In this document: positions 1-64,000 of the stretch, in pieces
How positions within the stretch are numbered: position 1 is the first letter of the stretch
How the letters are laid out: each line of letters opens with the position of its first letter
Assembly: GCA_016125375.1 (NCBI GenBank)
Contig: WGLU01000007.1
Coordinates: 68,499-132,498, forward strand
Origin: Pseudomonadota bacterium
Lineage (GTDB): Bacteria > Pseudomonadota > Alphaproteobacteria > UBA1280 > RI-95
Direction of reading: 5' to 3'
Length of the DNA stretch: 64,000 nt
Notes under the pieces: model-generated
Databases searched by the model: none
What the model saw: only the letters and a program-made list of their open reading frames with translations
What the model was told of the DNA's origin: nothing
Made by a program: the position numbers and the translations under genes

Positions 1-344
1 GTCTATATCCTTAACACGTTCTCAACTTAAGCTCTGGCAGAGGTGCGGACCATCCGCGCCTCAGGATGCGGTTTTTTCAACGTGACGGCAAAACCATAAG
101 GCCTGCCGTACCGCAGAGGTGTTTTTTAAGCGTTGGCGGGGTGTGCGTCAAGGGGAAAAATAACCAATGGAAGGGACCGTGTGCATTTTAATGGTAAAAT
201 ATTGCATACAACCCTTTGACATCGGCCCGCCGCATACCTAACCTTACATAAAGTACAAAGCTGTCTTCGGGCAGTTCCTATCTCCTGTATCTTTTCTTCT
301 CCTTGTGTTTTTCCCTGTTTTTCTTCTTTCGAAGAGGAATCAAC

Positions 345-2027
345 ATGCATACCTCCATCAAAGCGCTCCTGCTGGGCGCGGGTGCGGTTGCTGCGCTGGG
401 CCTCGGCCTGGTCGGTGGCAGCGGTTCCGCGAAGGCGGCGAACGAGGTCTACTCGGGCCTCATCTCCGGCGACCTGTCCATCAGCGAGAGCACCGCGCAG
501 CCGGGTCTGTCCGACAAGGCGCGTATCGAGCGCGAGCTGAGCGCCATGGTCTTCATCCAGGGCCCGGGCGTCAACGACGACGGCAGCATCAACCGTGAGG
601 GTTCCGCCCTCGGGTCGGGCTTCGTCATCGACAACAAGCGCTGTATCGTCGTCACCAACAACCACGTGACGGCCGGCCTGGCCTACGTGACCGTGACCTA
701 CCGTGTGGGCATCCGCCCGGACGGCTCGGCCATCCACAACACCACCTATGGCACGCTCATCGGTCACCCGACCGAGGAAAACGACATGGCCGTGGTGAAG
801 CTGGACAACTGCGAAGGCACGTCATGGGCGCCGATCGGCAACTCCAATGCCCTCGAGGCCGGTGACGTGGTCACCGCCATCGGCAACCCGTTCGGGCTGC
901 ACGAGACGGTGACGCACGGCGTGGTTTCGAACCCGCGTCAGCACCGCGAAGGCACCGGCGAGGGTGGCACGGCCTGGCCGTACATCCAGACCGACGCGCC
1001 GATCAACCCGGGTAACTCCGGCGGTCCGCTGTTCAACAGCGACGGCGAGGTCATCGGTATCAACTCCGAGATCTTCAGCAAGAGCGGCGGCAGTGTCGGT
1101 CTGGGTTTTGCCCGTCCGGCGGTTCTGCTCAAGCTCTACCTGAACAACCTCGCGCAGCACGGCCACATGGCCAAGCCGCGTATCGGCATCGAAGTCGCCC
1201 CTCTGACGGCGACCGAGGCGTCGATCATCGGCGTGGACAAGGCCATGAAGGACGCCGGCTTCGGCGACGGCATGGTCTCCAAGGGCTTCACGGGCGTCAG
1301 CGTCCACAACGTCGTCCCGGGTACCCCGGGTGCGGCTGCGGGCCTGAAGAAGGGCGACATCATCCTCGGTCTGGGCGGTCACGCCCAGTACGATATGTAC
1401 TCGCTCATCCGTGCGGTCGACCAGGTCATCCCTGGCGCGCCGACCAAGCTCACCTTCCTGCGTGACGGCCAGGTCCATACGGTCCTCGTCGCCCTGCAGG
1501 ACACCTGGACGGCTCCCGAGCCGCGCCCGGGTGCCGAGGCCTACGAAGGCCTGATGGGCTGGAAGCTGGAGATCGACCCGACCAAGTTCGGTACCGACCT
1601 GCCGGTCATCACGGACATCAAGCGCCTGAGCCCGGCCTTCAAGGTCGGTGGTCTCACCAAGGCCGAGGTCCATGAAGCCGAAGAGAAGCGGATGATGACG
1701 CCGGCCGGTCCGGCCACGCTCATCGTCAGCGGTCATCAGGAAACGGCGATCGACGCCGTTCTGGCCGAAGGTCTGGAGCGTCTGAACCTGGCCGATGTGC
1801 CGGCTGCCGAGCGCATCAGTGCGCTGGAAGCCTACATCGCCAAGGCGCATGCCGAAGGCCGGAAGGTGATGGTCTCCATCCATGTCCGCGTCAAGAGCGA
1901 AGCCAAGCTGGGCGAGAACAGCCTGCCGGCCGAGATCAAGGACAAGATCCTCAAGGGTCTGGCCGCTGGTCAGGATGTCGACAGCCAGTTCTATGTCGAG
2001 ATCAAGCCGAAGGCGTTCGCCAACTAA
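345..2027 (+). CDS. Secreted HtrA/DegP-family (S1C) trypsin-like serine protease with PDZ domain and ~170-aa C-terminal extension (paralog 1)
   Basis: ORF 303..2027 trimmed to the internal Met at 345 (SD gaagagga upstream). The N-terminus MHTSIKALLLGAGAVAALGLGLVGGSGSAKA looks like a signal peptide. Catalytic triad context: His in VVTNNHV, Asp in NDMAVVKLD, Ser in GNSGGPLFN. A PDZ-like segment follows (GDIILGLGG...LTFLRDGQVHTV). GC3 is very high. Confidence 0.8.
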   Translation: MHTSIKALLLGAGAVAALGLGLVGGSGSAKAANEVYSGLISGDLSISESTAQPGLSDKARIERELSAMVFIQGPGVNDDGSINREGSALGSGFVIDNKRCIVVTNNHVTAGLAYVTVTYRVGIRPDGSAIHNTTYGTLIGHPTEENDMAVVKLDNCEGTSWAPIGNSNALEAGDVVTAIGNPFGLHETVTHGVVSNPRQHREGTGEGGTAWPYIQTDAPINPGNSGGPLFNSDGEVIGINSEIFSKSGGSVGLGFARPAVLLKLYLNNLAQHGHMAKPRIGIEVAPLTATEASIIGVDKAMKDAGFGDGMVSKGFTGVSVHNVVPGTPGAAAGLKKGDIILGLGGHAQYDMYSLIRAVDQVIPGAPTKLTFLRDGQVHTVLVALQDTWTAPEPRPGAEAYEGLMGWKLEIDPTKFGTDLPVITDIKRLSPAFKVGGLTKAEVHEAEEKRMMTPAGPATLIVSGHQETAIDAVLAEGLERLNLADVPAAERISALEAYIAKAHAEGRKVMVSIHVRVKSEAKLGENSLPAEIKDKILKGLAAGQDVDSQFYVEIKPKAFAN

Positions 2028-2038
2028 CCAAGCGACAG

Positions 2039-2071
2039 GAAGCCCCCCCTCACCGGGGGGCTTCTTTTTTT
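2039..2071 (+). terminator. Rho-independent terminator (GAAGCCCCCC-loop-GGGGGGCTTC followed by T7)
   Basis: A 10-bp GC stem directly after stop codon 2025-2027, followed by a run of seven T. Confidence 0.8.
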
Positions 2072-2172
2072 GTTTTACAATAAGGGGGCGGTGGGCCTAC
2101 ACTCACAGAAATACCATCCTTTTGCTTTTCCCTTTTTGTATCTTCCCGCTTCTCTCTTCAGGAGAGGTCATC

Positions 2173-3324
2173 ATGATCATGAAAATCCTCCGCGCCCTGT
2201 ACGGGGTGTTCTGCGTCGTCCGCGACGTGTCGTTCGCGCTCGGCCTCATCGTCCTCGTCGCCTTCGGCTACCTGTTCGTCGACGAGCTGGGCAAGCTGCC
2301 CATCGACATGCCGGAAGCCGCCCGTGCCTACCCGGAAACGGCCGCGCCCGTGAAGATTCCGTTCAAGCTCGACCCGGCCGAAAGCACGGCGCTCGCCGGC
2401 CTGACCGATGCCCAGCGCACCGAGCGTATGCTGCGCTCCACCATCATGGTGGTGACCGGCGAACGCGCGCTTGGCTCCGGCGTCATCATCGACAACAAGG
2501 CCTGCTACGCGGTGACCAACGAGCACGTCATCGGCATCCCCGGTGACATCAAGGTCTCGTACATCACCCGCTTCCGTGAAGACGGCAGCGCCATCACCAA
2601 GACCGTCGACGCCGAGATTATGGGCATTCCGAGCAAGGACAACGACCTTGCCCTGCTCAAGCTCTCCGGCTGCGAAGGCACGTTCTGGGCGCCGATCGGC
2701 GACTCCGACGTCCTGCGTCACGGCGATCTGGTGACGGCCATCGGCCATCCGAAGGGCCAGTTCTGGACCCTGACGGAAGGCGTGGTCAGCCAGCCGCGCC
2801 GCAAGATGGAAGGCTACACCGACTCTTCCGGTTGGGAGATGATTCAGGTGGACGCCGCCATCAACAGCGGTAACTCCGGCGGTCCGCTCTTCACGCGTGG
2901 TGGTGCCCTCATCGGCATCAACTCCATGAAGCGCACCGACGGCGAGAACCTCGGCTACGCGCGTCCGGCCAATCTGGTCGAGACGTACCTGGTCTACCTG
3001 TCGCACTACGGTGCCATGCCAAAGATCCTGCTCGGCGTCGAGGTCAGCCAGATGGATGACGAGATGGCCGCCACCAATGGCGTGCCTGCGTCCTACATCA
3101 AGGCCGGCGACTTCGGCCTGCTGATCAAGACCGTCATGCCCGACGGCAAGGCGGCCAGCATTGGCCTGAAGGCCGACGACGTGCTGCTCGCCGTCAACGG
3201 CGACGGCGTGTACGACGTGCACCAGTTCAAGCGTCTGCTGTACCGGCACACGCCCCATGGCGCCATGAAGCTGACCATCATCCGTGACGGCCAGCTCCAG
3301 ACCGTGACCGTGTCCGGCAACTAA
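2173..3324 (+). CDS. Membrane-anchored HtrA/DegP-family (S1C) serine protease with PDZ domain (paralog 2)
   Basis: ORF 1882..3324 trimmed to MIMKIL at 2173 (SD ggagagg upstream). The upstream extension is Arg/Ser-rich and non-genic. The N-terminal TM helix is ALGLIVLVAFGYLFV. Catalytic context: His in AVTNEHV, Asp in DNDLALLKL, Ser in GNSGGPLFT. The PDZ-like C-terminus is clearly paralogous to 345..2027 (shared CEGT.WAPIG, LVTAIG motifs). Confidence 0.8.
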   Translation: MIMKILRALYGVFCVVRDVSFALGLIVLVAFGYLFVDELGKLPIDMPEAARAYPETAAPVKIPFKLDPAESTALAGLTDAQRTERMLRSTIMVVTGERALGSGVIIDNKACYAVTNEHVIGIPGDIKVSYITRFREDGSAITKTVDAEIMGIPSKDNDLALLKLSGCEGTFWAPIGDSDVLRHGDLVTAIGHPKGQFWTLTEGVVSQPRRKMEGYTDSSGWEMIQVDAAINSGNSGGPLFTRGGALIGINSMKRTDGENLGYARPANLVETYLVYLSHYGAMPKILLGVEVSQMDDEMAATNGVPASYIKAGDFGLLIKTVMPDGKAASIGLKADDVLLAVNGDGVYDVHQFKRLLYRHTPHGAMKLTIIRDGQLQTVTVSGN

Positions 3325-3334
3325 CCAAGCGACA

Positions 3335-3367
3335 AAGCCCCTATCCGCAAGGATAGGGGCTTTTTTT
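3335..3367 (+). terminator. Rho-independent terminator (AAGCCCCTATCC-GCAA-GGATAGGGGCTT followed by T7)
   Basis: A 12-bp stem 11 nt after stop 3322-3324, followed by seven T. It is preceded by the same 18-nt sequence (caactaaccaagcgaca) found after the first protease gene. Confidence 0.8.
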
Positions 3368-3407
3368 CTATGGTTGCTTTTGGCGTAAAGCGCGCTACTT
3401 TAAGGGC

Positions 3408-5408
3408 ATGACATTCAAACTCGCCAGTCCATTCAAACCCATGGGGGACCAGCCGGCCGCAATTGCGGGGTTGGTGCAAAGCCTGCGCGAAGGTAAGCGC
3501 GACCAGACGTTGCTGGGGGTTACCGGCTCCGGCAAGACGTTCACCATGGCCAATATCATTGCGCAAACAGGCCGCCCTGCGCTGATTATGGCGCACAACA
3601 AAACCCTTGCCGCGCAGTTGTACGAGGAGTTTAAGGACTTTTTTCCCGAGAACTCGGTGGAATATTTTGTCTCCTACTACGACTATTATCAGCCCGAGGC
3701 CTATGTACCCCGCTCGGATACGTATATCGAAAAAGACGCCAGCATCAACGAGCAGATTGACCGTATGCGCCACTCGGCCACGCGGGCGCTGTTCGAGCGC
3801 AGGGACGTGATTATCATTGCTTCTGTATCGTGCATTTACGGTATCGGCGATCCGGAGAGCTATTCCAACATGACCATTCCGGTGGCGGTGGGCGACACGC
3901 TGGAGCGGGACGGCTTCCTGAAACGGCTGGTGGAGTTGCAGTACGAACGTAACGACACGGTGCTCACCCGCGGCACGTTCCGCGCCCGTGGCGACGTGAT
4001 TGAGCTGTTCCCCAGCCACTTGGAAGATACCGCGTGGCGGATGAGTTTTTTTGACGACGAGGTGGAAAAGCTCCAGGCCATCGACGCACTAACTGGCAAG
4101 GTGGTGGAAACCTACGAGAGCGTGACCGTTTACCCCAACAGCCACTACGTGGTGCCCAAACCGCGTTTGCTGACGGCGATTGATACCATTCAGGCCGAGT
4201 TAAAAGAGCGCCTTAACTACCTGAATGCCAACGGTAAACTGCTCGAGGAACAACGCCTGCGCGAGCGCACCAACTTTGATTTGGAGATGATGCGCGCCCA
4301 CGGCTACTGTAACGGTATCGAGAACTACTCCCGCCACTTGACCGGCCGCCCGACGGGCGCACCGCCGCCGACCCTGTTTGACTATTTCCCGTCCGACGGT
4401 TTGCTGTTCGTGGACGAGAGCCACGTCACCGTGTCGCAAGTCGGTGGCATGAGCCGCGGTGATGCGGCACGTAAAGGCACACTGGTAGAGTTCGGGTTCC
4501 GCCTGCCATCCGCTATGGATAACCGTCCCCTGACGTTTGAGGAGTGGGATGCCCGCCGCCCGCAAACCGTCTACGTCAGCGCCACGCCGACTGAACGCGA
4601 ATTGAGCCTGAGTAAGGATAAAGTGTTCGAGCAGCTCATCCGTCCGACGGGTCTTATCGACCCGTCGGTCACCATCAAGCCTGTGGAAGGACAGGTGGAC
4701 GACCTGATGGCCGAAATCCACACCACCATCAAGGCGGGCTTCCGCGTGCTGGTGACGACCCTGACCAAAAAAATGGCCGAGCAGCTGACCGAGTATCTGG
4801 GCGAAAATGGCATTAAAGTCAGGTACATGCACTCGGACATTGATGCACTGGAGCGTTCGGAAATCATTCGCGAGTTGCGGCTGGGCACCTTTGATGTACT
4901 GGTGGGCATCAACTTGCTGCGTGAGGGGTTGGACATTCCGGAGGTCGCGCTGGTGGCCATTCTGGATGCGGATAAAGAAGGGTTCCTGCGTTCCACCACG
5001 TCGCTCATCCAGACCATTGGCCGTGCAGCCCGTAACGCCGATGGCCGCGTTATCCTGTATGCCGATACAGTGACCAAGTCCATCAAAGCAGCGCTGGACG
5101 AAACCGACCGCCGCCGTGACAAGCAAATGGCCTATAACGCCGAACACGGCATTACGCCCAAGACCATCATCAAGGATGTGAAGAACTACCTTGAGCGGGA
5201 AGACAAGCCCGACGGCAAGGGCGCTAAAAAGGCTGCTGCCGCGCAAGCTATGCTGCTGGACCCGAAAGCGCTGGATAAAGATTTGGCTGCGCTCCGCAAG
5301 GAGATGTTCAAGGCTGCCGAGGAACTGGAGTTCGAGCGTGCCGCACAGTTGCGGGACCGCATCCGCGAGGTGGAGGCGCTGCAGCTCGGTTTAGACGCCG
5401 GAATGTAG
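3408..5408 (+). CDS. uvrB: Excinuclease ABC subunit B
   Basis: The N-terminus has [19 protein letters not shown] (Walker A) and helicase motifs. The gene length (666 aa) is typical. A C-terminal UvrB/UvrC interaction helix is present ([18 protein letters not shown]). Confidence 0.95.
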
Positions 5409-5646
5409 AGGAAATCTGCGCTTTTTTGCGTATCTACCTGAAAAGTAGGATATTTTTGTCTGGTTTGTTTTCCACAATCGGACGGGCGTGGCGCGAAGAT
5501 ATGTTAAAATAAGTGCTAACCCCTTTATTTGGCGGTTAACATGTTGATAAATAATGAGCAATTAAGGTGCCTATTTTTTGGGCAAGGCACGTAACCCCCG
5601 CTTGTTTGATGGATTTTTTGAGGTTTTGGATGCTTTTCCCACAGAG

Positions 5647-5655
5647 TTATCCACA
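5647..5655. promoter_or_regulatory. Perfect DnaA box TTATCCACA in the uvrB-uvrC intergenic region
   Basis: Exact 9-mer consensus. A second near-consensus box, TTTTCCACA, lies at 5468-5476, and a weaker GGGGATAAA lies at ~5662-5670. All sit within a 346-bp AT-rich spacer. Confidence 0.4.
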
Positions 5656-5754
5656 ACTGACGGGGATAAACTTAAAAAGTGTTTATTTTCATTCGGTTGT
5701 TTGATGAAAGTAAACGTCATATGAAGATGTAAGCGTAAACCGGACAGCAGGACT

Positions 5755-7578
5755 ATGGATGGCATTACCCTCATCACCGAACGTCTGAAAACCCTGCCTA
5801 CAGCGCCGGGTGTGTACCGCATGCTGGGCGAGGGCGGCAAGGTGTTGTACGTCGGTAAAGCCAAGAATCTGAAAAACCGCGTGACCAGCTATACCAAACC
5901 CGACCGCGGCATGAGTACGCGCATCCGTAAAATGGTGTTCGAGACCCGCGACCTTGTGATTGTGGAAACCGCGACCGAAGCACAGGCCCTGCTGCTGGAA
6001 GCGGAGCTGATTAAGAACCTCAAACCCTATTACAACATCCGCCTGCGGGACGATAAGTCATTCCCGGGGATTCTGCTGTCGGCGCATGACAGCCCACGCC
6101 TTAAACTCCACCGCGGTCCCGTGCCGGACGGGGCGCGCTACTTCGGCCCCTATGCGGATGCGGCGGCTGTTCACAAAACCATCGATACGTTAGAACGGGT
6201 TTTTAAACTGCGCACATGCTCGGACGGGTTTTTCAAGGCGCGGACACGGCCATGCCTCAAGTACCACATCAAACGATGCTCGGCGCCGTGCGTAGCGCGT
6301 ATCGGCCATAAGGACTATCAGCGGACGGTAGATGAGGCGAGCGCTTTTCTGCAAGGCAAGGGCGACACCGTGTTGGGTACCATCCGTATCCGGATGGAAG
6401 AGGCATCCAAGGCCATGGACTACGAACTGGCGGCGGTGGAGCGGGACAGGCTCAAGGCACTGTCGGCGCTGCTGACCAACCAGCAGGCCATTGCCGAGGG
6501 GCTGGACGAGGCCGACGTGTTTGCCATGTACCAGAGCGGCGGGCATGTGGCTGTACAGCTGTTCATGTTCCGGGGCGGGAGCCATACAGGGAACACGGCG
6601 TTCTTCCCACAGGGGCTGGAGGTGGAGGATATGGCCGAGGCGATGCGGATTTTCCTCGCTCTTCATTATGCCAGCCGCAAGGCGCCCAAAGTAGTGCTGA
6701 CCAATATCGCCCCGCAGGATAAACCCACGTTGGAAGAGGCTTTAAGCCAGCAGGCTGGCCGCAAGGTGAAGGTGGAAACGCCAAGCCGCGGTGAAAAGCA
6801 CACCCTTGTGCAGCAGGCGCTGAAAAACGCGCAGGGGGCGCTGACCCGCAAAATCGAGAGCGGGGCGACCCAGAGCCAACTGCTGGCCGAGTTTGCCGAG
6901 CTTTTGGGCTATGACGGCGAGATACGGCGCATCGAGGCGTTTGATATCTCCAACACTCAAGGGCGCCAGCCCGTGGCCAGCATGGTGGTGGCCGATGAAG
7001 AGGGGATGAAAAAAGCCGACTACCGCAAGTTCAGCATCAAAGGCAAGGACACGCCGGACGACTACACCATGATGCGCGAGGCCCTGACCCGCCGCTACAG
7101 CCGCCTGAAAGAACAGGGGGCCGAGGCGGACTGGCCGGATGTGGTGATGGTGGACGGCGGGCTGGGTCACCTGCACGTGCTGGAGGAGGTCTTTAAGGAA
7201 CTGGAGATTGACGGCCCGGTGCTGACGGCCATTGCCAAAGGGCCGGAGCGCGATAAGGGGCTGGAGAAGATCTTCCTGACCGGACGGGGCGCGCCGCTGG
7301 ATATTCCGTTTAATACGCCGCTCATCTTCCTGCTCCAGCGCATCCGGGACGAGGCGCACCGCTTTGCCATTGGCTTCCACCGTAAAACGCGCAGCAAGGC
7401 GCTTATCCGCTCGGCGCTGGACGAGATTGCCGGCATTGGCCCCAAACGCAAGAAAGCCCTGCTGCTGCACTTTGGTGCGGTGGAAAACATCCGCAACGCA
7501 ACCGTGGATGACCTGCTCAAGGTTGATGGCCTTAACCGCAAAACGGCGGAGCTGATTTACCACTACTTCAATGGTTAA
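5755..7578 (+). CDS. uvrC: Excinuclease ABC subunit C
   Basis: GIY-YIG N-terminus (GVYRMLGEGGKVLYVGKAKNLKNRVTSY). UvrBC-binding region, RNase H-like domain and C-terminal HhH (GIGPKRKKALLLHFG). 607 aa. Confidence 0.95.
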   Translation: MDGITLITERLKTLPTAPGVYRMLGEGGKVLYVGKAKNLKNRVTSYTKPDRGMSTRIRKMVFETRDLVIVETATEAQALLLEAELIKNLKPYYNIRLRDDKSFPGILLSAHDSPRLKLHRGPVPDGARYFGPYADAAAVHKTIDTLERVFKLRTCSDGFFKARTRPCLKYHIKRCSAPCVARIGHKDYQRTVDEASAFLQGKGDTVLGTIRIRMEEASKAMDYELAAVERDRLKALSALLTNQQAIAEGLDEADVFAMYQSGGHVAVQLFMFRGGSHTGNTAFFPQGLEVEDMAEAMRIFLALHYASRKAPKVVLTNIAPQDKPTLEEALSQQAGRKVKVETPSRGEKHTLVQQALKNAQGALTRKIESGATQSQLLAEFAELLGYDGEIRRIEAFDISNTQGRQPVASMVVADEEGMKKADYRKFSIKGKDTPDDYTMMREALTRRYSRLKEQGAEADWPDVVMVDGGLGHLHVLEEVFKELEIDGPVLTAIAKGPERDKGLEKIFLTGRGAPLDIPFNTPLIFLLQRIRDEAHRFAIGFHRKTRSKALIRSALDEIAGIGPKRKKALLLHFGAVENIRNATVDDLLKVDGLNRKTAELIYHYFNG

Positions 7579-7583
7579 GGCAT

Positions 7584-7613
7584 AAAAAAAGGGGATGCGC
7601 GAGCATCCCCTTT
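7584..7613. terminator. Bidirectional hairpin terminator (GGGGATGC-GCGA-GCATCCCC flanked by A7 / T3)
   Basis: Sits between the convergent uvrC (+) and the CDF-like gene (-). It is a strong terminator for the minus strand, where the A7 run reads as T7, and a weaker one for the plus strand. Confidence 0.7.
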
Positions 7614-7619
7614 CGCTTG

Positions 7620-8240
7620 TCAGACGGTCTTGTCGACCAGCAGTTTGGTGCAGCGGTAGCCGAGGCGCGAGCCGGAGATGACCATCACCGCAGCGATGAG
7701 ATACACCAGCGCACCGTCCAGCCAGTACCAGCCGAGGGTGGTCATCAGGATGCCGGCGCCGGCCATCAGGACCGTCATCATCACGTGGGCGCTGATGTGC
7801 AGGCACACGCCCATCACGTTGACGTTGTGGCAGCCGCGGTAGAGCAGCCACGCCACAAAGCTGTGCAGGGCGAAGCTGACGCCCGAGAAGGCGGTCAGCC
7901 ACAGGCCTGCGTTGCCGCAGATGTCGGACCCGTGCATATGCATGTGGTGGGCGTGGCCCATACCGTACAGGCCGATGTTGGCACCCAGAATGATGAGGAT
8001 GACGGCGTTGACGAGGCCGCCGATGGCCTCGATACGGCGTTCGGCATCACCCAGCTTGAGCGCAACCAGTGCCGCCGCCCAGGCAACGAACATCACCGAG
8101 GTATGGCCGAGCATGTTGACGGCGTCCGCCGCCAGAGCATCGAGGCCGGTCAGGCGCGCACCGATGAACTCGGCCGCGGCAAAGGCGACCATCAGGCCAA
8201 TGGACAGGCTGATGCGCCATAGGGGGGTAAGGTTTTTCAT
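7620..8240 (-). CDS. Cation diffusion facilitator (CDF)-like transporter consisting of the transmembrane domain only (no cytoplasmic C-terminal domain); His-rich loop GHAHHMHMHG
   Basis: Matches CDF TM2/TM3/TM5 signatures: AADAVNMLGH (cf. ADAGHMLTD), RRIEAIGGLVNAV (cf. RAEILGALVN) and GVCLHISAHV (cf. LHVLGD). Six predicted TM helices in 206 aa. GC3-rich. Confidence 0.6.
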   Translation of the reverse strand: MKNLTPLWRISLSIGLMVAFAAAEFIGARLTGLDALAADAVNMLGHTSVMFVAWAAALVALKLGDAERRIEAIGGLVNAVILIILGANIGLYGMGHAHHMHMHGSDICGNAGLWLTAFSGVSFALHSFVAWLLYRGCHNVNVMGVCLHISAHVMMTVLMAGAGILMTTLGWYWLDGALVYLIAAVMVISGSRLGYRCTKLLVDKTV

Positions 8241-8308
8241 GGGAGGGGCTCCCGCAGGAGAGAAAAGAAAAGGTGAAGCAACTGGCGGGCACTATATCAC
8301 AGGTCACT

Positions 8309-8340
8309 AAAATAAAAAGGGGCACCATGTGGTGCCCCTT
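8309..8340 (-). terminator. Rho-independent terminator for the 8358..8858 gene (AAGGGGCACCA-TG-TGGTGCCCCTT, then T-run on the minus strand)
   Basis: An 11-bp perfect stem. The A-run at 8309-8318 becomes the T-tail on the minus strand. Confidence 0.75.
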
Positions 8341-8357
8341 CATCCGGTCGTATCGCC

Positions 8358-8858
8358 TTAGAAGCCGCGGCCCGCGCGGGACGTGGCGGCGTTGACGCCG
8401 TACTGCTCCAGCGCAGCGGCAGTCATGTTCTGCAGGACGGCGTCCCACAGACGGTCCTGCATCAGGGCGTCGCGGTTCTTGAACATGTCCATCAGGCTTT
8501 CCGGCTCGTCACGCAGCGCCGTGGCCAGCAGTACCTCGTAGAAGGCGGCAGGCACGTCGCGGCCAAGCTCGGCCTCGATGTCGATGATGGCGCGTACTGC
8601 ACGGCGGGACAGGTCGCTCTTGGCAACGTCCAGCGCGGCGGACAGGTTGGGGTAGGCGTTGCCGCCGAAGCTGTTGCCGATGGCATACAGCGCCTCGGTA
8701 GCCAGCGGGGTGCCGTGCCAGGCAAACAGGCAGGCGGCGTCCACATAGTCGGCCTTCAGGCCGTGCCAGACGGCAGGCAGGGTAGCTGCGGAGACAGCCG
8801 GACGGCCAGCGATGATGCGGGTGACGTCGGCAATACGGGCAGCAGTGGAACGGGTCAT
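8358..8858 (-). CDS. Hypothetical protein (166 aa), no family recognised
   Basis: Clean ORF with its own terminator. GC3-rich like the adjacent CDF-like gene. No motif I can place. Confidence 0.5.
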   Translation of the reverse strand: MTRSTAARIADVTRIIAGRPAVSAATLPAVWHGLKADYVDAACLFAWHGTPLATEALYAIGNSFGGNAYPNLSAALDVAKSDLSRRAVRAIIDIEAELGRDVPAAFYEVLLATALRDEPESLMDMFKNRDALMQDRLWDAVLQNMTAAALEQYGVNAATSRAGRGF

Positions 8859-9029
8859 GTACGTGCTCCTTCAAGCGTTGGTGAGAGCAAAATCATAAGG
8901 CGGAAGAGTGTTATGTGAAAAGGGAAAAAGGTGCGTCAATGCATAAAGCGCGCGCACCTTAGCACCCGTGTTGAAGGCTGTCGAGGGAGATAAAGAAAAA
9001 AGGAGCTTAAAGCCCCTTTTTGTCTGTGG

Positions 9030-9707
9030 TTAGCGCCGTTTGCGGCAGACCAGATTGAGCTGCACGTTGTGCGGATCACCGAACTCTTTAGAGGCGCGGT
9101 AAGAGAAGAAGCGTGTGTGCTCGGCGTAGGTATTCAACCCCGTATCGTGGATGTTATCCGTGGGGATGCCCTCATCACGGGCTTGTTCACGGGCAACAGC
9201 GGCCAAATCCAGCATCAGGTGGCCCGGGCGTTTGGACGGGATGAAGAAGCGGCCGTCAAAGTACTCGGTAAAGGTGGCTTCCACCTCGTAGTTCATCTGG
9301 CGGATGCAGGGGCCGATGTGCATAAAAATCTGCGCCGGCTCCAGCTCGAATTCGTCCGTCAGGGTCTGGATGGTTTTACGGATGAGTTCCTTTTGCAGGC
9401 CACGCCAGCCAGCGTGGACAGCGGCAACAGCTTCCGGCGAGCTGATGAGAATAGGCACGCAATCTGCCGTGGTCACACCCAGCCAGAGTTCTGGCCGGTC
9501 AGTGAAGATGGCATCGGTTTCTTCATACACACCGGGGCCGCTGGCATAGCTGATTTTGTCGCCATGCACCTGCCGCATGTGGGCGATAGGTCCCAGACGC
9601 TCGGTCAGCTGGCGGATATTCTCTTCAATACTGCCGAAAGCACCCATACGGGTCCCGAAGGCATGGTCGGCGTGAGGGAGGGGTGTGTTGGCTTTAATCG
9701 TTTGCAT
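9030..9707 (-). CDS. pgeF: Peptidoglycan editing factor PgeF / YfiH (DUF152, purine-nucleoside phosphorylase/laccase-domain family)
   Basis: Motifs GVTTADCVPIL and AVHAGWRGL are typical of YfiH/PgeF. The start was moved to the Met at 9707 (MQTIKANTPLPHADHAFGTRMG), 5 nt downstream of the previous gene's stop. Confidence 0.8.
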   Translation of the reverse strand: MQTIKANTPLPHADHAFGTRMGAFGSIEENIRQLTERLGPIAHMRQVHGDKISYASGPGVYEETDAIFTDRPELWLGVTTADCVPILISSPEAVAAVHAGWRGLQKELIRKTIQTLTDEFELEPAQIFMHIGPCIRQMNYEVEATFTEYFDGRFFIPSKRPGHLMLDLAAVAREQARDEGIPTDNIHDTGLNTYAEHTRFFSYRASKEFGDPHNVQLNLVCRKRR

Positions 9708-9714
9708 GTGTGTC

Positions 9715-10767
9715 CTAGTCCAAAAATCCTGCGGGAATATCAAGTCCGCTGCTACGGCAGGCAAGGCACTTGAAGTGACTGCCCATTTTATTGGGGTCGA
9801 CCAGTTTTTGGGTGACGGTGGCGATTTGCGCGCGCGTTTCGTCGTCCGGTGCACGCTCCATCAGGATGGTGGCGCGGCTGGCCAGCCCGAGTGCCAGCAG
9901 GAAGGGACCCATATCCATTGCCGTACTTGCACCTGTTCCCAGTATAGCATGCACGTGGCCGAAGTCGACATGGGTCGTCAGGTCGCTCTCACCCGCGTAG
10001 GCGAGGGGGTCGACCATCTTGTGGTGGCGTTGTGCCTGTAGTGTGTCCGCATGGCCGCTGCCGCCGTAGTCGACAAACAGGGCGTAGCCGTTCAGGCGGG
10101 TTCTGATATCCGCCAGCAGGGCGTCACCAGCAGGGTAGATTGTGATGGTGGCGGGCGCGTCCGACAACAGACCATCATGGCCGGTATCTGTCGGCTCTGT
10201 GGCGTACGTAAACTCGAACCCGCTGCACGCAGTGGTAACCAAGCGCTCAAAATACTGGCCGTTTTTCAGGAAGTATTGATGTACGGGCAGGGCGTCCAGC
10301 AGTTCGTTGGCGAGCAAGACCGTCGGCTGCGACAGGTCCACATCCGCCAGCGACGTATGCCAGCTGATGTTGCCATGTGCGACGAGTGTGGCTTGTTGTT
10401 TGGCCTTGAGGTGCGGGCTGATCTCGACCAGATGCACATTCAGAGTTTTTGACAGGTCGGGCATGACCTGAGAGATGGCGCGCAGAACATCCAGCATCAG
10501 GGTGCCACGACCTGGGCCGCATTCGACCAGTTGAACGGGCGCTGGGCGGCCCATTTTTATCCAGCAGTCGGCAACCCACAGGCCGAGCAGTTCGCCGAAC
10601 ATCTGGGTCATTTCCGGTACAGTGATAAAATCGCCCTCCGCCCCCAGCGGGTCGCGGCTCATGTAGTAGCCCAGCGTGGGGTGGTACAGGCAAGTGGCCA
10701 TATAATCGGCAACGGAGATAGGACCCTCTGCCGCTATTTTTTCCTCAAGCAGCTGCGGGATGCTCAA
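9715..10767 (-). CDS. Class I SAM-dependent methyltransferase, MidA/NDUFAF7 (DUF185) family
   Basis: N-terminal region (ISVADYMATCLYHPTLGYYMSRDPLGAEGDFITVPEMTQMFGELLG, ECGPGRGTLMLDVL) matches DUF185. 350 aa. Confidence 0.75.
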   Translation of the reverse strand: MSIPQLLEEKIAAEGPISVADYMATCLYHPTLGYYMSRDPLGAEGDFITVPEMTQMFGELLGLWVADCWIKMGRPAPVQLVECGPGRGTLMLDVLRAISQVMPDLSKTLNVHLVEISPHLKAKQQATLVAHGNISWHTSLADVDLSQPTVLLANELLDALPVHQYFLKNGQYFERLVTTACSGFEFTYATEPTDTGHDGLLSDAPATITIYPAGDALLADIRTRLNGYALFVDYGGSGHADTLQAQRHHKMVDPLAYAGESDLTTHVDFGHVHAILGTGASTAMDMGPFLLALGLASRATILMERAPDDETRAQIATVTQKLVDPNKMGSHFKCLACRSSGLDIPAGFLD

Positions 10768-11563
10768 CAGGCGTTCCTTTCCGTCGGCTGAGATAGATCA
10801 GGGCAAGACCGATTGCCATCATCGGTAGGCACAGAATCTGGCCCATGGTGATGACGGTGAAAATGCCGTGTTGCAGGTGGGGAATGTTATCCGGCTGGCG
10901 GAAGTACTCCACAACAAACCGGCACAGACCGTAGCCGAGCATGAAGTAGCCCGACACCTCGAACCGCCGCTGGCGCTTGATGGCAATCAGGTGCAGGACG
11001 GTGAACAGAATAACGCCTTCCAGAAAGGCTTCATAAAGCTGGGATGGGTGGCGCGGCAGCGGCCCCCCATGGGGGAAGACCATCCCCCACGGCACGTCGG
11101 TTACGCGGCCGAACAATTCGCCGTTGATGAAGTTGGCCAAACGGCCGAAACACAGGCCGAAGCAGATGCCTGGGGCAACCCTGTCGGAGAAATCAAAAAA
11201 GTGCATGCCATGCTTGCGGGTAAAAATAAGAATGGCCGTCAGCACGCCAATAAGGCCGCCGTGGAAGGACATGCCGCCCTGCCATGTTTTGATGATGGCC
11301 TCCGGATGCTCGAAAAAGAATGACGGGTTATAGAACAGCACATAGCCCAGCCTGCCACCGAGGACGATGCCGAGGATAATCCAGATAAAAATATCCTCTG
11401 CATGTTGGGGCGTAACGGGGCCGTTGGGGTAGTACTTGCGGCACAGGTATTTGAGGTAATGCAGGCCGGCAAAAAAGCCCGCCACATAGGCGATGCCATA
11501 CCAGTGCACGGCCACGGGGCCGAGGCGGATGGCAATGGGGTCGATATCCGGAAAGGCAATCAC
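10745..11563 (-). CDS. lgt: Prolipoprotein diacylglyceryl transferase
   Basis: Lgt signature segments (HWYGIAYVAGF, GGRLGYVLFYN, MSFHGGLIGV). Multi-TM. The 3' end overlaps the following gene by 23 nt. Confidence 0.9.
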   Translation of the reverse strand: MIAFPDIDPIAIRLGPVAVHWYGIAYVAGFFAGLHYLKYLCRKYYPNGPVTPQHAEDIFIWIILGIVLGGRLGYVLFYNPSFFFEHPEAIIKTWQGGMSFHGGLIGVLTAILIFTRKHGMHFFDFSDRVAPGICFGLCFGRLANFINGELFGRVTDVPWGMVFPHGGPLPRHPSQLYEAFLEGVILFTVLHLIAIKRQRRFEVSGYFMLGYGLCRFVVEYFRQPDNIPHLQHGIFTVITMGQILCLPMMAIGLALIYLSRRKGTPVEHPAAA

Positions 11564-12549
11564 AGGTATGGATCCTCGGCCATCAGGTGGTTTTTGACGT
11601 AGTCGGCCACACCGTCTTCCAGACTGGTAAAGGTGAACGGCTTGGCGCCAAGGTTGTGCATGGTGCCCAACAGCTTGTCCATGTTGGCCTCGGTGAAGTA
11701 CTGGTAGTGGTTGCGAATGTCGACCGGCATGTCGATGTACTCGATATTCGTGCGTTTGCCCATGGCTTTGAATACGGCAACCGTCAGGTCCTTGAAGGTA
11801 CAGGCCTGGCCTGTACCCAGATTGAACAGACCGGCAACCTGCGGGTTGTCCAACAGCCAGACGACGACACGGGCAATGTCTTTGACGTAGACAAAGTCGC
11901 GCATCTGCTCGCCGTCGGCAATACCGTCACGGTGGGAACGGAACAGGCGCATTTTCCCGGTTTCCGAAATCTGCTCGTAGGCGCCCTTAATCACACTGGC
12001 CTGACGGCCCTTGTGATACTCGTTAGGCCCGTAGACGTTGAAGAATTTCAGGCCCACCCAGCCCTGCGGGCGTTTGGGCATCTGGATGATGTACTTGTCG
12101 ATCATATGCTTGCTGAAGCCGTACGGATTCATGGGCTGGAGCTTGTTCAGGTAGGCCATGTCCTCGCGGTCGTCGTACCCGTGCTCGCCGTTGCCGTAGG
12201 TGGAGGCGGAAGAGGCATAGATAATCCGCTTGCCGGTTTCCAGACTCCAGTGGATGAGGTCCTTGGTGTACTGGACGTTGTCGGCCATGAGCTTGTCCAC
12301 GTCCGTCTCGGTGGTCGAGGAAATGGCCCCCATGTGCAACACGGCATGGACGTTGTGACCGTTCTTTTGGAGGAAGGGCATCAGGGCCTCGGGGGCAACA
12401 ACTTCGGCGATGTTACGTTTGGCGAGGTTCTTCCATTTGTCGCCTTTGCCAAAGGTGTCGACGGCGACGATAGGCACGTCGTAGGTTTCTTCCAGTACCT
12501 GGGCAAGGACGGAGCCGATAAACCCGGTGGCGCCAGTAATCACAAACAT
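11560..12549 (-). CDS. hldD: ADP-L-glycero-D-manno-heptose 6-epimerase
   Basis: Start MFVITGATGFIGS. The YASSASTYG and FFNVYGPNEYHKG blocks align along the full length with E. coli HldD/RfaD. Confidence 0.85.
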   Translation of the reverse strand: MFVITGATGFIGSVLAQVLEETYDVPIVAVDTFGKGDKWKNLAKRNIAEVVAPEALMPFLQKNGHNVHAVLHMGAISSTTETDVDKLMADNVQYTKDLIHWSLETGKRIIYASSASTYGNGEHGYDDREDMAYLNKLQPMNPYGFSKHMIDKYIIQMPKRPQGWVGLKFFNVYGPNEYHKGRQASVIKGAYEQISETGKMRLFRSHRDGIADGEQMRDFVYVKDIARVVVWLLDNPQVAGLFNLGTGQACTFKDLTVAVFKAMGKRTNIEYIDMPVDIRNHYQYFTEANMDKLLGTMHNLGAKPFTFTSLEDGVADYVKNHLMAEDPYL

Positions 12550-12638
12550 GGTCGCAATTCCTTGTTATAATGCAGCCGCAGTTTACGCTGATTGGTGCCA
12601 AAGGGCAACGCAACAACAGCCAAAAAGGACAGGAAGAC

Positions 12639-13448
12639 ATGATTCACAGCGCACGTATTTTGATGGTTGGCCTCGGGAATATGGGGGGTGCGATGGTGGA
12701 GGGTTTTCTGGCCAAAGGTGTCGCCCCTGCAAACATCACAGCGCTGGACAGTGCCCCTGCGGCAAAGGAGAAGGCGGCACAGTGGGGCATTGAGATGATT
12801 CAAAAGCCTGAGGATCTGGCTCATACGCCGCATTTTATCATTCTGGCAGTCAAGCCGCAGGTCATGGATGTGGTTGCTCCGGCTTATAAACATCTGGTCA
12901 GTGAAGGGGTGTGCTTCCTGTCTGTTGCGGCGGGGCAGACAATCGAGAAGCTTAAAGGTTATCTGGCACCGCAAGCCCGCATCATCCGTGCAATGCCCAA
13001 TACACCGGCTGCTGTGGGCGCAGGGATGACAGTCCTGTGCGGTACGCCCAATCTGGCCGTGGAGCAGATGGCGGTAGCAGAGGCCCTGATGGCCTGTGTC
13101 GGCGAAGTGGCATGGATTGAAGACGAACACCTGATGAATGCGGTTACGGCAGTATCCGGCTCCGGACCTGCTTACTTTTTCCGGATGATGGAAGCGTTGG
13201 AAGCCGCAGCCCTTGCGCAGGGGTTGCCGGCGGATGTGGCGCGCAAGCTGGCTGTACAGACTGCTTACGGTGCCGGCAAACTGGCCGCGGAGCGTACCGG
13301 TACATCGCCCACTGACCTGCGGGTGGCAGTCACAAGCCCTGGAGGGACGACAGAAGCCGGTCTTAAGGCTCTGGATGCGCACAACTTTACCCAAACAGTC
13401 TCGGCAGCGGTAGAGGCCGCGACCGCACGAGGTAATCAATTAGGGTAA
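12639..13448 (+). CDS. proC: Pyrroline-5-carboxylate reductase
   Basis: Start at MIHSARILMVGLGNMGGAM (NADP-binding GxGxxG) with an SD upstream. ProC C-terminal dimerisation region (SPGGTTEAGL). Confidence 0.85.
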   Translation: MIHSARILMVGLGNMGGAMVEGFLAKGVAPANITALDSAPAAKEKAAQWGIEMIQKPEDLAHTPHFIILAVKPQVMDVVAPAYKHLVSEGVCFLSVAAGQTIEKLKGYLAPQARIIRAMPNTPAAVGAGMTVLCGTPNLAVEQMAVAEALMACVGEVAWIEDEHLMNAVTAVSGSGPAYFFRMMEALEAAALAQGLPADVARKLAVQTAYGAGKLAAERTGTSPTDLRVAVTSPGGTTEAGLKALDAHNFTQTVSAAVEAATARGNQLG

Positions 13449-13560
13449 TACATCTATCGCGTGTATATCTTTGTACGATGAATGCCACACTCCAAAGTGG
13501 TATTTCTTGTCTTTTTTACGTACCAAATATGGCTTAAATATTATGTTTTTCGTGTTTCAT

Positions 13561-13574
13561 CCTGATTAATCAGG
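13561..13574. promoter_or_regulatory. Perfect 14-bp palindrome CCTGATTAATCAGG in the AT-rich leader of the GntR-family regulator gene (candidate operator)
   Basis: Exact inverted repeat ~105 nt upstream of the regulator's ATG, within a 229-bp AT-rich spacer. Confidence 0.3.
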
Positions 13575-13677
13575 TATTTTTTATGTGCGACAGTATGGAC
13601 ATGTACAACTAATAAGGGTGCTTTATGATTATTGGTTACATGAAATACAACCTAGAAATGTTTTTGAGGGACTAAAC

Positions 13678-14376
13678 ATGAGTGTTGTTACACTGCCTAT
13701 CGTGGAAAAGCACGACAAAATACGTCGATCGGCTGCCATTGCTACCCAATTGAAAGAGATGATTCTGGACGGTGTCCTTAAAGCAGGCGACCGTTTGCCG
13801 ACCGAGGAACAGTTGTGCCGCCACTTCGGCGTGTCACGCACCACACTGCGGGAATCTGTACAAATGCTGCGTGTTTCAGGCCTGCTGGAGGTTACTCCGG
13901 GCCGTGGCAGCTTTGTAAGGGTGCCTGACCTGCGCAAGATTATGGACGACGTTGCCGTATTCGGCTGCGCCGGTGGTATGGATGATGCCGAAGTCCAGAA
14001 CCTGATTGCCCTGCTGCAACACGAAATGGTGCGCCGTGCCTGCCGCGCACCTGCCGTTCGCAAAAGCAGCCTGACGGATTACCCGATCAGCCGATTGGCA
14101 CCGGTATCCGAGAACGAACGCGCCGAGCGTGCCTGGCTGCTGGCGATTGCTTCGGTCTCCGGTTACAAGGTTGGCCGTATGCTGCTGGAAGTGCTGTTGA
14201 CCATGACCCGCCGTCAGCGCCAACTGCGCCTGGCAAAAGCGGGTGAGGTACAGCGCCTGATGGAAGTGCAACTGCGCCTGAACGCCGCAATTATTGACGG
14301 TAACGCCGATATGGCCGGGCGGGTGATGGAAGCGTATCTGCAAAGCTGCAAGGATGGTACAACACTGAGTGCCTAG
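13678..14376 (+). CDS. GntR-family transcriptional regulator (FadR/FCD subfamily)
   Basis: N-terminal winged HTH: LPTEEQLCRHFGVSRTTLRESVQMLRVSGLLEVTPGRGSFV. All-helical C-terminal FCD-like domain. The ORF track start at 13585 is a GTG; the ATG at 13678 was chosen. Confidence 0.8.
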   Translation: MSVVTLPIVEKHDKIRRSAAIATQLKEMILDGVLKAGDRLPTEEQLCRHFGVSRTTLRESVQMLRVSGLLEVTPGRGSFVRVPDLRKIMDDVAVFGCAGGMDDAEVQNLIALLQHEMVRRACRAPAVRKSSLTDYPISRLAPVSENERAERAWLLAIASVSGYKVGRMLLEVLLTMTRRQRQLRLAKAGEVQRLMEVQLRLNAAIIDGNADMAGRVMEAYLQSCKDGTTLSA

Positions 14377-14921
14377 GCCTGTGCTGCCTCGTCCTTGAGG
14401 TACTGTTTAAGGACCCGGTAGGCGTCGTTGATCCTTTTGATCTTGTCGGCGCTTTCCGGGTCTTTATTGCGGTCGGGGTGATGCTCTTTGGCCAATTTAT
14501 GATAAACCTTGCGCACCTTGGCACTGTTCAGTGGCGGTGTAACACCCAGTTCTGCACAGGCGTCGCGCACATCGGGTGGCAGGTTGCTCGTTTCCGGCTT
14601 GGCTTCGGCAGGTTTGTGGTGCAGCTCCTCAAAAAAGCCGTATGGGTCCTCCGTGGCGCCAAAAGCTGCGGTCGCACCGACAAAAGACTTTGTGCCCAGT
14701 CCCATTTTCCATGTCGGACGGTTCCACGTCGCACCCCCATGCTGCATGGAGAAGATCTCCTGCGAGGAGAAACCGTTCAGCCCGTTCCAACGGGAATTGA
14801 ACTCCTTGATGTGTTTCAAGCAGTAGAATTGACGGTCATAAATATTGCGCGGGTCCCGCGGGGCAGGGTATTCACCTGGCTCCGTACATTCGGGATGTGC
14901 GCAGGGATGCACATCTGTCAT
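14373..14921 (-). CDS. J-domain protein with C-terminal DnaJ domain and N-terminal Cys/His-rich segment
   Basis: C-terminus KVRKVYHKLAKEHHPDRNKD...INDAYRVLK carries the HPD tripeptide of J domains. The N-terminus has CAHPEC...C..H. The start lies 4 nt after the prepilin peptidase stop. Confidence 0.7.
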   Translation of the reverse strand: MTDVHPCAHPECTEPGEYPAPRDPRNIYDRQFYCLKHIKEFNSRWNGLNGFSSQEIFSMQHGGATWNRPTWKMGLGTKSFVGATAAFGATEDPYGFFEELHHKPAEAKPETSNLPPDVRDACAELGVTPPLNSAKVRKVYHKLAKEHHPDRNKDPESADKIKRINDAYRVLKQYLKDEAAQA

Positions 14922-14924
14922 GCC

Positions 14925-15554
14925 CTACCATATAGACTGATAAAGCCGCAGAAACAAGAGTTGAACACCATCGGGGTAGAGTGCCATAAGCCAAATGGCG
15001 AGGCCCAATGCGGGACCGTAGGGGGTGTTGCCATCCTTTTGTGCGAAGGCGGCAAGGCCAAAACCGAAAAAAGCCGCCAGCGTAAGGGCCGGGAAAAAGC
15101 CGCCCAAGCCAGCCCATACGCCAAGTGCAGCCAGCATTTTAATATCCCCACCGCCAATATGCTCGGTGATGGTATCACCTTTGAGCTTAGCCACCACAAA
15201 AGAAACACTGAAACCAAAACACAGGCCAAGTGCGCCACCGGCAAAAGGGTCATACCAGTCGCCGTGGTTGGTGAACGTGAATGGGCTGAGCAGGCCCAGT
15301 AGCAGAATGGGGAAAGTATAAATATCCAGCAGCAGGAAATGGCTCAGGTCAATAGCCATGGTCCGTGCCAGCAGTGCAGCGAGCAGCGTGATATAAACAA
15401 TCGAGACGATGTTGAGTTCAGGAAGCCTGGGTGCGGCCATCGCGAGCAGTACAAGGAACAGTGCAACTGTACAAAGTGCGCGAAAACGCTGCGGCACACG
15501 CCCGTCAAGGGGATGTGCCGCAGCAATATGGCGCGCCTCAAACGACCGGAGCAT
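14925..15554 (-). CDS. Prepilin peptidase (A24 family, short TadV/CpaA-like form without N-terminal zinc-finger or methyltransferase extension)
   Basis: The second catalytic-Asp motif IGGGDIKMLAALGVWAG matches A24 GGGDVKLL. The first Asp lies in AIDLSHFLLLD. Polytopic membrane protein, 209 aa. Confidence 0.75.
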   Translation of the reverse strand: MLRSFEARHIAAAHPLDGRVPQRFRALCTVALFLVLLAMAAPRLPELNIVSIVYITLLAALLARTMAIDLSHFLLLDIYTFPILLLGLLSPFTFTNHGDWYDPFAGGALGLCFGFSVSFVVAKLKGDTITEHIGGGDIKMLAALGVWAGLGGFFPALTLAAFFGFGLAAFAQKDGNTPYGPALGLAIWLMALYPDGVQLLFLRLYQSIW

Positions 15555-15562
15555 GCCCGGGC

Positions 15563-16651
15563 TTAGCCGCAGGTCGCGGGGTTGGTCGGCGTGGTGCAGA
15601 ACTCAATGCTGGTCGTAAACGGCGCCTGACCAACGTTGGTTACGTTCGAGTTGTAGCGCAATCGGCGGTTCCATGGGTCAACTGCGTAGGTACGCGGCAG
15701 ACTCAGCAGCTCCATCAGGGCTTCCATGCTGTTCGTTGCCGATGCGGCGGCACCCACATCGTATGTCGCCTGAACACCCAAGCTGGCTGCTGTACGCAGG
15801 TCCGGCACGTAGTAAACGTCCAGGTTCTGGTTTTCCAGGCTGGAACGCGGGTAGTAGTTGGCGCGGCCTTCCTCGCCGATATCGTAGGTGTTATCGTCGG
15901 CCCGGCTGCTGCTGTTAATGTAGTTCGGGTTGGCCTGGTTGACGTCTTGCACATCCATCCAGTCGCAGCGGTCGTCGTTCGCCGGGTCCTGAGCCGCGTT
16001 GCCCGCCATGAACAGGGCCAGTTTGTTTGAGCAGTAGTTCTGGTTTTCTGTAAACAGGCGTGCCTCATAGGCAGAGAGGGCTTTGGTAATTTCCTCGCCC
16101 TGGCGGCGGAACACTTTTACACGGGACTTCTCGATGTCCAGGGTGGAGAATTTGCGGCCAATATCGTCATTGGCGGGTTGCCAGGCACCGTAGTCGGCAG
16201 CACAGGAACCGTTCGTCAGGAAGTCGCCTGTGCCAGAGTCGTTTGTGCCATCTTTACCGGGTGAATAAATGGCAAAGTACTGAACGGAGGGTACGACAAT
16301 ACCGTCGATGCTGACGTTGGTCTCGGTGCAGGTGTCGTAGACCCAGGCAGAACCCCAGGCATCAGCATTCAGGGTCTGGTTTTCTACCAGACCTGTATCA
16401 AAAACGAGCGTCTGGACGTTTGCCCACGAAGTGGGGACAGTTGTGATGCCTGTGGATATGTAATAGGTCTCGATACCTTTTGTAATCAGCTCTGCGGCAA
16501 CATCGGTGTTTTCCACTTTTGTGCGTTCGATACGCGACATTTGCATGCCGCCGAGCGAAACCGCCAGAATACTGGCGACAACCAGCGCAATACGCGCATC
16601 CATACTGAACATGGCGCCGTGCTGGTTACGAAGAATGTTGGTCGTTCTCAT
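15563..16651 (-). CDS. Large pilin-like protein (362 aa) with prepilin-type leader MRTTNILRNQHG/AMFSMDARIALVVASILAV and N/T/Y/D-rich C-terminal domain ending in a Cys pair
   Basis: The leader and hydrophobic helix parallel the 22935..23546 pilin (shared G-AMFxxDAR[IV]AL). C-terminal ...CTTPTNPATCG is disulfide-loop-like. The start was taken at the Met at 16651 (GGGGG SD 10 nt upstream), not the ORF-track start at 16702. Confidence 0.55.
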   Translation of the reverse strand: MRTTNILRNQHGAMFSMDARIALVVASILAVSLGGMQMSRIERTKVENTDVAAELITKGIETYYISTGITTVPTSWANVQTLVFDTGLVENQTLNADAWGSAWVYDTCTETNVSIDGIVVPSVQYFAIYSPGKDGTNDSGTGDFLTNGSCAADYGAWQPANDDIGRKFSTLDIEKSRVKVFRRQGEEITKALSAYEARLFTENQNYCSNKLALFMAGNAAQDPANDDRCDWMDVQDVNQANPNYINSSSRADDNTYDIGEEGRANYYPRSSLENQNLDVYYVPDLRTAASLGVQATYDVGAAASATNSMEALMELLSLPRTYAVDPWNRRLRYNSNVTNVGQAPFTTSIEFCTTPTNPATCG

Positions 16652-16701
16652 GGTGTTAATACCCCCGTATCTTACCATTTTGTTGTGCGTGCCCCGTGTC
16701 A

Positions 16702-17487
16702 TTACTTCGCACCCGCAGCTGCCGAGGCTTCGCGCATATCAATAATATCTGTATAGGTTTCTGACCACGGTGCCGGTGTTGTAAATGATATTGTGGCTGT
16801 TTGGGATGTTGCGCGGGCATAGGTAAAGTTATTGCCCCAGAAGTCCCGTTGCGTGTACACGTCCCGGATATCCGTATTGAACGTGCCGTTTGTCGGCAGG
16901 TGGTGCGTGCCGGACTCCGCCGTACCATCTACCATGGCGCGGCGCCACCAGTCGTAAACAAAGTCCGTCAGGGCAGCCATGTTACCCTTGGAAATTTCAA
17001 GCTGGCGGGCCCGTATGACCGATGTGTCGATAACAGCGACATCGTCGCGTTTGGTAATATCGCTCGTGAGCATGTTGGCATCTGTAGATGTAGAGGCATC
17101 TGCGCGGATAAATGCATCGTCAGAGTTGGAAATCATGACCCGTTGGCGACCTGTCGCGTTATCCATCGCTGTAGAGTTGATGACGATGGCCTGACCGTTG
17201 CGCGTGTCCAGACTTGCAGAGGTGGAATTGCGGATACGGGTTGCATCAATGCCATTATTGAAGTTGGCTGCTGTTTCCATGAGCAGAGCGTTTTCTACAC
17301 CGTCTTTAAGCTCTTGCAGCTGTTTCTTTTTGGCTTCGGCCTGCTGGGCCTCGATTTTGGCCAGTTCGCGTTCGGCCTGTTTGCGCATCGCAGTGGAGAA
17401 AACAGCCAGACCAAGCACCAAACCGATCATGAACGGGGAAAAGTTACCCCGTTGGCATTTGAGCGATTTGGCAATCCTTGCCAGCAT
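16702..17487 (-). CDS. Pseudopilin/minor-pilin-like protein (261 aa), leader MLARIAKSLKCQRG/NFSPFMIGLVLGLAVFSTAM followed by coiled-coil
   Basis: The leader ends in Q-R-G like the other two pilin-like genes. A 20-residue hydrophobic helix is followed by a Lys/Glu-rich helix, then a Ser/Thr/Asn-rich domain. Confidence 0.5.
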   Translation of the reverse strand: MLARIAKSLKCQRGNFSPFMIGLVLGLAVFSTAMRKQAERELAKIEAQQAEAKKKQLQELKDGVENALLMETAANFNNGIDATRIRNSTSASLDTRNGQAIVINSTAMDNATGRQRVMISNSDDAFIRADASTSTDANMLTSDITKRDDVAVIDTSVIRARQLEISKGNMAALTDFVYDWWRRAMVDGTAESGTHHLPTNGTFNTDIRDVYTQRDFWGNNFTYARATSQTATISFTTPAPWSETYTDIIDMREASAAAGAK

Positions 17488-17496
17488 AGCCGTACG

Positions 17497-18294
17497 TCAT
17501 ACCCCCATACGCAGTTCGTAATCGCGACCTGCAACTGACACCACAACAGCGCGGTGCTTAATTTCCTTTACTGTCACACTAATATTATAGCGGCCGTCAT
17601 TAGTTTTTGACTTACGTAGCTGGTCTTTCTTCTCGCGGTACTCGCGCAGGGCCTCGTCCCGGTATTCCTGATATTGCTGGTAGGCGGTTTCGGATACGCT
17701 GTCCGGTTCCGGCATCTGGGCATAGATGGTTTCTTCGACCTTGTCGGTGCTATCGAGCTTGACGTTTACAGGCAGCAGGAAACGGTCACCCGGAGAGAAC
17801 TTCTTGTTGTTAATCATCACATAAGGCGAGGGGGCTGCGATAACCGATTGCAGGACAATACGGCCAAGGTCTTTGGTAAAGTCATAATCGCTGAAATCGA
17901 ACACCTGACCTTCATGCGCCGTATTGATGATGGTGTGCAGGTAATTACGGAATTCATCCAGGTTCAACTGGTCAGAAGCGGTCAGGTCCGGTAACTGCGG
18001 CAGGTTGATATTAATTTGCTCTGCAGGGGCCTCCTGCTGTTCTTTTTCCGTTGCAAACGGATCAATAAGGCCGCGTTGCAGCAAGGATGTAATGGTTGGC
18101 AGCAGGTCGGCACCCTCTTTCGCACGGCCGCGGCCCGCGCGCTTTTGCACCTGCATTTCCTGAATCAGATTGTCGCGTTTAAAGTCAAATTCGGGCTGAC
18201 CACGGAACGTTATCGGCCACTGCTGCGCCAAAGCAGACGTAGCGGCAAACGCAACCAGAACAAACGCAAAAAGTGGTAGCTTAACTTGGTGCAT
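17497..18294 (-). CDS. Secreted/periplasmic operon protein of unknown family (signal peptide MHQVKLPLFAFVLVAFAATSALAQQ)
   Basis: Cleavable Sec-type signal. The Glu/Gln-rich mature protein sits in the middle of the pilus-like operon. The start was chosen at the Met at 18294. Confidence 0.5.
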   Translation of the reverse strand: MHQVKLPLFAFVLVAFAATSALAQQWPITFRGQPEFDFKRDNLIQEMQVQKRAGRGRAKEGADLLPTITSLLQRGLIDPFATEKEQQEAPAEQININLPQLPDLTASDQLNLDEFRNYLHTIINTAHEGQVFDFSDYDFTKDLGRIVLQSVIAAPSPYVMINNKKFSPGDRFLLPVNVKLDSTDKVEETIYAQMPEPDSVSETAYQQYQEYRDEALREYREKKDQLRKSKTNDGRYNISVTVKEIKHRAVVVSVAGRDYELRMGV

Positions 18295-18796
18295 TGACGG
18301 TCTCCGGGTTGTACACATAAACAAAGCCTTTAATCTGAATCATGCGCTGGTTGGGCTCAGGCTCGGCACCGGAGGGAAGGGACAGGCAGCCGAAGCACGC
18401 ACTGAAAAGCACAAAGCCGTTCATGTTCTCCAGTTTGTTCACCAGGCGCAGGCCGGTCACAAAGTCTGTCAGGCCCGTAATCTCGAAGTTGTGGCGGTAG
18501 AAAAAGCGGTTGTCCTGAGAGTTTGGGTCCGCTTCGCTGGTATATTTGAACTCAACGTTTTTGGGCAGCTCAATTGCACGTTCAATGTTCAGCTTCTGGT
18601 CTTCGCCTTTTTTAAGGGTGACTTCCTTGATGGCTTCAATTTTTTTGGCAAACTTTCCGGCTTCCTGCTTGTCGCGGATTGCCTGAGCCAGCTGATTACG
18701 CTGAACTTTGATGCCGTTAAGATTTTCCATGAACTGGAACCCGCCAACAATAAGGGCAAAGGCGGAGAGAATCAGACCAATCGTGAACTGAATCAT
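18281..18796 (-). CDS. N-terminally membrane-anchored operon protein (GspM/PilO-like topology, 171 aa)
   Basis: A single N-terminal TM helix (IQFTIGLILSAFALIVGGF) is followed by a coiled-coil and a beta-rich C-terminus. The topology resembles assembly-platform components. There is no sequence-family match. Confidence 0.45.
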   Translation of the reverse strand: MIQFTIGLILSAFALIVGGFQFMENLNGIKVQRNQLAQAIRDKQEAGKFAKKIEAIKEVTLKKGEDQKLNIERAIELPKNVEFKYTSEADPNSQDNRFFYRHNFEITGLTDFVTGLRLVNKLENMNGFVLFSACFGCLSLPSGAEPEPNQRMIQIKGFVYVYNPETVNAPS

Positions 18797-19941
18797 TTTT
18801 GTTCTCCTTCCTCTTTAGGCTCTGCCTTGGCGGCCTGGCCGGGTTTCATGGTTTCGTTAATCATGCGCTGTTCCTGGGTATGCTTGCGAATTTGTTCGTC
18901 CAGCGTGCTCAGCACAACCAGCCCTTCCAATGTCAGGTCTTCGCGGTTGACAGGGGGTTTACGGATTTCCGCCATGGTCACACTCTGCTTCAGCAGTTCT
19001 TTCGCTATCGGTTCCTGTTCCAGATAGCTCTTGTAGGCTTTCGGCATAGAGGTAATGGTGACCAGCGCAATATCACTTGGCTGGTTTGGTGTGGGGTTTT
19101 CTACTTTAAAGTCGTGCACTTTAAAGTCAGCATTATGCACGGCCATCGCGATATCTTTCAGCACGGTAGAGTACAGATAGCGGTAGCGCATAAACTGTTC
19201 CTGCTCCTGCACACGGCTGATAATCTGGCGGAAGTTGTCGCCAAAGCCGCTTTCCTGTCGGGCAATGGCGACCTGACGGCGGAGGTTGATGACCTCCTGC
19301 TCCTGATCTGTGGTCAGGTAGTACATACCCCCAGCAATGCCCATGCCGATCAAAAGAACATGGAAACCATACCGCTCCTGAATGGTGGGTTTGTTCAACC
19401 ACATGTTCGTATCGAGGGGGACAGACTCCAGTGGCTCAAAAGTAGCATCCAGTTCGGATGTTTTCTCGTTCTTCCAGTTTGTGTAAACCGTTTTCTTGGT
19501 TGTTTTTGGGTACGCCTTGAAAACCTGCTGCAGGTCTTTAACCCATGTTTCTTCAGAGGTGGGCTGGATATAACTGTCGTTAATGTCCCAGTGGAAGATA
19601 ACGTCGGCAGCAATCATGGCATTCAGAGTGTTCGGCGGTGTTTTGCTGGCGCGACAAAAGTCAAACAACGCAATATTCCGCCCATGGTGCATGAGCAGCA
19701 TCTGGTCTTCTTCATGGTCTGTGGGGCTTAAGGCGGCGGCAGGGTCAACATCCGCACCGTCAATATCGCGCGGTGCAAAAAAGCCGAGCATCAGGTTGCG
19801 GCGGCTTTGATCGTCTGTCAGGTCTTTCCAGTTGTCGGCAAACAGCACCTCACCGTTTTCAGGGTAGTACTCTACGCGGTTCAAGCCCACAAAGCAGCGG
19901 TTCTTGAAGCGGGTAATGTTGACTTTTGGTGCTGTAGCCAT
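18793..19941 (-). CDS. Bitopic operon protein (382 aa) with ~190-aa cytoplasmic domain, one central TM helix and periplasmic domain (GspL/PilM-N-like architecture)
   Basis: The central hydrophobic segment HVLLIGMGIAGGMYYLTT splits two soluble domains. It lies immediately downstream of the GspF-like gene, as GspL does in T2SS operons. Confidence 0.45.
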   Translation of the reverse strand: MATAPKVNITRFKNRCFVGLNRVEYYPENGEVLFADNWKDLTDDQSRRNLMLGFFAPRDIDGADVDPAAALSPTDHEEDQMLLMHHGRNIALFDFCRASKTPPNTLNAMIAADVIFHWDINDSYIQPTSEETWVKDLQQVFKAYPKTTKKTVYTNWKNEKTSELDATFEPLESVPLDTNMWLNKPTIQERYGFHVLLIGMGIAGGMYYLTTDQEQEVINLRRQVAIARQESGFGDNFRQIISRVQEQEQFMRYRYLYSTVLKDIAMAVHNADFKVHDFKVENPTPNQPSDIALVTITSMPKAYKSYLEQEPIAKELLKQSVTMAEIRKPPVNREDLTLEGLVVLSTLDEQIRKHTQEQRMINETMKPGQAAKAEPKEEGEQK

Positions 19942-19950
19942 GGGTTGTCC

Positions 19951-21048
19951 CTAGTTTTGCGCAAACACAATTGAAAGCATTTCCATCAACATGACGGCAC
20001 CGCCGGCAATCCAGAGGAAGGCTGAAGTGACGCCAACGAATCTGCTGTTGGCATCCGTCAGAAGGCGGTCAAGAATGGTGTAGGCGTGGTCCATGCCCTC
20101 CACCATCACGTCGTTGATGCCGTCCGTGTTACCGGCATAGTTCTCGGACACTTTTACAGGTGTCACGGCAATAGGCGGGAAGCCGGCCTTGTCCATTGCA
20201 TCAGACATTTGCCCACCGGCAGTAATCACCTGGTTGAACATGTCAATCCGTCGGCGGAGCACAACGTTGGTGGCTAACGCTTCCATAATCGGAATCATCT
20301 GCTTCGGTTTTACACCGCTTCGGATAAGGTGCGGAAAGTACAGCAACATGTTTGTATAAACTTTGTAGGAGGTGTACTTGCCAAGCAGGGGCACTTTCAG
20401 CAGGTAAAAGTCCAGCCAAAAGCGCCCTTGTGTGGTGCGGATCATGGAGTAGGACACAATAATAAAAATGACAAGGAAAGCGGCAATAAAGTGCCAGTGC
20501 GCAGCTACGCCGTGGGTAAAGTTCATCACGAACTCTGACACCATGTTCGGGTCCTTGCCCTGTGCCTTACGCATCTGCATCAGGTTGGGCAGGGTGTTCA
20601 GACCTGTGTTGAAAATAGACGCAAACGACAGCAGCAGCATGGCAATAGGCGTGAAAAGCTCGGCAAAGCCTGCCCGTTGCGATTCCATTTTCTTATCTTC
20701 CAGCTTACGCAGAACCGAGAAGGCCTCGTACATGTTGTTGGAGGCCTCGCCAGCCATAATCGCGGCACGGTGAATGTCGGTAAACAGGATGTATTCGATC
20801 TCGGCGGCCTTGCTCAGGCTTTTGCCTTGCGCCACCTTCTGGGCGATAGCCAGGAGGCCGGAAGAAATATCGTCTTTGCCTTCGGTTTTGAAGGCTTTTG
20901 CAACGGCACGCAGACCGGACTCCGAGGTCTGGCCCGACCGGAGCATCTGTGCCATAAGGAAGAACAGCCTTTCCCGGTCCGCCATGGAAACATCGCGGAC
21001 TTTGGGCCCAAGGCCGCTACTCCCGGTGAATATTTTCGAGATCTGCAC
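19951..21048 (-). CDS. Type II secretion / type IV pilus inner-membrane platform protein (GspF/PilC family)
   Basis: 365 aa with three TM helices. It has two repeated T2SSF cytoplasmic domains (LRSGQTSESGLRAVAKAF..., LIRSGVKPKQMIPIMEALATNV...). Confidence 0.85.
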   Translation of the reverse strand: MQISKIFTGSSGLGPKVRDVSMADRERLFFLMAQMLRSGQTSESGLRAVAKAFKTEGKDDISSGLLAIAQKVAQGKSLSKAAEIEYILFTDIHRAAIMAGEASNNMYEAFSVLRKLEDKKMESQRAGFAELFTPIAMLLLSFASIFNTGLNTLPNLMQMRKAQGKDPNMVSEFVMNFTHGVAAHWHFIAAFLVIFIIVSYSMIRTTQGRFWLDFYLLKVPLLGKYTSYKVYTNMLLYFPHLIRSGVKPKQMIPIMEALATNVVLRRRIDMFNQVITAGGQMSDAMDKAGFPPIAVTPVKVSENYAGNTDGINDVMVEGMDHAYTILDRLLTDANSRFVGVTSAFLWIAGGAVMLMEMLSIVFAQN

Positions 21049-22732
21049 TGAAGAAACGCTCCAGTTCTTCTACACTTGTGATACCACTTTTGACGTGGCG
21101 CAAACCGTTACCCAGCATATCGACCATACTGCCGCTGTTGAGTGCCTGTTCACGTACCACATCAATCCAGTCCGGGCGCAGTCGGTTGCCCGACCAAACG
21201 TTCCGGGTTACTTCCTTCCGCCACAGCTCCAGCACTTCCTCCAGCGCGATACGTCCAATGTATCCGCGGTAGTGGCAGTGCTCGCAGCCGTTGTGGTTCT
21301 GTTTGTAAATGACGTCGCCTTCGGCGAACTTGACGATTTTGGGGCGTACTGCCTTCATGCCTTCGGCGAACTGTCCGTGCAGTTCAATCGGCACCTTGCA
21401 TTTGGGGCACAGGCGACGGACCAGACGCTGCGCGACAATACCACGCACGTTGGAGAAGATCTGTTCTGCGGGCACGCCCCGCTGCAGCAGACGGTCAAGA
21501 CACATGAACGTATCGTTGGCGTGCAGGGTTGTAATAACAAGGTGACCAAGGTTACCGGCGTCGATACAACGGCGGGTATCCTCGGGGCTACGCACCTCAC
21601 CGATGTACAGCACATCGGGGTCCAGACCCAGTGCGGCATACATGAAGGATTCAAGGTTCAGACCTGCACTCAGGTCCTCTTCGGTCTGGATAACGTTATC
21701 CATCCGTTCCTCGATCTGTTTCTCGTAAGAAATCACGTTCTGGCCGGGACGCTGACCGCGACGGATGGTCATACGGGCGGCGGTTGATTTACCCGCACCG
21801 GTCGGGCCGCAGAAGATGATACACCCTTCCTCGAACTTCATCAGCTGGTCGAGCTTTTTAAAGGTTTGCTCGCTGTAGCCGAAATCCTCCAGCTTGCCTT
21901 CAAACGGGCGCATGTAACGCATGGCCAGTTTGGCGGTTCCTTCCAGAGAGATAGGCTGCGTCGTGTAACGAATGTCCACACGTTCACGGCTTGAAATCTC
22001 GAACGTCATACGGCCGTAGAGAGGCTTTTTATAGTTCTCTGCACGTACACCGGCAATGTGGCGCAGACGGCCGAGGACGCGTTCGTACACCTCGATCGGC
22101 AGGGCAACCAGTTCTTCCAGTTCGCCGTCAAATCGGGCCATAACTGTGGGTTTACGGTTCAGGATCTCGATGTGCAAGTCGGATGCGCCGTTTTTGTAGG
22201 CGGTACGGATAATCTCGTCCGTGAGCGAGATGATGGCATCGTCGTTACCGGCGTTAATCTGTGCATAAGCGTTTTCCACAAGGAACTTGAGGGAGTGACC
22301 CTCGCGTTTGCTCATCCGTTCGATGGCGTCTTCGATAGATTTGGCCGGTGCCCAGATGAACTCGTGCTTGTTTTTGCGGTTACGCAGCACGATTTCGCTC
22401 ACCAGGCGTTTGTTCGGCAAGTCGGCAGCAACCCATGTCACCGTGCCGCGGCCCAGCTCGATAGGGCAGGCGGTGTAGTGGAGCATAAACTCCCGGGTGA
22501 TGCCTTCAATCTGGTGGGGGGTGATTTTACCCATCTCGGCAGCGGATTTAACCGGAAAATCATAGGCGATGGCGCGGTAGCGGGACTGTTGTGCCTCGGT
22601 CAACTTACCGGATTTACCAAGTGCTTCGATAAGCGCATCCGGGTTTTTCTGCACAGTAACAGGGAGCGACTGCAAGTCGCTGATGGTGACCACCTGATCA
22701 CTAATCATCAGGTCAACAATATCCATCCCCAT
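21017..22732 (-). CDS. Type II secretion / type IV pilus assembly ATPase (GspE/PilB family, with tetracysteine zinc motif)
   Basis: N-terminal T2SSE_N-like region, ASDLHIE, Walker A FCGPTGAGKST, Asp box GEVRSPED, His box TTLHAN, and CPKC...CEHC zinc site. It overlaps the GspF start by 32 nt. Confidence 0.9.
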   Translation of the reverse strand: MGMDIVDLMISDQVVTISDLQSLPVTVQKNPDALIEALGKSGKLTEAQQSRYRAIAYDFPVKSAAEMGKITPHQIEGITREFMLHYTACPIELGRGTVTWVAADLPNKRLVSEIVLRNRKNKHEFIWAPAKSIEDAIERMSKREGHSLKFLVENAYAQINAGNDDAIISLTDEIIRTAYKNGASDLHIEILNRKPTVMARFDGELEELVALPIEVYERVLGRLRHIAGVRAENYKKPLYGRMTFEISSRERVDIRYTTQPISLEGTAKLAMRYMRPFEGKLEDFGYSEQTFKKLDQLMKFEEGCIIFCGPTGAGKSTAARMTIRRGQRPGQNVISYEKQIEERMDNVIQTEEDLSAGLNLESFMYAALGLDPDVLYIGEVRSPEDTRRCIDAGNLGHLVITTLHANDTFMCLDRLLQRGVPAEQIFSNVRGIVAQRLVRRLCPKCKVPIELHGQFAEGMKAVRPKIVKFAEGDVIYKQNHNGCEHCHYRGYIGRIALEEVLELWRKEVTRNVWSGNRLRPDWIDVVREQALNSGSMVDMLGNGLRHVKSGITSVEELERFFSADLENIHRE

Positions 22733-22934
22733 GTCCTCCTGCGGCGCCCGTCTTATTACGTTGTTTTGCGCCCCCGATAAACCGCTTTATCAAACGTGCC
22801 TAAAGGTTTGTATTTTTTATCCTAACACAGCTTATCGGCGGGCTGTAACCCTTTTTCAAATCGCAAAACACAAGGCCACTGCCGGCGTACCGGCAGTGGC
22901 CTGGTTTGTAACGTCAGGCTGTTGCCAATACGTC

Positions 22935-23546
22935 TTAGCTACGTGTACGCGACAGCAGGTAAGCAACTGTCTCGTTGTCACCTGGCGAGCAGGTGCTGTC
23001 GTAACGGAAGTTACCGGTGTTACCAGTGCCGCCGGTACCATCGATTTTCTTCTCCAAATCGCCAGCAATCTCGCACGGTACGGACGACAAGGTCAGCCAC
23101 TTGCCGCTGATACCGGCAGAGGTGTTGATGGCGGACGGTGTCCAGTTGGCATCAATACGACCGTCACGCAGGGCGAACACGCCGTAGCCGGCAGTGTGCG
23201 TGTTGGTGGCGATTGTAATGTAGGGCCCGTTCCAGTTCAGGGTGCTGTTTGCGTCAGCATACAGGTTCTGGAAGCCCACACCGGTACCGGTGGTGTTCGG
23301 GGCGGTGGAACTGGTGTCTTGCGGCACGTCCACACCCGTGTCGAACACGAAGTTGATGTAGCCTTTGGAAATGTTGTCAAACTCGGTCAGTACGCCGGTA
23401 ACCCGGGTATCACGAACCGCCGAGAACACAGCCACACCGGCAATCGCCGAGAGGCCTGCGAAAATGGCCAGAGCCACACGGGCGTCCAGACCAAACATCG
23501 CGCCGCGCTGTGAGCGCAGCTCTTGAGATACGTTCTTCATAAACAT
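22935..23546 (-). CDS. Major pilin-like protein (first gene of the operon), leader MFMKNVSQELRSQRG/AMFGLDARVALAIFAGLSAIAGV, Gly/Thr/Asn-rich globular domain with C-terminal Cys pair
   Basis: Class-III-signal-like organisation: a charged leader ending in G, then a ~21-aa hydrophobic helix. Two Cys near the C-terminus (VPCE...DSTCSPG). The AAGGAG SD favours the start at 23546. Confidence 0.6.
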   Translation of the reverse strand: MFMKNVSQELRSQRGAMFGLDARVALAIFAGLSAIAGVAVFSAVRDTRVTGVLTEFDNISKGYINFVFDTGVDVPQDTSSTAPNTTGTGVGFQNLYADANSTLNWNGPYITIATNTHTAGYGVFALRDGRIDANWTPSAINTSAGISGKWLTLSSVPCEIAGDLEKKIDGTGGTGNTGNFRYDSTCSPGDNETVAYLLSRTRS

Positions 23547-23719
23547 GGTCATGCTCCTTACATCGGACCGTTATTCTGGGCCTGTTGAGTCAGGCTTAAT
23601 ATTTTTTTCTAGGTATTCCCCATACCACTACTTTATAGCAAGGGTTGCAAGTCAAGCAGCTGAACGTGGCTGACAGGACAAATATATCCGAACACCTGTT
23701 GCCTTTTTGCAATAATAAC

Positions 23720-23746
23720 ATAAAAAACCCGCCGAAGCGGGTTTTC
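23720..23746 (-). terminator. Rho-independent terminator of the cytochrome c gene (AAAACCCGC-CGAA-GCGGGTTTT + T-run on minus strand)
   Basis: A 9-bp stem 22 nt downstream of the stop at 23768. The A6 run at 23722-23727 supplies the T-tail on the minus strand. Confidence 0.75.
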
Positions 23747-23767
23747 ATTATCTCAAGGCAGGGAGCC

Positions 23768-24313
23768 TTAGTCTTTCAGCGTTTTCAGGTACGCGATGAT
23801 GTGGGCACGCTCTTCCGGCTTGCGGATAGACAGCGACATTTTGGTGCCTGGCATATAGTCTTTCGGGCTGGCCAGGAACTCAAAAATCATCTCGGGCTTC
23901 CAAGTTTCGCCAGCTTCGTGTTTCTTGGCGAAAGATGCTGTGTACGAGAAGTCATCGCGGTGTGCAACCTTGGAACCAACAACACCCCACAGGTTAGGAC
24001 CGGTTTTGTTAGGGCCGCCTTTTTCAAAGGTGTGGCAGGCTTTGCATTTGTTGGCGATTTTGGCGCCAATGGCAGGGTCGCCGGCAACCAGCAGGGCGTC
24101 AACATCAACGGGTTTATCGTCATGCTTTGCGGCAGCGCCTTCGCCGGCTTCGGCAGTTTCAGGTGCAAGTGCGGCCAGCACAGGATTCATTTCGGCCTTA
24201 CCGTGCTCGGGCAGCAGGTGGCCGGTCGTGGCAAAATGGCCGGAGAAATAAACAATTGCAAACAGGTCCGCGGCCAGCACGGTCACAATAAACACACGCA
24301 TGAGGTTTTTCAT
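23768..24313 (-). CDS. Membrane-anchored mono-haem cytochrome c (CycM-like)
   Basis: CKACH haem-binding motif and N-terminal TM anchor (LMRVFIVTVLAADLFAIVYF). Start at MKNLMRV (24313) with a GGGGG SD. Confidence 0.8.
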   Translation of the reverse strand: MKNLMRVFIVTVLAADLFAIVYFSGHFATTGHLLPEHGKAEMNPVLAALAPETAEAGEGAAAKHDDKPVDVDALLVAGDPAIGAKIANKCKACHTFEKGGPNKTGPNLWGVVGSKVAHRDDFSYTASFAKKHEAGETWKPEMIFEFLASPKDYMPGTKMSLSIRKPEERAHIIAYLKTLKD

Positions 24314-24448
24314 CAGGTACCCCCCGGGGCATAATAGATTTATTTTGCTTTTGGTCCGTCTCTTAACACGTGCGTTAAGAGCAACTGCCAAAATATAGGC
24401 GCAAGGTAGATTGTTCGTCAACCGTTTTACCATTAGCATGGTACGGGT

Positions 24449-25282
24449 ATGAAGAACGCGCCAACGCACATCATCATGGGAAGAATTGTCGGCCTCGCTG
24501 CGGGGTTGTTTATGTTCGCCGACCTTGTTCCCGCCGTTTTATGCATTATTGTCGGGCTGGCGTGTGACATTCTGTATGCCAGATATATTTTCCCGCTGCG
24601 TTACCGGGACATCCTTCTGCAGGATTACAGTGTGGCCGTGATCGAGCTGTGCGCAAAAATGTGCAAGTCTGACGGTGTGGTGACAAAGGAAGAAATAGAA
24701 GCCTTCCGGCGCAGGCTGATGATTGATGCGCAGGACATGACCATCGTGTCGGCCATTTTTAACAAAGCCAAAAAGAGTGCCCTGGGTTTTGAGGTGCAGG
24801 CGGCAAAAATCCACAGCATTTTACGGACGAGTCCGCAGCAGTTGCTGGCGATCATCGAAGTGCTGTACGAGATTGCCCTTTCGGACAATTTTGTGGCCCC
24901 GGGTGAGCGTAACTTTATCATCAAAGTGGGGCAGGTGTTTGGCTTGACGCCGCTGCAACTGAACGAGATAGAACGCCGCCTTGCTGTTGGCGCCCGCCAG
25001 ACCTCGGAAGGGGCGCGCAATTATGAGCAGTCGTTCGAGCAGGAAGAGGGGAACAACCCGTACCAGAAGTCGGCCATCAGCGGTAAGGACCCCCTCAAGA
25101 TTCTGGGCGTGAAAGACGGTGCCAGCAAGGAAGAGGTAAAGCGTGCGTACCGTAAGCTGGTCGCCAAATACCACCCGGATAAGGTCCGCGGCGATGGTGC
25201 CAGCCAGAAAGAGATCGACCGCGCGGAAGAGAAAATGACCGAGCTGAATGCCGCCTATGCGGCGTTAATGAAGCGCCTGTAG
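24449..25282 (+). CDS. djlA: Co-chaperone DjlA-like protein (N-terminal TM, TerB-like middle domain, C-terminal J domain)
   Basis: The TM helix at the N-terminus and the C-terminal ILGVKDGASKEEVKRAYRKLVAKYHPDK... (HPD) match the DjlA architecture. Confidence 0.7.
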   Translation: MKNAPTHIIMGRIVGLAAGLFMFADLVPAVLCIIVGLACDILYARYIFPLRYRDILLQDYSVAVIELCAKMCKSDGVVTKEEIEAFRRRLMIDAQDMTIVSAIFNKAKKSALGFEVQAAKIHSILRTSPQQLLAIIEVLYEIALSDNFVAPGERNFIIKVGQVFGLTPLQLNEIERRLAVGARQTSEGARNYEQSFEQEEGNNPYQKSAISGKDPLKILGVKDGASKEEVKRAYRKLVAKYHPDKVRGDGASQKEIDRAEEKMTELNAAYAALMKRL

Positions 25283-25284
25283 CG

Positions 25285-25635
25285 CTACTCTTGCGGGCAG
25301 GGGGCAAAGCGCCACGGACCCGTGGCAATGTCTGCCGGCTTCAGAACGTCTGTCCCGCCTACGCGCAGCACGATACCGTCATGCGCACCCACCAGGTGGG
25401 TGACATATTCCAATTGCATTTTCAGATCGCCCGGATAGGGCAGGTCGGCGCCATCGCCCTCGGTATCGCTGCCTGTCAGGTAAAGCGATGTACCGTCCGA
25501 GGCAAAATGCATCACCACGGGCGTGTGCGACAGGGAGTGTGTAAAGCTGATGTCGAAGGTCTTCTCCGGCAGGGGGATGCGGGCGATTACGGGGCCTTGC
25601 AGCAGGCTGGCGCAGAGCAGAAGCGGTGTCATCAT
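25285..25635 (-). CDS. Small secreted hypothetical protein (116 aa) translationally coupled to the TAXI binding-protein gene
   Basis: N-terminal signal-like MMTPLLLCASLLQGPVIA. Its ATG overlaps the TAXI stop (ATGA). Confidence 0.45.
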   Translation of the reverse strand: MMTPLLLCASLLQGPVIARIPLPEKTFDISFTHSLSHTPVVMHFASDGTSLYLTGSDTEGDGADLPYPGDLKMQLEYVTHLVGAHDGIVLRVGGTDVLKPADIATGPWRFAPCPQE

Positions 25636-26690
25636 TCAGTTTGTCCTGTTGGCGTTGGGCTGAGGCCCTTTTCACGGTAATAGCGGGCGGCACCCGGATG
25701 CATGGGCACAGCCAGTGCAAAAAAGGCCGTGTCGGTCGTAACCTCTTTCCCCTTGGGATGCAGACGCAAAAGTGTCTGCGTATGGGGTGCCCAGAGGGCA
25801 GTTGTCAGGTCATAGACCAGTTTGTCCGGCAGATCGGCCCGGACCAGCAGTTGCGCACCGAGGCCGACGGTCTCCCACGGCTTTTTCAGGCCGTAAGTTC
25901 CCGCAGGCAGGGTTACCTTATCAAAAAACAGGAATCTATCCAGCAGAGTTTGACGCAGGTCGCCCGCAATAGGCACAGGGGTGATGCCCTTATGCATCAG
26001 CTTTTTGACCTGGGGCGAGGGTGTGGGCGCGACGAAGAACAGCGCGTCGATGAGGCCTTTTTCCAGTCGATCGATGCTTTCCTCGAAGGTTAGATACTGG
26101 GGGACGATTTCGTTCAGGCTCATATTCTCGCCGCTCAGGACGGCACGGGCATCTTCCAGTGTGCCGGAGCCGTTCAGGCCGACGCCGACCAAGTGACCGC
26201 GCAGGTCTCTGATAGACTTGATGCCGCTGTCCGTGCGGGCGACCAGATGCAGATTCTCGCTGAAGAGCGTGGCAACAAAGCGGACGTTGGTATGGGCCTT
26301 GTCGAACAGGCCGGAACCCGTATAGCCCCAGAAGGCCGCGTCGGACTGGACGATGGCACCGTCCACCACACCACTCTCGAGCGCCGCCATGTTGGACAGG
26401 GAGGCGTTGGCGCTGAGCGGAATAACCACCAGCCCCGGCACGCCGCAGGCACCGCCCTCGGCACACGGGCGTGAACCGGCAGGGTTGGACAGCCCCTGCG
26501 CCAACAGGCCGCCGATGGGGTAATAGTTGCCGCCGATGCCACCGGTGGCGAGCTTGAAGTAGACATTCCCTTCCTTGCGTTCCGGCAACGCCGCATGCAG
26601 GCCGTCCTGTGCGGTTGCGGTCTGGGGGGCAAGGAGCATCCATGCACTGAGAAAGGTCGCCAAAAAAGTCATAGCCAGAGCATAGCCCAT
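25632..26690 (-). CDS. TRAP transporter solute receptor, TAXI family (periplasmic binding protein)
   Basis: TAXI hallmark GNVYFKLATGGIGGNYYPIGGLLA, plus a C-terminal ...AARYYREKG. The ORF track (25632..27035) was trimmed to MGYALAMTFLATFLSAWMLLAPQTATA (signal peptide) at 26690. Confidence 0.8.
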   Translation of the reverse strand: MGYALAMTFLATFLSAWMLLAPQTATAQDGLHAALPERKEGNVYFKLATGGIGGNYYPIGGLLAQGLSNPAGSRPCAEGGACGVPGLVVIPLSANASLSNMAALESGVVDGAIVQSDAAFWGYTGSGLFDKAHTNVRFVATLFSENLHLVARTDSGIKSIRDLRGHLVGVGLNGSGTLEDARAVLSGENMSLNEIVPQYLTFEESIDRLEKGLIDALFFVAPTPSPQVKKLMHKGITPVPIAGDLRQTLLDRFLFFDKVTLPAGTYGLKKPWETVGLGAQLLVRADLPDKLVYDLTTALWAPHTQTLLRLHPKGKEVTTDTAFFALAVPMHPGAARYYREKGLSPTPTGQTE

Positions 26691-26765
26691 GCGGCCTGAC
26701 CTGCAAAGGGGGCCCAAGAAAATTGTCAACGGTATCGCCGCTCTGGTATGCTGCTGAAAAACAGG

Positions 26766-27374
26766 ATGAAAAACCCCATGCGCTTTGCACCCCTGCCGGT
26801 TTTGTTGTGTGCCGTGTATGTGTCCGCCCTGATGGCGGGGTGTGCGACCTATGTGCCGTATCCGCCGCAACCGGCGCCCGCATTGCCGGATATGGCGGGG
26901 TATTACACCGTGCGTCCCTATCAGCAGCCCAAGAGCTACGTTTCGTCGTATGTCGAGGCCTCCAAGCCGGAAGGCAGTGCGCAGGAATGGCAGCAGCCGG
27001 TGGGGTATGTGTCTTCCTACGTCCGTGCCTACCACGAGGATGAGCGCGCCGACCTGAAAGCGCTGGAGAAAGAAAGCCTGAACGACCTGTGGGATACGCC
27101 GGATGCCGCCCCAAAACCCGCCATGCTCATGCGTGATCCGGAACTGCGCAGCCGCCTGAATACGGCGCTGGAAAGTAACAAGGACGGGATTGCGTGGCAG
27201 TACGGCGAGGCCCGTTACAGTTTTGAGCCGAACACACCACCGTATATCGCCCGGGCGACGGGCGAGCGCTGCCGTGACGGTGTGCTGGTGCGCAGTACAC
27301 CCTATAACAGCGAGCGGATGCGCGGCCTGTTCTGCCAGAAGAGTGCCGGTGCGGACTGGATGCTTGTCCGCTAG
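26766..27374 (+). CDS. Hypothetical lipoprotein (lipobox ALMAGC)
   Basis: MKNPMRFAPLPVLLCAVYVSALMAGC is a signal peptide with a lipobox cysteine. Repeated (S/G)YVSSYV motif. No family recognised. Confidence 0.5.
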   Translation: MKNPMRFAPLPVLLCAVYVSALMAGCATYVPYPPQPAPALPDMAGYYTVRPYQQPKSYVSSYVEASKPEGSAQEWQQPVGYVSSYVRAYHEDERADLKALEKESLNDLWDTPDAAPKPAMLMRDPELRSRLNTALESNKDGIAWQYGEARYSFEPNTPPYIARATGERCRDGVLVRSTPYNSERMRGLFCQKSAGADWMLVR

Positions 27375-27386
27375 AGAGCCCTGCGC

Positions 27387-28115
27387 TTACTCCCACGTAC
27401 CATTCAGGGACCAGTCGTAAGGCAAATAGCCGCTGACCAGCAGGGGCGGATTGTCACCATGATAGGTGGCGATAAAGGCCTGCACGCCCTCCACACCGCC
27501 AAAGTCATCCGCATACCATTTGAAAATCATGGAGATGTCTGCAGTTCCGGATCCTGTGATTTTAAGCCCGCGTTTGTCATCACGGACAAACCGCATGGCC
27601 TGCGCACGGAGCTGGTTGTCCAGAATGTCTGCGCGGTAGGCCCGTCCATTCAGGATGGGGCAGGATTTGGAGGCGCAGTTGAGCGCCATATGGACCAGCG
27701 GTTGACCCATTGGACGCAGGATATTGTTTTCTATCTGGTCCAGCGTATAGCTTTTATCGCCAATCTGCCATTTAGGTCCGGTCCATGCGGTAGATAGCCA
27801 GCCGCCGAGGTTCTTGATGGATTGTTTTTCGCCATTGCTGACAATCAGGTCGATGGTCATCAGGTTATAGGCGTTAATCCAGAAGGCCATTTTTTCCGCA
27901 TCGGTTTGCAGGGTATCCGGCCGGGCGGCGTGCAGCATATCCATAACGGCTTTGTGGCGCGGGTCCTGCGCCCAGCCACTGTAGCTGACAACACCGTCGC
28001 TCACATGGGTCTGCAACAGGTCGTCGTAGGGCTGGAAGAACGTCGGGTTCGGCTGGGCATGGGCGGCACCCGCCCACAGGAGCAAAGCAGCGAGCCATAC
28101 ATAAAGCGGTTTCAT
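27387..28115 (-). CDS. Secreted DUF547 domain-containing protein
   Basis: Signal peptide MKPLYVWLAALLLWAGAAHA. The DUF547 core has FWINAYN and a C-terminal W..DW.LN block. Confidence 0.7.
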   Translation of the reverse strand: MKPLYVWLAALLLWAGAAHAQPNPTFFQPYDDLLQTHVSDGVVSYSGWAQDPRHKAVMDMLHAARPDTLQTDAEKMAFWINAYNLMTIDLIVSNGEKQSIKNLGGWLSTAWTGPKWQIGDKSYTLDQIENNILRPMGQPLVHMALNCASKSCPILNGRAYRADILDNQLRAQAMRFVRDDKRGLKITGSGTADISMIFKWYADDFGGVEGVQAFIATYHGDNPPLLVSGYLPYDWSLNGTWE

Positions 28116-28119
28116 GACA

Positions 28120-29541
28120 CTATCCTAACAGCTTGAACAGCAAACGGCTAATCCTGCGGGTGGTCGGGGCGTAGAGCGCATCCTTATAGTAGGCGGATGC
28201 GGCACGTTTATGCACGTCACTGCGTGTGGGGTAGGCGACGATGAGGTCGTTCATCCGGCGGATGGGCAGACCGAACTGGATAAAAGGCGCCCATGCGTGA
28301 ATCAGCTCACCGGCCTGCGTGCCCACCAGCGTGGCACCCAGTACCTTGCCGCTCTTGGTTGTGATGACTTTGAGCATGCCGTTGGTGTCCTTTTCTGCCT
28401 GTGCGCGGTCCACCTGTGCCAGTGGCACGGTGACCGTACGTACACTGTCCCCGTGGGTGGCGCGGGCTTGCGCCTCGGTCATGCCGATGCCCGCAAGCTC
28501 GGGCGACGTATAGGTCACCCACGGCACGGCGCGGTAGTCGGCCTTGGTTGTCAGGCTGCCGAAAAGGCTCCGGCGGATAACAAGCCCGGCCTGATACCCC
28601 GCCATATGTGTAAACTGGTATGGTCCGGTCACATCGCCAATGGCAAAAATATGTTTCTTGTTTGTCTGCATGGCTTTATTGGTGGGGATACCTTTGGCTG
28701 TGTGGTCGATACCCGCGGCATCCAGTCCCAGATTTTCCACATTTGGCGCACGTCCGGCGGCTACCAGCAGGTGACTGCCATCAACCTGTGTGCCATCCGA
28801 GAGGGTGAGGGTGATGCTGCCCGCTCTGCCCTTGACGGCGGTTATGCCCTTACCTTCATGCAGGGTTATGCCATCGGACAGCAGTTGGCTGCGCACCACC
28901 TCCGCCAGTTCGGGATCGTCCTTTCCGAGGATGCGGGGAGCCGCCTCTATAATCGTCACCTTGCTGCCAAGTCGCCTGAAGGCCTGACCCAGTTCTGCTC
29001 CAATCGGGCCGCCGCCCATGACCAGCAGGTGTTTGGGCTGCTCGGTGAGGGAGAAAACAGTTTCGTTGGTGAGATAGGGAACGTTCGCAAGTCCTTCTAT
29101 CGGTGGAACAAAAGCACGTGCGCCCGTGGCGATGACGATGCGCCGCCCGGTCAGGGTGCGGGTGGGGGTGACGATGGTATGGGCGTCCTTGAGCTGACCA
29201 TGTTCGCGGATGACGGTAACACCCAGCCCGCTGAAACGCTCTTCCGAGTCATGGGGGGCGATGGCGGCAATAACGGCATGCACATGTGCCATGACCTTGG
29301 CAAAATCCACCTGAACATCCGCGCGGATGCCGAGCTTGTCCAGATGGGCTGCGGCGTAGGCCTTATGGGCGGCAGCCAACAGGGCCTTGGAGGGAACACA
29401 CCCGTAGTTCAGGCAGTCGCCGCCCATCTCCGCCCCTTCGAGCAGGGCCGTTTTGTACCCCAGGCCCGCCGCAACCGCAGCCACGACAAGGCCGGCACTG
29501 CCAGCGCCCAGAATCACCAGATCAAAGTGTTCGGTTTTCAT
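28120..29541 (-). CDS. FAD-dependent pyridine nucleotide-disulfide oxidoreductase (dihydrolipoamide dehydrogenase / mercuric reductase-like, class I)
   Basis: N-terminal FAD-binding DLVILGAGSAG. Redox-active disulfide GGDCLNYGCVPSK. NAD-binding LLVMGGGPIGAE. C-terminal dimerisation domain. Start at MKTEHFD (29541). Confidence 0.8.
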   Translation of the reverse strand: MKTEHFDLVILGAGSAGLVVAAVAAGLGYKTALLEGAEMGGDCLNYGCVPSKALLAAAHKAYAAAHLDKLGIRADVQVDFAKVMAHVHAVIAAIAPHDSEERFSGLGVTVIREHGQLKDAHTIVTPTRTLTGRRIVIATGARAFVPPIEGLANVPYLTNETVFSLTEQPKHLLVMGGGPIGAELGQAFRRLGSKVTIIEAAPRILGKDDPELAEVVRSQLLSDGITLHEGKGITAVKGRAGSITLTLSDGTQVDGSHLLVAAGRAPNVENLGLDAAGIDHTAKGIPTNKAMQTNKKHIFAIGDVTGPYQFTHMAGYQAGLVIRRSLFGSLTTKADYRAVPWVTYTSPELAGIGMTEAQARATHGDSVRTVTVPLAQVDRAQAEKDTNGMLKVITTKSGKVLGATLVGTQAGELIHAWAPFIQFGLPIRRMNDLIVAYPTRSDVHKRAASAYYKDALYAPTTRRISRLLFKLLG

Positions 29542-29545
29542 GGTG

Positions 29546-30247
29546 TTACGCCTTTTTCTTGAAGCTGTTGTAGGCTGTAGGAACAAGGGAGAGCACACCC
29601 AGCAAGGTCAGCGCCAGCAAGGTCTGGCCGGAGATGATGTCCGACAGGGTGTCGATATCCCCCAGTGTGCGGCCGATGTTCACATACACCGCACTGCCCG
29701 GCAGGATGCCGATGAGCGTGGTCCATGCAAAGGTGCGCAAAGGTACGGGAAAAAGCGCGGGCAGGATGTTCACCACAAAAAACGGGAACAACGGCACAAG
29801 ACGCAGGAAGAGCAGGAAGCCGACCTGATTATCACGAATCTGGTTGGAAAAACGTCCTTCCATACCGGCAACCTTTTTACGCAGGCCGTCTCCGAAGGCG
29901 CTGCGCGCGGCAACAAAAACCAGTGTGGCGCCAAGAGTGGCGGCAATCACCACCAGTCCTGTCCCCAGCCACAGGCCGAACACAAACCCGCCCAGAAGCG
30001 TGAGCAGCGATGCCACAGGCAAGGAAAAGCCGACTGCCGCCGCGTAGGCCAGCACAAAGGCGCCGCCTGCCGTAACGGGGTTTGTGCGGGCAAAGGTTTG
30101 CAGCTCGTCGCGGTGGTTTTTCAGGTTTTCCAGCGTCAGCAGGTGGTGCAGGCCCAGGGCATAGGCAGCGGCAAAACCGGCAAGCAGCAGGGCGGGCAGG
30201 GCGAATCGGCGCAGAGGGGCGGGCATGGGTGGTTTCCTTTCTCGCAT
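29546..30247 (-). CDS. DedA / TVP38 / TMEM64 family membrane protein
   Basis: Multi-TM protein with a glycine-rich re-entrant signature (LLTLLGGFVFGLWLGTGLVV). It lies 4 nt upstream of the oxidoreductase gene. Confidence 0.75.
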   Translation of the reverse strand: MRERKPPMPAPLRRFALPALLLAGFAAAYALGLHHLLTLENLKNHRDELQTFARTNPVTAGGAFVLAYAAAVGFSLPVASLLTLLGGFVFGLWLGTGLVVIAATLGATLVFVAARSAFGDGLRKKVAGMEGRFSNQIRDNQVGFLLFLRLVPLFPFFVVNILPALFPVPLRTFAWTTLIGILPGSAVYVNIGRTLGDIDTLSDIISGQTLLALTLLGVLSLVPTAYNSFKKKA

Positions 30248-30323
30248 TCCATGTTAGGGGGTTCGGCTGAGCGGCGCAAAAGGTTACGTTTGCATAATTT
30301 TTGGGGCGGGTGCGCTTTTTTGC

Positions 30324-30351
30324 TTGCCTTGTGCGGTACGGTGGTTATTAT
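30324..30351 (+). promoter_or_regulatory. Sigma70-type promoter for rpmH (TTGCCT-16 nt-TATTAT)
   Basis: The -35 element sits at 30324-30329 and the -10 at 30346-30351. The start is ~57 nt upstream of the rpmH ATG. Confidence 0.45.
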
Positions 30352-30407
30352 ACGCCTCCGAGCTGCCCGTTAGTTAGGGCAATAGTTTTGTTGAGGAGCC
30401 AAGTATT

Positions 30408-30542
30408 ATGAAACGCACCTACCAACCGAGCAAAATTCGCCGCGCCCGCCGTTTCGGCTTCCGTGCCCGTATGGCTACTGTAGGCGGCCGCGCTGTTCTG
30501 TCCGCGCGTCGTGCTCGTGGCCGTAAGCGCCTGAGCGCCTAA
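30408..30542 (+). CDS. rpmH: 50S ribosomal protein L34
   Basis: Translates to [44 protein letters not shown] (44 aa). It is not in the ORF track because it is under 60 aa. An AGGAG SD lies upstream. Confidence 0.95.
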
Positions 30543-30561
30543 GGTTTTCCGGGTGTGACCG

Positions 30562-30942
30562 ATGGAGGTCACGCACGAGATGATGCACGTCTGCCATCTT
30601 AAAAAGCGCAGCGAATTTGTTAGTTTAAACGAAAGTGGGCGGTCCTGGGTGACCCCCGCTTTTGTTGTTTTGGTTAAAGCCCCCGCCGTGCCCGATACGT
30701 TCCGGTACGGCATTACAGCCAGCCGTAAAATCGGCGGCGCTGTCCAACGCAACCGCGCCAAGCGCCGCTTGCGCGCCATCGTGGATGCCTTCGTCCGCCT
30801 GAACCCGCAGACCCCTTACCCGCCTATGGATATGGTACTGATTGCCCGTCAGGGTATGCTGACCATGCCGTTTGACAAACTGGAGCGGGACTTTGGCTGG
30901 GCGCTGGGCAAGTTGCTGGCCCAGAACGAGGGGCAGCCATGA
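30562..30942 (+). CDS. rnpA: Ribonuclease P protein component
   Basis: Basic RnpA motif [22 protein letters not shown]. It follows rpmH, as is universally conserved. The exact start is uncertain; a Met at 30580 is also possible. Confidence 0.85.
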
Positions 30943-31205
30943 TACGTGGCCTGTTGGCCCTTTTGCGGCAGGTTGCCCTGCTGCCTGTGCGCTTTTATCA
31001 GTACGCCTTATCCCCTCTTTGGGGGCCCAAGTGCCGATTTTATCCGACCTGCTCGCATTATGCGGTTGAAGCGGTGACGAAATTCGGTATCCTGCGGGGC
31101 GGGTGGCTGACGCTTATCCGGGTTGCCAAATGCGGCCCGTTCCATCCCGGTGGGTACGACCCCGTACCCCCATGTACAAAATGTGAGAACAAACAACAGG
31201 TTTAA
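30939..31205 (+). CDS. yidD: Membrane protein insertion efficiency factor
   Basis: [27 protein letters not shown] is the YidD signature. It overlaps the rnpA stop by 4 nt. Confidence 0.9.
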
Positions 31206-31208
31206 CCC

Positions 31209-32858
31209 ATGCAAAACCCCGTCGACAAAAAGCCCGCCGATAATCGCAATCTGATGATTGCGCTGCTGCTTTCCGCGCTGGTTCTGGTCGGATACGACTA
31301 CCTGCGCCTGCGGTTCAGCCCGCCTGCGGAACAAACGCAGGAAACGGTCCAGCAGGCCCCTGCGGCAGCCGCCCCCGGTGCCCCGACATTGAACGGAGAT
31401 TTGTCTGCGGTATCGTCGCTGAGCGCCACGCCTGCGGGCGATGTGCCGCACATCGGCATCAAAAGCAGCACCTTTGAAGGCACGTTGAGCCTGAAGGGCG
31501 GCCGTATCGACAGCCTGAAGCTACCCGATTACAAGGTATCGCTGAAAGACCAGACGCCGGTAACCATGTTCACCACCACAGGCGAACGTGTGGAGTTTTT
31601 TGAAGCCGGTTGGCTGAGTGATGTAACAGCTGCCCCGAACAGCGACACAGTATGGTCGGCAGGGGAGTCGGATGTTCTGAACAGCCTGACACCGGATACC
31701 CCCGTGACACTGACATGGGATAACGGCAAAGGGCAGGTGTTCCAGCGCAGCTACATACTGGATGCTGGCAGCCACACCATCCGCATCATCGACGGCGTAA
31801 CCAACCAGGCCGAACATCCCGTGCGCCTTGCCCACTATGCCCAGCTGCACCGCGCCGGGTACAACAAGCGCGAGAGCACATTCTATAATTTCAATGGGTT
31901 GCAGGCATTTTTTGACAGCAAGCACCTGACCCACAGCTACGAAGACATTGCCAAAAAAGGCCCCTTCCGCGAGAGTGGTCGTCAGGGCTGGGTAGGCGTG
32001 AGCGACCCGTACTTCCTGTCGGCGCTTCTGCCGGACCAGACCAATACGCAAACAGCGGTGTTCCGGAATACCAAAACTGCTGGTGCCGATTTCTACACCC
32101 TCGACCTGCAAGGCCCTGCTGTTGTGGTGGAGCCGGGCCAGTATGTGGAAAATGCCTACCGTCTGTACGTCGGGCCGAAAAAGTTTAGCTTCCTGTCCGC
32201 TGAGAAGGTGGGTCTGGATCAGGTTATCGACTACGGTTGGTACCACATCATCGCCAAGATGTTCTTTGACGCCCTCAAGGGCCTGCACAGTGTTGTGGGT
32301 AACTGGGGTGTGTCCATTATCATCATGACCTTTATCCTGAAACTGGTCATGTTCCCGCTGGCGACCAAGAGCTACCGCTCCATGAGCGAGATGAAAAAGC
32401 TCCAGCCGAAAATGGAACAGCTGCGCGAGCGCTATGGCGAAGACCGCGAGAAACTGGCGCAGGAAATGATGGCTCTGTACCGTCATCACCGCATCAACCC
32501 CATGAGCGGGTGCTGGCCGATGCTGATCCAGATTCCGATTTTCTTTGCCTTCTACAAGGTGATTCTCATCTCGTTCGAGTTCCGTCAGGCGCCGTTTGTG
32601 GGCTGGATTCATGACTTGTCAGTATCTGACCCGTACTTTGTACTGCCGATTCTGATGGGTCTGACCATGATTGTGCAGCAGCGCCTCAACCCGCCTGCCG
32701 CCGACCCCGTACAGCAGAAGGTGCTGCAATTCATGCCGGTGATGTTCACCTTCATGTTCCTGTGGTTCCCGGCTGGTCTGGTACTGTACTGGACGACCAA
32801 CAGCATCCTGTCGGTCAGCCAGCAGTGGTGGATTATGCGCCGGATGGGTGTGAAGTAA
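31209..32858 (+). CDS. yidC: Membrane protein insertase YidC
   Basis: N-terminal TM, large periplasmic domain and 5-TM core with MFPLATKSYRSMSEMKKLQPKM...NPMSGCWPMLIQIPIFFAFY. Confidence 0.95.
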   Translation: MQNPVDKKPADNRNLMIALLLSALVLVGYDYLRLRFSPPAEQTQETVQQAPAAAAPGAPTLNGDLSAVSSLSATPAGDVPHIGIKSSTFEGTLSLKGGRIDSLKLPDYKVSLKDQTPVTMFTTTGERVEFFEAGWLSDVTAAPNSDTVWSAGESDVLNSLTPDTPVTLTWDNGKGQVFQRSYILDAGSHTIRIIDGVTNQAEHPVRLAHYAQLHRAGYNKRESTFYNFNGLQAFFDSKHLTHSYEDIAKKGPFRESGRQGWVGVSDPYFLSALLPDQTNTQTAVFRNTKTAGADFYTLDLQGPAVVVEPGQYVENAYRLYVGPKKFSFLSAEKVGLDQVIDYGWYHIIAKMFFDALKGLHSVVGNWGVSIIIMTFILKLVMFPLATKSYRSMSEMKKLQPKMEQLRERYGEDREKLAQEMMALYRHHRINPMSGCWPMLIQIPIFFAFYKVILISFEFRQAPFVGWIHDLSVSDPYFVLPILMGLTMIVQQRLNPPAADPVQQKVLQFMPVMFTFMFLWFPAGLVLYWTTNSILSVSQQWWIMRRMGVK

Positions 32859-32863
32859 CCCCC

Positions 32864-33505
32864 ATGCACGATACCCTTGCCAACGCGGGCATGAGCCCTA
32901 AAGACGTGGAGCGCGCCTTCCGGCAGGAGGCGCAACACGTTTTTGCCGCCAGCCCGGGCGGGGCATTCCCGCCGGAGAGCCTGCCGGAGGTTGCCTTTGC
33001 CGGACGCTCGAACGTGGGCAAATCGTCACTCATCAATGCGTTGCTTGGCCGCAAGAAGCTGGCACGGATATCCGGCACCCCCGGCGCCACGCGTGCCGTA
33101 CATTTTTACGACATAGGCCACCGGTTTTGCCTGGTCGATTTGCCCGGTTATGGATACGCCAAGCTGAGTAAGGAAGAATCCGCCCGCATTGCCGGCTGGG
33201 TGGAGGCGTATTTGTCCTCCCGCCGGAGTTTGCGCCTCGTTTGCCTGCTGATTGACAGCCGCCACGGCCTGAAAGACCATGACCGCGCGCTGTTGCACCA
33301 TCTGGCCGAGCTGGGGCTGGAAGTGCAGGTGGTCCTGACCAAGGCCGATAAGCTGCATCCGACCCAGCAAAAGGCCATCATGGCCCAGATGCACGACGAA
33401 ATGCAGAAAATGCCAGCCATTGCCGGCGTCACCCTGACGGCCAGTGAAGGTCTGCTGGGCATTGAAGAGCTGCAAATGCGCGTGATGAGCGCAACACTCT
33501 CGTAA
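32864..33505 (+). CDS. engB: Ribosome biogenesis GTP-binding protein YihA/EngB
   Basis: G1 motif GRSNVGKSSLINAL. G3 motif DLPGYGY. The start was trimmed to MHDTL just after the yidC stop. Confidence 0.85.
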   Translation: MHDTLANAGMSPKDVERAFRQEAQHVFAASPGGAFPPESLPEVAFAGRSNVGKSSLINALLGRKKLARISGTPGATRAVHFYDIGHRFCLVDLPGYGYAKLSKEESARIAGWVEAYLSSRRSLRLVCLLIDSRHGLKDHDRALLHHLAELGLEVQVVLTKADKLHPTQQKAIMAQMHDEMQKMPAIAGVTLTASEGLLGIEELQMRVMSATLS

Positions 33506-33542
33506 GGCGATTTTCAAGAGAAGGACTCGGGTTAGGAGAAGA

Positions 33543-33619
33543 TGGTCGGCGTAGCAGGATTTGAACCTGCGACCCCCACGACCCGAACGTGGTGCGCTAC
33601 CAGGCTGCGCTACACGCCG
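33543..33619 (-). tRNA. tRNA-Pro (anticodon CGG)
   Basis: The reverse complement folds as a cloverleaf: CGGCGTG acceptor, GCGC D-stem, anticodon stem-loop CCACG-TTCGGGT-CGTGG, T-arm GCAGG-TTCAAAT-CCTGC, and 3' ACCA. It is highly similar to E. coli proK-type tRNA. Confidence 0.85.
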
Positions 33620-33750
33620 ACGTTTCTGTCAACGGTGCGGATTCAACCACAAGCGCCCTTTGCCTGCAAGCAGAAAATAACACACGAAATACATACCATC
33701 CGGGCCTGTTTTGGTCGACCCTCCCCCCTGCCTGTGCTACAGTGGCGGCC

Positions 33751-34452
33751 ATGAAAAACGCAAGCATTCAGAACGGTGTTTTACCCAAGCATGACCTCTC
33801 TCACGTAGAGGCGTTTCTGTTCGATCTGGACGATGTGCTTTACCCGCATGGAGCCTTCCTCAGCTACGATATGTTCTGGGAGACACTCAACGCCTATGCC
33901 GCCGAACAGAATGGACTGAGTGTTGAGGAAGCAACAGCGATTACCGACCGTATGCGCGCCGATGGCGGCCATAAGGACATTTTGAAGGAATGGGCCGTCT
34001 ACGGCGCTTTTGATTTCAAGGGGTTTACCAACCGTCTGGACGCGGTAGAGCTGGCCAACCGCATGCAGCCGTGCGGCCATACCCTGCGCCTGCTACAGGG
34101 GCTTAAAGGCCGCCGGATTGTGTTTACCAATTCCCATACTACCCATGCGCAACGTATTCTGGCGCATTTGCAGCTGGCGGAAGTGTTTGACCATGTGTCG
34201 GATTACCTGACGCGCGGCGAGCGCCTTAAGCCGGAGCCTGCGGTCTATCATGATCTGGTTAAGGAGCTGAGTGTCGACCCCAGTCGTTGTGTGATGGTAG
34301 AAGATACCGTCGCAAATCTGGCGCCTGCCCATGCCATGGGCATGACCACGGTGCTTATTCACCCGCAACCGAAGCCGGAAGCACGCAGCGCTGCCTATGT
34401 GGACCGTTGGCACACAAGTTTGACCGACTGGCTGGAAAGTGTAGAACAATGA
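33751..34452 (+). CDS. HAD-superfamily hydrolase, pyrimidine 5'-nucleotidase-like (paralog 1)
   Basis: HAD motif I FLFDLDDVLY, motif II VFTNS, and motifs III/IV ...KP...MVEDTVANL. The ORF track extension (33589..) overlaps the tRNA, so the start was set at MKNASIQ (33751). Confidence 0.75.
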   Translation: MKNASIQNGVLPKHDLSHVEAFLFDLDDVLYPHGAFLSYDMFWETLNAYAAEQNGLSVEEATAITDRMRADGGHKDILKEWAVYGAFDFKGFTNRLDAVELANRMQPCGHTLRLLQGLKGRRIVFTNSHTTHAQRILAHLQLAEVFDHVSDYLTRGERLKPEPAVYHDLVKELSVDPSRCVMVEDTVANLAPAHAMGMTTVLIHPQPKPEARSAAYVDRWHTSLTDWLESVEQ

Positions 34453-35162
34453 CCGACATCCGCCACATCCGCACGTTTATTTTCGACCTCGACAACACGC
34501 TCTATCACCCCAGAACGGGGCTGATGGACCAGATGCATACCCTGATCGGGCTGTATATCATGCGTTTTATGGGCGTGGATGCGGCCATGGCCGACCAGAT
34601 CCGCCGCCGTTACTGGCAGAAATACGGCACCACCATGGCGGGCCTTGTGGCCGAACACGGCGTGGACCCGCATCAGTTTATGGAGTTTGTGCACAACATT
34701 GACCTGTCCGAGGTTAACCCCTGTGCCCGCACGCGCGAGCTGCTGGCGGCGCTGCCGGGCCGTCGCGTCATTTTTACCAATGCCGACCACCGGCATGCCG
34801 AGCGGATGTTGACGCATCTTGGCATTGCCGACCTGTTTGAAGAGGTTTACGATGTCACCCGCGTTGGTTTTACGCCCAAGCCGGCACTGCAAAGTTACGA
34901 GAAGGTGCTGGGATGGCTGGGCGAAGAGGGGCAGCATTGCGCGATGCTGGAAGACTCCCTGGAGAACCTGCGCCCCGCACATGCCTTGGGCATGACGACG
35001 ATATGGGTGACGGACGCGCAGGAAGATCACCCTTTTGTGCACTACCGCACCCCAGATGTTTTAACTTGGCTTGAAGGAGTAAGTACCCATGAGCACGGCA
35101 ACCGTACAGGACATGAGCCCCGGGAAGATGAAGATCCTCAAGGCCGTCGCCACCCTGCTTGA
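34449..35162 (+). CDS. HAD-superfamily hydrolase, pyrimidine 5'-nucleotidase-like (paralog 2)
   Basis: FIFDLDNTLY, IFTNAD and MLEDSLENL motifs. The start at MTDIRHI overlaps the previous stop (ATGA). The C-terminal ~24 codons overlap the TetR gene in another frame. Confidence 0.75.
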   Translation: MTDIRHIRTFIFDLDNTLYHPRTGLMDQMHTLIGLYIMRFMGVDAAMADQIRRRYWQKYGTTMAGLVAEHGVDPHQFMEFVHNIDLSEVNPCARTRELLAALPGRRVIFTNADHRHAERMLTHLGIADLFEEVYDVTRVGFTPKPALQSYEKVLGWLGEEGQHCAMLEDSLENLRPAHALGMTTIWVTDAQEDHPFVHYRTPDVLTWLEGVSTHEHGNRTGHEPREDEDPQGRRHPA

Positions 35163-35694
35163 GGACCCGAGCACCAAAATCACCATCAACCGCATTGCGG
35201 GTCAGGTATCGGTAACAGAGGCGGCCATTTATCGCCATTACCGCTCCAAGGAAGATATTTTTGCCGCGCTGATGGCGTATATGGAGATGAACTTCATCAC
35301 CCCCATCAATGCCGTACAGCAACAAACCACCGATACCTATACGCGCCTGAAAATCCTGTTCGATGCCTACATGGAGTTTCTGGAAGGGCACCCGGGTCTG
35401 GCCCGCCTGCTCCTCGGCCACGGCAATACCGAAGCCGTGGGCGTGGCCGACAAAGCCAAATTGCTCAATGCCAAAATCCGCTCCCAGATTGCGCTGCTGC
35501 TCAAATACGGCGCCGCAGGCGGCGGCTGGCGTTCGCACCTGACCCCGGAGCAGGGCGCAGAGATGTTCTACAGTCTGGTCGTAGCTGTTGCCATGGAGCA
35601 GATGTACAGCCTGCCGCAACTCGACCGTCAACAGCGGTGGGATATTCTGGCCACGGCTGTCTTTGGCCCAACAGCGGAGGCTGCCCATGCTTAG
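35089..35694 (+). CDS. TetR/AcrR-family transcriptional regulator
   Basis: N-terminal HTH KITINRIAGQVSVTEAAIYRHYRSKEDIF. Helical C-terminal ligand domain. The exact start (35089/35113/35128) is uncertain. Confidence 0.7.
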   Translation: MSTATVQDMSPGKMKILKAVATLLEDPSTKITINRIAGQVSVTEAAIYRHYRSKEDIFAALMAYMEMNFITPINAVQQQTTDTYTRLKILFDAYMEFLEGHPGLARLLLGHGNTEAVGVADKAKLLNAKIRSQIALLLKYGAAGGGWRSHLTPEQGAEMFYSLVVAVAMEQMYSLPQLDRQQRWDILATAVFGPTAEAAHA

Positions 35695-36244
35695 GGCGGT
35701 TGCTCTGTCGCTGGTTCTGGCTGCTACAGCAGCGTGTTCCGCCGCCGAGGACAAGGCCGCGGATAATGACGATCCGCGCGCTGTCTATGCAGCCAAATAT
35801 CAGGACAAGATCCTGCCAAACCTGAAGCTGGCCGATGTAAACGGTGATGCCGCCGATATGGTTGGTGCCGATTACGACGGTAAAAAGCCCCTTATTGTGA
35901 ACCTGTGGGCGACGTGGTGCACACCGTGCGTTAAAGAAATGCCCTCCCTGTACAAACTGCAACAGTCCGGTAAAGCCTATGTGGTTGCCGTGACAACCGA
36001 CCGTATGCAGGACCGGATTACGACCTTCCTGTCGGAGCATAATCTCAAGGATCTGAACGTCCGCTGGGACCGTGGCAGCAAAACCCTGCGCGAGGCCGGT
36101 TTTGCCGTGCCTGCGCTGCCGGTCACTTTTATCCTGACCCCGGCCAAAGACGGCGGATACATGGTCCGCAGTACGGAAATGGGCGAACGTGAGTGGGACC
36201 ATCCCACGATGTGGGAAAAAATCGTCAAAGTGACAGGGGAATAG
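35687..36244 (+). CDS. Thioredoxin-fold thiol-disulfide oxidoreductase lipoprotein (TlpA/ResA/DsbE family)
   Basis: WATWCTPC active site (WCxxC). Signal-and-lipobox MLRAVALSLVLAATAAC. The start overlaps the TetR stop by 8 nt. Confidence 0.75.
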   Translation: MLRAVALSLVLAATAACSAAEDKAADNDDPRAVYAAKYQDKILPNLKLADVNGDAADMVGADYDGKKPLIVNLWATWCTPCVKEMPSLYKLQQSGKAYVVAVTTDRMQDRITTFLSEHNLKDLNVRWDRGSKTLREAGFAVPALPVTFILTPAKDGGYMVRSTEMGEREWDHPTMWEKIVKVTGE

Positions 36245-36247
36245 CCG

Positions 36248-36829
36248 ATGCTTGACCTGAAAAGGCTGCGCGATACAGGCTGTGCCGTTGCCGACATGAC
36301 CATGTTGGGCAGCCGCTGGCCCGCGCTGCTGGGGCCTGCGCCACTGGCGCTGGCTCTGCTGGTACAGGTAGCGATGATGCTGGGTTCGGCAGCTTTGGTA
36401 CCTCCGTCGGACGCTACCAGCCCGTACCTGATTGCGGATACGGACTTTACGACCCGCCTGTTGTTGCAAGTGGTCGATTTTGCCGCCGTGGTGGTGTTTA
36501 TTATAATCTATGCAGCTTTCCGCGGCCGCCAGAAGGCCAATACACTGCTGGTCGGGCTGATTTATATCGGTATCCCGCTGGGCGTGCTGATGTCGGTCCT
36601 GTTCGGGGCCGAAATTGCTCTCACGCAGGCGGGGTTGGCTGATACGCTGCTGTATCCGCTGCAATTTGCCATTGGCGTTATCTCTCTGGTGCTGGTGGCG
36701 GGCGTCTTCCGCTCTGCCTTGCAGATGCGCGCGGGTAGGTCGCTCTTTATGGCGTTCCTGCTGATGGTCCTTATGTTGCTGGCTGATGGGGGCGTACAGC
36801 TCCTGCTGGCTGGCCAGATTAAGGTATAA
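36248..36829 (+). CDS. Integral membrane protein of unknown function (about 5 TM helices)
   Basis: The hydrophobic ORF starts 4 nt after the TlpA-like stop. No family recognised. Confidence 0.5.
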   Translation: MLDLKRLRDTGCAVADMTMLGSRWPALLGPAPLALALLVQVAMMLGSAALVPPSDATSPYLIADTDFTTRLLLQVVDFAAVVVFIIIYAAFRGRQKANTLLVGLIYIGIPLGVLMSVLFGAEIALTQAGLADTLLYPLQFAIGVISLVLVAGVFRSALQMRAGRSLFMAFLLMVLMLLADGGVQLLLAGQIKV

Positions 36830-36831
36830 AT

Positions 36832-37113
36832 ATGTTTATCTTCAAAATATTAGGGATGCTGGTAGCGCTTGGTTTTGTGCTGGGCATCCTGATGCTGTTT
36901 ACCCTGTTCTGGACGGCCAAACGAATGGCCGATACCATCCAGCAGGGGCCGCAAGGACCGCAAAACCCGCGTTCGCGCCGTCAAGCCGCTGACCCCGGCG
37001 CACTGGAGGCGCGTGAGTGCCCATACTGCGGAACCTATGTAGCGGTGAGCCCGACGCTGGACAGCAAGGGTGTGTGTGACCAGTGCCGCAAGCAGGTGCG
37101 TAAAGCAGGCTGA
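36832..37113 (+). CDS. Small membrane protein with C-terminal zinc-ribbon (CPYC...CDQC)
   Basis: N-terminal TM hairpin (MFIFKILGMLVALGFVLGILMLFTLFW). Four Cys arranged in two CxxC pairs. The start is 3 nt after the previous stop. Confidence 0.5.
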   Translation: MFIFKILGMLVALGFVLGILMLFTLFWTAKRMADTIQQGPQGPQNPRSRRQAADPGALEARECPYCGTYVAVSPTLDSKGVCDQCRKQVRKAG

Positions 37114-37160
37114 TGGATTGAAAGCGCCAGCAACGGCGCTTATATGCAACGGGATTACCC

Positions 37161-37589
37161 TTGTTCCGTTTTCTCTCAGGGAGTTCTTCCATGACAACCG
37201 ATACCTATGCCTTTGGCTCGGCCAGCGAGCTGGAGAGCCTTGCCGCACGTCTGAAGGCCCGCGTGGCCAAGTACGACCTGCCGTATCTGTTCCTGTCCGT
37301 TCTGCCCCGGTTCCGTCGGTTGCAGAGGGTGCGCGATGCCTATCTGAACCGCCAGCGTGCCGTCGAGGCGCTGCTGCGCGACATGAAGAGCAGCGGTCTG
37401 GAAGCCGGAGAGGTTTTCCGGGCCCGTGCCGCGGACTACGAGATGCGCCGCACCTGCGCGATGTTCACCACCGGTTCGGTGAGCGGTGACCGCAGGGCCG
37501 TCGACGAGCTGAAAGCCTACGCCGCGCGGCTGGAACAGACGCTGGACGTTTGCCGCATGCTGCGGCCCGGCTGGCTGATGCCAGCGTAA
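37161..37589 (+). CDS. Hypothetical protein (142 aa)
   Basis: Helical, Arg/Ala-rich ORF ending at a strong terminator. No family recognised. Confidence 0.4.
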   Translation: MFRFLSGSSSMTTDTYAFGSASELESLAARLKARVAKYDLPYLFLSVLPRFRRLQRVRDAYLNRQRAVEALLRDMKSSGLEAGEVFRARAADYEMRRTCAMFTTGSVSGDRRAVDELKAYAARLEQTLDVCRMLRPGWLMPA

Positions 37590-37595
37590 ATAACG

Positions 37596-37634
37596 AAAAA
37601 AGAGCAGGGCTTAGGTCCTGCTCTTTTGCTTTTG
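37596..37634. terminator. Bidirectional rho-independent terminator (AGAGCAGG-loop-CCTGCTCT with flanking A6 / T-run)
   Basis: Lies between the convergent 37161..37589 (+) and GlyRS (-) genes. The 8-bp stem is followed by TTTTGCTTTT. Confidence 0.7.
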
Positions 37635-37641
37635 TAGGGCC

Positions 37642-39018
37642 TTAGCGCGCCAGTTTTTCGCGCACGTAGGCAGGAAGGTCAGCTACGTTGATGCGCTCCT
37701 GCGCCATGGTGTCGCGGTCGCGCACGGTCACGCTCTCGGGGCTTTGTTCAAGGGTTTCAAAGTCCACGGTGATGCACAGCGGCGTACCCACCTCGTCGTG
37801 GCGGCGGTAGGCTTTGCCGACGTTGCCCGTGTTCTCGAACAGGATGCGCCCCAAGCCCAGCTTTTGCAGGGTGTTTTTGATTTCCTGCGCTTTGGCGACC
37901 AATTCCGGCTTGTTCTTGGCCAGCGGAATCACCGCCGCCTTGATGGGGGAAAGGTGGGCTTTGAGCTTGAGCACGATGCGGTCCTTGCCGTCGCCCAGAT
38001 CCTCGTGTGTATAGGCCTCGTTCAGGACGGCCAGAATACCGCGCTCGACCCCGGCTGATGGCTCGATGACGTAGGGGATGTACCATTTCTGGGTGTCGTC
38101 ATCCATCATCGCCATTTTGGTGGTGGAATCGCTGTTCTTATGCACTTTGGCGCTGATATTGAATTCGTCCTGCGCCTTGGTGTGGTTGCCGAGGTCGTAG
38201 TCGGTCCGGTTGGCGATGCCTTCGAGCTCGTCATGGCCATGCGGGTACTTGTAATGCAGGTCAAACGTGCGCTTGGAGTAGTGGGCCAGGTCGGCTTTGG
38301 CGACGTCTTCCACCTCAATCTTGTCGCGGGGGACGCCTTGTGCTTCCCACCATTTCAGACGCTCTTCCAGCCAGTATTCGTGCCATTTTTCGTCTTCGCC
38401 TGGTTTAACGAAGAACTCCAGCTCCATTTGCTCGAACTCGCGCACGCGGAAAACGAAGTTGCGCGCCACAATCTCGTTACGGAAGGCTTTACCCTGCTGG
38501 GCAATGCCGAAGGGGATTTTGCGGGCGGTACTGTCCACCACGTTTTTGAAGTTGGCGAAGATATGCTGCGCCGTTTCGGGGCGGAGGTAACCGACGTTAT
38601 CGTCGCTCGCCACGGGGCCGATGTGGGTTTTGAACATCAGGTTGAAGTCGCGGGCTTCGGTCAGGTTGGTGGAGCCGCACTTGTCGCACTTGCCGTCTTT
38701 GATGTGGTCGGCGCGCATGCGGTTTTTGCATTCTTTACAGTCCACCAGCGGGTCGGAGAAGGTATCCACGTGACCGGAGTAGGTGAACAACTTGCGGTGG
38801 CCGATGATGGCGCTATCAAGGCCTTCGATATCGTCACGTTCGTAAACCATGGCTTGCCACCAGGCATCCTTGAGGTTCTTTTTCAGTTCGACGCCGAGGG
38901 GGCCGAAGTCGTACATGCCTTTCAGGCCGCCGTAGATTTCGCTGCTCTGGAAGATAAAACCGCGCCGTTTACACAGCGATACCAATTCGTCCATCGACTT
39001 TGCAGGCATGAGAGGCAA
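37642..39018 (-). CDS. glyQS: Glycyl-tRNA synthetase, alpha2 homodimeric (eukaryote/archaeal-like class II) type
   Basis: A single 458-aa polypeptide with the class II core ([20 protein letters not shown], motif 2/3 region) and a C-terminal anticodon-binding domain. This is not the glyQ/glyS heterotetramer type. Confidence 0.85.
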
Positions 39019-39201
39019 TCCTTGACTGAAGTTAGTTGTTTGGTGCAGTGCGCAATGTACATGGAATAAATCAGCTTTTCAACCGCCCTTGCGTACGGGC
39101 GCGCGGCAGGGTATACATGAGGGATTAAACCTTGTGCTTTTTCCCGTTTCTTTTTCCTCCCTGATTCTTTTCCAGACCTTCCAGACAACAAGGGGTTTGG
39201 C

Positions 39202-40743
39202 ATGTCCAACCTGTTCAAGTTGCCGCCCAAGGTGCAGATCCGTGCCACGGGCTTTCCCTCGACCTTCCGCGACCTCGACATCTACAACACCCTCGATGGC
39301 CAGGATGCCCCGTCCGAAGTGACGGTGTTCTTTGCCAACAGCAAGGGCATCATGCCCAAGGGTGCCGAGGCCATCGGCGGTGCGCATCCGGCCGGTACGG
39401 CCGTCGACCGCCTCAACGCGTTCCTGACGCGCAACCGCTTCAACGCCGCCAAGGGCGAGATCATGATGTGGTCGAGCCAGCACGGCACGGCCATGATCGT
39501 GGGCGTGACCGACGGCAAGAAGACCGCGAACGACCTGCGTGCCCTGGGCACCAAGGTTGCCAAGGCCCTCAACGACAAGGGCTTCGTCTCCGCCACCATC
39601 ATCACCGAGAAGATGGGCCAGTGCGTCGGCGGCACCACGCGTGCGCTGACCTACGGCATCCAGACCGGTGTGTTCACCTACAGCCTCAAGTCCAAGGGCG
39701 ATGCCGAGCGCAAGCTCGCCGCGGTCGAGCTGGTTCCGTTCATGACCAGCAAGTGCTGCGACCTGGGCCAGGCCATCGGCGAGGCGAATGCCGCCGCCGA
39801 AGGCGCCAGCTTCATGCGCCAGCTCATCCTGATGCCGCCGAACATCCTCGGCACCAAGGAGCTGACTGCTGCGGCCCAGAGCCTGACCGACCTGAACAAG
39901 AAGCTCAGCGTCGACGTGCTGTTCGAGGACGAGCTCGAGCGCCTCGGCTTCGGTTCGCTGCTGGCCGTCGGCCGTGCCAGCGTGCAGAAGTCCTACGTGG
40001 TGGTGCTCCGCTACGAGGGCGACCCCGACGCGCCGTTGCAGGCGCTGGTCGGCAAGGGTCTCGTGTTCGACTCCGGCGGTATCAACATCAAGACCGACGG
40101 CGGCAAGGGCATGAAGGGCGACATGGGCGGCGCCGCGCTGGTGCTGGGTACCGTGTACGCCGCGGCTGCCAGCGACGCGAAGGTGAACCTCGTGGCCGTG
40201 ATCGGCTGCGTGGAGAACGCCATCGCCGGCAATGCCTACCGTCCGGACGACGTGCTCACCAGCCTGTCGGGCAAGACCATCGAGGTCACCAACACCGACG
40301 CCGAAGGGCGCCTGGTGCTGGCCGACTGCCTGACCTACGTGGAGCGCACGTTCAAGCCGGCGAGCATCACCAGCTTCGCCACGCTGACCGGTCACGCCGT
40401 GATTGCCTCGGGCAAGCGCGCGCCGATCTTCAGCAAGAACGACAAGCTGGCCGACGCCATGACCAAGGCGGCGGAGACCACCGGCGAGATGGTGCTGCGC
40501 TTCCCGCTCGACGAGTACCTCTGGGCCGAAATGTCCAGCCGCATCGCGGACATGATCAACTCCAGCGGTAACCGGATGAGCCCGGGCCATGTTACGGCCG
40601 CGCTCTTCCTGAACCAGTTCGTCGAGAAGACGCCTTACCTGCACGTCGACATCGCCGGCGCGTCGGACCTCTGGGGTCCGGACGGCGGCCAGTACGGTGT
40701 GCGCATGACGCTCCAGTTCCTCAAGGACCTGAGCAAAAAGTAA
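39202..40743 (+). CDS. pepA: Leucyl/cytosol aminopeptidase, M17 family
   Basis: M17 active-site signature NTDAEGRLVLADCL and metal-binding block VFDSGGINIKTDGGKGMKGDMGGAA. 513 aa. Strongly GC3-rich. Confidence 0.85.
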   Translation: MSNLFKLPPKVQIRATGFPSTFRDLDIYNTLDGQDAPSEVTVFFANSKGIMPKGAEAIGGAHPAGTAVDRLNAFLTRNRFNAAKGEIMMWSSQHGTAMIVGVTDGKKTANDLRALGTKVAKALNDKGFVSATIITEKMGQCVGGTTRALTYGIQTGVFTYSLKSKGDAERKLAAVELVPFMTSKCCDLGQAIGEANAAAEGASFMRQLILMPPNILGTKELTAAAQSLTDLNKKLSVDVLFEDELERLGFGSLLAVGRASVQKSYVVVLRYEGDPDAPLQALVGKGLVFDSGGINIKTDGGKGMKGDMGGAALVLGTVYAAAASDAKVNLVAVIGCVENAIAGNAYRPDDVLTSLSGKTIEVTNTDAEGRLVLADCLTYVERTFKPASITSFATLTGHAVIASGKRAPIFSKNDKLADAMTKAAETTGEMVLRFPLDEYLWAEMSSRIADMINSSGNRMSPGHVTAALFLNQFVEKTPYLHVDIAGASDLWGPDGGQYGVRMTLQFLKDLSKK

Positions 40744-40748
40744 CGATT

Positions 40749-40784
40749 GAAGCAGCCCGTGGGAAACCACGGGCTGCTTTTTTA
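40749..40784 (+). terminator. Rho-independent terminator (GAAGCAGCCCGTGG-GAAA-CCACGGGCTGCTT + T-run)
   Basis: A 12-bp stem 6 nt after the pepA stop, then T5. Confidence 0.8.
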
Positions 40785-40929
40785 TGTTGCCATGCAATAA
40801 GTTTTTTCTTGCTTTTATGCGGTGTTTTTGATAGTCCCACGTCCGAAACCTTACGAAATCTGAAACTTTTTCTGCCTGTCACGGCTATTAACCTTTATTC
40901 CAGACCCCATCTACAAGAGGGTTGCATCT

Positions 40930-41511
40930 ATGCAAAACTCCACCTTCAGCCGGTTGCTCTGGCTGTTCTATCTGCCCCTGATCGCCCCCATGAGCGCTTT
41001 CCCGCTCGCGGGTATCATTGGCTTCTGGCCCACGACTGCCCTGTTGAGCGGTATTCTGCTCATCGGTGTGGCCGCCCTCGTGCTCGGCTACAGCAACAAG
41101 ACGGCCCAGCCGTCGTCTGACCAGTTGCGCCGCTCCGGTGCCGTGTTCACGCTGATTGCCGGCGCCGGTTTTGCGGCTGCTGCCGGTTACAACGTCGTGA
41201 CGACGTTGCCGTTCACGGGCACAAGCCTGTTGCTGGCATTGCTGTGCGTTGCGGCTTATAGCCTGTTCGTGTCGCTGGCCATCAGCCTGCCGGCCATCGA
41301 CCGGGAACGAAACACTCCCAAGCAGGACCCTGTGGCCAAGCCCAAGGTGGCAACCATCGTGCTTACCCCCGATGGCAAGCCGCAGGTGATTGTGACCCGC
41401 ATGAAGCGCGGTATGCCGCCGCAGCTGCCCAACACGGGCGGCAACGGTGGTGCTGTCCCCGCGCCCAAGCCGGCACCCAAATCGGATAACGGCTCCGGCA
41501 CCTCTGCCTGA
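40930..41511 (+). CDS. Hypothetical membrane protein with Pro/Gly-rich C-terminal tail
   Basis: Four predicted TM helices followed by a low-complexity PKPAPK tail. GC3-rich. Has its own terminator. Confidence 0.5.
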   Translation: MQNSTFSRLLWLFYLPLIAPMSAFPLAGIIGFWPTTALLSGILLIGVAALVLGYSNKTAQPSSDQLRRSGAVFTLIAGAGFAAAAGYNVVTTLPFTGTSLLLALLCVAAYSLFVSLAISLPAIDRERNTPKQDPVAKPKVATIVLTPDGKPQVIVTRMKRGMPPQLPNTGGNGGAVPAPKPAPKSDNGSGTSA

Positions 41512-41520
41512 GCCAGCGTC

Positions 41521-41546
41521 AAAGCCCTCCTCTGGAGGGCTTTTTC
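41521..41546 (+). terminator. Rho-independent terminator (AAGCCCTCC-TCT-GGAGGGCTT + T5)
   Basis: A 9-bp stem 10 nt after the stop at 41511. Confidence 0.75.
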
Positions 41547-41657
41547 GTTTGCTTTCAGAGGGTTGTTCGCACCTGCAAAGAAGTGGTTTTTTTAAGCCCT
41601 AATCTGGCGTATGATGACCGCCTAAACCGTACAAGAAAAGCGTGAAGAGGATACACC

Positions 41658-44348
41658 ATGAAGAAGTGGGTCTACAGCTTTCAACCGGGCCAAGCCGAAG
41701 GCGGCGCCGCTGATAAAAACCTGCTGGGCGGCAAAGGTGCCAACCTGGCAGAAATGTGCGCCCTGAGCCTGCCCGTACCTGCCGGATTCACCATCTCGAC
41801 CGATATTTGCACCTACTTCTACGACAATAACAAAACCTATCCCGCCGATCTGGAAGACCAAGTAACCGCCGCCATGAAAAAGGTAGAGGCCGTGATGGGC
41901 CGCACCTTTGGCGATGCGGGCAACCCTCTGTTGGTTTCCGTCCGCTCCGGTGCGCCGATCTCCATGCCCGGGATGATGGACACTGTCCTCAACCTCGGCT
42001 TGAACGACACCACCGTGCAAGGGATTGTTAAACAATCCGGCGATGCACGCTTTGCGTATGATTCCTACCGCCGTTTCATCCAGATGTATGCCGACGTGGT
42101 GATGAACGTACCGCACCATATGTTCGAGGACCTCATCCGCCAGCACAAAAGCTACAAAGGCGTGAGCGACGACACCGACCTGACAGCCGATGACTGGCAG
42201 CGTCTTGTTGGCCAGTTCAAAGACCTCGTCCGCCGCGAGAGCGGGCAGGCGTTCCCCGAGCAGCCCCATGACCAGCTCTGGGGTGCTGTCGGCGCCGTGT
42301 TCAAATCCTGGAACAGCCAGCGCGCCATTACCTACCGCCGCCTGAACGATATTTCCGCCACACTGGGCACGGCTGTGAACGTGCAGGCAATGGTGTTCGG
42401 TAACATGGGGAATGACTCCGCTACCGGCGTGACCTTTACCCGTAACCCGTCCACCGGCGAGAACGTGATTTACGGCGAGTTCCTGGTCAATGCGCAGGGC
42501 GAAGACCTTGTGGCCGGCATCCGTAATCCGGTTGACATCACCAAATCCATCGGTGGCGACGCCAGCATGGAAAACCGCATGCCCGGGCTGTTCAAACAGC
42601 TGAAAGACGTTTCCACGCAGCTCGAAACCCACTACCGCGACATGCAGGACATCGAGTTCACTATCGAGCAGGGTAACCTATGGCTGCTGCAAACCCGTGG
42701 CGGCAAGCGCACAGGCCGTGCAGCGCTTAAAATTGCGGTTGATATGTCCGCCGAGGGCCTTATCAGCCACGAAGATGCCATCCTTAAGGTTGACCCGCGC
42801 GCGCTGGACCAGCTCCTGCACCCGGCTATCGACCCTAACGCTCATTACGACGTGTTGACCAAAGGTCTGCCTGCATCGCCGGGCGCTGCCAGCGGCAAAA
42901 TCGTCTTTACCGCTGATGACGCCGAGAAGATGGGCAAGGCCGGCGAGAAGGTGATTCTGGTGCGGGATGAAACCTCGCCGGAAGATATTCACGGCATGCA
43001 CGCCGCCAAAGCCATTCTGACCGCCCGTGGTGGCATGACCAGCCACGCGGCTGTGGTTGCCCGCGGTATGGGTCGTCCATGCGTTTGCGGTACCACCACC
43101 GTGCACATTGACGAACATGCCGGTACCATGACGGTTGGCGGTACGGTGCTCAAGGCCGGTGACATCATTACGCTGGACGGCACCAACGGCCACATCATTG
43201 TCGGCGAAGTGCCGATGGTTGAGCCAAGCCTGACCGGCGAGTTTGCCCGCCTGATGCAATGGGCGGACGATGTGCGCACCATGGGCGTGCGCGCTAACGC
43301 CGATACCCCTAAAGATGCCGAAACCGCCCGCCGTTTTGGCGCGGAGGGCATCGGTCTGTGCCGCACCGAGCATATGTTCTTTGAGCCGGGGCGCATCAAT
43401 GTGGTCCGTCAGATGATTCTGGCGGAGGATATTGAAGCCCGTCAGGACGCGCTGGACAAGCTGCTGCCGATGCAACGCAGCGACTTTGAAGGGCTGTTCC
43501 GCACCATGGCAGGCCTGCCGGTAACCATCCGCCTTCTGGACCCGCCGCTGCACGAGTTCCTGCCCCATGCCGAGGCTGAAATTGCCGAAGTTGCCAGCAT
43601 GGCCGGGACCACGCCGGAACGTCTGAAAACCCGCATGCACCAGATGCGCGAAGTGAACCCCATGCTGGGTCACCGCGGGTGCCGTCTGGGCATCAGCCAT
43701 CCAGAAATCTACGACATGCAGGCCCGCGCCATTATTGAAGCGGCGCTGAACGTGCTGAAGACCGAAGGTGCCGCACCGCAGGTGGAGATTATGGTGCCGC
43801 TGGTCGGTGGTGTGAAGGAGCTGGCCTGGCTGCGCAGCCGTATTGATGCGGTAGCGCAGGAGCTGATTACCGCTGCCGGTGCCAAGCTGGACTACACCGT
43901 GGGCACCATGATCGAGTTGCCCCGCGCGTGTATCACAGCGGACACCATTGCCGAGCAGGCTGACTTCTTCAGCTTTGGCACCAACGACCTGACCCAGACA
44001 ACCATGGGCATCAGCCGCGACGACAGCGGCAGCTTCCTGGGGGCGTACCTGGGTGCCGGTATTTTTGAGCGTGACCCGTTCGAGAGTATCGACGTGGACG
44101 GCGTTGGCGCGCTGGTGGAAATGGGCATTACCAAAGGCCGCACCACCAAGCCGGGTCTGAAAACCGGCATCTGTGGCGAGCATGGTGGTGACCCTGCGTC
44201 CATCCGCTTCTGCCGCAGCGTTGGGCTGACGTATGTGAGCTGCTCGCCGTTCCGCGTGCCGGTGGCGCGCCTGGCTGCCGCACAGGCCGAGATTTGGGAA
44301 GCGAAAAAGGCTTCTGCTGCGCCTGCCAAGCTCAAAGCAGCATCCTAA
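41658..44348 (+). CDS. ppdK: Pyruvate, phosphate dikinase
   Basis: 896 aa. N-terminal ATP-grasp region (GGKGANLAEM). Central phosphohistidine domain (GGMTSHAAVVARGMG). C-terminal PEP-utilising TIM barrel (CGEHGGDP). Confidence 0.95.
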   Translation: MKKWVYSFQPGQAEGGAADKNLLGGKGANLAEMCALSLPVPAGFTISTDICTYFYDNNKTYPADLEDQVTAAMKKVEAVMGRTFGDAGNPLLVSVRSGAPISMPGMMDTVLNLGLNDTTVQGIVKQSGDARFAYDSYRRFIQMYADVVMNVPHHMFEDLIRQHKSYKGVSDDTDLTADDWQRLVGQFKDLVRRESGQAFPEQPHDQLWGAVGAVFKSWNSQRAITYRRLNDISATLGTAVNVQAMVFGNMGNDSATGVTFTRNPSTGENVIYGEFLVNAQGEDLVAGIRNPVDITKSIGGDASMENRMPGLFKQLKDVSTQLETHYRDMQDIEFTIEQGNLWLLQTRGGKRTGRAALKIAVDMSAEGLISHEDAILKVDPRALDQLLHPAIDPNAHYDVLTKGLPASPGAASGKIVFTADDAEKMGKAGEKVILVRDETSPEDIHGMHAAKAILTARGGMTSHAAVVARGMGRPCVCGTTTVHIDEHAGTMTVGGTVLKAGDIITLDGTNGHIIVGEVPMVEPSLTGEFARLMQWADDVRTMGVRANADTPKDAETARRFGAEGIGLCRTEHMFFEPGRINVVRQMILAEDIEARQDALDKLLPMQRSDFEGLFRTMAGLPVTIRLLDPPLHEFLPHAEAEIAEVASMAGTTPERLKTRMHQMREVNPMLGHRGCRLGISHPEIYDMQARAIIEAALNVLKTEGAAPQVEIMVPLVGGVKELAWLRSRIDAVAQELITAAGAKLDYTVGTMIELPRACITADTIAEQADFFSFGTNDLTQTTMGISRDDSGSFLGAYLGAGIFERDPFESIDVDGVGALVEMGITKGRTTKPGLKTGICGEHGGDPASIRFCRSVGLTYVSCSPFRVPVARLAAAQAEIWEAKKASAAPAKLKAAS

Positions 44349-44361
44349 AACATACAAAACC

Positions 44362-44388
44362 AAGGCGGCCTTCGGGCCGCCTTTTTTA
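44362..44388 (+). terminator. Rho-independent terminator (AAGGCGGCC-TTCG-GGCCGCCTT + T6)
   Basis: A 9-bp GC stem 14 nt after the ppdK stop. Confidence 0.8.
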
Positions 44389-44401
44389 TAGGGTCACACG
44401 C

Positions 44402-45271
44402 TCAGGCGTTATCATCTGCCGCTGAGGGCGGGTAGGTATAGGTGGCCCAGTCGGGCTTGCGCGCGGTAAGTTGCATGTTGCCCGCCAGAAGGGGCTCGCC
44501 TTTGGCGACCTCGGACAGGCGCAAAATAGCAATGCCGTGGCCATCTGCCGTGGTGCTGTAGAGGGTGCCGATTTCCAGTCCGCCGCGCATGACGGGGGTG
44601 CCGAGAGGCGGGGCGATGCCGTTAAATGTCACCTGCATCAGGCGCTTTTTCGGCTGGGTGCGGAAGTGGGTGCGGGCGGTGAGTTCCTGCCCCACATAGC
44701 AGCCTTTTTTGTAGTCGATGCCGTGCAGGTCGGCGAGGCACATCTCGTTGAGGATGGTCTTACCGGGGGAGGCGTCCATCTGGCCGTCCGGTACGCCGAG
44801 CCGGATGCGGTGGGCGTGATAGTCCGTCAGTGTAGCATTTGTTGCAGGCTGCGGCGCATTTACGGGTACTACGGCGCGCAAACCGAGAGCATTCAAGCGC
44901 GGGTCGGCGTATATTTTTCCGTTTGTGATAGTTTTTTTGTCTACATCGTCGCCTATTATTGCGTATATGGAATAATCCCCACTCATATCATCGTATTCAA
45001 CCTTGTTTTGGACCTGATAGCTGTGCAGGGCTTTCGCAAGTGGCATCAGCTGGTCACGGGCAACGTCCAGCAGAAGATGGGTGGGGGTCTCGATGATGAA
45101 AAAGTCGTACAGGAAGCGCCCCTGACCTGTCAGATGTGCAGCGTAAAGAGGCTGGTCCGGCTTGAGCTGGCTCAGCGAGTTGGTGACCATCGTCTGCAGG
45201 AATGTTTTGGCATCCGGTCCGGAAAGGCCAAGCAGTCCACGATCACTCAGGTGCACAATACTGGTGGGCAT
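44402..45271 (-). CDS. ygfZ: YgfZ/CAF17 folate-binding Fe-S cluster repair protein (aminomethyltransferase-like)
   Basis: The KGCYVGQE motif near the C-terminus is diagnostic. GcvT-like N-terminal domain. Start at MPTSIVHLSDRGLLGLSG (45271). Confidence 0.75.
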   Translation of the reverse strand: MPTSIVHLSDRGLLGLSGPDAKTFLQTMVTNSLSQLKPDQPLYAAHLTGQGRFLYDFFIIETPTHLLLDVARDQLMPLAKALHSYQVQNKVEYDDMSGDYSIYAIIGDDVDKKTITNGKIYADPRLNALGLRAVVPVNAPQPATNATLTDYHAHRIRLGVPDGQMDASPGKTILNEMCLADLHGIDYKKGCYVGQELTARTHFRTQPKKRLMQVTFNGIAPPLGTPVMRGGLEIGTLYSTTADGHGIAILRLSEVAKGEPLLAGNMQLTARKPDWATYTYPPSAADDNA

Positions 45272-45443
45272 TTGTTGCTTTGCATCCTTCAAAATAGGCT
45301 GTCTGACCGTTATAAACCGAATTAAACCGGAATAAAATACGAAAGAAATTAGGTGATTACCCACCCGTACACTATGGTATGGTCATGGAGCGGATGCTGC
45401 GGTATGATGCCGCCCCGAGAAAGAACAGCAACAACACAGAGAG

Positions 45444-46691
45444 TTGCCCGTGACCGTTCGTGAAAATACGCTTTTGGCCTGGCGGGCCTCGGCCTTTATG
45501 CTGGGTGGCGCGTTGCCGCTGATTCTGATGGGCCGTGCCGTGATGGCTGTGTGGCTGTTGCTGGGTATTATTTTTGGCCTGATTGCCATGGGACAGGCCG
45601 CACTGAAAGCCGAAACCTGGACGTCTGCCCTCGGCACGACCGGTGTAAAGATTTGCGGTGTTGTTTTTTTGACTTACTCCGTATCCTGCGCGTTTTCCGT
45701 CGATCCTGTCTATTCCTATAGCCGCCTGCTGGAAGTGGGCGGATTGATGCTGGGTGGCCTGCTGCTGTTTGTTGTTTTGCGGGACATGCCTGCCCGCGCC
45801 CTCAACTACGGGCTGAAAATCATGGGCATTACGACGATTTTGATGATGGGTTTGTGTCTGGCGGATGCCTTTTCCAACAGCCAGCGCCTGAGCATGGGCC
45901 TGCATGGCAGCAAAAAATGGCAGAGCGACAGCCGTTTGAACTATATGAGCTCCGTTCTGGCCGTGCTGCTGCCTTACATGTGGGTGTGGTTGCACCGTAA
46001 ATGGCGCGACGGCGAATATGCCGCCCGCCTGCTGGCCATGCCACTGGCCGCGGCCGGATTCTTTACTGTATTTGCCTGTGGTGGCCGTGCCGGTTGGGTG
46101 GCTGCTGTGGTGGCAACAACGCTGTATCTGGTTTTGGGTGGCCGCTGGCACGGTCTGGTGCTGCACCGTCGTCACTGGCTGATGCTGCCGTTTATTCTGA
46201 TTGCCGGTCCGGTCGGCTACGGTATGTCCCGCGGGTGGGATGTGCTGTGGGGACGCCTGACGTTCTGGAACGAACCGAATGGTCTGGCTATGTCCGGCCG
46301 TGGGGAAATCTGGCGTTTTGCCGTTTCTCATCTGGGTGATAATCCGATTACAGGTATCGGGATGAATGCGTTCCGCAAGCTGGATATTCCGCAGGGGCTG
46401 GATCTGGCCTCCAATGCCCATCCGCATAACTTCCTGATTCAGCTGCTTTTGGAAACGGGCATTCTGGGCACGCTCCCTACATTGGCGCTTATTGGCTTGG
46501 TCTTGGCCTATCTGTGGCGGTATGCGCAGGTCAATCTGTACGGCCTTGCTGGTTTGTGCAGCGTGAGTGCCTTCCTGGTCGCATCGCTGGCGAATACATC
46601 TATCTTTCAGGCATGGTGGCTGGTGTTCTTTGTTTTTGGTGCCATTTTGGGTGTACGGCTGTGCCGGGTCGAGCGGAAGGCGGTGTCATGA
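45444..46691 (+). CDS. O-antigen ligase / Wzy_C-domain polytopic membrane protein
   Basis: About 10 TM helices and a periplasmic loop with NAHPHNFLIQLLLETGILG (the O-antigen ligase family AHN..LQ...E.G signature). Confidence 0.7.
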   Translation: MPVTVRENTLLAWRASAFMLGGALPLILMGRAVMAVWLLLGIIFGLIAMGQAALKAETWTSALGTTGVKICGVVFLTYSVSCAFSVDPVYSYSRLLEVGGLMLGGLLLFVVLRDMPARALNYGLKIMGITTILMMGLCLADAFSNSQRLSMGLHGSKKWQSDSRLNYMSSVLAVLLPYMWVWLHRKWRDGEYAARLLAMPLAAAGFFTVFACGGRAGWVAAVVATTLYLVLGGRWHGLVLHRRHWLMLPFILIAGPVGYGMSRGWDVLWGRLTFWNEPNGLAMSGRGEIWRFAVSHLGDNPITGIGMNAFRKLDIPQGLDLASNAHPHNFLIQLLLETGILGTLPTLALIGLVLAYLWRYAQVNLYGLAGLCSVSAFLVASLANTSIFQAWWLVFFVFGAILGVRLCRVERKAVS

Positions 46692-47758
46692 CGGCACCCC
46701 TGCGCGTTACCCAGATTGTTGGCAGCGAAGGCCCGGGCGGGGCCGAAGCTTTTTTTGTACGCCTTGTCCGTGCCCTGCACGAGGTGGATGACAAAATCCT
46801 GCAACAGCAGGTGATTGTGCGTGATGGCTCGTGGATTGCCAGCCGCATGCGGGAGCTGAACATCCCGCACCAGACAGCCCGTTTTGGCGGCATGTTCGAC
46901 TTTAAAACCCGTCCCGAGCTGGAGAAGATGATTGCCGACTTCGGCCCCCATATCGTCCAGACGTGGATGAACCGCGCCAGCCGGTTCCTGCCCAAATTGA
47001 CGGTGCCCACTGTCGGCCGCCTTGGCGGGTATTACAAGCTCAAGTACTACAAGCGCTGCAATCACCTCATTGGCAATACGACAGACATCTGTGCGTACAT
47101 CAAAAAATCGGGCTGGCCCGAGGACAAAGTGAGCTACGTGCCCAACTTTGTTGACCTGCCGCCGGAGGGGTTCGAGGATTACCGCCTCGACGTGCGGGAG
47201 GAGTACGGCATTGACTCCCAGACGCGTCTGCTGGTGATGGCAGCCCGCCTGCACGAGAACAAGGGGGTGGACATTGCCCTCTATGCCCTGAGCATGTTGC
47301 CGGATAATGTGCACCTGCTGATAGCGGGGACGGGGCCCGAAGAGGCCAACCTGCGCGCAGCGGTGGAAGCGGACGACTTGAGCAAGCGCGTCCATTTTGC
47401 CGGCTGGGTGAACCAGATGACCCCGCTGTTTGCGGCCGCGGATATTTTCCTGGTACCGTCGCGCATCGAGCCGCTGGGCAACGTGGTGCTGGAAGCCTGG
47501 GCCCATAAGCTGCCTGTTGTTGCCACCATGACGCCGGGCCCCAAAAGCCTGATACGCGACGGCGAAACCGGTCTGCTGGTCCCCGTGGAAGACGAAAAGG
47601 CGCTGGCCCGCGCAGTTGAGAAACTGCTGAACGACGATGGCCTGTCGAGCCGTATGGCTGAGGCCGGACTGCATGAGGTGAAACGCCATTTTGCCCAATC
47701 TGCCGTGGTGGAAGAATACCTGCGGCTGTACCGTAAGCTGGCAGCGCAGGAGCAGTAG
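46688..47758 (+). CDS. Glycosyltransferase family 4 (GT-B, group 1)
   Basis: C-terminal EPLGNVVLEAWAHKLPVVAT...GETGLLV is the GT4 E-x7-E signature. The start overlaps the upstream stop (ATGA). Confidence 0.8.
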   Translation: MTAPLRVTQIVGSEGPGGAEAFFVRLVRALHEVDDKILQQQVIVRDGSWIASRMRELNIPHQTARFGGMFDFKTRPELEKMIADFGPHIVQTWMNRASRFLPKLTVPTVGRLGGYYKLKYYKRCNHLIGNTTDICAYIKKSGWPEDKVSYVPNFVDLPPEGFEDYRLDVREEYGIDSQTRLLVMAARLHENKGVDIALYALSMLPDNVHLLIAGTGPEEANLRAAVEADDLSKRVHFAGWVNQMTPLFAAADIFLVPSRIEPLGNVVLEAWAHKLPVVATMTPGPKSLIRDGETGLLVPVEDEKALARAVEKLLNDDGLSSRMAEAGLHEVKRHFAQSAVVEEYLRLYRKLAAQEQ

Positions 47759-47761
47759 GCC

Positions 47762-49534
47762 ATGTGCGGTATCGGGGGTGTTGTCCTCTCCGGGGGGCGG
47801 GCAGTAAAGCGGGATGTGCTGGAGCGTCTGGGCGATGCCATGGCCCACCGCGGTCCTGACGGCGAGGGGTACTTTGCCAAGAACAACGTCGGCCTTGTTC
47901 ACCGCCGATTGAGCATCATCGACCTTGCGGGCGGCGCCCAACCGATTGCCACCCAAAAGGGCGATATGCAGATTGTCTGCAATGGCGAGATCTATAACTA
48001 CCGCCCCTTGCAGGATGACATCGAAAAGCAGGGCATCACCCTGACCACCCGTTCGGACAGCGAGGTACCCATGTACCTCTACCGCAAGCACGGACTGGAT
48101 TTTGTGACCTATCTGGACGGCATGTACGCCCTTGCCCTGTACGATGATACGACGGGCGATGTGGTGCTGGCACGCGACCCTGTAGGCATCAAACCGCTTT
48201 ATTACTGCCAGATTGACGCCGGCATCGCCTTCGCGTCCGAAGCCGGGGCACTGGTGCGGGCTGGCTGGTGCGCGTCGGAAGTGAATCCCGCAGCGTGGCC
48301 GTCGTTCTTCAACCGCCAGTTTGTGGGCGGCCAGCAGACGTTGTTCAAAAACATCCACCGCGTCATGCCGGGCGAGGTTCTGCTTATCCGCGACGGTAAA
48401 ATTGCCGAGCGCAAGAGCTATCCTCTGGAGCTGAATCCGCCGCACCGGATGACGGAGGCGGATGCCCTCGACCAGCTGGACGAGGTGATGAGCAAGGCTG
48501 TGACCACGCATTTACAGTCCGAGGTGCCTTACGGGGCTTTCCTGTCCGGCGGGGTGGACTCGTCCACTGTTGTGTCGCTGATGTGCGACATCGACCCCAA
48601 TACCGTGCGCACCTACACAGTGGGTTTTAATAGCACCACCGTCAGCGACGAGCGTGCGCTGGCTTACCGCCTGGCCGCCAAGCTCAAGACCGACCATGCG
48701 ACGGTGAGCTTTAGCGAAGAAGATTTCTGGACCTATCTGCCCATTATGTGCACGGTCATGGACGACCTTGTGGCCGACTACGCCGCCTTGCCGACACTCA
48801 AACTGGCTGCCCGGGCGAGCGAGGATGTGAAGGTGATTCTGTCCGGCGAAGGCGGGGACGAGATTTTTGCCGGCTACAGTCGTTACCGCCGTGGCGGCTG
48901 GCTGGATACGCTGCGTGGCCGTACCTTTGGCGGGCGTGGCGATGCGGCCGATTATGCCGGCCTCTTCCGCGATGATTATGTGGCCCACTGGCGGGGCAGG
49001 GACAGGCAGAACCTGTTTCCGGATGCGGGTTTTACCCAGCTCCAGCACTATCAGGCCTGCGACATGGCGGACTGGTTGCCCGATGATTTGCTCACCAAGG
49101 TTGACCGCTCGCTGATGGCATATGGCATTGAAGGACGTGTACCGCTGCTCGACCGCCATGTGGTGGGCTTTGCCTTTGCCTTGCCCGACGCGCTCAAAGT
49201 GCAGGGGCGGCAGGGTAAATATCTGCTGAAAAAATGGCTGGACAAACGCCACCCAATGCTTGGTGTATGGGAGAAAAAGCGCGGTTTTACCGTACCCGTA
49301 CAGGTGTGGCTGGAAAGCCGACGCAGACGTATCGCCGCGTATCTGCTGGAGCATCCGGGTATCGCTCAGGCTCTGATGGTGGAAGACCTTAAAACCTGGC
49401 TGGCCGAACCGTTGGACAAGAAAGGCGCCAAGCTCCTGTTCACCATTTTGTGTTATGCCCTGTGGCACGATATTTACATCCTTGGCCGCCCGCTGCCCGA
49501 GCGGCTGTTAAACCCTGCGCGAAACGCTGGATAA
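47762..49534 (+). CDS. Asparagine synthetase (glutamine-hydrolysing)-family amidotransferase
   Basis: N-terminal MCGIGG (class II GATase nucleophile Cys2). Central PP-loop SGGVDSS. 590 aa. It sits in a polysaccharide-type gene context. Confidence 0.85.
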   Translation: MCGIGGVVLSGGRAVKRDVLERLGDAMAHRGPDGEGYFAKNNVGLVHRRLSIIDLAGGAQPIATQKGDMQIVCNGEIYNYRPLQDDIEKQGITLTTRSDSEVPMYLYRKHGLDFVTYLDGMYALALYDDTTGDVVLARDPVGIKPLYYCQIDAGIAFASEAGALVRAGWCASEVNPAAWPSFFNRQFVGGQQTLFKNIHRVMPGEVLLIRDGKIAERKSYPLELNPPHRMTEADALDQLDEVMSKAVTTHLQSEVPYGAFLSGGVDSSTVVSLMCDIDPNTVRTYTVGFNSTTVSDERALAYRLAAKLKTDHATVSFSEEDFWTYLPIMCTVMDDLVADYAALPTLKLAARASEDVKVILSGEGGDEIFAGYSRYRRGGWLDTLRGRTFGGRGDAADYAGLFRDDYVAHWRGRDRQNLFPDAGFTQLQHYQACDMADWLPDDLLTKVDRSLMAYGIEGRVPLLDRHVVGFAFALPDALKVQGRQGKYLLKKWLDKRHPMLGVWEKKRGFTVPVQVWLESRRRRIAAYLLEHPGIAQALMVEDLKTWLAEPLDKKGAKLLFTILCYALWHDIYILGRPLPERLLNPARNAG

Positions 49535-49590
49535 TCCCCGTGCGCGCATGTACAATGCGGTGACCTGCAAGACAAAGACGGAGATGCCCC

Positions 49591-49830
49591 GTGGCTGAGA
49601 CAAAAAGCCAAAGCTTTGAAGAAGCGATGAAAACCCTTGAAGGGCTGGTGACCCAGTTGGAGAAGGGGGATATGTCCCTTGACGAAGCTCTTGCTGCGTT
49701 CGAGAAAGGCGTTGCCTTGCACGGCGTTTGCCAGAAAAAACTGCGCGAAGCCGAAATGCGCGTCGAAAAAGTACTGGCCGCACAGGACGGTCAGGTAACC
49801 ACTCAACCGTTCGAGACGGAAAACCGCTGA
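49591..49830 (+). CDS. xseB: Exodeoxyribonuclease VII small subunit
   Basis: SFEEAMKTLEGLVTQLEKGDMSLDEALAAFEKGVAL is the XseB helical hairpin. 79 aa. Confidence 0.85.
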   Translation: MAETKSQSFEEAMKTLEGLVTQLEKGDMSLDEALAAFEKGVALHGVCQKKLREAEMRVEKVLAAQDGQVTTQPFETENR

Positions 49831-50789
49831 TGACACATCTGACACCTGTAGAGGGTAACTCCCGTATGATCCGCATGGATGCCGACGAGATTCAGGAACT
49901 GGAGGCCTATGCCAACACCATTTCCGCTGCGGTGGAAGAAGAGCTGGATACGCTCCTGCCGAACGTGGATGGTAACGAGGAAGACCGCCTGTTCGAAGCC
50001 ATGCGCTACAGTGTGTTCGCTGGCGGTAAGCGTGTGCGCCCGCTGCTGATTATGGCCACCAACGAAATTATGGGCGGCAACAAAAAGCGCGCCATGCGTG
50101 TGGCTGCGGCGATGGAATGCCTGCACACCTACTCCCTGATTCATGACGACTTGCCCTGCATGGACGACGACGACCTGCGCCGCGGCAAGCCGACCTGCCA
50201 CATCCAGTTTGACGAAGCCACCGCCGTTTTGGCTGGCGACGCCTTGCTGACCATGACGTTCGAGATTCTCTCTGACGTGGATACCCACCCGGACCCGAAC
50301 GTCCGTATGCGCCTTGTGGCCCTGTTTGCCGAGGCGGCCGGCGCCCGCGGTATGGTGGGCGGCCAGATGATGGATATGCTGGCTGAGCAGCATGGCAAAA
50401 AAGACTTTGACCAAGGGGCTCTGGCCCGTTTGCAACGGAAGAAAACCGGTGCTTTGTTCTCTGCCAGCTGCGAGGCTGCGCTGATTCTGAACGGCGGTAC
50501 CCGTGACGAGTTCCACCGCTTTACCTCGTACGCCAAGAACCTCGGCCTTGCCTTCCAAATGGTGGACGATGTGCTGGACGAGGTGGGTGACGAAGCCAAA
50601 CTTGGCAAACGCACGAAAAAAGACGCTGGCCGTGGCAAGGCAACCTTTGCCCGTCTGTTGGGCGTTGACGGTGCAAGCCGTCAGGCGGAGTTTCTGGTTC
50701 AGCAGGCTGTCGATTACCTGCGACCTTTCCACAACAAGGCCCGTGTGTTGGACCTGCTGGCACGTTTTGTGGTCTGTCGTACCCACTAA
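49830..50789 (+). CDS. ispA: Polyprenyl (farnesyl/geranylgeranyl) diphosphate synthase
   Basis: First DDxxD motif LIHDDLPCMDDDDLRRG and second FQMVDDVLD. The start at MTHLTPV overlaps the xseB stop by 1 nt. The ORF track's N-terminal extension was rejected. Confidence 0.85.
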   Translation: MTHLTPVEGNSRMIRMDADEIQELEAYANTISAAVEEELDTLLPNVDGNEEDRLFEAMRYSVFAGGKRVRPLLIMATNEIMGGNKKRAMRVAAAMECLHTYSLIHDDLPCMDDDDLRRGKPTCHIQFDEATAVLAGDALLTMTFEILSDVDTHPDPNVRMRLVALFAEAAGARGMVGGQMMDMLAEQHGKKDFDQGALARLQRKKTGALFSASCEAALILNGGTRDEFHRFTSYAKNLGLAFQMVDDVLDEVGDEAKLGKRTKKDAGRGKATFARLLGVDGASRQAEFLVQQAVDYLRPFHNKARVLDLLARFVVCRTH

Positions 50790-50800
50790 TGCATTGAAGC

Positions 50801-50838
50801 AAAATAAAAACCCCCGCCGTGTGGCGGGGGTTTGTTCG
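50801..50838. terminator. Bidirectional rho-independent terminator (A10-CCCCCGCC-GTGT-GGCGGGGG-TTTGTT)
   Basis: Lies between convergent ispA (+) and the Sel1-repeat gene (-). The 8-bp GC stem is flanked by an A-run and a T-run. Confidence 0.8.
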
Positions 50839-50839
50839 T

Positions 50840-51829
50840 TTATTTCTTGGAGATGCTCTCCAGCAGCGTCTTCAGCTCCTGACGCTGGTCGTAGGTCATC
50901 TTGCTTTTCAGGTTATCCAGTTTGACCTGAATGTAGGCCTCGTCACCGGGGACGAGCCTGAACCACAGCCATGCCTTGACCAGGTCACCTGTATTGTCGA
51001 AATACAGGGCCATGTCGGAGCAGAGCTTTTTGGTATTCACGTTCATGCCTTCGGGGACACTGAAGCCGCGCTTGGTGCGCAGCATGTCCACGATCATGGT
51101 GTGGGCGCGGGGTTTGTCTTCCGCCGTGCCGCGGCCATATGCGTACATGAATGCGAGCATACCTTCCAAGCCGTCGATGCCGGCATCAACCCCTTCGCGG
51201 GCGAGAGTGAAGGCCAGCATGTCATCGGACGGCAGGTCTTTACCTTTCAGCAGCTCGGCGACGAGGATTTTTGGTGCCTGCGGATGGCCGCTATAGACAG
51301 CCTTCAGATACAGGCGCGTTGCCTTGGTGGGGTTTTTATCCGTGCCGATGCCCAGCATCAGGCAGCGGGCAGCTTCGGCAAGGCCGAACATGTTGTCCGC
51401 CTGAGCGGATTTTTCGTACCAGCCGAAGGCGGTCCGGGCATCTGCCGGGCAGGCGATGCCGTTTTCGATGTAGTAACCGAGAATGGTCATGGCCATGCCG
51501 TCACCGGTCTGGGCATGTTCCCAGACGCGTTTGAACAGCGCTTCGGCTGAGAGCGGTTCCGGTGCCGGAGCGGCGGCGGCAGCTTCAGGCTCGGCGGCCT
51601 TCGGGGTCGGGGGTGCTTCGAGCTGGAGGCCCTTTTCGGCCAGCAGCGCATCGACCCACGGGGCGAGCTTGGTGTCGCTGTTGCGGGCAAGCCAGAGCCA
51701 GCGGGTGGCCTCGACTTCGCGGTCGGGACCGAAGGCACCGGTCAGATAGGCAACGCCAAGGGCGTACATACTGGGGCCGTGGCCCACGCGTGCTTTGAAG
51801 AGGAGGTCCTCTTCGCGCTTGTTGGTCAT
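50840..51829 (-). CDS. Sel1-like repeat (SLR/TPR-like) protein with Ala/Pro-rich linker
   Basis: Repeated Sel1 units (YALGVAYLTGAFG...; GWYEKSAQADNMFGLAEAARCLMLGIGTDKNPTKA...). A linker PPTPKAAEPEAAAAAPAPEP is present. Start at MTNKREEDL. Confidence 0.65.
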   Translation of the reverse strand: MTNKREEDLLFKARVGHGPSMYALGVAYLTGAFGPDREVEATRWLWLARNSDTKLAPWVDALLAEKGLQLEAPPTPKAAEPEAAAAAPAPEPLSAEALFKRVWEHAQTGDGMAMTILGYYIENGIACPADARTAFGWYEKSAQADNMFGLAEAARCLMLGIGTDKNPTKATRLYLKAVYSGHPQAPKILVAELLKGKDLPSDDMLAFTLAREGVDAGIDGLEGMLAFMYAYGRGTAEDKPRAHTMIVDMLRTKRGFSVPEGMNVNTKKLCSDMALYFDNTGDLVKAWLWFRLVPGDEAYIQVKLDNLKSKMTYDQRQELKTLLESISKK

Positions 51830-51946
51830 GGGAACATCCAAAGAGGGGGGACGGGAAAAGGGGACAGGTGCAGCAAACAATACCGCCGAGTATACACAGG
51901 CTGCGACAGCATGGTCAAGGCGGGCAAATTAAGCTATACAGGTAGC

Positions 51947-52684
51947 ATGACACACAGACTGGATATATACCTCGTCAACAATGGCATGGCCCGCAGCCGT
52001 GCCCGCGCGCGCGAGCTGGTTGAGGCCGGACATGTGCAGGTTAACGGTACAGTGCCGAAGAAAGCCTCTTTTGTGGTTGAGGACGGTGCAGAGGTTGTGC
52101 TGCTGCAAGAGGATCATCCCTACGTCTCCCGCGGGGCCTTCAAGCTGCTGGCCTTGCTTGAGGCAGCGCCGAAGTTGGCGCTCAAAGGCAAGGATGTCCT
52201 TGATTTGGGTGCGTCGACCGGCGGCTTTACGCAGGTTGCTCTGGAAAAGGGCGCTGGCCTTGTGTATGCGCTGGATGTGGGTACAGGGCAGTTGGATGCC
52301 AGCCTTGCCCGTCTGAAGCAAGTCATCAATCTGGAAAAAACAGACGCACGCGACCTCGATGGCGTGGATTTTGACCCTGCGCCCACTGTATTGGTCGGGG
52401 ATATCAGCTTTATCAGCCTGACCAAGGTACTGCCCTCCGTATTTGGGCGCCTGCCGGAGCTGCGCCAGCTGGGGTTGCTGGTTAAGCCGCAGTTCGAGCT
52501 CCAGCCGGAGGATATCGGCAGCGGCGGTCTGGTCAAAGACCCCGAGAAACACACCCGCGCCTGTGAAAGTGTTAAAGCCTGTGTAGAAGCACACGGGTTT
52601 AGCGTGCGCGTGCTGGTGCCGTGCCCGCTCAAAGGTGGCGATGGGAATCAGGAGTTCCTGCTGTACGCGGAAAAAAGCGCATGA
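51947..52684 (+). CDS. tlyA: TlyA-family rRNA 2'-O-methyltransferase (haemolysin A-like)
   Basis: N-terminal S4 domain (RLDIYLVNNGMARSRARARELVEAGHVQVNG). FtsJ-like MTase with LDLGASTGGFTQVAL. Confidence 0.85.
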   Translation: MTHRLDIYLVNNGMARSRARARELVEAGHVQVNGTVPKKASFVVEDGAEVVLLQEDHPYVSRGAFKLLALLEAAPKLALKGKDVLDLGASTGGFTQVALEKGAGLVYALDVGTGQLDASLARLKQVINLEKTDARDLDGVDFDPAPTVLVGDISFISLTKVLPSVFGRLPELRQLGLLVKPQFELQPEDIGSGGLVKDPEKHTRACESVKACVEAHGFSVRVLVPCPLKGGDGNQEFLLYAEKSA

Positions 52685-53670
52685 TGACGCCAGAAGAACA
52701 GATAGATTTTTCCAAGCTTTCCGCATGGATATTGTCCGACGGCAAGGCAGGGCATTTGAACCAGAGCATCGGCGTGGCCGAGGCGCTGGGGGTGCCGTAT
52801 ACCGTTGTACCGGTCCGGCAAAAAGCATGGGCACCGCTGGTGCGCTGGGCCGACCCGTTTTGGGGGGTGGAGGCTGACTTCCCTGCGGGCAGGCCGGATA
52901 TTCTGTTGGCGACAGGTAACGCGACCGTTGGTCTGGCGCGCGGCATCAAGGTACGGGACCCCAACATTTTTACCGTGCAGATGATGCGCCCGCGTGGCGG
53001 TATTTTCCCGTTTGATGTGGTGGCTGTGCCTGCCCATGACCGCGTGGAGGAAACCGACAAAGTGGTGGTTACTGCCGGTGCCCCGAACCGGGTGACGGTT
53101 GAAGGGCTAGCCGCCGCAGCTGCCGTCTGGACTGATAAATTGGCCTTTACCGGTGTACGCAGGCTGGGCGTGTTGATAGGCGGCACATCCAAACATGCGG
53201 CGTTTACGGTAGCCGATGCCCGGGCACTGGCTGCGGATGTGCTGGCCCTGAAGAAAGCGGGCGGTTTTGGTCTGCTGGTAACCGTATCACGCCGGACGGG
53301 TGATGCGCAAACAACAGTTCTAAAAGAGCTTCTTTCTGGTCCGGATGTGTTCTTCTGGGATGGGGAAGGGGAAAACCCCTATCAGGGGATTCTGGCTCTG
53401 TCCGACGCGCTGGTGGTGACAGCGGATTCGGTTTCCATGGTGTCGGAAGGGTGCAGTGCCGGTAAGCCTGTCCATGTTTTTGGGCTGAGCCATTATAACA
53501 AGGGCAAGTTCGCCCGATTCTATCATCTGCTGGCAAAACAGGGGCGGATTGCGCCGCTCGGCAGCGCGCTTTTTGAGGCGCCGGAGACGCCATTGGCGGA
53601 TGCCATGCGGGTGGCCGGATTCATCCGTGCCCGTTACCTGCGCCATTATTTGATTCATCATGCCGCCTAG
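52681..53670 (+). CDS. ELM1/GtrOC1-like (mitochondrial fission ELM1 family, DUF1022) putative glycosyltransferase-fold protein
   Basis: LSDGKAGHLNQSIGVAEALG at the N-terminus is typical of the ELM1 family. The start overlaps the tlyA stop (ATGA). Confidence 0.6.
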   Translation: MMTPEEQIDFSKLSAWILSDGKAGHLNQSIGVAEALGVPYTVVPVRQKAWAPLVRWADPFWGVEADFPAGRPDILLATGNATVGLARGIKVRDPNIFTVQMMRPRGGIFPFDVVAVPAHDRVEETDKVVVTAGAPNRVTVEGLAAAAAVWTDKLAFTGVRRLGVLIGGTSKHAAFTVADARALAADVLALKKAGGFGLLVTVSRRTGDAQTTVLKELLSGPDVFFWDGEGENPYQGILALSDALVVTADSVSMVSEGCSAGKPVHVFGLSHYNKGKFARFYHLLAKQGRIAPLGSALFEAPETPLADAMRVAGFIRARYLRHYLIHHAA

Positions 53671-53760
53671 GGGTTGATATTCCTGTTCCCCCTGCCCATG
53701 TAACGGCGGTAGTTCCCTACACTTCTTTCCTTTTCTTATCTTTCTACGAGGAACACCATC

Positions 53761-54123
53761 ATGTCCTTCGGTCGCTTCTTCACCGGTGTCGTCATCACGA
53801 TACTGCTTCTGCTTGGTGCCCCGTACCTGAGCACCATCGTCCCCATCGCAACCGTCGCCGCGCTCGCCCTCTACGGCGCGTACTTCGTCGGTTGCCTGCG
53901 GCTGCCCGCCGTCCTCACCGATCGGGTGATGGACGACGCGCCTCTGGACGAGCTCGAGAACATCGTCAAGGCCGAAAAGCTGGGCCTGCCCGGCTATGGC
54001 CTCGTCCTCTGCCGCGAGGTTTTCGGCGTGGCGTTCATCGCCGCGGCGATGGGCGCGGTCATCTGGGGCGGCGGTTCGCTGCTGATCCATCTGGGCGTCA
54101 TCACCGTCACCTACACGGGCTGA
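53761..54123 (+). CDS. Small hypothetical membrane protein (120 aa, 3-4 TM)
   Basis: Hydrophobic ORF with strongly GC3-rich codons, followed by a strong terminator. Confidence 0.5.
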   Translation: MSFGRFFTGVVITILLLLGAPYLSTIVPIATVAALALYGAYFVGCLRLPAVLTDRVMDDAPLDELENIVKAEKLGLPGYGLVLCREVFGVAFIAAAMGAVIWGGGSLLIHLGVITVTYTG

Positions 54124-54143
54124 CGTTCCAGCAACAAACGAGA

Positions 54144-54172
54144 AAGCACCGCCGCAAGGCGGTGCTTTTTTT
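54144..54172 (+). terminator. Rho-independent terminator (AAGCACCGCC-GCAA-GGCGGTGCTT + T7)
   Basis: A 10-bp stem 21 nt after the stop at 54123. Confidence 0.8.
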
Positions 54173-54386
54173 ATGGGGTCAGAATAAAGGGGCTTTATAA
54201 AAGCGCACCGCCCCTCCGAAGAGGGGCGGTTCCAGAAGGCCGACCTGTTCAAGGGTCTCGGCCACCGCGCCACACAGGGAGTTACCTACTTTAGTTGTTT
54301 CGGTCGCTCAACCCGGGCGCAGATCACGGGCGCAAGTATTAAACTGGGCCTTGTTTACCCAATTTGCAACCCTGATGCAACAAAAA

Positions 54387-55196
54387 TTATGCCTCTGTTG
54401 CAGGGGCTGTGGCCGACAGGTCACGGGATGTGCCCATAACGTGGTAGCCACCGTCAACGTGAATCACCTCGCCCGTTACTCCGGCAGACAGCGGCGAGAG
54501 CAGATACAGGGCATTTGAGCCGACCTCGTCGGCAGTTACATTGCGGCCCAGAGGCGCGTTGACAGCATTATAGGTCAGCATTTTGCGGAAATCGCCAATA
54601 CCGGAAGCGGCCAACGTGCGGATAGGGCCTGCGGAAATGGCGTTAACGCGCACATCGTTGACGCCCAGGTCGGCGGCCAGATAGCGGACGGAGGCCTCGA
54701 GCGCTGCCTTGGCCACACCCATGACGTTATAGTTGGGCACAACTTTTTCGGCGCCGTAGTAGCTCAGGGTTACCATGCTGCCGCCTTTGTTCATCAACGG
54801 CAGGGCGGCGCGGGCAGCGGCGATGAAGGAATAGCAGGAAATATCCATGCTCAGGGCAAAGTTGCTGCGGCTTGTATCAACAAAGCGGCCACGCAGCTCT
54901 TCTTTATCGGCAAAGGCGATGGCGTGGACAATAAAGTCGATTTTGCCCCAGCTTTTGCCGATGGTGGCAAAGGCGTCATTGATGGCGTCGTCGTTGGTAA
55001 CGTTGCACTCGATGACCATGTTGCTGCCAACGCTGGCGGCCAGCGGTGTAATACGCTTGTGCAGGGCCTCGCCCGCATAGGTAAAGGCCAATTCGGCACC
55101 CTGGGCATGCAGCTGCTGGGCGATACCCCACGCGATGGATTTGTCGTTGGCGACGCCCATGATAACGCCGCGTTTACCGTCCATAATGCCCGACAT
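54387..55196 (-). CDS. fabI: Enoyl-[acyl-carrier-protein] reductase (NADH)
   Basis: [26 protein letters not shown] (Rossmann). Catalytic Y-x6-K region. 269 aa from the Met at 55196. Confidence 0.9.
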
Positions 55197-55345
55197 ATGA
55201 TAACTCCTTTTACAAATGGAGCATCTTTTTAACACTGTCGGGCGTGGGGAGCAACGGCTCTAAAGCTCGGCGGCATTCTTGTAGGCCAGAAAAGCCTGCG
55301 GGGAGGGGGCTTGCTCTGCTGGCCCCAAAGCGGTAACCGCCTGTA

Positions 55346-55558
55346 CTATTTGTGTAGGGGGGCGTCGCTGGTAAAGCCGGATGCCGGAGCCGGTGCGCCG
55401 GCAGGTGTCTGACCCGGAGGAATGGCACCTGTTAGTTCCTCTGGCTTGATGCCCAGCTGTTTGGCAAGGCGCTTAATACCGACAAGCTCGCCCTCGAAAA
55501 TAGTACTGTAACCGCCACCGTAACAGTTAGAGCAAACAGGCATGGGATAACCTTTCAT
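55346..55558 (-). CDS. Possible small protein with N-terminal CxxC (70 aa)
   Basis: The ORF has MPVCSNCYGGGY at the N-terminus and a Pro/Ala-rich tail. There is no clear SD, so this is speculative. Confidence 0.25.
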   Translation of the reverse strand: MKGYPMPVCSNCYGGGYSTIFEGELVGIKRLAKQLGIKPEELTGAIPPGQTPAGAPAPASGFTSDAPLHK

Positions 55559-55668
55559 CGCTGCTGGGTAACTTATGGTTCGTTACAGTAACTTTATTGG
55601 TTACATAAAACCCCAAGGTAAATTAGTATAAAAATTAACTGATAATAATCATATATTGAGGATGTGTT

Positions 55669-56748
55669 ATGCAGCTGGATAAGTTTTATGGAGTATCAAA
55701 TGAGGTCAGGCAGCAGGCATACCAGCTTTACCAATTTATCGAACCGCATATGCCCAAGCTGCTGGATGGTTTTTATGGCCATGTCCAACAGGTCCCCGAA
55801 CTTAGAGAGATTCTGGCCGGCAAAAATACAGATGTGTTGAAAAAGGCCCAGATGAAGCACTGGCGCGCTGCCATGGCCGCGACCGAAGATCCTGCTTATG
55901 CAGAGCAGACGCTGCGCATTGGCGAGGCCCACGAGCGCATCGGCCTGGAGCCAAAATGGTACATGGGGGCGTATGCCTTCCTGATGGCTGAGATTACACG
56001 CCTGATTTGCGAAAATACGGGCTTCTTTGACCGTGACAAGCGGGTGCAGATGATAGATGCCATGGTCCGTATTTTCATGATGGATATGGCGCACGCCATT
56101 TCGGTCTATCAGGAAAAGAAGATTGATACCCTCGCCGACGTGATGACAGAGATGAACACATTCGGCAAAGAGCTCACCGATCGGTTGCAACAGTCGGCCG
56201 CGGCAGCACAGGAAATGAGTAGTTCCATTAACGAAATCACCCAACAGACCCATAGTGTCGGCCAATTAATGGAAGTGCTGATGGATTACGCCGGGAATGT
56301 GCAACAATCCATGAGCGAGCTCGAATCCCTCTCGAAAAACATCAATGGTGTTCTGTCGCTTATCCGGGATGTGGCCGAACAGACCAACTTGCTGGCGCTG
56401 AATGCGGCGATTGAGTCCGCCCGTGCGGGCGAGGCTGGACGGGGTTTTGCCGTGGTAGCCGATGAGGTACGCAAGCTGGCCGGTACGACCAATAACTCGG
56501 TTGTAGATATCGGTACCCAGATATCGCAAGTGCAGGCGCAGATTGTGACAGCCGTTCAGCAGGTCACCAACATGGTCAAAAGCATTACCGAGGTGCGGGA
56601 CAATAATATGAATATCAGCTCCGCCATTAACGAGCAGAGTGCGGCAACCGAACAGATTACCGAAGGGATTGCCGGACTGCACAATCACGCGGAAAGTGCG
56701 AACAGCTCTATCTCACAGAAAATCCAGAGAAGTCTGGGACGGATGTAA
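55669..56748 (+). CDS. Globin-coupled sensor with methyl-accepting chemotaxis (MCP) signalling domain (HemAT-like)
   Basis: N-terminal protoglobin-like sensor (~170 aa) with [24 protein letters not shown]-terminal MCP signalling domain with [33 protein letters not shown]. Confidence 0.75.
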
Positions 56749-56843
56749 CTTTTAGCACTCTAAGCTTGAGAGTGCTAATCGGATGCCTTATATTGAAACA
56801 GTGGTGCCTGTGCACCAAGTGTTTTACGTAAGGGGAAACATCC

Positions 56844-59462
56844 ATGAATCCAGAGCGTTATACCCAAAAAGCCATTGCCATCCTCAATGATGCGCAAAAT
56901 CTTGCCCTGCAGGAAAACCACCAGCAGCTGACCTGCTGGCATGTGCTGCACGCCTTTATGGACGATACGGAAGGATATGCGGCGCGTCTGCTGCAAAAGG
57001 CGGGGGCGGACGTGGTCACCCTGCGCGCGGCGATTAAGACAGAACTGGATAAGTTGCCGCAGGTACAAGGCAGCGGCGCGCAGATGTACGCCGACCGCGA
57101 CCTGCAAAAAGTGCTGGCGATGGTGGAAAAGGAAAGCAAGGTCTGGGGCGACAGCTTTGTGGCCGCTGATGTGCTGCTGTACACCCTTGTCCGCGATGGG
57201 GGCGAGGCCGCCAAAGTGCTGCAAAAGGCAGGCGTGCGCGACAAGGCCCTCAAAGAAGTAATGACTGCCGAGCGTGGCGGCCAGAAGGCCGAAAGCCGCA
57301 GCGCCGAAGACACTCAAGGCGCCCTGAATAAATATACCCGTGATGTGACGGCCGACGCCCGTGCGGGTAAAATGGACCCGATTATCGGCCGTGAGGACGA
57401 AATCCGCCGGACAATCCAAGTCCTCTCCCGCCGGACCAAAAACAACCCTGTGCTGATTGGTGAGGCCGGGGTGGGTAAAACAGCCATTGTAGAAGGGTTG
57501 GCGCAGCGTATTGTCAACGGTGACGTACCGGAAAGCCTGAAGAACAAACGTCTGTTGAGTCTGGATATGGGCGGGCTGATTGCCGGCGCCAAGTTCCGTG
57601 GTGAGTTTGAAGAACGCCTGAAAGCTGTGCTGAAAGAAGTTGAGGCTGCCGCAGGCGAAATCATCCTGTTCATCGACGAACTGCACACCATTATGGGCGC
57701 AGGGGCTACGGGTGAAGGGGCAATGGATGCCTCCAATTTGCTCAAGCCCGAGCTGGCACGCGGCGCGCTGCACTGCGTAGGCGCCACGACGCTGGACGAA
57801 TACCGCAAACATATCGAGAAAGACCCCGCCCTTGCGCGGCGTTTCCAGCCTGTGATGGTGAACGAGGCGACTGTGGGGGAAACCATCTCCATCCTGCGCG
57901 GGATTAAGGAGAAGTACGAGGTCCACCACGGCGTACGGATTGCCGATACGGCACTGGTGGCTGCGGCTAACTTGTCCAACCGGTACATTCAGGGGCGGTT
58001 CCTGCCCGACAAGGCGATTGACCTTGTGGACGAGGCAGCCGCCAATATCCGTATGGAAATCGACTCCAAGCCCAAAGAGCTGGATGAGGTTGACCGCAAG
58101 CTGATGCAGCGGAAAATCGAAAAGCGCGCGCTGGAGAAAGAATCCGACGCCGCCAGCATCAAGCGCCTTGAAGAGCTGGGCAAGGAACTGGACAAGCTGC
58201 AGGCAGAGTCCGACCGTTTGACGAAAGAATGGGTGGAAGCCAAGCGGCTGATTCAGGGCAGTGCCAAAATCAAGGAAGAGCTGGATGAGGCGCGTCGTGA
58301 AGTTGAGGTCAAGACCCGTGAGGGTGATCTGGGCCGTGTGGCCGAGCTCCAGTACGGGGTCATCCCGACGCTGACCAAACAGCTCGAGCAGATGCAGAAG
58401 GCAGAGGCTGCGGGCGAAAAAGGCGGCGAGAAGGTAAAGTCCACCCTCCTGCGTGAAGAGGTGACCGAGGACAGTATCGCCAAAATCGTCTCCGCATGGA
58501 CGGGTATTCCTGTGGATAAAATGCTCGAAGGCGAGCGTGAGAAGCTGCTGAACATGGAAAAACTGCTCGGCAGCCGCGTGATTGGCCAACCGGCACCGAT
58601 TGCAGCCGTTTCCGAGGCCGTGCGCCGTGCCCGTGCCGGCTTGCAGGATGCGCGCCGCCCCATCGGGTCGTTCCTGTTCCTGGGGCCCACGGGTGTGGGT
58701 AAGACCGAGCTGAGCAAGGCGCTGGCCGAGTTCCTGTTCGACGATGATCAGGCGATGATCCGCATTGATATGTCCGAGTATATGGAAAAGCATACGGTGA
58801 GCCGCCTGATTGGCGCCCCTCCGGGCTATGTGGGCTACGATCAGGGCGGGGCCCTGACAGAGGCCGTGCGCCGCAAACCCTACAGCGTCATCTTGTTTGA
58901 CGAGGTGGAAAAGGCGCATCCGGACGTTTTCAACGTGCTCTTGCAGGTGCTGGACGACGGTCGCCTGACCGACGGTCAGGGCCGCACGGTGGACTTTACC
59001 AACACGGTCATCATCCTGACATCCAACCTTGGGGCCGAGCACTTGGCAAACCTTAAGGACGGTAAAAGCGTGGAAACCGTGCGCGATGATGTGATGAAGG
59101 TTGTTAAAGGTGCCTTCCGTCCGGAGTTTTTGAACCGTCTGGACGATATCATCCTGTTTGGCCGCCTGGACCGTGCTGTAATGGCCGGTATTGTGGACGT
59201 GCAACTTAAAGGACTGGAGAAACTGCTGGCTGAGCGCCGTATGACGCTGGAGCTGGACGCTGCTGCCAAAAACTGGCTGGCCGAACGTGGTTATGACCCG
59301 GTTTACGGGGCGCGACCACTCAAGCGGGTTATCCAGAAAGAGCTGCAGAACAAGCTGGCCGAGCTCATCCTGCGGGATGTACTCAAGGACGGTGACAAGG
59401 TGGAGGTGGGTGTGCGCGATGGCGCGCTTGATATTCGCCGCAATCAGGTTGTTGCTGCTTAA
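56844..59462 (+). CDS. clpB: ATP-dependent chaperone ClpB
   Basis: 872 aa. N-domain, NBD1 ([15 protein letters not shown]), long coiled-coil M-domain, NBD2 ([15 protein letters not shown]), and sensor-2 GARPLKR. Confidence 0.95.
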
Positions 59463-59552
59463 TAGGTACGAAAAACCTGCGAAAAGCCCATCCTTACCGA
59501 TGGGCTTTTGCTATACTGTTACAAAAGAAGAACAGGAGTTTGTACCGTTACC

Positions 59553-60386
59553 ATGTCTGCCTTGCTGGTCGCCAAGATTGTCATTCCGTTTATCCTTGCC
59601 TATGCAGGCGTCTGCCTGCTGATGTTCCTGATGCAGGACAGGTTGATTTTTGCCCGACATCTGGCCGTGCATAACCTGCCGGACAGGCTGAGTTTGAAGT
59701 ATCTGGACGAGATGACACTGGATGTGGCCCCCGGTGTTGCGCTGCATGGCTACTACAGCCCCAACCGTGATGAAGGTGCCCCGCTGATTATTGCTTTTGG
59801 CGGCAATGCAGACAGTGCCGCCGAGCTGGCCAAGAATCTGGAATGGCAATTCCCCAAACATCGGGTCGCTGTGTTTGACTACCGGGGATATGGCAAAAGC
59901 ACAGGCGAGCCATCCCAGAAAGCACTGTATGCGGATGCTTTGACCGTACATGACAATCTGGTGGCACAGTTTAAGCCTGCCTACGTTGTGCTGGTTGGCC
60001 ATAGCTTGGGCAGTGGGATGGCGGTGTATCTGTCTGCCATGCGTAAACTTGCCGGTATGTTGTTGGTGACACCGTATGACAGTCTGGCCCGTGTGGCCCA
60101 GCAGGCGTACCCGTTCCTGCCTGTCATGCTGTTGATGAAACACCGTTTCCCTTCTTATAAGTACATGGTGGGTAATGGAACGCCGACACAGATTATCGTT
60201 GCCGGGCGCGACAGTCTGGTGCGCCCCGAGCGTGGCCGCGCATTGCGCGACATTACCCGTAACCTTGTCGGCTACACCGAGATTCCGGATGTAGGGCATA
60301 ACGAGATTCGCATGTCGCCGCTTTATGAAGAAGCCTTCCAGAAGGCATTGCTGACCCTGACGCCGACCAGCGAAGGACATAAATAA
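59553..60386 (+). CDS. Alpha/beta-fold hydrolase
   Basis: Nucleophile elbow GHSLGSG. N-terminal TM/signal anchor. Start at MSALLVAKI with an AGGAG SD. Confidence 0.65.
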   Translation: MSALLVAKIVIPFILAYAGVCLLMFLMQDRLIFARHLAVHNLPDRLSLKYLDEMTLDVAPGVALHGYYSPNRDEGAPLIIAFGGNADSAAELAKNLEWQFPKHRVAVFDYRGYGKSTGEPSQKALYADALTVHDNLVAQFKPAYVVLVGHSLGSGMAVYLSAMRKLAGMLLVTPYDSLARVAQQAYPFLPVMLLMKHRFPSYKYMVGNGTPTQIIVAGRDSLVRPERGRALRDITRNLVGYTEIPDVGHNEIRMSPLYEEAFQKALLTLTPTSEGHK

Positions 60387-60390
60387 ACCG

Positions 60391-60425
60391 AAAAAAGCCC
60401 CCGCAATGCGGGGGCTTACGATTTT
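60391..60425. terminator. Hairpin terminator AAGCCCCCGC-AAT-GCGGGGGCTT, flanked by A6 and a 3' ACGATTTT (member of a recurring family)
   Basis: A 10-bp GC stem between the hydrolase stop (60386) and the stop of the minus-strand gene (60430). It is near-identical to the hairpin at 61406..61437. Confidence 0.7.
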
Positions 60426-60429
60426 GGGG

Positions 60430-60738
60430 TCAGGCACCCTTCACGTCGATGTGGAAGGACCGCTTGAGGATGCAAGCGGCGACCGCATGGGCGTGGGTAA
60501 CGTAGGCGCTGATGGTATCGGCCGCCTGATAGTCGTCGCAAGTGATGATTTTCGTCACCACCACGTCGTGGCTGCCGAAAGTATTCGGCACACAGGTGAC
60601 GTTATCCTCGGCGATGGTGAACTGGACGTCGTCCTTTGCGAACGCATTCCAGATGCGCACCATGTCGCCGCGCAGGTCGTCGGTGTAGGCGGGATCGCCA
60701 AAATGGGCCGTGAAAGTGAGTGTTTTGATGGCGGACAT
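60430..60738 (-). CDS. Hypothetical protein (103 aa)
   Basis: Start at MSAIKTLTF. GC3-rich. No recognisable family. Confidence 0.45.
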   Translation of the reverse strand: MSAIKTLTFTAHFGDPAYTDDLRGDMVRIWNAFAKDDVQFTIAEDNVTCVPNTFGSHDVVVTKIITCDDYQAADTISAYVTHAHAVAACILKRSFHIDVKGA

Positions 60739-60946
60739 GTAAGCGTCCTCCGGTAGGCAAAGGAAGAAAACGGAAGGAAGGCAGTGCACCTACTATAGGA
60801 AGATACGCATGTTTTGACAAGCCCAGGGCTTGAAAGCGCACCTAACAGGCGGCATATCCATTAAGACTGTCATTATTGGACACACTTTCACCCGTTTCTT
60901 TCACCTGACCTGCCTTTGAGCAGCCCAACCCACAGGATACATTCGC

Positions 60947-61393
60947 ATGAAGTACAATCATGTCCCGCGTCCCGCGCCGACGGCCGAAGAGCTCGTCCGC
61001 GCCGAAGCTTTCGCGAAAGCCCACGGCACCGAAGGTTTTGGTGTGCTGCGTGTGCTGGGATTCACCGGCTATACCGAGTATCTGCCGGACGAGGCGCCGC
61101 CTGTTTCCGGCACCGGTATCGACCTTGGCTACGCGATGGCTGTCGACCCCGACCACCTGGCCGTTCACTGGCTGACGGTGCTCGAAGGGCGGCTGCGCAA
61201 AGCGCTGGCACGCACCAAGGGTGGCACCAGCGGCTGGGAACCGGCTCTGGCCGACATCGCCGCCGTGTGCACCAAGTATGACCTGCGCTGGATCAAGCTC
61301 TACGACATCCCGCCCCAGTGGCAGGCGTCGCTGGTGCTGGTCTCGCGCCGCAAGCACAATCTGGACATCCGTTTCGGCGAATCGCGCCGTTAA
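60947..61393 (+). CDS. Hypothetical protein (148 aa)
   Basis: GC3-rich ORF with an SD, transcribed divergently from 60430..60738 and followed by a strong terminator. Confidence 0.5.
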   Translation: MKYNHVPRPAPTAEELVRAEAFAKAHGTEGFGVLRVLGFTGYTEYLPDEAPPVSGTGIDLGYAMAVDPDHLAVHWLTVLEGRLRKALARTKGGTSGWEPALADIAAVCTKYDLRWIKLYDIPPQWQASLVLVSRRKHNLDIRFGESRR

Positions 61394-61405
61394 CAGGACA
61401 AAGCG

Positions 61406-61437
61406 TTGAAGCCCCCGCATTTGCGGGGGCTTCTTAG
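61406..61437. terminator. Bidirectional hairpin terminator GAAGCCCCCGCA-TT-TGCGGGGGCTTC
   Basis: A 12-bp stem between convergent 60947..61393 (+) and the M23 peptidase gene (-). Confidence 0.8.
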
Positions 61438-61442
61438 TTGGG

Positions 61443-62669
61443 TTATTGGGAAGCGGTGTTCTGGGCGTTTTCCTGCCAGAGGTTTTCCGCCTCGGCGACA
61501 GACTCGTCGAACTGGGATTTGTATTGGGCTTCCAGCGGATTGCCGTTGGGCAGTTTGACGGTGAGTGCGTCCACCTGTTTGCCGTAGTAAATAACTTCGT
61601 AGTGCAGGTGGGGGCCGGTGGAGCGGCCTGTGGTGCCGACATAGCCGATGACCTCGCCCTGACGGACACGGCGGCCGGAGCGCATGTTCCTTGCAAAGTT
61701 ATGCAGGTGTGCGTAGGCAGTCTGGTAAACACCGTTGTGGCGGATGCGGATGTATTTGCCGTAGCCGCCTTTCCAGCCAATCTCCTCAATACGCCCTGTA
61801 CCTGCCGCTTTAACCGGGGTGCCGCGGGGAGCTGCAAAGTCGGTCCCCTTGTGGGCACGGGTATAGCCGAGGATGGGGTGCTTGCGGCTGGGATTGAAGC
61901 GTGAGGAGATACGGGTGAACTTGAGCGGTGTGCGAATGAGCATACGCTCTTTGCTGATGCCGTCGCGGTTATAGTAGTTGCCATCATCGGCGCGGAAGGC
62001 CTCATAGGTGCCGACCTTGCCGATAAAGCGCGCTGCCAGCACGTCGCCGTTGCGAACGAGGTTGCCGTCGTTGTCGAACATCTGCTCGAAGATGACCTCG
62101 AACTTATCACCGGTGCGAATGTCGCGGGTAAAGTCCAGGTCCCAGGCAAAGAGCTCGACATAAGGAATCACCAGTCCATCCGGCAGGCCTGCCTCATTGG
62201 CGGCCTCGAACAGGGAGGAGGTGATTTCACCCCGGGCGACAGCCTTGCGCCCGAACAGGACACGGTCGGTTACCTGACACTGGTAGCTGTCATTGGTGCG
62301 GGATACTTTGACCGACTTGTCGTCACGGGTATTAAAGAACAGGCCCTCAAGACTCGTGGCCGTACCGGCATCGTCTTCCTTATATAGGAAGGCAACTTTT
62401 TGGCCGACCGGCAAACCACGCAGGCTGTACTTTTTGGCCAGGCTGCCCAAAGCGGTATAAACCTGGTCACCCGGCAGGCCTTCGCCAATGAGCAGGTCGC
62501 TCAGCGTCTGGCCGTTACCGAGGGTGGAAACCTTCTCTATATATATAGGGGGTAAGGAGAGCTCTTCGGCAGCAGGTGCCGGCGGCACGTTGCCGGTAGT
62601 TGCACTGACAGGCGCCCCCATCAGGAGCAGCCAGCATAAAATAGAGAGGGTTCTTTTTATTCTTTTCAT
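61443..62669 (-). CDS. M23-family metallopeptidase (LytM/MepM-like murein endopeptidase) with signal peptide
   Basis: C-terminal HKGTDFAAPRGTPV...GYVGTTGRSTGPHLHYEV (HxxxD and HxH zinc motifs). Start at MKRIKRTLSILCWLLLMGAPVSA (62669). The ORF-track N-terminal extension was rejected. Confidence 0.85.
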   Translation of the reverse strand: MKRIKRTLSILCWLLLMGAPVSATTGNVPPAPAAEELSLPPIYIEKVSTLGNGQTLSDLLIGEGLPGDQVYTALGSLAKKYSLRGLPVGQKVAFLYKEDDAGTATSLEGLFFNTRDDKSVKVSRTNDSYQCQVTDRVLFGRKAVARGEITSSLFEAANEAGLPDGLVIPYVELFAWDLDFTRDIRTGDKFEVIFEQMFDNDGNLVRNGDVLAARFIGKVGTYEAFRADDGNYYNRDGISKERMLIRTPLKFTRISSRFNPSRKHPILGYTRAHKGTDFAAPRGTPVKAAGTGRIEEIGWKGGYGKYIRIRHNGVYQTAYAHLHNFARNMRSGRRVRQGEVIGYVGTTGRSTGPHLHYEVIYYGKQVDALTVKLPNGNPLEAQYKSQFDESVAEAENLWQENAQNTASQ

Positions 62670-63031
62670 CCGTCTATTGTTTGTGAAAGCGGGGGTGACT
62701 GTCAACGGAAAGCAGCCTGCCGGGCCCTGTTGGCACATAATAAGGCCCCCTGCTGTAATGATATAAACCTGTGTTATGTGAATGTAAGGTGACATAACCA
62801 TAGGAAGGGCCCATGTTGCTGCCGTATCAGAGCTGTTTTTGCGTTTATGAAATGGCTCTAATTCAGGGGTTTTTGAGGTGTTTTCAAAAAAGTGAAAAAA
62901 ACGCGTTTTTAGGTGTTGACATACCCCCTCAAAAACCATACTTTCCACCTCGCCGCTGACGGACAAAACGAAAAGCGGCACGGAGCCGAAAGGCACCCCG
63001 GAAAAAAGTTAAAGGGTTGTGAAAATACCGC

Positions 63032-63059
63032 TTGACTTGATAAGCCGGAGTGATAATAT
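63032..63059 (+). promoter_or_regulatory. Candidate rRNA operon promoter (TTGACT-16 nt-TAATAT); approximate position
   Basis: Good sigma70 consensus ~215 nt upstream of the 16S 5' end. A second weaker TTGACA-17-TACTTT lies at ~62916-62944. Confidence 0.4.
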
Positions 63060-63273
63060 CAGCTCCCGTCGCACAGAAAGCGACACGCTCTTAGAAATTG
63101 AGAATAGGTGAGAAAAAGGATTCTGTGGGGCTCGGATAACGCCTAATTTTAGAAAGGCTGTTCCGAGAGTACCACAAGAATCACCCGTAATGAAAATTAT
63201 GGGTTTTAACTTGTGATGCGAAGTGAATAGCCAGACAAACTCGTCATCGGTTTTAGCGCCGAATGACTTCATC

Positions 63274-64000
<727 letters not shown>

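Follow-up and report, generated by a model that had tools for sequence, protein, structure and literature searches.

In type II secretion systems (T2SSs), GspF is surrounded by GspC, GspL, and GspM, and the cytoplasmic domain of GspL binds the N1E domain of GspE (PMC8134430). A canonical T2SS has, besides these proteins, the secretin GspD and five pseudopilins, GspG to GspK, which carry Glu5. Type IVa pili have PilM and PilN as separate proteins, together with PilO, the lipoprotein PilP, the secretin PilQ, and PilT, an ATPase for retraction. In type IVa pilus operons, pilP comes after pilO.

Here we analyzed a 64,000-nucleotide stretch of alphaproteobacterial DNA (the window; all coordinates are positions in it) that carries three adjacent genes, X1, X2, and X3, labelled "hypothetical" in all records examined. 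We put at roughly 70% the probability that X1 to X3 make up a subcomplex of a highly divergent type IV filament machine, namely its assembly (alignment) platform in the inner membrane and periplasm. The roles proposed for the three proteins are supported by their architecture and fold, and in no case by membership in a sequence family.

Gene order and conservation of the operon

The initial annotation had described three mutually overlapping open reading frames (ORFs), flanked by a GspF-like gene on one side and pilin-like genes on the other. ORF calling on the window returned the three minus-strand frames at exactly the coordinates first read, with overlaps of 4 nt between X1 and X2 and 14 nt between X2 and X3. 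Genes for an assembly ATPase and a GspF-like protein lie on their 5′ side, and two pilin-like genes followed by a prepilin peptidase gene lie on their 3′ side. E values in the list are from Pfam, and locus counts refer to the related genomes described below.

22935..23552, minus strand: pilin-like protein, 205 aa, leader ...QRG-AMFGLDARVAL followed by a hydrophobic helix
22873..22902, minus strand: terminator-like hairpin of 13 pairs, 10 of them G-C, with a T-rich tail (from a consensus scan only)
21017..22732, minus strand: PilB/GspE-type assembly ATPase, 571 aa (T2SSE, E = 8.5e-67; MshEN, E = 1.2e-5)
19951..21048, minus strand: GspF/PilC-like polytopic platform protein, 365 aa, very divergent (T2SSF, E = 2.7e-14)
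18793..19941, minus strand: X1, 382 aa, ATG start, GspL-like bitopic platform protein
18281..18796, minus strand: X2, 171 aa, ATG start, GspM/PilO-like protein
17497..18294, minus strand: X3, 265 aa, predicted Sec-exported soluble periplasmic protein (ORF, signal peptide, motif, and T2SSB matches)
16702..17487, minus strand: pilin-like protein, 261 aa, leader ...QRG-NFSPFMIG (26 loci)
15563..16702, minus strand: large pilin-like protein, 379 aa, leader ...QHG-AMFSMDARIAL (25 loci)
14925..15554, minus strand: short A24 prepilin peptidase, 209 aa (Peptidase_A24, E = 1.2e-9; 18 loci)

The longest possible X3 frame begins at a TTG codon at 18324 and encodes 275 aa, compared with 265 aa from the ATG. 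Gene calling performed independently on a Logan assembly from this organism gave identical products of 382, 171, and 265 aa. The 171-aa (P0037) and 265-aa (P0041) proteins are likewise present in the NCBI record, which agrees on the ATG start of X3.

A scan of species-representative genomes yielded 30 related loci, all from metagenome-assembled genomes (MAGs) of uncultured Alphaproteobacteria. Absence of the ORFs from syntenic loci had been named at the outset as counterevidence; they were instead conserved, X1 in 30 of 30 loci and X2 and X3, in constant order, in all 28 whose contigs were long enough. The order ATPase, GspF-like protein, X1, X2, X3, pilin-like protein, pilin-like protein held on every sufficiently long contig among the 30 loci, across which X1 identity fell as low as 33%. 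The 379-aa pilin gene was duplicated in two loci, and the 205-aa pilin gene lay 5′ of the ATPase gene in 10 of 30. An Rfam scan of positions 13000 to 25000 found no riboswitch or other RNA, and promoter-like sites were not enriched relative to shuffled sequence.

No description of this operon was found in the literature. In a Micavibrio genome paper, the pil genes are described as dispersed and the T2SS annotation as incomplete (PMC3189940). The idea that the operon belongs to a Micavibrio-like predator lineage was dropped because all 30 loci are from MAGs and none is labelled Micavibrio.

Architecture and predicted folds of X1, X2, and X3

No Pfam or NCBIfam model matched X1, X2, or X3 of the window at threshold, and scanning all orthologues of X1 and X2 against both libraries identified no family for either protein. 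This agrees with the initial annotation, which could assign no motif to any of the three, and the clear matches to unrelated families that it had listed as counterevidence did not appear. It had also singled out the trio as the likely source of novelty in the machine. That they are without a family holds true; they are not the only orphan parts, as the pilins match no family either.

X1 comprises a cytoplasmic part (residues ~1 to 185), a membrane helix (~192 to 212), a helical stalk, a periplasmic domain (~254 to 343), and a variable tail. It has no signal peptide, and its bitopic topology is that of GspL. The single hydrophobic segment, at ~192 to 212, is weak in the window copy (Kyte-Doolittle score, 1.29); at the equivalent alignment position, 31 of 32 relatives score 1.4 to 2.6. 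In the predicted structure (pLDDT, 85), an α/β cytoplasmic domain is joined by one membrane helix to a periplasmic domain of α-β-β-α-β-β order, and the membrane segment sits inside one long helix spanning residues 192 to 231. When the model was compared with 350,542 PDB chains by Foldseek, the top three matches were all cytoplasmic domains of EpsL/GspL: 1w97 (probability, 0.97), 1yf5 (0.94), and 4pht_Y (0.84), the last from GspL crystallized with GspE. The cytoplasmic domain of PulL (5tkw) and the actin-like PilO2Bp (4bz0) were also among the matches listed. These matches are modest, with E values of 6e-3 or worse and target-normalized TM-scores of 0.33 to 0.36. The Foldseek output came without aligned residues, and matches were assigned to domains by inference. 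The model thus suggests that the cytoplasmic part of X1 is a truncated actin-like (ASKHA-derived) domain resembling cyto-EpsL and that the periplasmic part is a ferredoxin-like domain of two α-β-β units, each as expected of a GspL protein.

The gene neighborhood of X1 is also that of GspL (EpsL/PulL/XcpY). Each of the two genes shares its operon with genes for an ATPase of GspE type and a protein of GspF type and has a GspM-like gene directly after it. X1 appears to share with GspL the truncated actin-like domain, the single membrane helix, and the periplasmic α-β-β-α-β-β domain, but the cytoplasmic domain spans 226 to 238 residues in the solved GspL chains listed and only ~185 in X1. Unlike its architecture, the sequence of X1 shows no detectable resemblance to E. 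coli GspL or any GspL model. Neither the window protein nor 33 family members matched Pfam T2SSL or GspL_C or NCBIfam GspL at E ≤ 0.1, and hhalign gave the X1 alignment a probability of 0.2% against E. coli GspL. A profile search of PDB sequences with the same alignment recovered no GspL and nothing recognized. In search of a link to annotated relatives of GspL or PilN type, the X1 profile was run by hmmsearch against 1.84 billion representative proteins; it recovered only 27 relatives, all members or fragments of the same family. The first description of X1, as a bitopic protein of GspL or PilM-PilN type, is therefore borne out for architecture and fold and not for sequence family.

Within that description, X1 could be not a counterpart of GspL but a PilM-PilN fusion belonging to a type IVa or MSH-type pilus. 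We consider this very unlikely. At ~185 residues, the cytoplasmic domain falls short of the size needed for the full two-lobed actin fold seen in PilM; no X1 orthologue had a Pfam or NCBIfam match to PilM or PilN; and Foldseek places cytoplasmic GspL at ranks 1 to 3, with PilM not among the matches listed. Type IVa pili would also differ in having two separate proteins where X1 is a single one with what the model indicates is a half-size actin-like domain. The nearest known counterparts of X1 are GspL and the bitopic actin-like proteins of type IVb pili, such as PilO2Bp, which are analogous to GspL.

X2 begins with MIxFTxGL, which runs straight into a hydrophobic segment (residues 1 to 24), and has almost no cytoplasmic N terminus. 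The hydrophobic segment is part of a helix that continues to residue ~54, and a globular α-β-β-α-β-β domain occupies residues 67 to 162. The model is weak, built from 4 close sequences with a mean pLDDT of 65.8; pLDDT is about 60 to 88 in the globular domain and below 50 in the long helix. An invariant pair of cysteines, C134-x-x-C137, would fit a periplasmic location. The predicted layout is therefore an N-terminal membrane anchor, a helical stalk, and a periplasmic α-β-β-α-β-β domain, as in GspM and PilO, and the earlier view of X2 as an N-anchored GspM/PilO-like protein gains support for this layout though not for family membership. X2 differs from PilO and GspM in the cysteine pair, in its nearly absent cytoplasmic N terminus, and in having no HMM match to either: among 32 members, no match to T2SSM, PilO, or PilN models of Pfam or NCBIfam was found at E ≤ 0.1. 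Its alignment reached a probability of 0.2% against E. coli GspM, did not match X1 when the two were compared for paralogy by hhalign, and recognized nothing in the profile search of PDB sequences. NCBIfam gave weak matches to XpsH in 4 members and to BasF in 3, for which the hydrophobic N terminus is the simplest explanation.

X3 has a cleavable Sec-type signal peptide (residues 1 to 24, ...SALA|QQWP). No cysteine follows at +1 (no lipobox), either in the window protein or in its orthologues. The mature N terminus carries a conserved, family-specific motif, WPxTFxGQP(D/E)FxF, and the middle region is hypervariable, with inserts of ~100 aa in some orthologues. The C-terminal part is predicted from sequence to form an HR-like β domain in two pieces, ~139 to 186 and ~237 to 265, split by an insert of ~50 residues. 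Pfam T2SSB, the HR model of GspB (PF16537), matched 21 of 33 full-length orthologues below threshold (best E = 7.6e-6) and, once the insert was spliced out, 20 of 23 cores (best E = 1.1e-6). The core of X3 from the window scored 26.0 bits against a cut-off of 28.4, and the family at best marginally reaches the cut-off. Searched against 177,635 PDB sequences, the spliced profile found as its best match the HR domain of OutB/GspB (4wfw; E = 0.047), in two collinear pieces; the unspliced alignment found nothing in PDB sequences. Matches listed for X3 included no GspC or PilP model and neither a PDZ domain nor a GspC-like coiled coil. When the three family alignments were compared with E. coli GspL, GspM, GspB, and GspC, hhalign probabilities did not exceed 1.6%.

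These recurrent subthreshold matches support, for architecture and fold, the suggestion that X3 is an analogue of PilP or GspC. Of its original description as Sec-secreted and Glu/Gln-rich, the first half stands and the second is overstated, as E and Q make up 14.7% of X3 and 13.9% and 14.0% of X1 and X2. The candidate HR-type β domain at the C terminus is what X3 shares with GspB/OutB, GspC, and PilP, and the position of its gene after the L-like and M-like genes parallels that of pilP after pilO. X3 has no inner-membrane anchor, whereas GspB and GspC have a membrane helix and PilP is attached by lipid. X3 also differs from all three connectors in the ~50-residue interruption of its HR domain and in having no linked secretin gene.

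It is improbable, in our assessment, that X2, X3, or both are lineage-specific accessories unrelated to GspM/PilO and GspC/PilP, for instance a periplasmic chaperone, a pilotin-like factor, or a secreted substrate, whose likeness to known components arises from common small folds. Ferredoxin-like folds are very common, and the fold match of X2 is nonspecific, with phage tail terminators scoring equal to PilO. X3 is soluble and unanchored, has a hypervariable middle, and yields HR matches at or below threshold. Yet X2 has the layout of PilO and GspM and always directly follows the GspL-like gene; the T2SSB signal recurs in 20 to 21 independent X3 orthologues, with both halves collinear; and no sufficiently long locus is without either gene. 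These observations favor platform components over accessories.

Filament subunits, ATPase, and type of machine

The ATPase scored 232.8 bits with NCBIfam PilB and 219.6 bits with GspE, both far under the cut-off. Among PDB sequences, it matched Myxococcus xanthus PilB at 167.5 bits over residues 6 to 557, a full-length collinear alignment, and EpsE at 158.9 bits; GspE matches begin only at residue ~133 to 162. For the GspF-like protein, the best NCBIfam match was GspF (82.7 bits against a cut-off of 424), and PilC from the PDB gave 33 bits. The leader motifs of the pilins are conserved among orthologues. Each pilin has either Asp at the expected Glu5 position or, as in the 261-aa protein, no acidic residue after the leader Gly; none has Glu5. 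None of the three pilin types matched any Pfam model, pseudopilin models included. For the 209-aa peptidase, Peptidase_A24 was the sole Pfam family listed up to E = 1. The 205-aa protein is probably the major subunit, and the terminator-like hairpin lies between its gene and that of the ATPase.

No secretin was detected. A tblastn search of the window and the 30 loci with E. coli GspD gave nothing below an E value of 0.65, Pfam found no Secretin domain in 20 of the larger ORFs of the window, and in none of the 30 loci was a secretin encoded less than 10 kb from X1. Clustering of all ORFs in the loci revealed no further conserved linked gene family, and the window contains no second T2SSE-type ATPase. 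In contrast with type IVa pili, then, X3 is not a lipoprotein and neither a secretin nor a second T2SSE-type ATPase is found in the window.

These findings bear on whether X1 to X3 are the platform of a T2SS proper, in which a periplasmic pseudopilus pushes folded proteins through an unlinked secretin. Several features of the operon fit such a system: the cytoplasmic domain of X1 ranks nearest GspL, which in T2SSs is a single fused bitopic polypeptide; an L-like gene followed by an M-like gene is the T2SS order, as in E. coli gspL-gspM; the sole family signal of X3 is that of GspB, a T2SS protein; and GspF is the best NCBIfam match of the platform protein. However, gspD is missing from the window and all 30 loci, and three pilin types, of 205 to 379 aa and with neither Glu5 nor a pseudopilin match, stand where a canonical T2SS has five pseudopilins. 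Further, the alignment of the ATPase is full-length with PilB and only partial with GspE, and the 205-aa pilin gene resembles a unit on its own that ends in a terminator, in the manner of major pilin genes. On balance we regard a T2SS proper as unlikely, though less so than the other alternatives considered here. Whichever filament the platform serves, a surface pilus seems somewhat likelier to us than a dedicated secretion pseudopilus, because a terminator-like hairpin of its own follows the probable major pilin gene, the pilins are of large size, PilB and the ATPase are collinear from end to end, and the pilins are of three types, where the GspG-to-GspK set has five members.

Proposed working of the platform and its implications

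If X1 to X3 form an assembly platform, their interactions can be sketched by analogy with GspL, GspM, and GspC. As a GspL counterpart, X1 would use its truncated actin-like domain to hold the hexameric ATPase at the membrane beside the GspF-like protein, cross the membrane by way of its helix and stalk, and pair, through its periplasmic ferredoxin-like domain, with the corresponding domain of X2. With its N-terminal helix as anchor, X2 would correspond to GspM/PilO. [quoted passage not shown] Overlap between the stop codon of one gene and the start codon of the next points to coupled translation, which could help to maintain subunit stoichiometry.

A wider reading, which we offer tentatively, is that the operon represents an unclassified branch of the type IV filament superfamily confined to an uncultured alphaproteobacterial lineage. 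As part of this reading, the branch would have GspL-, GspM-, and HR-type platform proteins that have diverged past sequence recognition, and a soluble periplasmic connector, X3, with a split HR domain. Asp would replace the near-universal Glu5 of the pilins, the short peptidase would have a protease domain as its sole Pfam match, and the outer-membrane conduit would be either unlinked or a nonclassical secretin.

On the platform reading, three "hypothetical" genes gain working roles. Since X1 to X3 would do what known proteins do, they would extend a known kind of machine and not introduce a new mechanism. A complete-looking type IV filament operon can evidently escape recognition, since sequence searches pick up no more than its ATPase, platform protein, and peptidase. 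If it does represent a distinct branch, the operon would be a natural experiment on which features are dispensable: the membrane anchor of the connector, Glu5 of the pilins, and a secretin gene linked to the operon.

Gene order and conservation of X1, X2 and X3

A compact gene string occupies the minus strand of the window, from a pilin-like gene to a DnaJ-domain gene. Three of its products, X1 (382 aa), X2 (171 aa) and X3 (265 aa), are encoded between a GspF-like gene and further pilin-like genes.

Genes of the minus-strand string
22935-23552, minus strand: pilin-like protein, 205 aa (no Pfam match)
21017-22732, minus strand: PilB/GspE-type ATPase, 571 aa (Pfam T2SSE, 8.5e-67)
19951-21048, minus strand: GspF-like protein, 365 aa (Pfam T2SSF, 2.7e-14)
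18793-19941, minus strand: X1, 382 aa
18281-18796, minus strand: X2, 171 aa
17497-18294, minus strand: X3, 265 aa
16702-17487, minus strand: pilin-like protein, 261 aa (no meaningful Pfam match)
15563-16702, minus strand: pilin-like protein, 379 aa (no Pfam match)
14925-15554, minus strand: prepilin peptidase, 209 aa (Pfam Peptidase_A24, 1.2e-9)
14373-14921, minus strand: DnaJ-domain protein, 182 aa (Pfam DnaJ, 3.1e-13)

As the initial annotation stated, the genes overlap: X1 and X2 share 4 nt, and X2 and X3 share 14 nt. The lengths of all three products were identical in an independent gene call on a second assembly of the same organism. A terminator-like hairpin, called by consensus scan only (22902-22873, minus strand; 13 pairs, 10 of them G-C, with a T-rich tail), separates the 205-aa pilin gene from the ATPase gene, so the pilin gene that it follows looks like a separate unit. 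This strong hairpin suggests that the 205-aa pilin gene is a highly expressed single-gene unit with read-through into the operon.

X1, X2 and X3 are real genes. Among 5.8 billion proteins, a word-index search returned 36 relatives of X1, all unnamed and without Pfam domains (P00xx below). Scanning 185,579 species, each represented by one genome, returned 30 loci carrying X1 (L001 to L030), all from metagenome-assembled genomes (MAGs) labeled as Alphaproteobacteria or with plainly wrong names. The order ATPase, GspF-like, X1, X2, X3, 261-aa-type pilin, 379-aa-type pilin was constant in every locus reaching far enough, usually followed by peptidase and DnaJ-domain genes; clustering of all locus ORFs revealed no other gene families kept around X1. 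X1 is the slowest-evolving of the three. The initial annotation had named failure of the ORFs to be conserved in syntenic loci as evidence against it; orthologues of X2 and X3, with their invariant residues, were found in 28 of the 28 loci that reach far enough.

Public labels of these MAGs vary, including Pseudomonas fluorescens, Pseudomonadaceae, Pseudomonadales, Blastochloris viridis and Magnetococcales (inconsistent for L005, L009, L012, L014, L017, L020, L024, L027 and L029). Since orthology of the operon and its flanks is clear across the discordant labels, several MAGs are probably mislabeled.

Some neighboring genes were also recorded. The 182-aa protein carries its DnaJ domain at the C terminus. 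Its gene starts 3 nt past the peptidase gene, and most loci reaching that far have a counterpart shortly after their pilin and peptidase genes. A second J-domain protein, of 277 aa with a TerB domain and a C-terminal DnaJ domain, is encoded less than 10 kb from the operon (24449-25282, plus strand). Two neighboring genes for HtrA/DegP-type serine proteases (trypsin-like domain plus PDZ) lie at 303-3324 on the plus strand and overlap at 1882-2027 in longest-ORF calls.

Sequence, fold and domain predictions for the three proteins

By sequence, X1, X2 and X3 lie outside every described family, and the initial statement that they have no recognisable families holds for X1 and X2 in every test of sequence membership, X3 giving a marginal signal. 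Neither X1 nor X2 gave anything meaningful in Pfam or NCBIfam (window proteins and all orthologues), and profiles of the X1, X2 and X3 alignments found no solved structure in a sequence-based PDB search. Probabilities from hhalign were at most 1.6% for the alignments against E. coli GspL, GspM, GspB and GspC and for X2 against X1. An exhaustive HMMER search of 1.84 billion representative proteins with the X1 profile recovered only 27 proteins, all of its own family or fragments of it, indicating that X1 is an isolated, rare family. The accompanying guesses (GspL-like, GspM/PilO-like and GspC/PilP-like) find no support as sequence membership for X1 and X2 but are supported there by fold and topology, and for X3 by a marginal signal for the HR domain, the beta domain of GspB/OutB, GspC and PilP connectors.

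The AlphaFold2 model of X1, from 33 sequences, was confident (mean pLDDT, 85). It comprises an N-terminal alpha/beta domain (residues ~10-185), a single long helix (192-231) holding the sole hydrophobic segment, two more helices, an a-b-b-a-b-b domain (254-343) and a variable tail. The position of the hydrophobic segment was constant in all but one of 32 relatives. In a Foldseek search of 350,542 PDB chains, the top three folds were all the EpsL/GspL cytoplasmic domain: 1w97 (probability, 0.97), 1yf5 (0.94) and 4pht_Y (0.84), the last being the GspL chain in complex with GspE. Lower-ranked folds were the PulL cytoplasmic domain, PilO and the actin-like domain of type IVb PilO2. Compared with GspL, X1 has a shorter actin-like domain. 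A long X1 subgroup (~440-526 aa; P0029-P0035, L012, L015, L017-L022, L029 and L030) has ~60-145 residues more than other relatives; its membrane segment is moved to ~283-296, which places the added residues before it, in the cytoplasmic part.

The X2 model is weaker because it was built on only four close sequences (mean pLDDT, 65.8): residues 61-165 reach ~60-88, and the long N-terminal helix stays below 50. This helix runs from residue 2 to residue 54, with the first 24 residues of the protein forming the membrane anchor, and leads into an a-b-b-a-b-b domain. Fold matches (scores in parentheses) included PilO-like Amuc_1100 (6.3), further PilO entries (6.1 and 5.7), PilN (5.0), GspL periplasmic domains (4.6-4.9) and GspM (4.1-4.3). 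Such a modeled fold match is not specific by itself; X2 is called GspM/PilO-like because fold and topology combine with a fixed gene position immediately following the GspL-like gene. The C134-x-x-C137 pair is invariant, which sets X2 apart from known components, and is compatible with a periplasmic location. The extreme N terminus is likewise invariant (M-(I/L/M/V)-x-F-x-x-G, residues 1-8), without a cytoplasmic extension. A few X2 orthologues matched pseudopilin XpsH and BasF weakly in NCBIfam, probably through the hydrophobic helix.

In all X3 orthologues, a Sec-type signal peptide ending in AxA precedes a near-invariant motif, WPxTFxGQP(D/E)FxF. The proteins have neither a lipobox cysteine nor a second hydrophobic segment, so their mature form is expected to be soluble in the periplasm. 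The middle region is hypervariable, and the C-terminal part has conserved blocks at ~139-186 and ~237-265 separated by ~50 poorly conserved residues. The Pfam T2SSB model (GspB HR domain) matched 21 of 33 orthologues, all below threshold; with the insert removed, it matched 20 of 23 (best E, 1.1e-6), and the spliced core of the window protein scored 26.0 bits (cutoff, 28.4). Among 177,635 PDB sequences, the top match to the spliced profile was the OutB/GspB HR domain 4wfw (E, 0.047), in two collinear pieces, one per conserved block. According to the OutB study (PMC9239104), the HR domains of GspB and GspC have a common fold with PilP, and each of the three binds the N0 domain of its own secretin. 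These matches suggest that the C-terminal part of X3 is probably an HR-type domain; in contrast with known HR connectors, X3 lacks an anchor and would have a split HR domain. Orthologues of ~380 aa (L002, L004, L005, L009, L010 and L024) carry an added ~100-residue block in the variable middle, after the N-terminal motif and before the HR-like domain.

Other operon components and the possible product

The ATPase is about equally far from PilB and GspE (NCBIfam, 232.8 versus 219.6 bits; cutoffs, >600); against the PDB it scored 167.5 bits with Myxococcus xanthus PilB over residues 6-557 and 158.9 bits with EpsE. No second ATPase of the PilB/GspE type was present in the window. The GspF-like protein is very divergent (33 bits to PilC), and the peptidase is short, with Peptidase_A24 as its sole Pfam match.

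No Pfam pilin model matched the pilin-like proteins. In the window and in the L001-L030 orthologues, the 205- and 379-aa pilins share the leader Q-(R/K)-G-A-M-F-G/S-(M/L)-D-A-R-(I/V)-A-L. Glu5 is near-universal in pilins; the leader Asp takes its position if Gly-Ala precedes cleavage and is at +6 if Gly does, and an Arg lies two residues past it. The 261-aa protein has a Q-R-G leader followed by (A/G/N)FSPFM(F/I)G, and none of the 10 residues after the Gly is acidic. A hydrophobic segment comes next, together with a charged stretch of helix. The protein may be a minor or tip pilin without a Glu5 equivalent.

The product could be a secretion pseudopilus or a surface pilus. We lean slightly toward the pilus because the first pilin gene is apparently terminated separately, the pilins are of large size, the ATPase aligns collinearly with PilB and there is no GspG-K pseudopilin set.

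Searches for a secretin gene were negative for the 64-kb window and, in all 30 loci, for the 10 kb on either side of the X1 gene, although X3 bears a probable HR-type domain with secretin-binding relatives.

A probable divergent type IV filament platform

Together, these data are best explained if X1, X2 and X3 are GspL-like, GspM/PilO-like and HR-type (GspC/GspB/PilP-like) platform parts of a strongly diverged type IV filament machine. On the model of the T2SS platform (PMC8134430), X1 would hold the ATPase at the membrane next to the GspF-like protein. By the same analogy, X1 and X2 would pair in the periplasm, and X3 may link this pair to an outer-membrane conduit. All three would act like known components, and the operon represents no new mechanism; as a whole, it deviates from the T2SS and T4aP definitions alike. 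Literature searches found no paper describing it. Interest would rise if operon-bearing genomes prove to be secretin-less, and the value of the finding lies in annotation and in charting type IV filament diversity.

Follow-up and report, generated by a model that had tools for sequence, protein, structure and literature searches.

The class III signal of type IV filament subunits consists of a hydrophilic leader with a critical terminal glycine, which is cut off directly after that glycine, and a stretch of about 21 hydrophobic residues interrupted by Glu5 (PMC4471445). Mutagenesis has established that only Gly-1 is critical to processing, and that Glu5 is dispensable for processing but required for assembly (PMC4471445). 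The pattern G|F-x-x-x-E underlies essentially all bacterial pilin annotation (N_methyl/TIGR02532, PilFind), as well as models of recognition, extraction and neutralization. In the type II secretion system (T2SS) the signal reads G|F-T-L-x-E, and there are five pseudopilins. The type IVb pilins CofA, TcpA and PilS have Gly-1 right before Met or Leu, plus Glu5, and type IVb peptidases N-methylate the subunit. Tad/Flp signals follow the pattern G|xxxxEY, and the archaeal substrates of FlaK and PibD carry [K/R]-G before the cut, do not require Glu5 and are processed by peptidases that lack a methyltransferase domain (PMC4471445, in part).

We analysed a stretch of 64,000 nucleotides (the window) that encodes three pilin-like proteins with a different N-terminal signal. 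As the initial annotation had proposed, this signal fits neither G|FxxxE nor the Tad or archaeal patterns. The three genes belong to a row that also encodes an assembly machine and a peptidase:

14373..23546, minus strand: the whole row of 10 genes, compact and operon-like
22935..23546, minus strand: major pilin-like subunit, 203 aa (205 aa with the ATG at 23552)
23469..23504, minus strand: putative variant class III signal core of the major subunit, G17-A18-M19-F20-G21-L22-D23-A24-R25-V26-A27-L28 in 205-aa numbering, with a candidate cleavage site behind G17 (favoured) or A18
23415..23498, minus strand: hydrophobic alpha1-N segment of the major subunit, M19-V46, interrupted only by D23 and R25 (Kyte-Doolittle, AF2)
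22873..22902, minus strand: terminator-like hairpin with a 13-bp stem (10 G-C pairs), between the pilin stop codon and the ATPase gene
21017..22732, minus strand: assembly ATPase of the PilB/GspE clade, 571 aa (Pfam T2SSE, MshEN)
19951..21048, minus strand: inner-membrane platform of GspF/PilC type, 365 aa (Pfam T2SSF)
18793..19941, minus strand: GspL-like (or PilM-PilN-like) bitopic assembly protein, 382 aa
18281..18796, minus strand: bitopic protein, 171 aa, a candidate counterpart of GspM/PilO judged solely from position and topology
17497..18324, minus strand: exported or periplasmic protein, 275 aa, a possible GspC/PilP/GspB-type connector (weak T2SSB match)
16702..17487, minus strand: minor-pilin-like protein, 261 aa, with leader CQRG and a DFWGNNFTY motif
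15563..16651 or 15563..16702, minus strand: large minor-pilin-like protein, 362 aa (ATG at 16651) or 379 aa (16702), called the 379-aa protein below
14925..15554, minus strand: short A24 (prepilin-type) aspartyl peptidase, 209 aa (Pfam Peptidase_A24)
14373..14921, minus strand: DnaJ-domain protein with a Cys/His-rich N-terminus (Pfam DnaJ, 3.1e-13)

The whole row, including the DnaJ-domain gene, was syntenic in L001-L004 and L011 and partly so in L050, six independent loci from metagenome-assembled genomes (MAGs), and it lay among conserved housekeeping genes that include YidC and a pyridine-nucleotide oxidoreductase. The three N-termini were all present in the window as first described, on the minus strand and each followed by a membrane helix. 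In the major subunit the leader MFMKNVSQELRSQRG is followed by AMFGLDARVALAIF (core SQRG-AMFGLDARVAL), and in the 379-aa protein NQHG is followed by AMFSMDARIALVV (core NQHG-AMFSMDARIAL), so that the two share the pattern G-A-M-F-x-x-D-A-R-[IV]-A-L. In the 261-aa protein CQRG is followed by NFSPFMIGLVLG (core CQRG-NFSPFMIG), giving Q-R-G-N-F-S-P-F-M-I-G instead. The leaders MFMKNVSQELRSQRG, MRTTNILRNQHG and MLARIAKSLKCQRG are short and hydrophilic, and all have a terminal Gly. A six-frame scan of the 64 kb found no further AMFxxDAR site and, in any frame, no canonical G[FM]T[LI][ILV]E site. The 203-aa protein comprises a 15-residue leader ending in R-G, the sequence AMFGLDARVAL, a hydrophobic helix of about 28 residues and a GspG-like globular domain. 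Its Kyte-Doolittle peak spans residues 19-47, and the segment M19-V46 is predicted to anchor the protein in the membrane and to form the helix of the filament core. An AAGGAG ribosome-binding site lies 7 nt ahead of the ATG at 23546 and favours this start over the one at 23552. Upstream of the gene lies a second hairpin at 23746-23723. Since hairpins flank the pilin gene on both sides, it looks like a transcription unit of its own, as is usual for major subunits, and the terminator directly 3' of the gene fits a highly expressed major subunit. No known RNA or riboswitch upstream of the pilin gene gave an Rfam match near threshold.

To see how far the N-terminal pattern extends, we collected homologues of the major subunit. 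A word-indexed search returned 95 clusters, all of them from metagenomes or MAGs, and every one carried G/A-A-M-F-G-L-D-A-R. In an alignment of 33 homologues whose columns average 30% identity, the residues A18, M19, F20, G21, L22, D23, A24, R25, A27 and L28 were invariant. Both this search and a genome scan, which used the pattern AMFGLDAR itself, were biased to the motif. We therefore removed the N-terminal 46 residues and built a profile from the globular domain, with which an exhaustive search was made of 1.84 billion cluster representatives. It matched 1272 of them at E <= 1e-3, 644 of which also reached E <= 1e-10, which puts the family at no fewer than 1272 clusters at 50% identity. The motif was present in 125 of the 139 new top matches. 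The 14 motif-less proteins include truncated fragments, mis-called starts, two GALFGLDAR variants, one variant with Arg replaced by Cys, one protein with a Sec-type signal (P0104) and one protein of 720 aa. Among the roughly 130 top matches with intact N-termini, Asp was found in all and Arg in 129, and none carried G-F-T-L-I-E. At the sequence level the AMFxxDAR pattern is conserved far beyond chance. The initial annotation had named a lack of conservation among homologues as evidence that would speak against its proposal, and we found instead that the motif is kept across hundreds of them.

The residues around the motif followed the first description less closely. Of the proposed Q-[RH]-G context the Gly is kept, at 138 of 141 family sites, while Q-[RH] is local to the genome of the window; family-wide the residue before Gly is Lys (98/141) or Arg (19/141), together 117/141 or 83%, and the residue preceding that is variable. 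Natural K-A-A-M-F variants, with Ala replacing Gly, also exist. The leader had been given as basic and 12-15 residues long; it has 15-17 residues in this genome, and the family ranges from 4 residues (MKKG) to about 45. Three database entries that start with M-F-G-L-D-A-R, and so might represent leaderless subunits and speak for Met as the mature N-terminus, were rejected as gene-calling errors; in the DNA of P0141 an upstream ATG with a good ribosome-binding site gives M-K-K-G-A-M-F. The description of the acidic residue as Asp and not Glu was borne out throughout the family: with a search pattern that permitted only D or E, Asp occupied the position in 222/222 proteins and 125/125 locus ORFs in membrane-helix context, and Glu in none. 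Glu was seen only in degenerate, non-membrane copies of the motif within long leaders.

Evidence for selection on this N-terminus came from paralogues. Over the roughly 230-250 kb of retrieved sequence, the MAG MarineProteo1_Bin2 has at least 49 motif ORFs and the MAG UBA12223 at least 47. These ORFs often form tandem arrays, and there are up to about 50 paralogues in one genome. An identical 30-residue N-terminus, GAMFGLDARIALAIFGALSVISGAALYSAI, was found in at least 36 of the paralogues of the former and at least 33 of the latter, and the remainder of these proteins is about 33% identical. The 90-nt sequences coding for the identical N-termini were all distinct, with a mean of about 18 synonymous differences. 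Gene conversion or recent duplication was rejected as the origin of the identity, as synonymous sites are near saturation. Because the coding DNA differs while the 30 residues are identical, purifying selection and not homogenization must be invoked, and the comparison indicates that the 30-residue module is under extreme purifying selection at the protein level.

Structure prediction and profile comparison were used to characterize the three proteins further. The AF2 model of the 205-aa translation (pLDDT 86, pTM 0.77) shows a single long helix from Met19 to residue 72 packed against a four-stranded sheet. The major subunit is thus predicted to adopt a pilin fold, with a hydrophobic alpha1-N helix and an alpha-beta globular domain. 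Weak Pfam T2SSG matches were obtained for 10 of 33 relatives, the 203-aa protein of the window itself having no Pfam pilin match; its globular domain contains the motifs WNGPY and D..IDG..GNFR. A comparison with pilin-signal HMMs, which the initial annotation had suggested, agreed with its view of the motif as non-canonical: none of the Pfam N_methyl or NCBIfam pilin models (PF07963, TIGR02532) recognized any of the three proteins at E <= 1. Nine N-terminal variants engineered to probe the register of the signal (Ala deletion, D->E, R->L and combinations) gave no Pfam N_methyl match at E <= 10 and so did not discriminate between registers. Searching PDB sequences with the family profile returned no solved pilin, the top match, Cry6Aa, being spurious. 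In the 379-aa protein the C-terminus carries a DPWNRRLRYNS (DPWN) motif, and its orthologues, encoded by one or two copies per syntenic locus, read G-A-[MV]-F-[SG]-[ML]-D-[AT]-R. Since the orthologue leaders are 8-16 residues long, the shorter start at ATG 16651 is favoured. Orthologues of the 261-aa protein follow [KR]-G-x-[FV]-S-P-F-[ML]-[FI]-G with x = N/A/G and lack the acidic residue. In their alignment Q12, G14, S17, P18, F19 and G22 are invariant, and the pilin-type motif DFWGNNFTY at the C-terminus of the window protein recurs as DFWGNxFTY. Aligned by hhalign, the N-terminal 100 residues of the 261-aa protein matched the major-pilin family with 88% probability (E = 2.9e-6), over the leader, the membrane helix and the next helix.

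The row also encodes a motor. The ATPase combines a T2SSE domain (Pfam, 8.5e-67) with an MshEN N-terminal domain, and among NCBIfam models it scored 232.8 bits against PilB (7.7e-69) and 219.6 bits against GspE, with E = 1.6e-5 for the TadA-type model. Against PDB sequences the E-values were 4e-48 for PilB, 6e-46 for PilF, 2e-45 for EpsE, 8e-26 for BfpD and 1e-15 for PilT. These scores put PilB and GspE at equal distance from the ATPase, and BfpD and PilT far away. The platform protein matched T2SSF (Pfam, 2.7e-14), GspF (NCBIfam, 3e-23) and, among PDB sequences, PilC (3e-7) and GspF (2e-4). The predicted fold of the 382-aa protein has an actin-like domain in the cytoplasm, followed by a long helix (membrane and coiled-coil) and, in the periplasm, by a domain of ferredoxin-like fold; the protein matched the periplasmic domains of PulL, XcpY and EpsL. 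The 171-aa protein, with a membrane helix at residues 1-24 followed by a periplasmic domain, has syntenic orthologues and matched no Pfam or NCBIfam family. The 275-aa protein is likewise syntenic and has a hydrophobic segment at residues 13-34; its T2SSB match at residues 249-271 (E = 0.0014) lies below the curated cutoff.

The peptidase had been described as a short A24 enzyme without the N-terminal extension, and our results agree with this. Its only Pfam match was Peptidase_A24 (1.2e-9) at residues 57-167; Pfam detected no DiS_P_DiS or methyltransferase domain, and the N-terminal 55 residues contain no Cys pairs. The candidate catalytic residues are D69 (15348-15350) and D137 in G-G-G-D-I-K (15144-15146). 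A word-indexed search for homologues saturated on low-complexity membrane words and gave only 3 matches, and orthologues were taken from syntenic loci. Both Asp motifs were invariant in all six. With about six hydrophobic segments the protein fits the description of the A24 family as polytopic membrane proteins with two catalytic Asp residues, of which the second stands in a G-x-G-D motif. A phmmer search against the PDB gave no match.

We consider it likely that the three proteins, one as major and two as minor subunits, build the filament of a type IV filament machine that is self-contained, is related to the T2SS and type IVa pili (T4aP) and uses a variant signal. On the basis of its motor and its GspL-like protein we assign the system, within the type IV filament superfamily, to the T2SS/T4aP branch. 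The likeness to the T2SS lies in the weak T2SSG matches of relatives and the WNGPY/DPWG-type motif, in a platform that scores best against GspF, in the GspL architecture of the 382-aa protein, and in the arrangement as one operon-like cluster with one minor subunit that lacks the acidic residue. GspK of the T2SS also lacks this residue. There are also differences. The signal is G-A-M-F-G-L-D-A-R and not G|F-T-L-x-E, the subunit has about 190 aa compared with about 135 aa for GspG, there are three pilin-like genes rather than five, and the peptidase is without the methyltransferase domain of GspO/PilD. E-, F- and L-like proteins are present, but no GspD secretin was found among the large ORFs of the window or in the 10-kb flanks of the syntenic loci, nor a recognizable GspC in the cluster, these ORFs or the flanks. 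As regards crossing of the outer membrane, this negative result counts against a filament.

With the type IVb pilins the system shares a mature size of about 190 aa, Met/Leu/Val at the start of the helix and few minor pilins. It differs in its ATPase, which is far from BfpD (8e-26, compared with about 1e-46 for PilB/GspE), and in that Gly-1 of type IVb pilins directly precedes Met or Leu and is accompanied by Glu5. The [K/R]-G before the cut, the dispensability of Glu5 and the lack of a methyltransferase domain in the peptidase recall the archaeal signals; the machine, in contrast, is bacterial, with its PilB/GspE ATPase, GspL-like protein and GspG-like pilin domain. We know of no archaeal counterpart of the invariant Asp-x-Arg. 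In fold and size the subunit is closest to the type IVb pilins and GspG, and the peptidase resembles the TadV/archaeal type. The signal also departs from the N_methyl class, since it has neither Glu at +5 nor Phe/Met/Leu/Val directly after Gly; Ala stands there, or Asn/Ala/Gly in orthologues of the 261-aa protein. An Asp would fall at +5 only if the cut followed Ala, and at +6 if it followed Gly, and the 261-aa protein has no acidic residue. With either cut, three features lie outside every described bacterial class, namely Asp only, an invariant Arg two residues further on in the membrane helix and a methyltransferase-less peptidase.

The position of the cut was weighed from the conservation pattern. 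Cleavage after Gly, G|A-M-F-G-L-D-A-R, would give Ala at +1, Asp at +6 and Arg at +8, and we regard it as the probable register. It is favoured because [K/R]-G precedes the site in most family members, because the leader described in the literature ends in a critical Gly (PMC4471445), and because orthologues of the 261-aa protein have N/A/G after Gly, Asn being a poor residue at -1. The statement in the initial annotation that canonical pilins need Phe or Met at +1 went too far, as only Gly-1 is critical for processing (PMC4471445). A cut one residue later, G-A|M-F-G-L-D, would produce a near-canonical, type IVb-like N-terminus with Met at +1, Asp at +5, Gly at 14, an extra Arg at +7 and Ala at -1. 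Several observations suit this second register: the helix of the AF2 model starts at Met19, the acidic residue at +5, Gly14 and Leu16 fall into the canonical helix register, Met is exchanged only for Leu or Val, which is also the variation seen at +1 of type IVb pilins, and natural K-A-A-M-F variants show that Ala can stand in for Gly. If Met is counted as +1, the residues Asp5, Ile8, Ala11, Ile12, Gly14, Leu16 and Ile19 coincide with those of PAK PilA. Archaeal peptidases, moreover, accept Ala at -1. Against it, the later cut would move Gly to -2 and Lys/Arg to -3, for which no precedent is known. The leader described in the literature ends in a critical Gly (PMC4471445). In the 261-aa protein and its orthologues it would leave Asn, Ala or Gly at -1, so that a single peptidase would have to accept Asn. 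We therefore hold the later cut to be a real but rather unlikely option.

With cleavage after Gly as the preferred reading, a working model can be outlined. The variant class III signal would consist of a basic leader of 4-17 residues ending in [K/R]-G, the sequence A-M-F-G-L-D-A-R-[IV]-A-L-A-I-F-G and a helix of about 28 residues. Prepilins would insert into the inner membrane, their leader staying on the cytoplasmic side, and the co-encoded short A24 peptidase would cut the leader off, most likely after the invariant Gly, leaving Ala at +1 (Asn in the 261-aa protein). Because the peptidase lacks a methyltransferase domain, and on the strength of this domain absence only, the subunits would be expected to carry no N-methylation. 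The ATPase and the platform would then pull the subunits out of the membrane and polymerize them through the conserved helix. Asp and Arg, at i and i+2 and thus on roughly opposite faces of the helix, may take the place of the charge neutralization between Glu5 and the N-terminal amine, probably by Asp-Arg pairing between subunits in the filament core. That Asp is absolutely fixed together with Arg suggests a coupled function of the two. Asp appears chemically acceptable in the role of Glu5, since the E5D variant of TcpB is nearly functional, with little loss (PMC5207764).

If the N-terminus were not cleaved by the A24 peptidase at all, it might act as a permanent signal anchor or oligomerization helix, or be exported by Sec and cut by signal peptidase I, and the peptidase would serve other substrates. 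Cleavage is a prediction from sequence, and P0104, which has a Sec-type signal in place of the motif, indicates that the globular domain can apparently be exported otherwise. Yet a charged leader precedes the hydrophobic segment, no small-x-small site follows the helix, and the helix runs on into pilin alpha1 in the AF2 model. The peptidase is syntenic in every complete locus, and no canonical pilin or prepilin was found in the window or near family genes in the approximately 0.8 Mb of the 77 related loci. The conservation of [K/R]-G before the motif would also go unexplained without processing. We consider the uncleaved or Sec-dependent form to be very improbable. A Tad/Flp-type (type IVc) system with a TadV/CpaA-like peptidase and a G|A signal is least probable of all: the dedicated peptidase is indeed short and methyltransferase-less, and a small residue, often Ala, follows Gly here as Ala does in many Flp and TadE signals, but the 571-aa ATPase with its MshEN domain belongs to the PilB/GspE clade (TadA model 1.6e-5 vs PilB 7.7e-69), a single GspF-type platform stands in place of the TadB/TadC pair, the subunits have 190-360 aa and GspG-like domains compared with 50-80 aa for Flp, the acidic residue is differently placed with no E-Y pair at +5/+6, and a GspL-like protein is present.

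The family keeps the predicted pilin fold and a T2SS/T4P-type motor. What is new is the chemistry of the N-terminal signal and, going by predicted function, a large type IV pilin family of uncultured Alphaproteobacteria-related bacteria, whose N-terminus is even more rigidly conserved than G|F-x-x-x-E. Because this chemistry differs from that pattern, annotation leaves the proteins as hypothetical, and HMM surveys miss the systems; surveys that need an HMM-detectable pilin (PMC6668835) would miss the major subunit. A dedicated motif HMM would improve MAG annotation at once. The family offers a natural experiment on the purpose of Glu5 and N-methylation, on the specificity of prepilin peptidases, and on surface filaments and protein secretion in deep-branching alphaproteobacterial lineages. 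A bolder proposal, which we put forward only tentatively and rate as rather doubtful, is that these systems form an unrecognized subclass of type IV filaments, restricted to Alphaproteobacteria-related lineages that are uncultured and in part deep-branching, MarineProteo1 among them, and that in this subclass an obligatory Asp-x-Arg pair replaces the Glu5/amine chemistry, a dedicated methyltransferase-less peptidase processes the subunits, and the 30-residue module acts as a sorting and assembly tag on at least 50 divergent subunits per genome. Were this so, the subunits would make up a filament of high variability, or many cargo domains would be exported along a 'pilin-tagged' route.

The string AMFGLDAR did not occur in the literature searched, and the MarineProteo1 papers searched did not discuss pili. 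In NCBI and JGI records the family proteins are mostly annotated as hypothetical. In L001-L004 and L011 the peptidase gene is directly followed by an orthologue, with 40-46% identity, of the DnaJ-domain gene that ends the row; this gene may be just a conserved neighbour of the cluster.

The pilus cluster seems to be an ancient chromosomal feature that was inherited vertically, rather than a mobile island, since its neighbourhood is kept in distant relatives. Both in the window and in these relatives (L numbers denote related loci in other MAGs), yidC and a gene for a pyridine-nucleotide-disulphide oxidoreductase lie a few kb from the cluster:

28120-29598 (-) and 31209-32858 (+), yidC/oxidoreductase neighbourhood, window
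L001:4931-6595, L002:3253-7468, L011:3845-5410 and L008:4728-6410, the same neighbourhood in relatives

Closer to the cluster, synteny extends to the DnaJ-domain gene that directly follows the peptidase gene: all complete related loci have it, with 40-46% identity. Its product could be a chaperone serving the pilus system or merely a conserved neighbour. We observed that two DnaJ-domain genes flank the cluster, with a TerB-DnaJ fusion upstream and the conserved gene at the other end:

14373-14921 (-), DnaJ-domain protein, N-terminal region rich in Cys/His
24449-25282 (+) and 23768-24469 (-), TerB-DnaJ fusion protein and membrane-anchored cytochrome c, immediately upstream of the pilin gene

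A strong terminator-like hairpin lies on each side of the major pilin gene, which therefore looks like a transcription unit of its own, upstream of the assembly genes. A search of its 170-nt leader region against Rfam found no known RNA families.

22873-22902 and 23723-23746 (-), terminator-like hairpins on either side of the major pilin gene

The pilin family is massively expanded in two MAGs: within ~230-250 kb of sequence, MarineProteo1_Bin2 carries at least 49 ORFs of ~190 aa with the motif, and UBA12223 at least 47. These ORFs often stand in tandem arrays with leaders of 5-7 residues (M-x-x-K-K-G). The ORFs share the same 30 N-terminal residues, yet diverge strongly in their DNA and in the remainder of the protein.

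L023:8915-10719, L032:280-2231, L046:694-2477, L058:5223-8049, L060 and L067, examples of the expanded family in the two MAGs

Leader length varied further among homologous proteins outside the window (P numbers). For P0141, P0134 and P0215, gene callers had placed the database start at the internal Met of M-F-G-L-D-A-R. Inspection of the DNA at the P0141 gene (L079:285-300) revealed an ATG and a GGAG box upstream of the called start, giving a leader of only 4 residues, M-K-K-G, which falls below the usually quoted 6-26 residues. A subfamily (P0059, P0065, P0066, P0070, P0089, P0149 and P0231) has leaders of ~45 residues that hold a degenerate second copy of the motif, K-K-G-A-M-F-G-L-E/D-x-R-A-L-K-K-Q-F-G-E-L-F-L-A-R, followed by no membrane helix. 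This second copy may serve as a decoy or a regulatory site, or it may be left over from a duplication.

Unusual domain arrangements were also found. One orthologue of the 261-aa minor pilin carries an additional C-terminal domain of ~130 residues (…DDWYLPSRNELSTLY…YWTSTE…) that, judged by eye only, looks like a DUF1566/Lcl-type adhesin module; if this module is real, the protein would be a modular minor pilin.

L002:15823-17040, minor pilin orthologue with the additional domain

In P0101 (720 aa), the N-terminus M-K-K-L-K-G-F-S-G-V precedes three segments matching the pilin globular domain, and in P0104 (178 aa) the same globular domain follows an ordinary Sec-type signal peptide.
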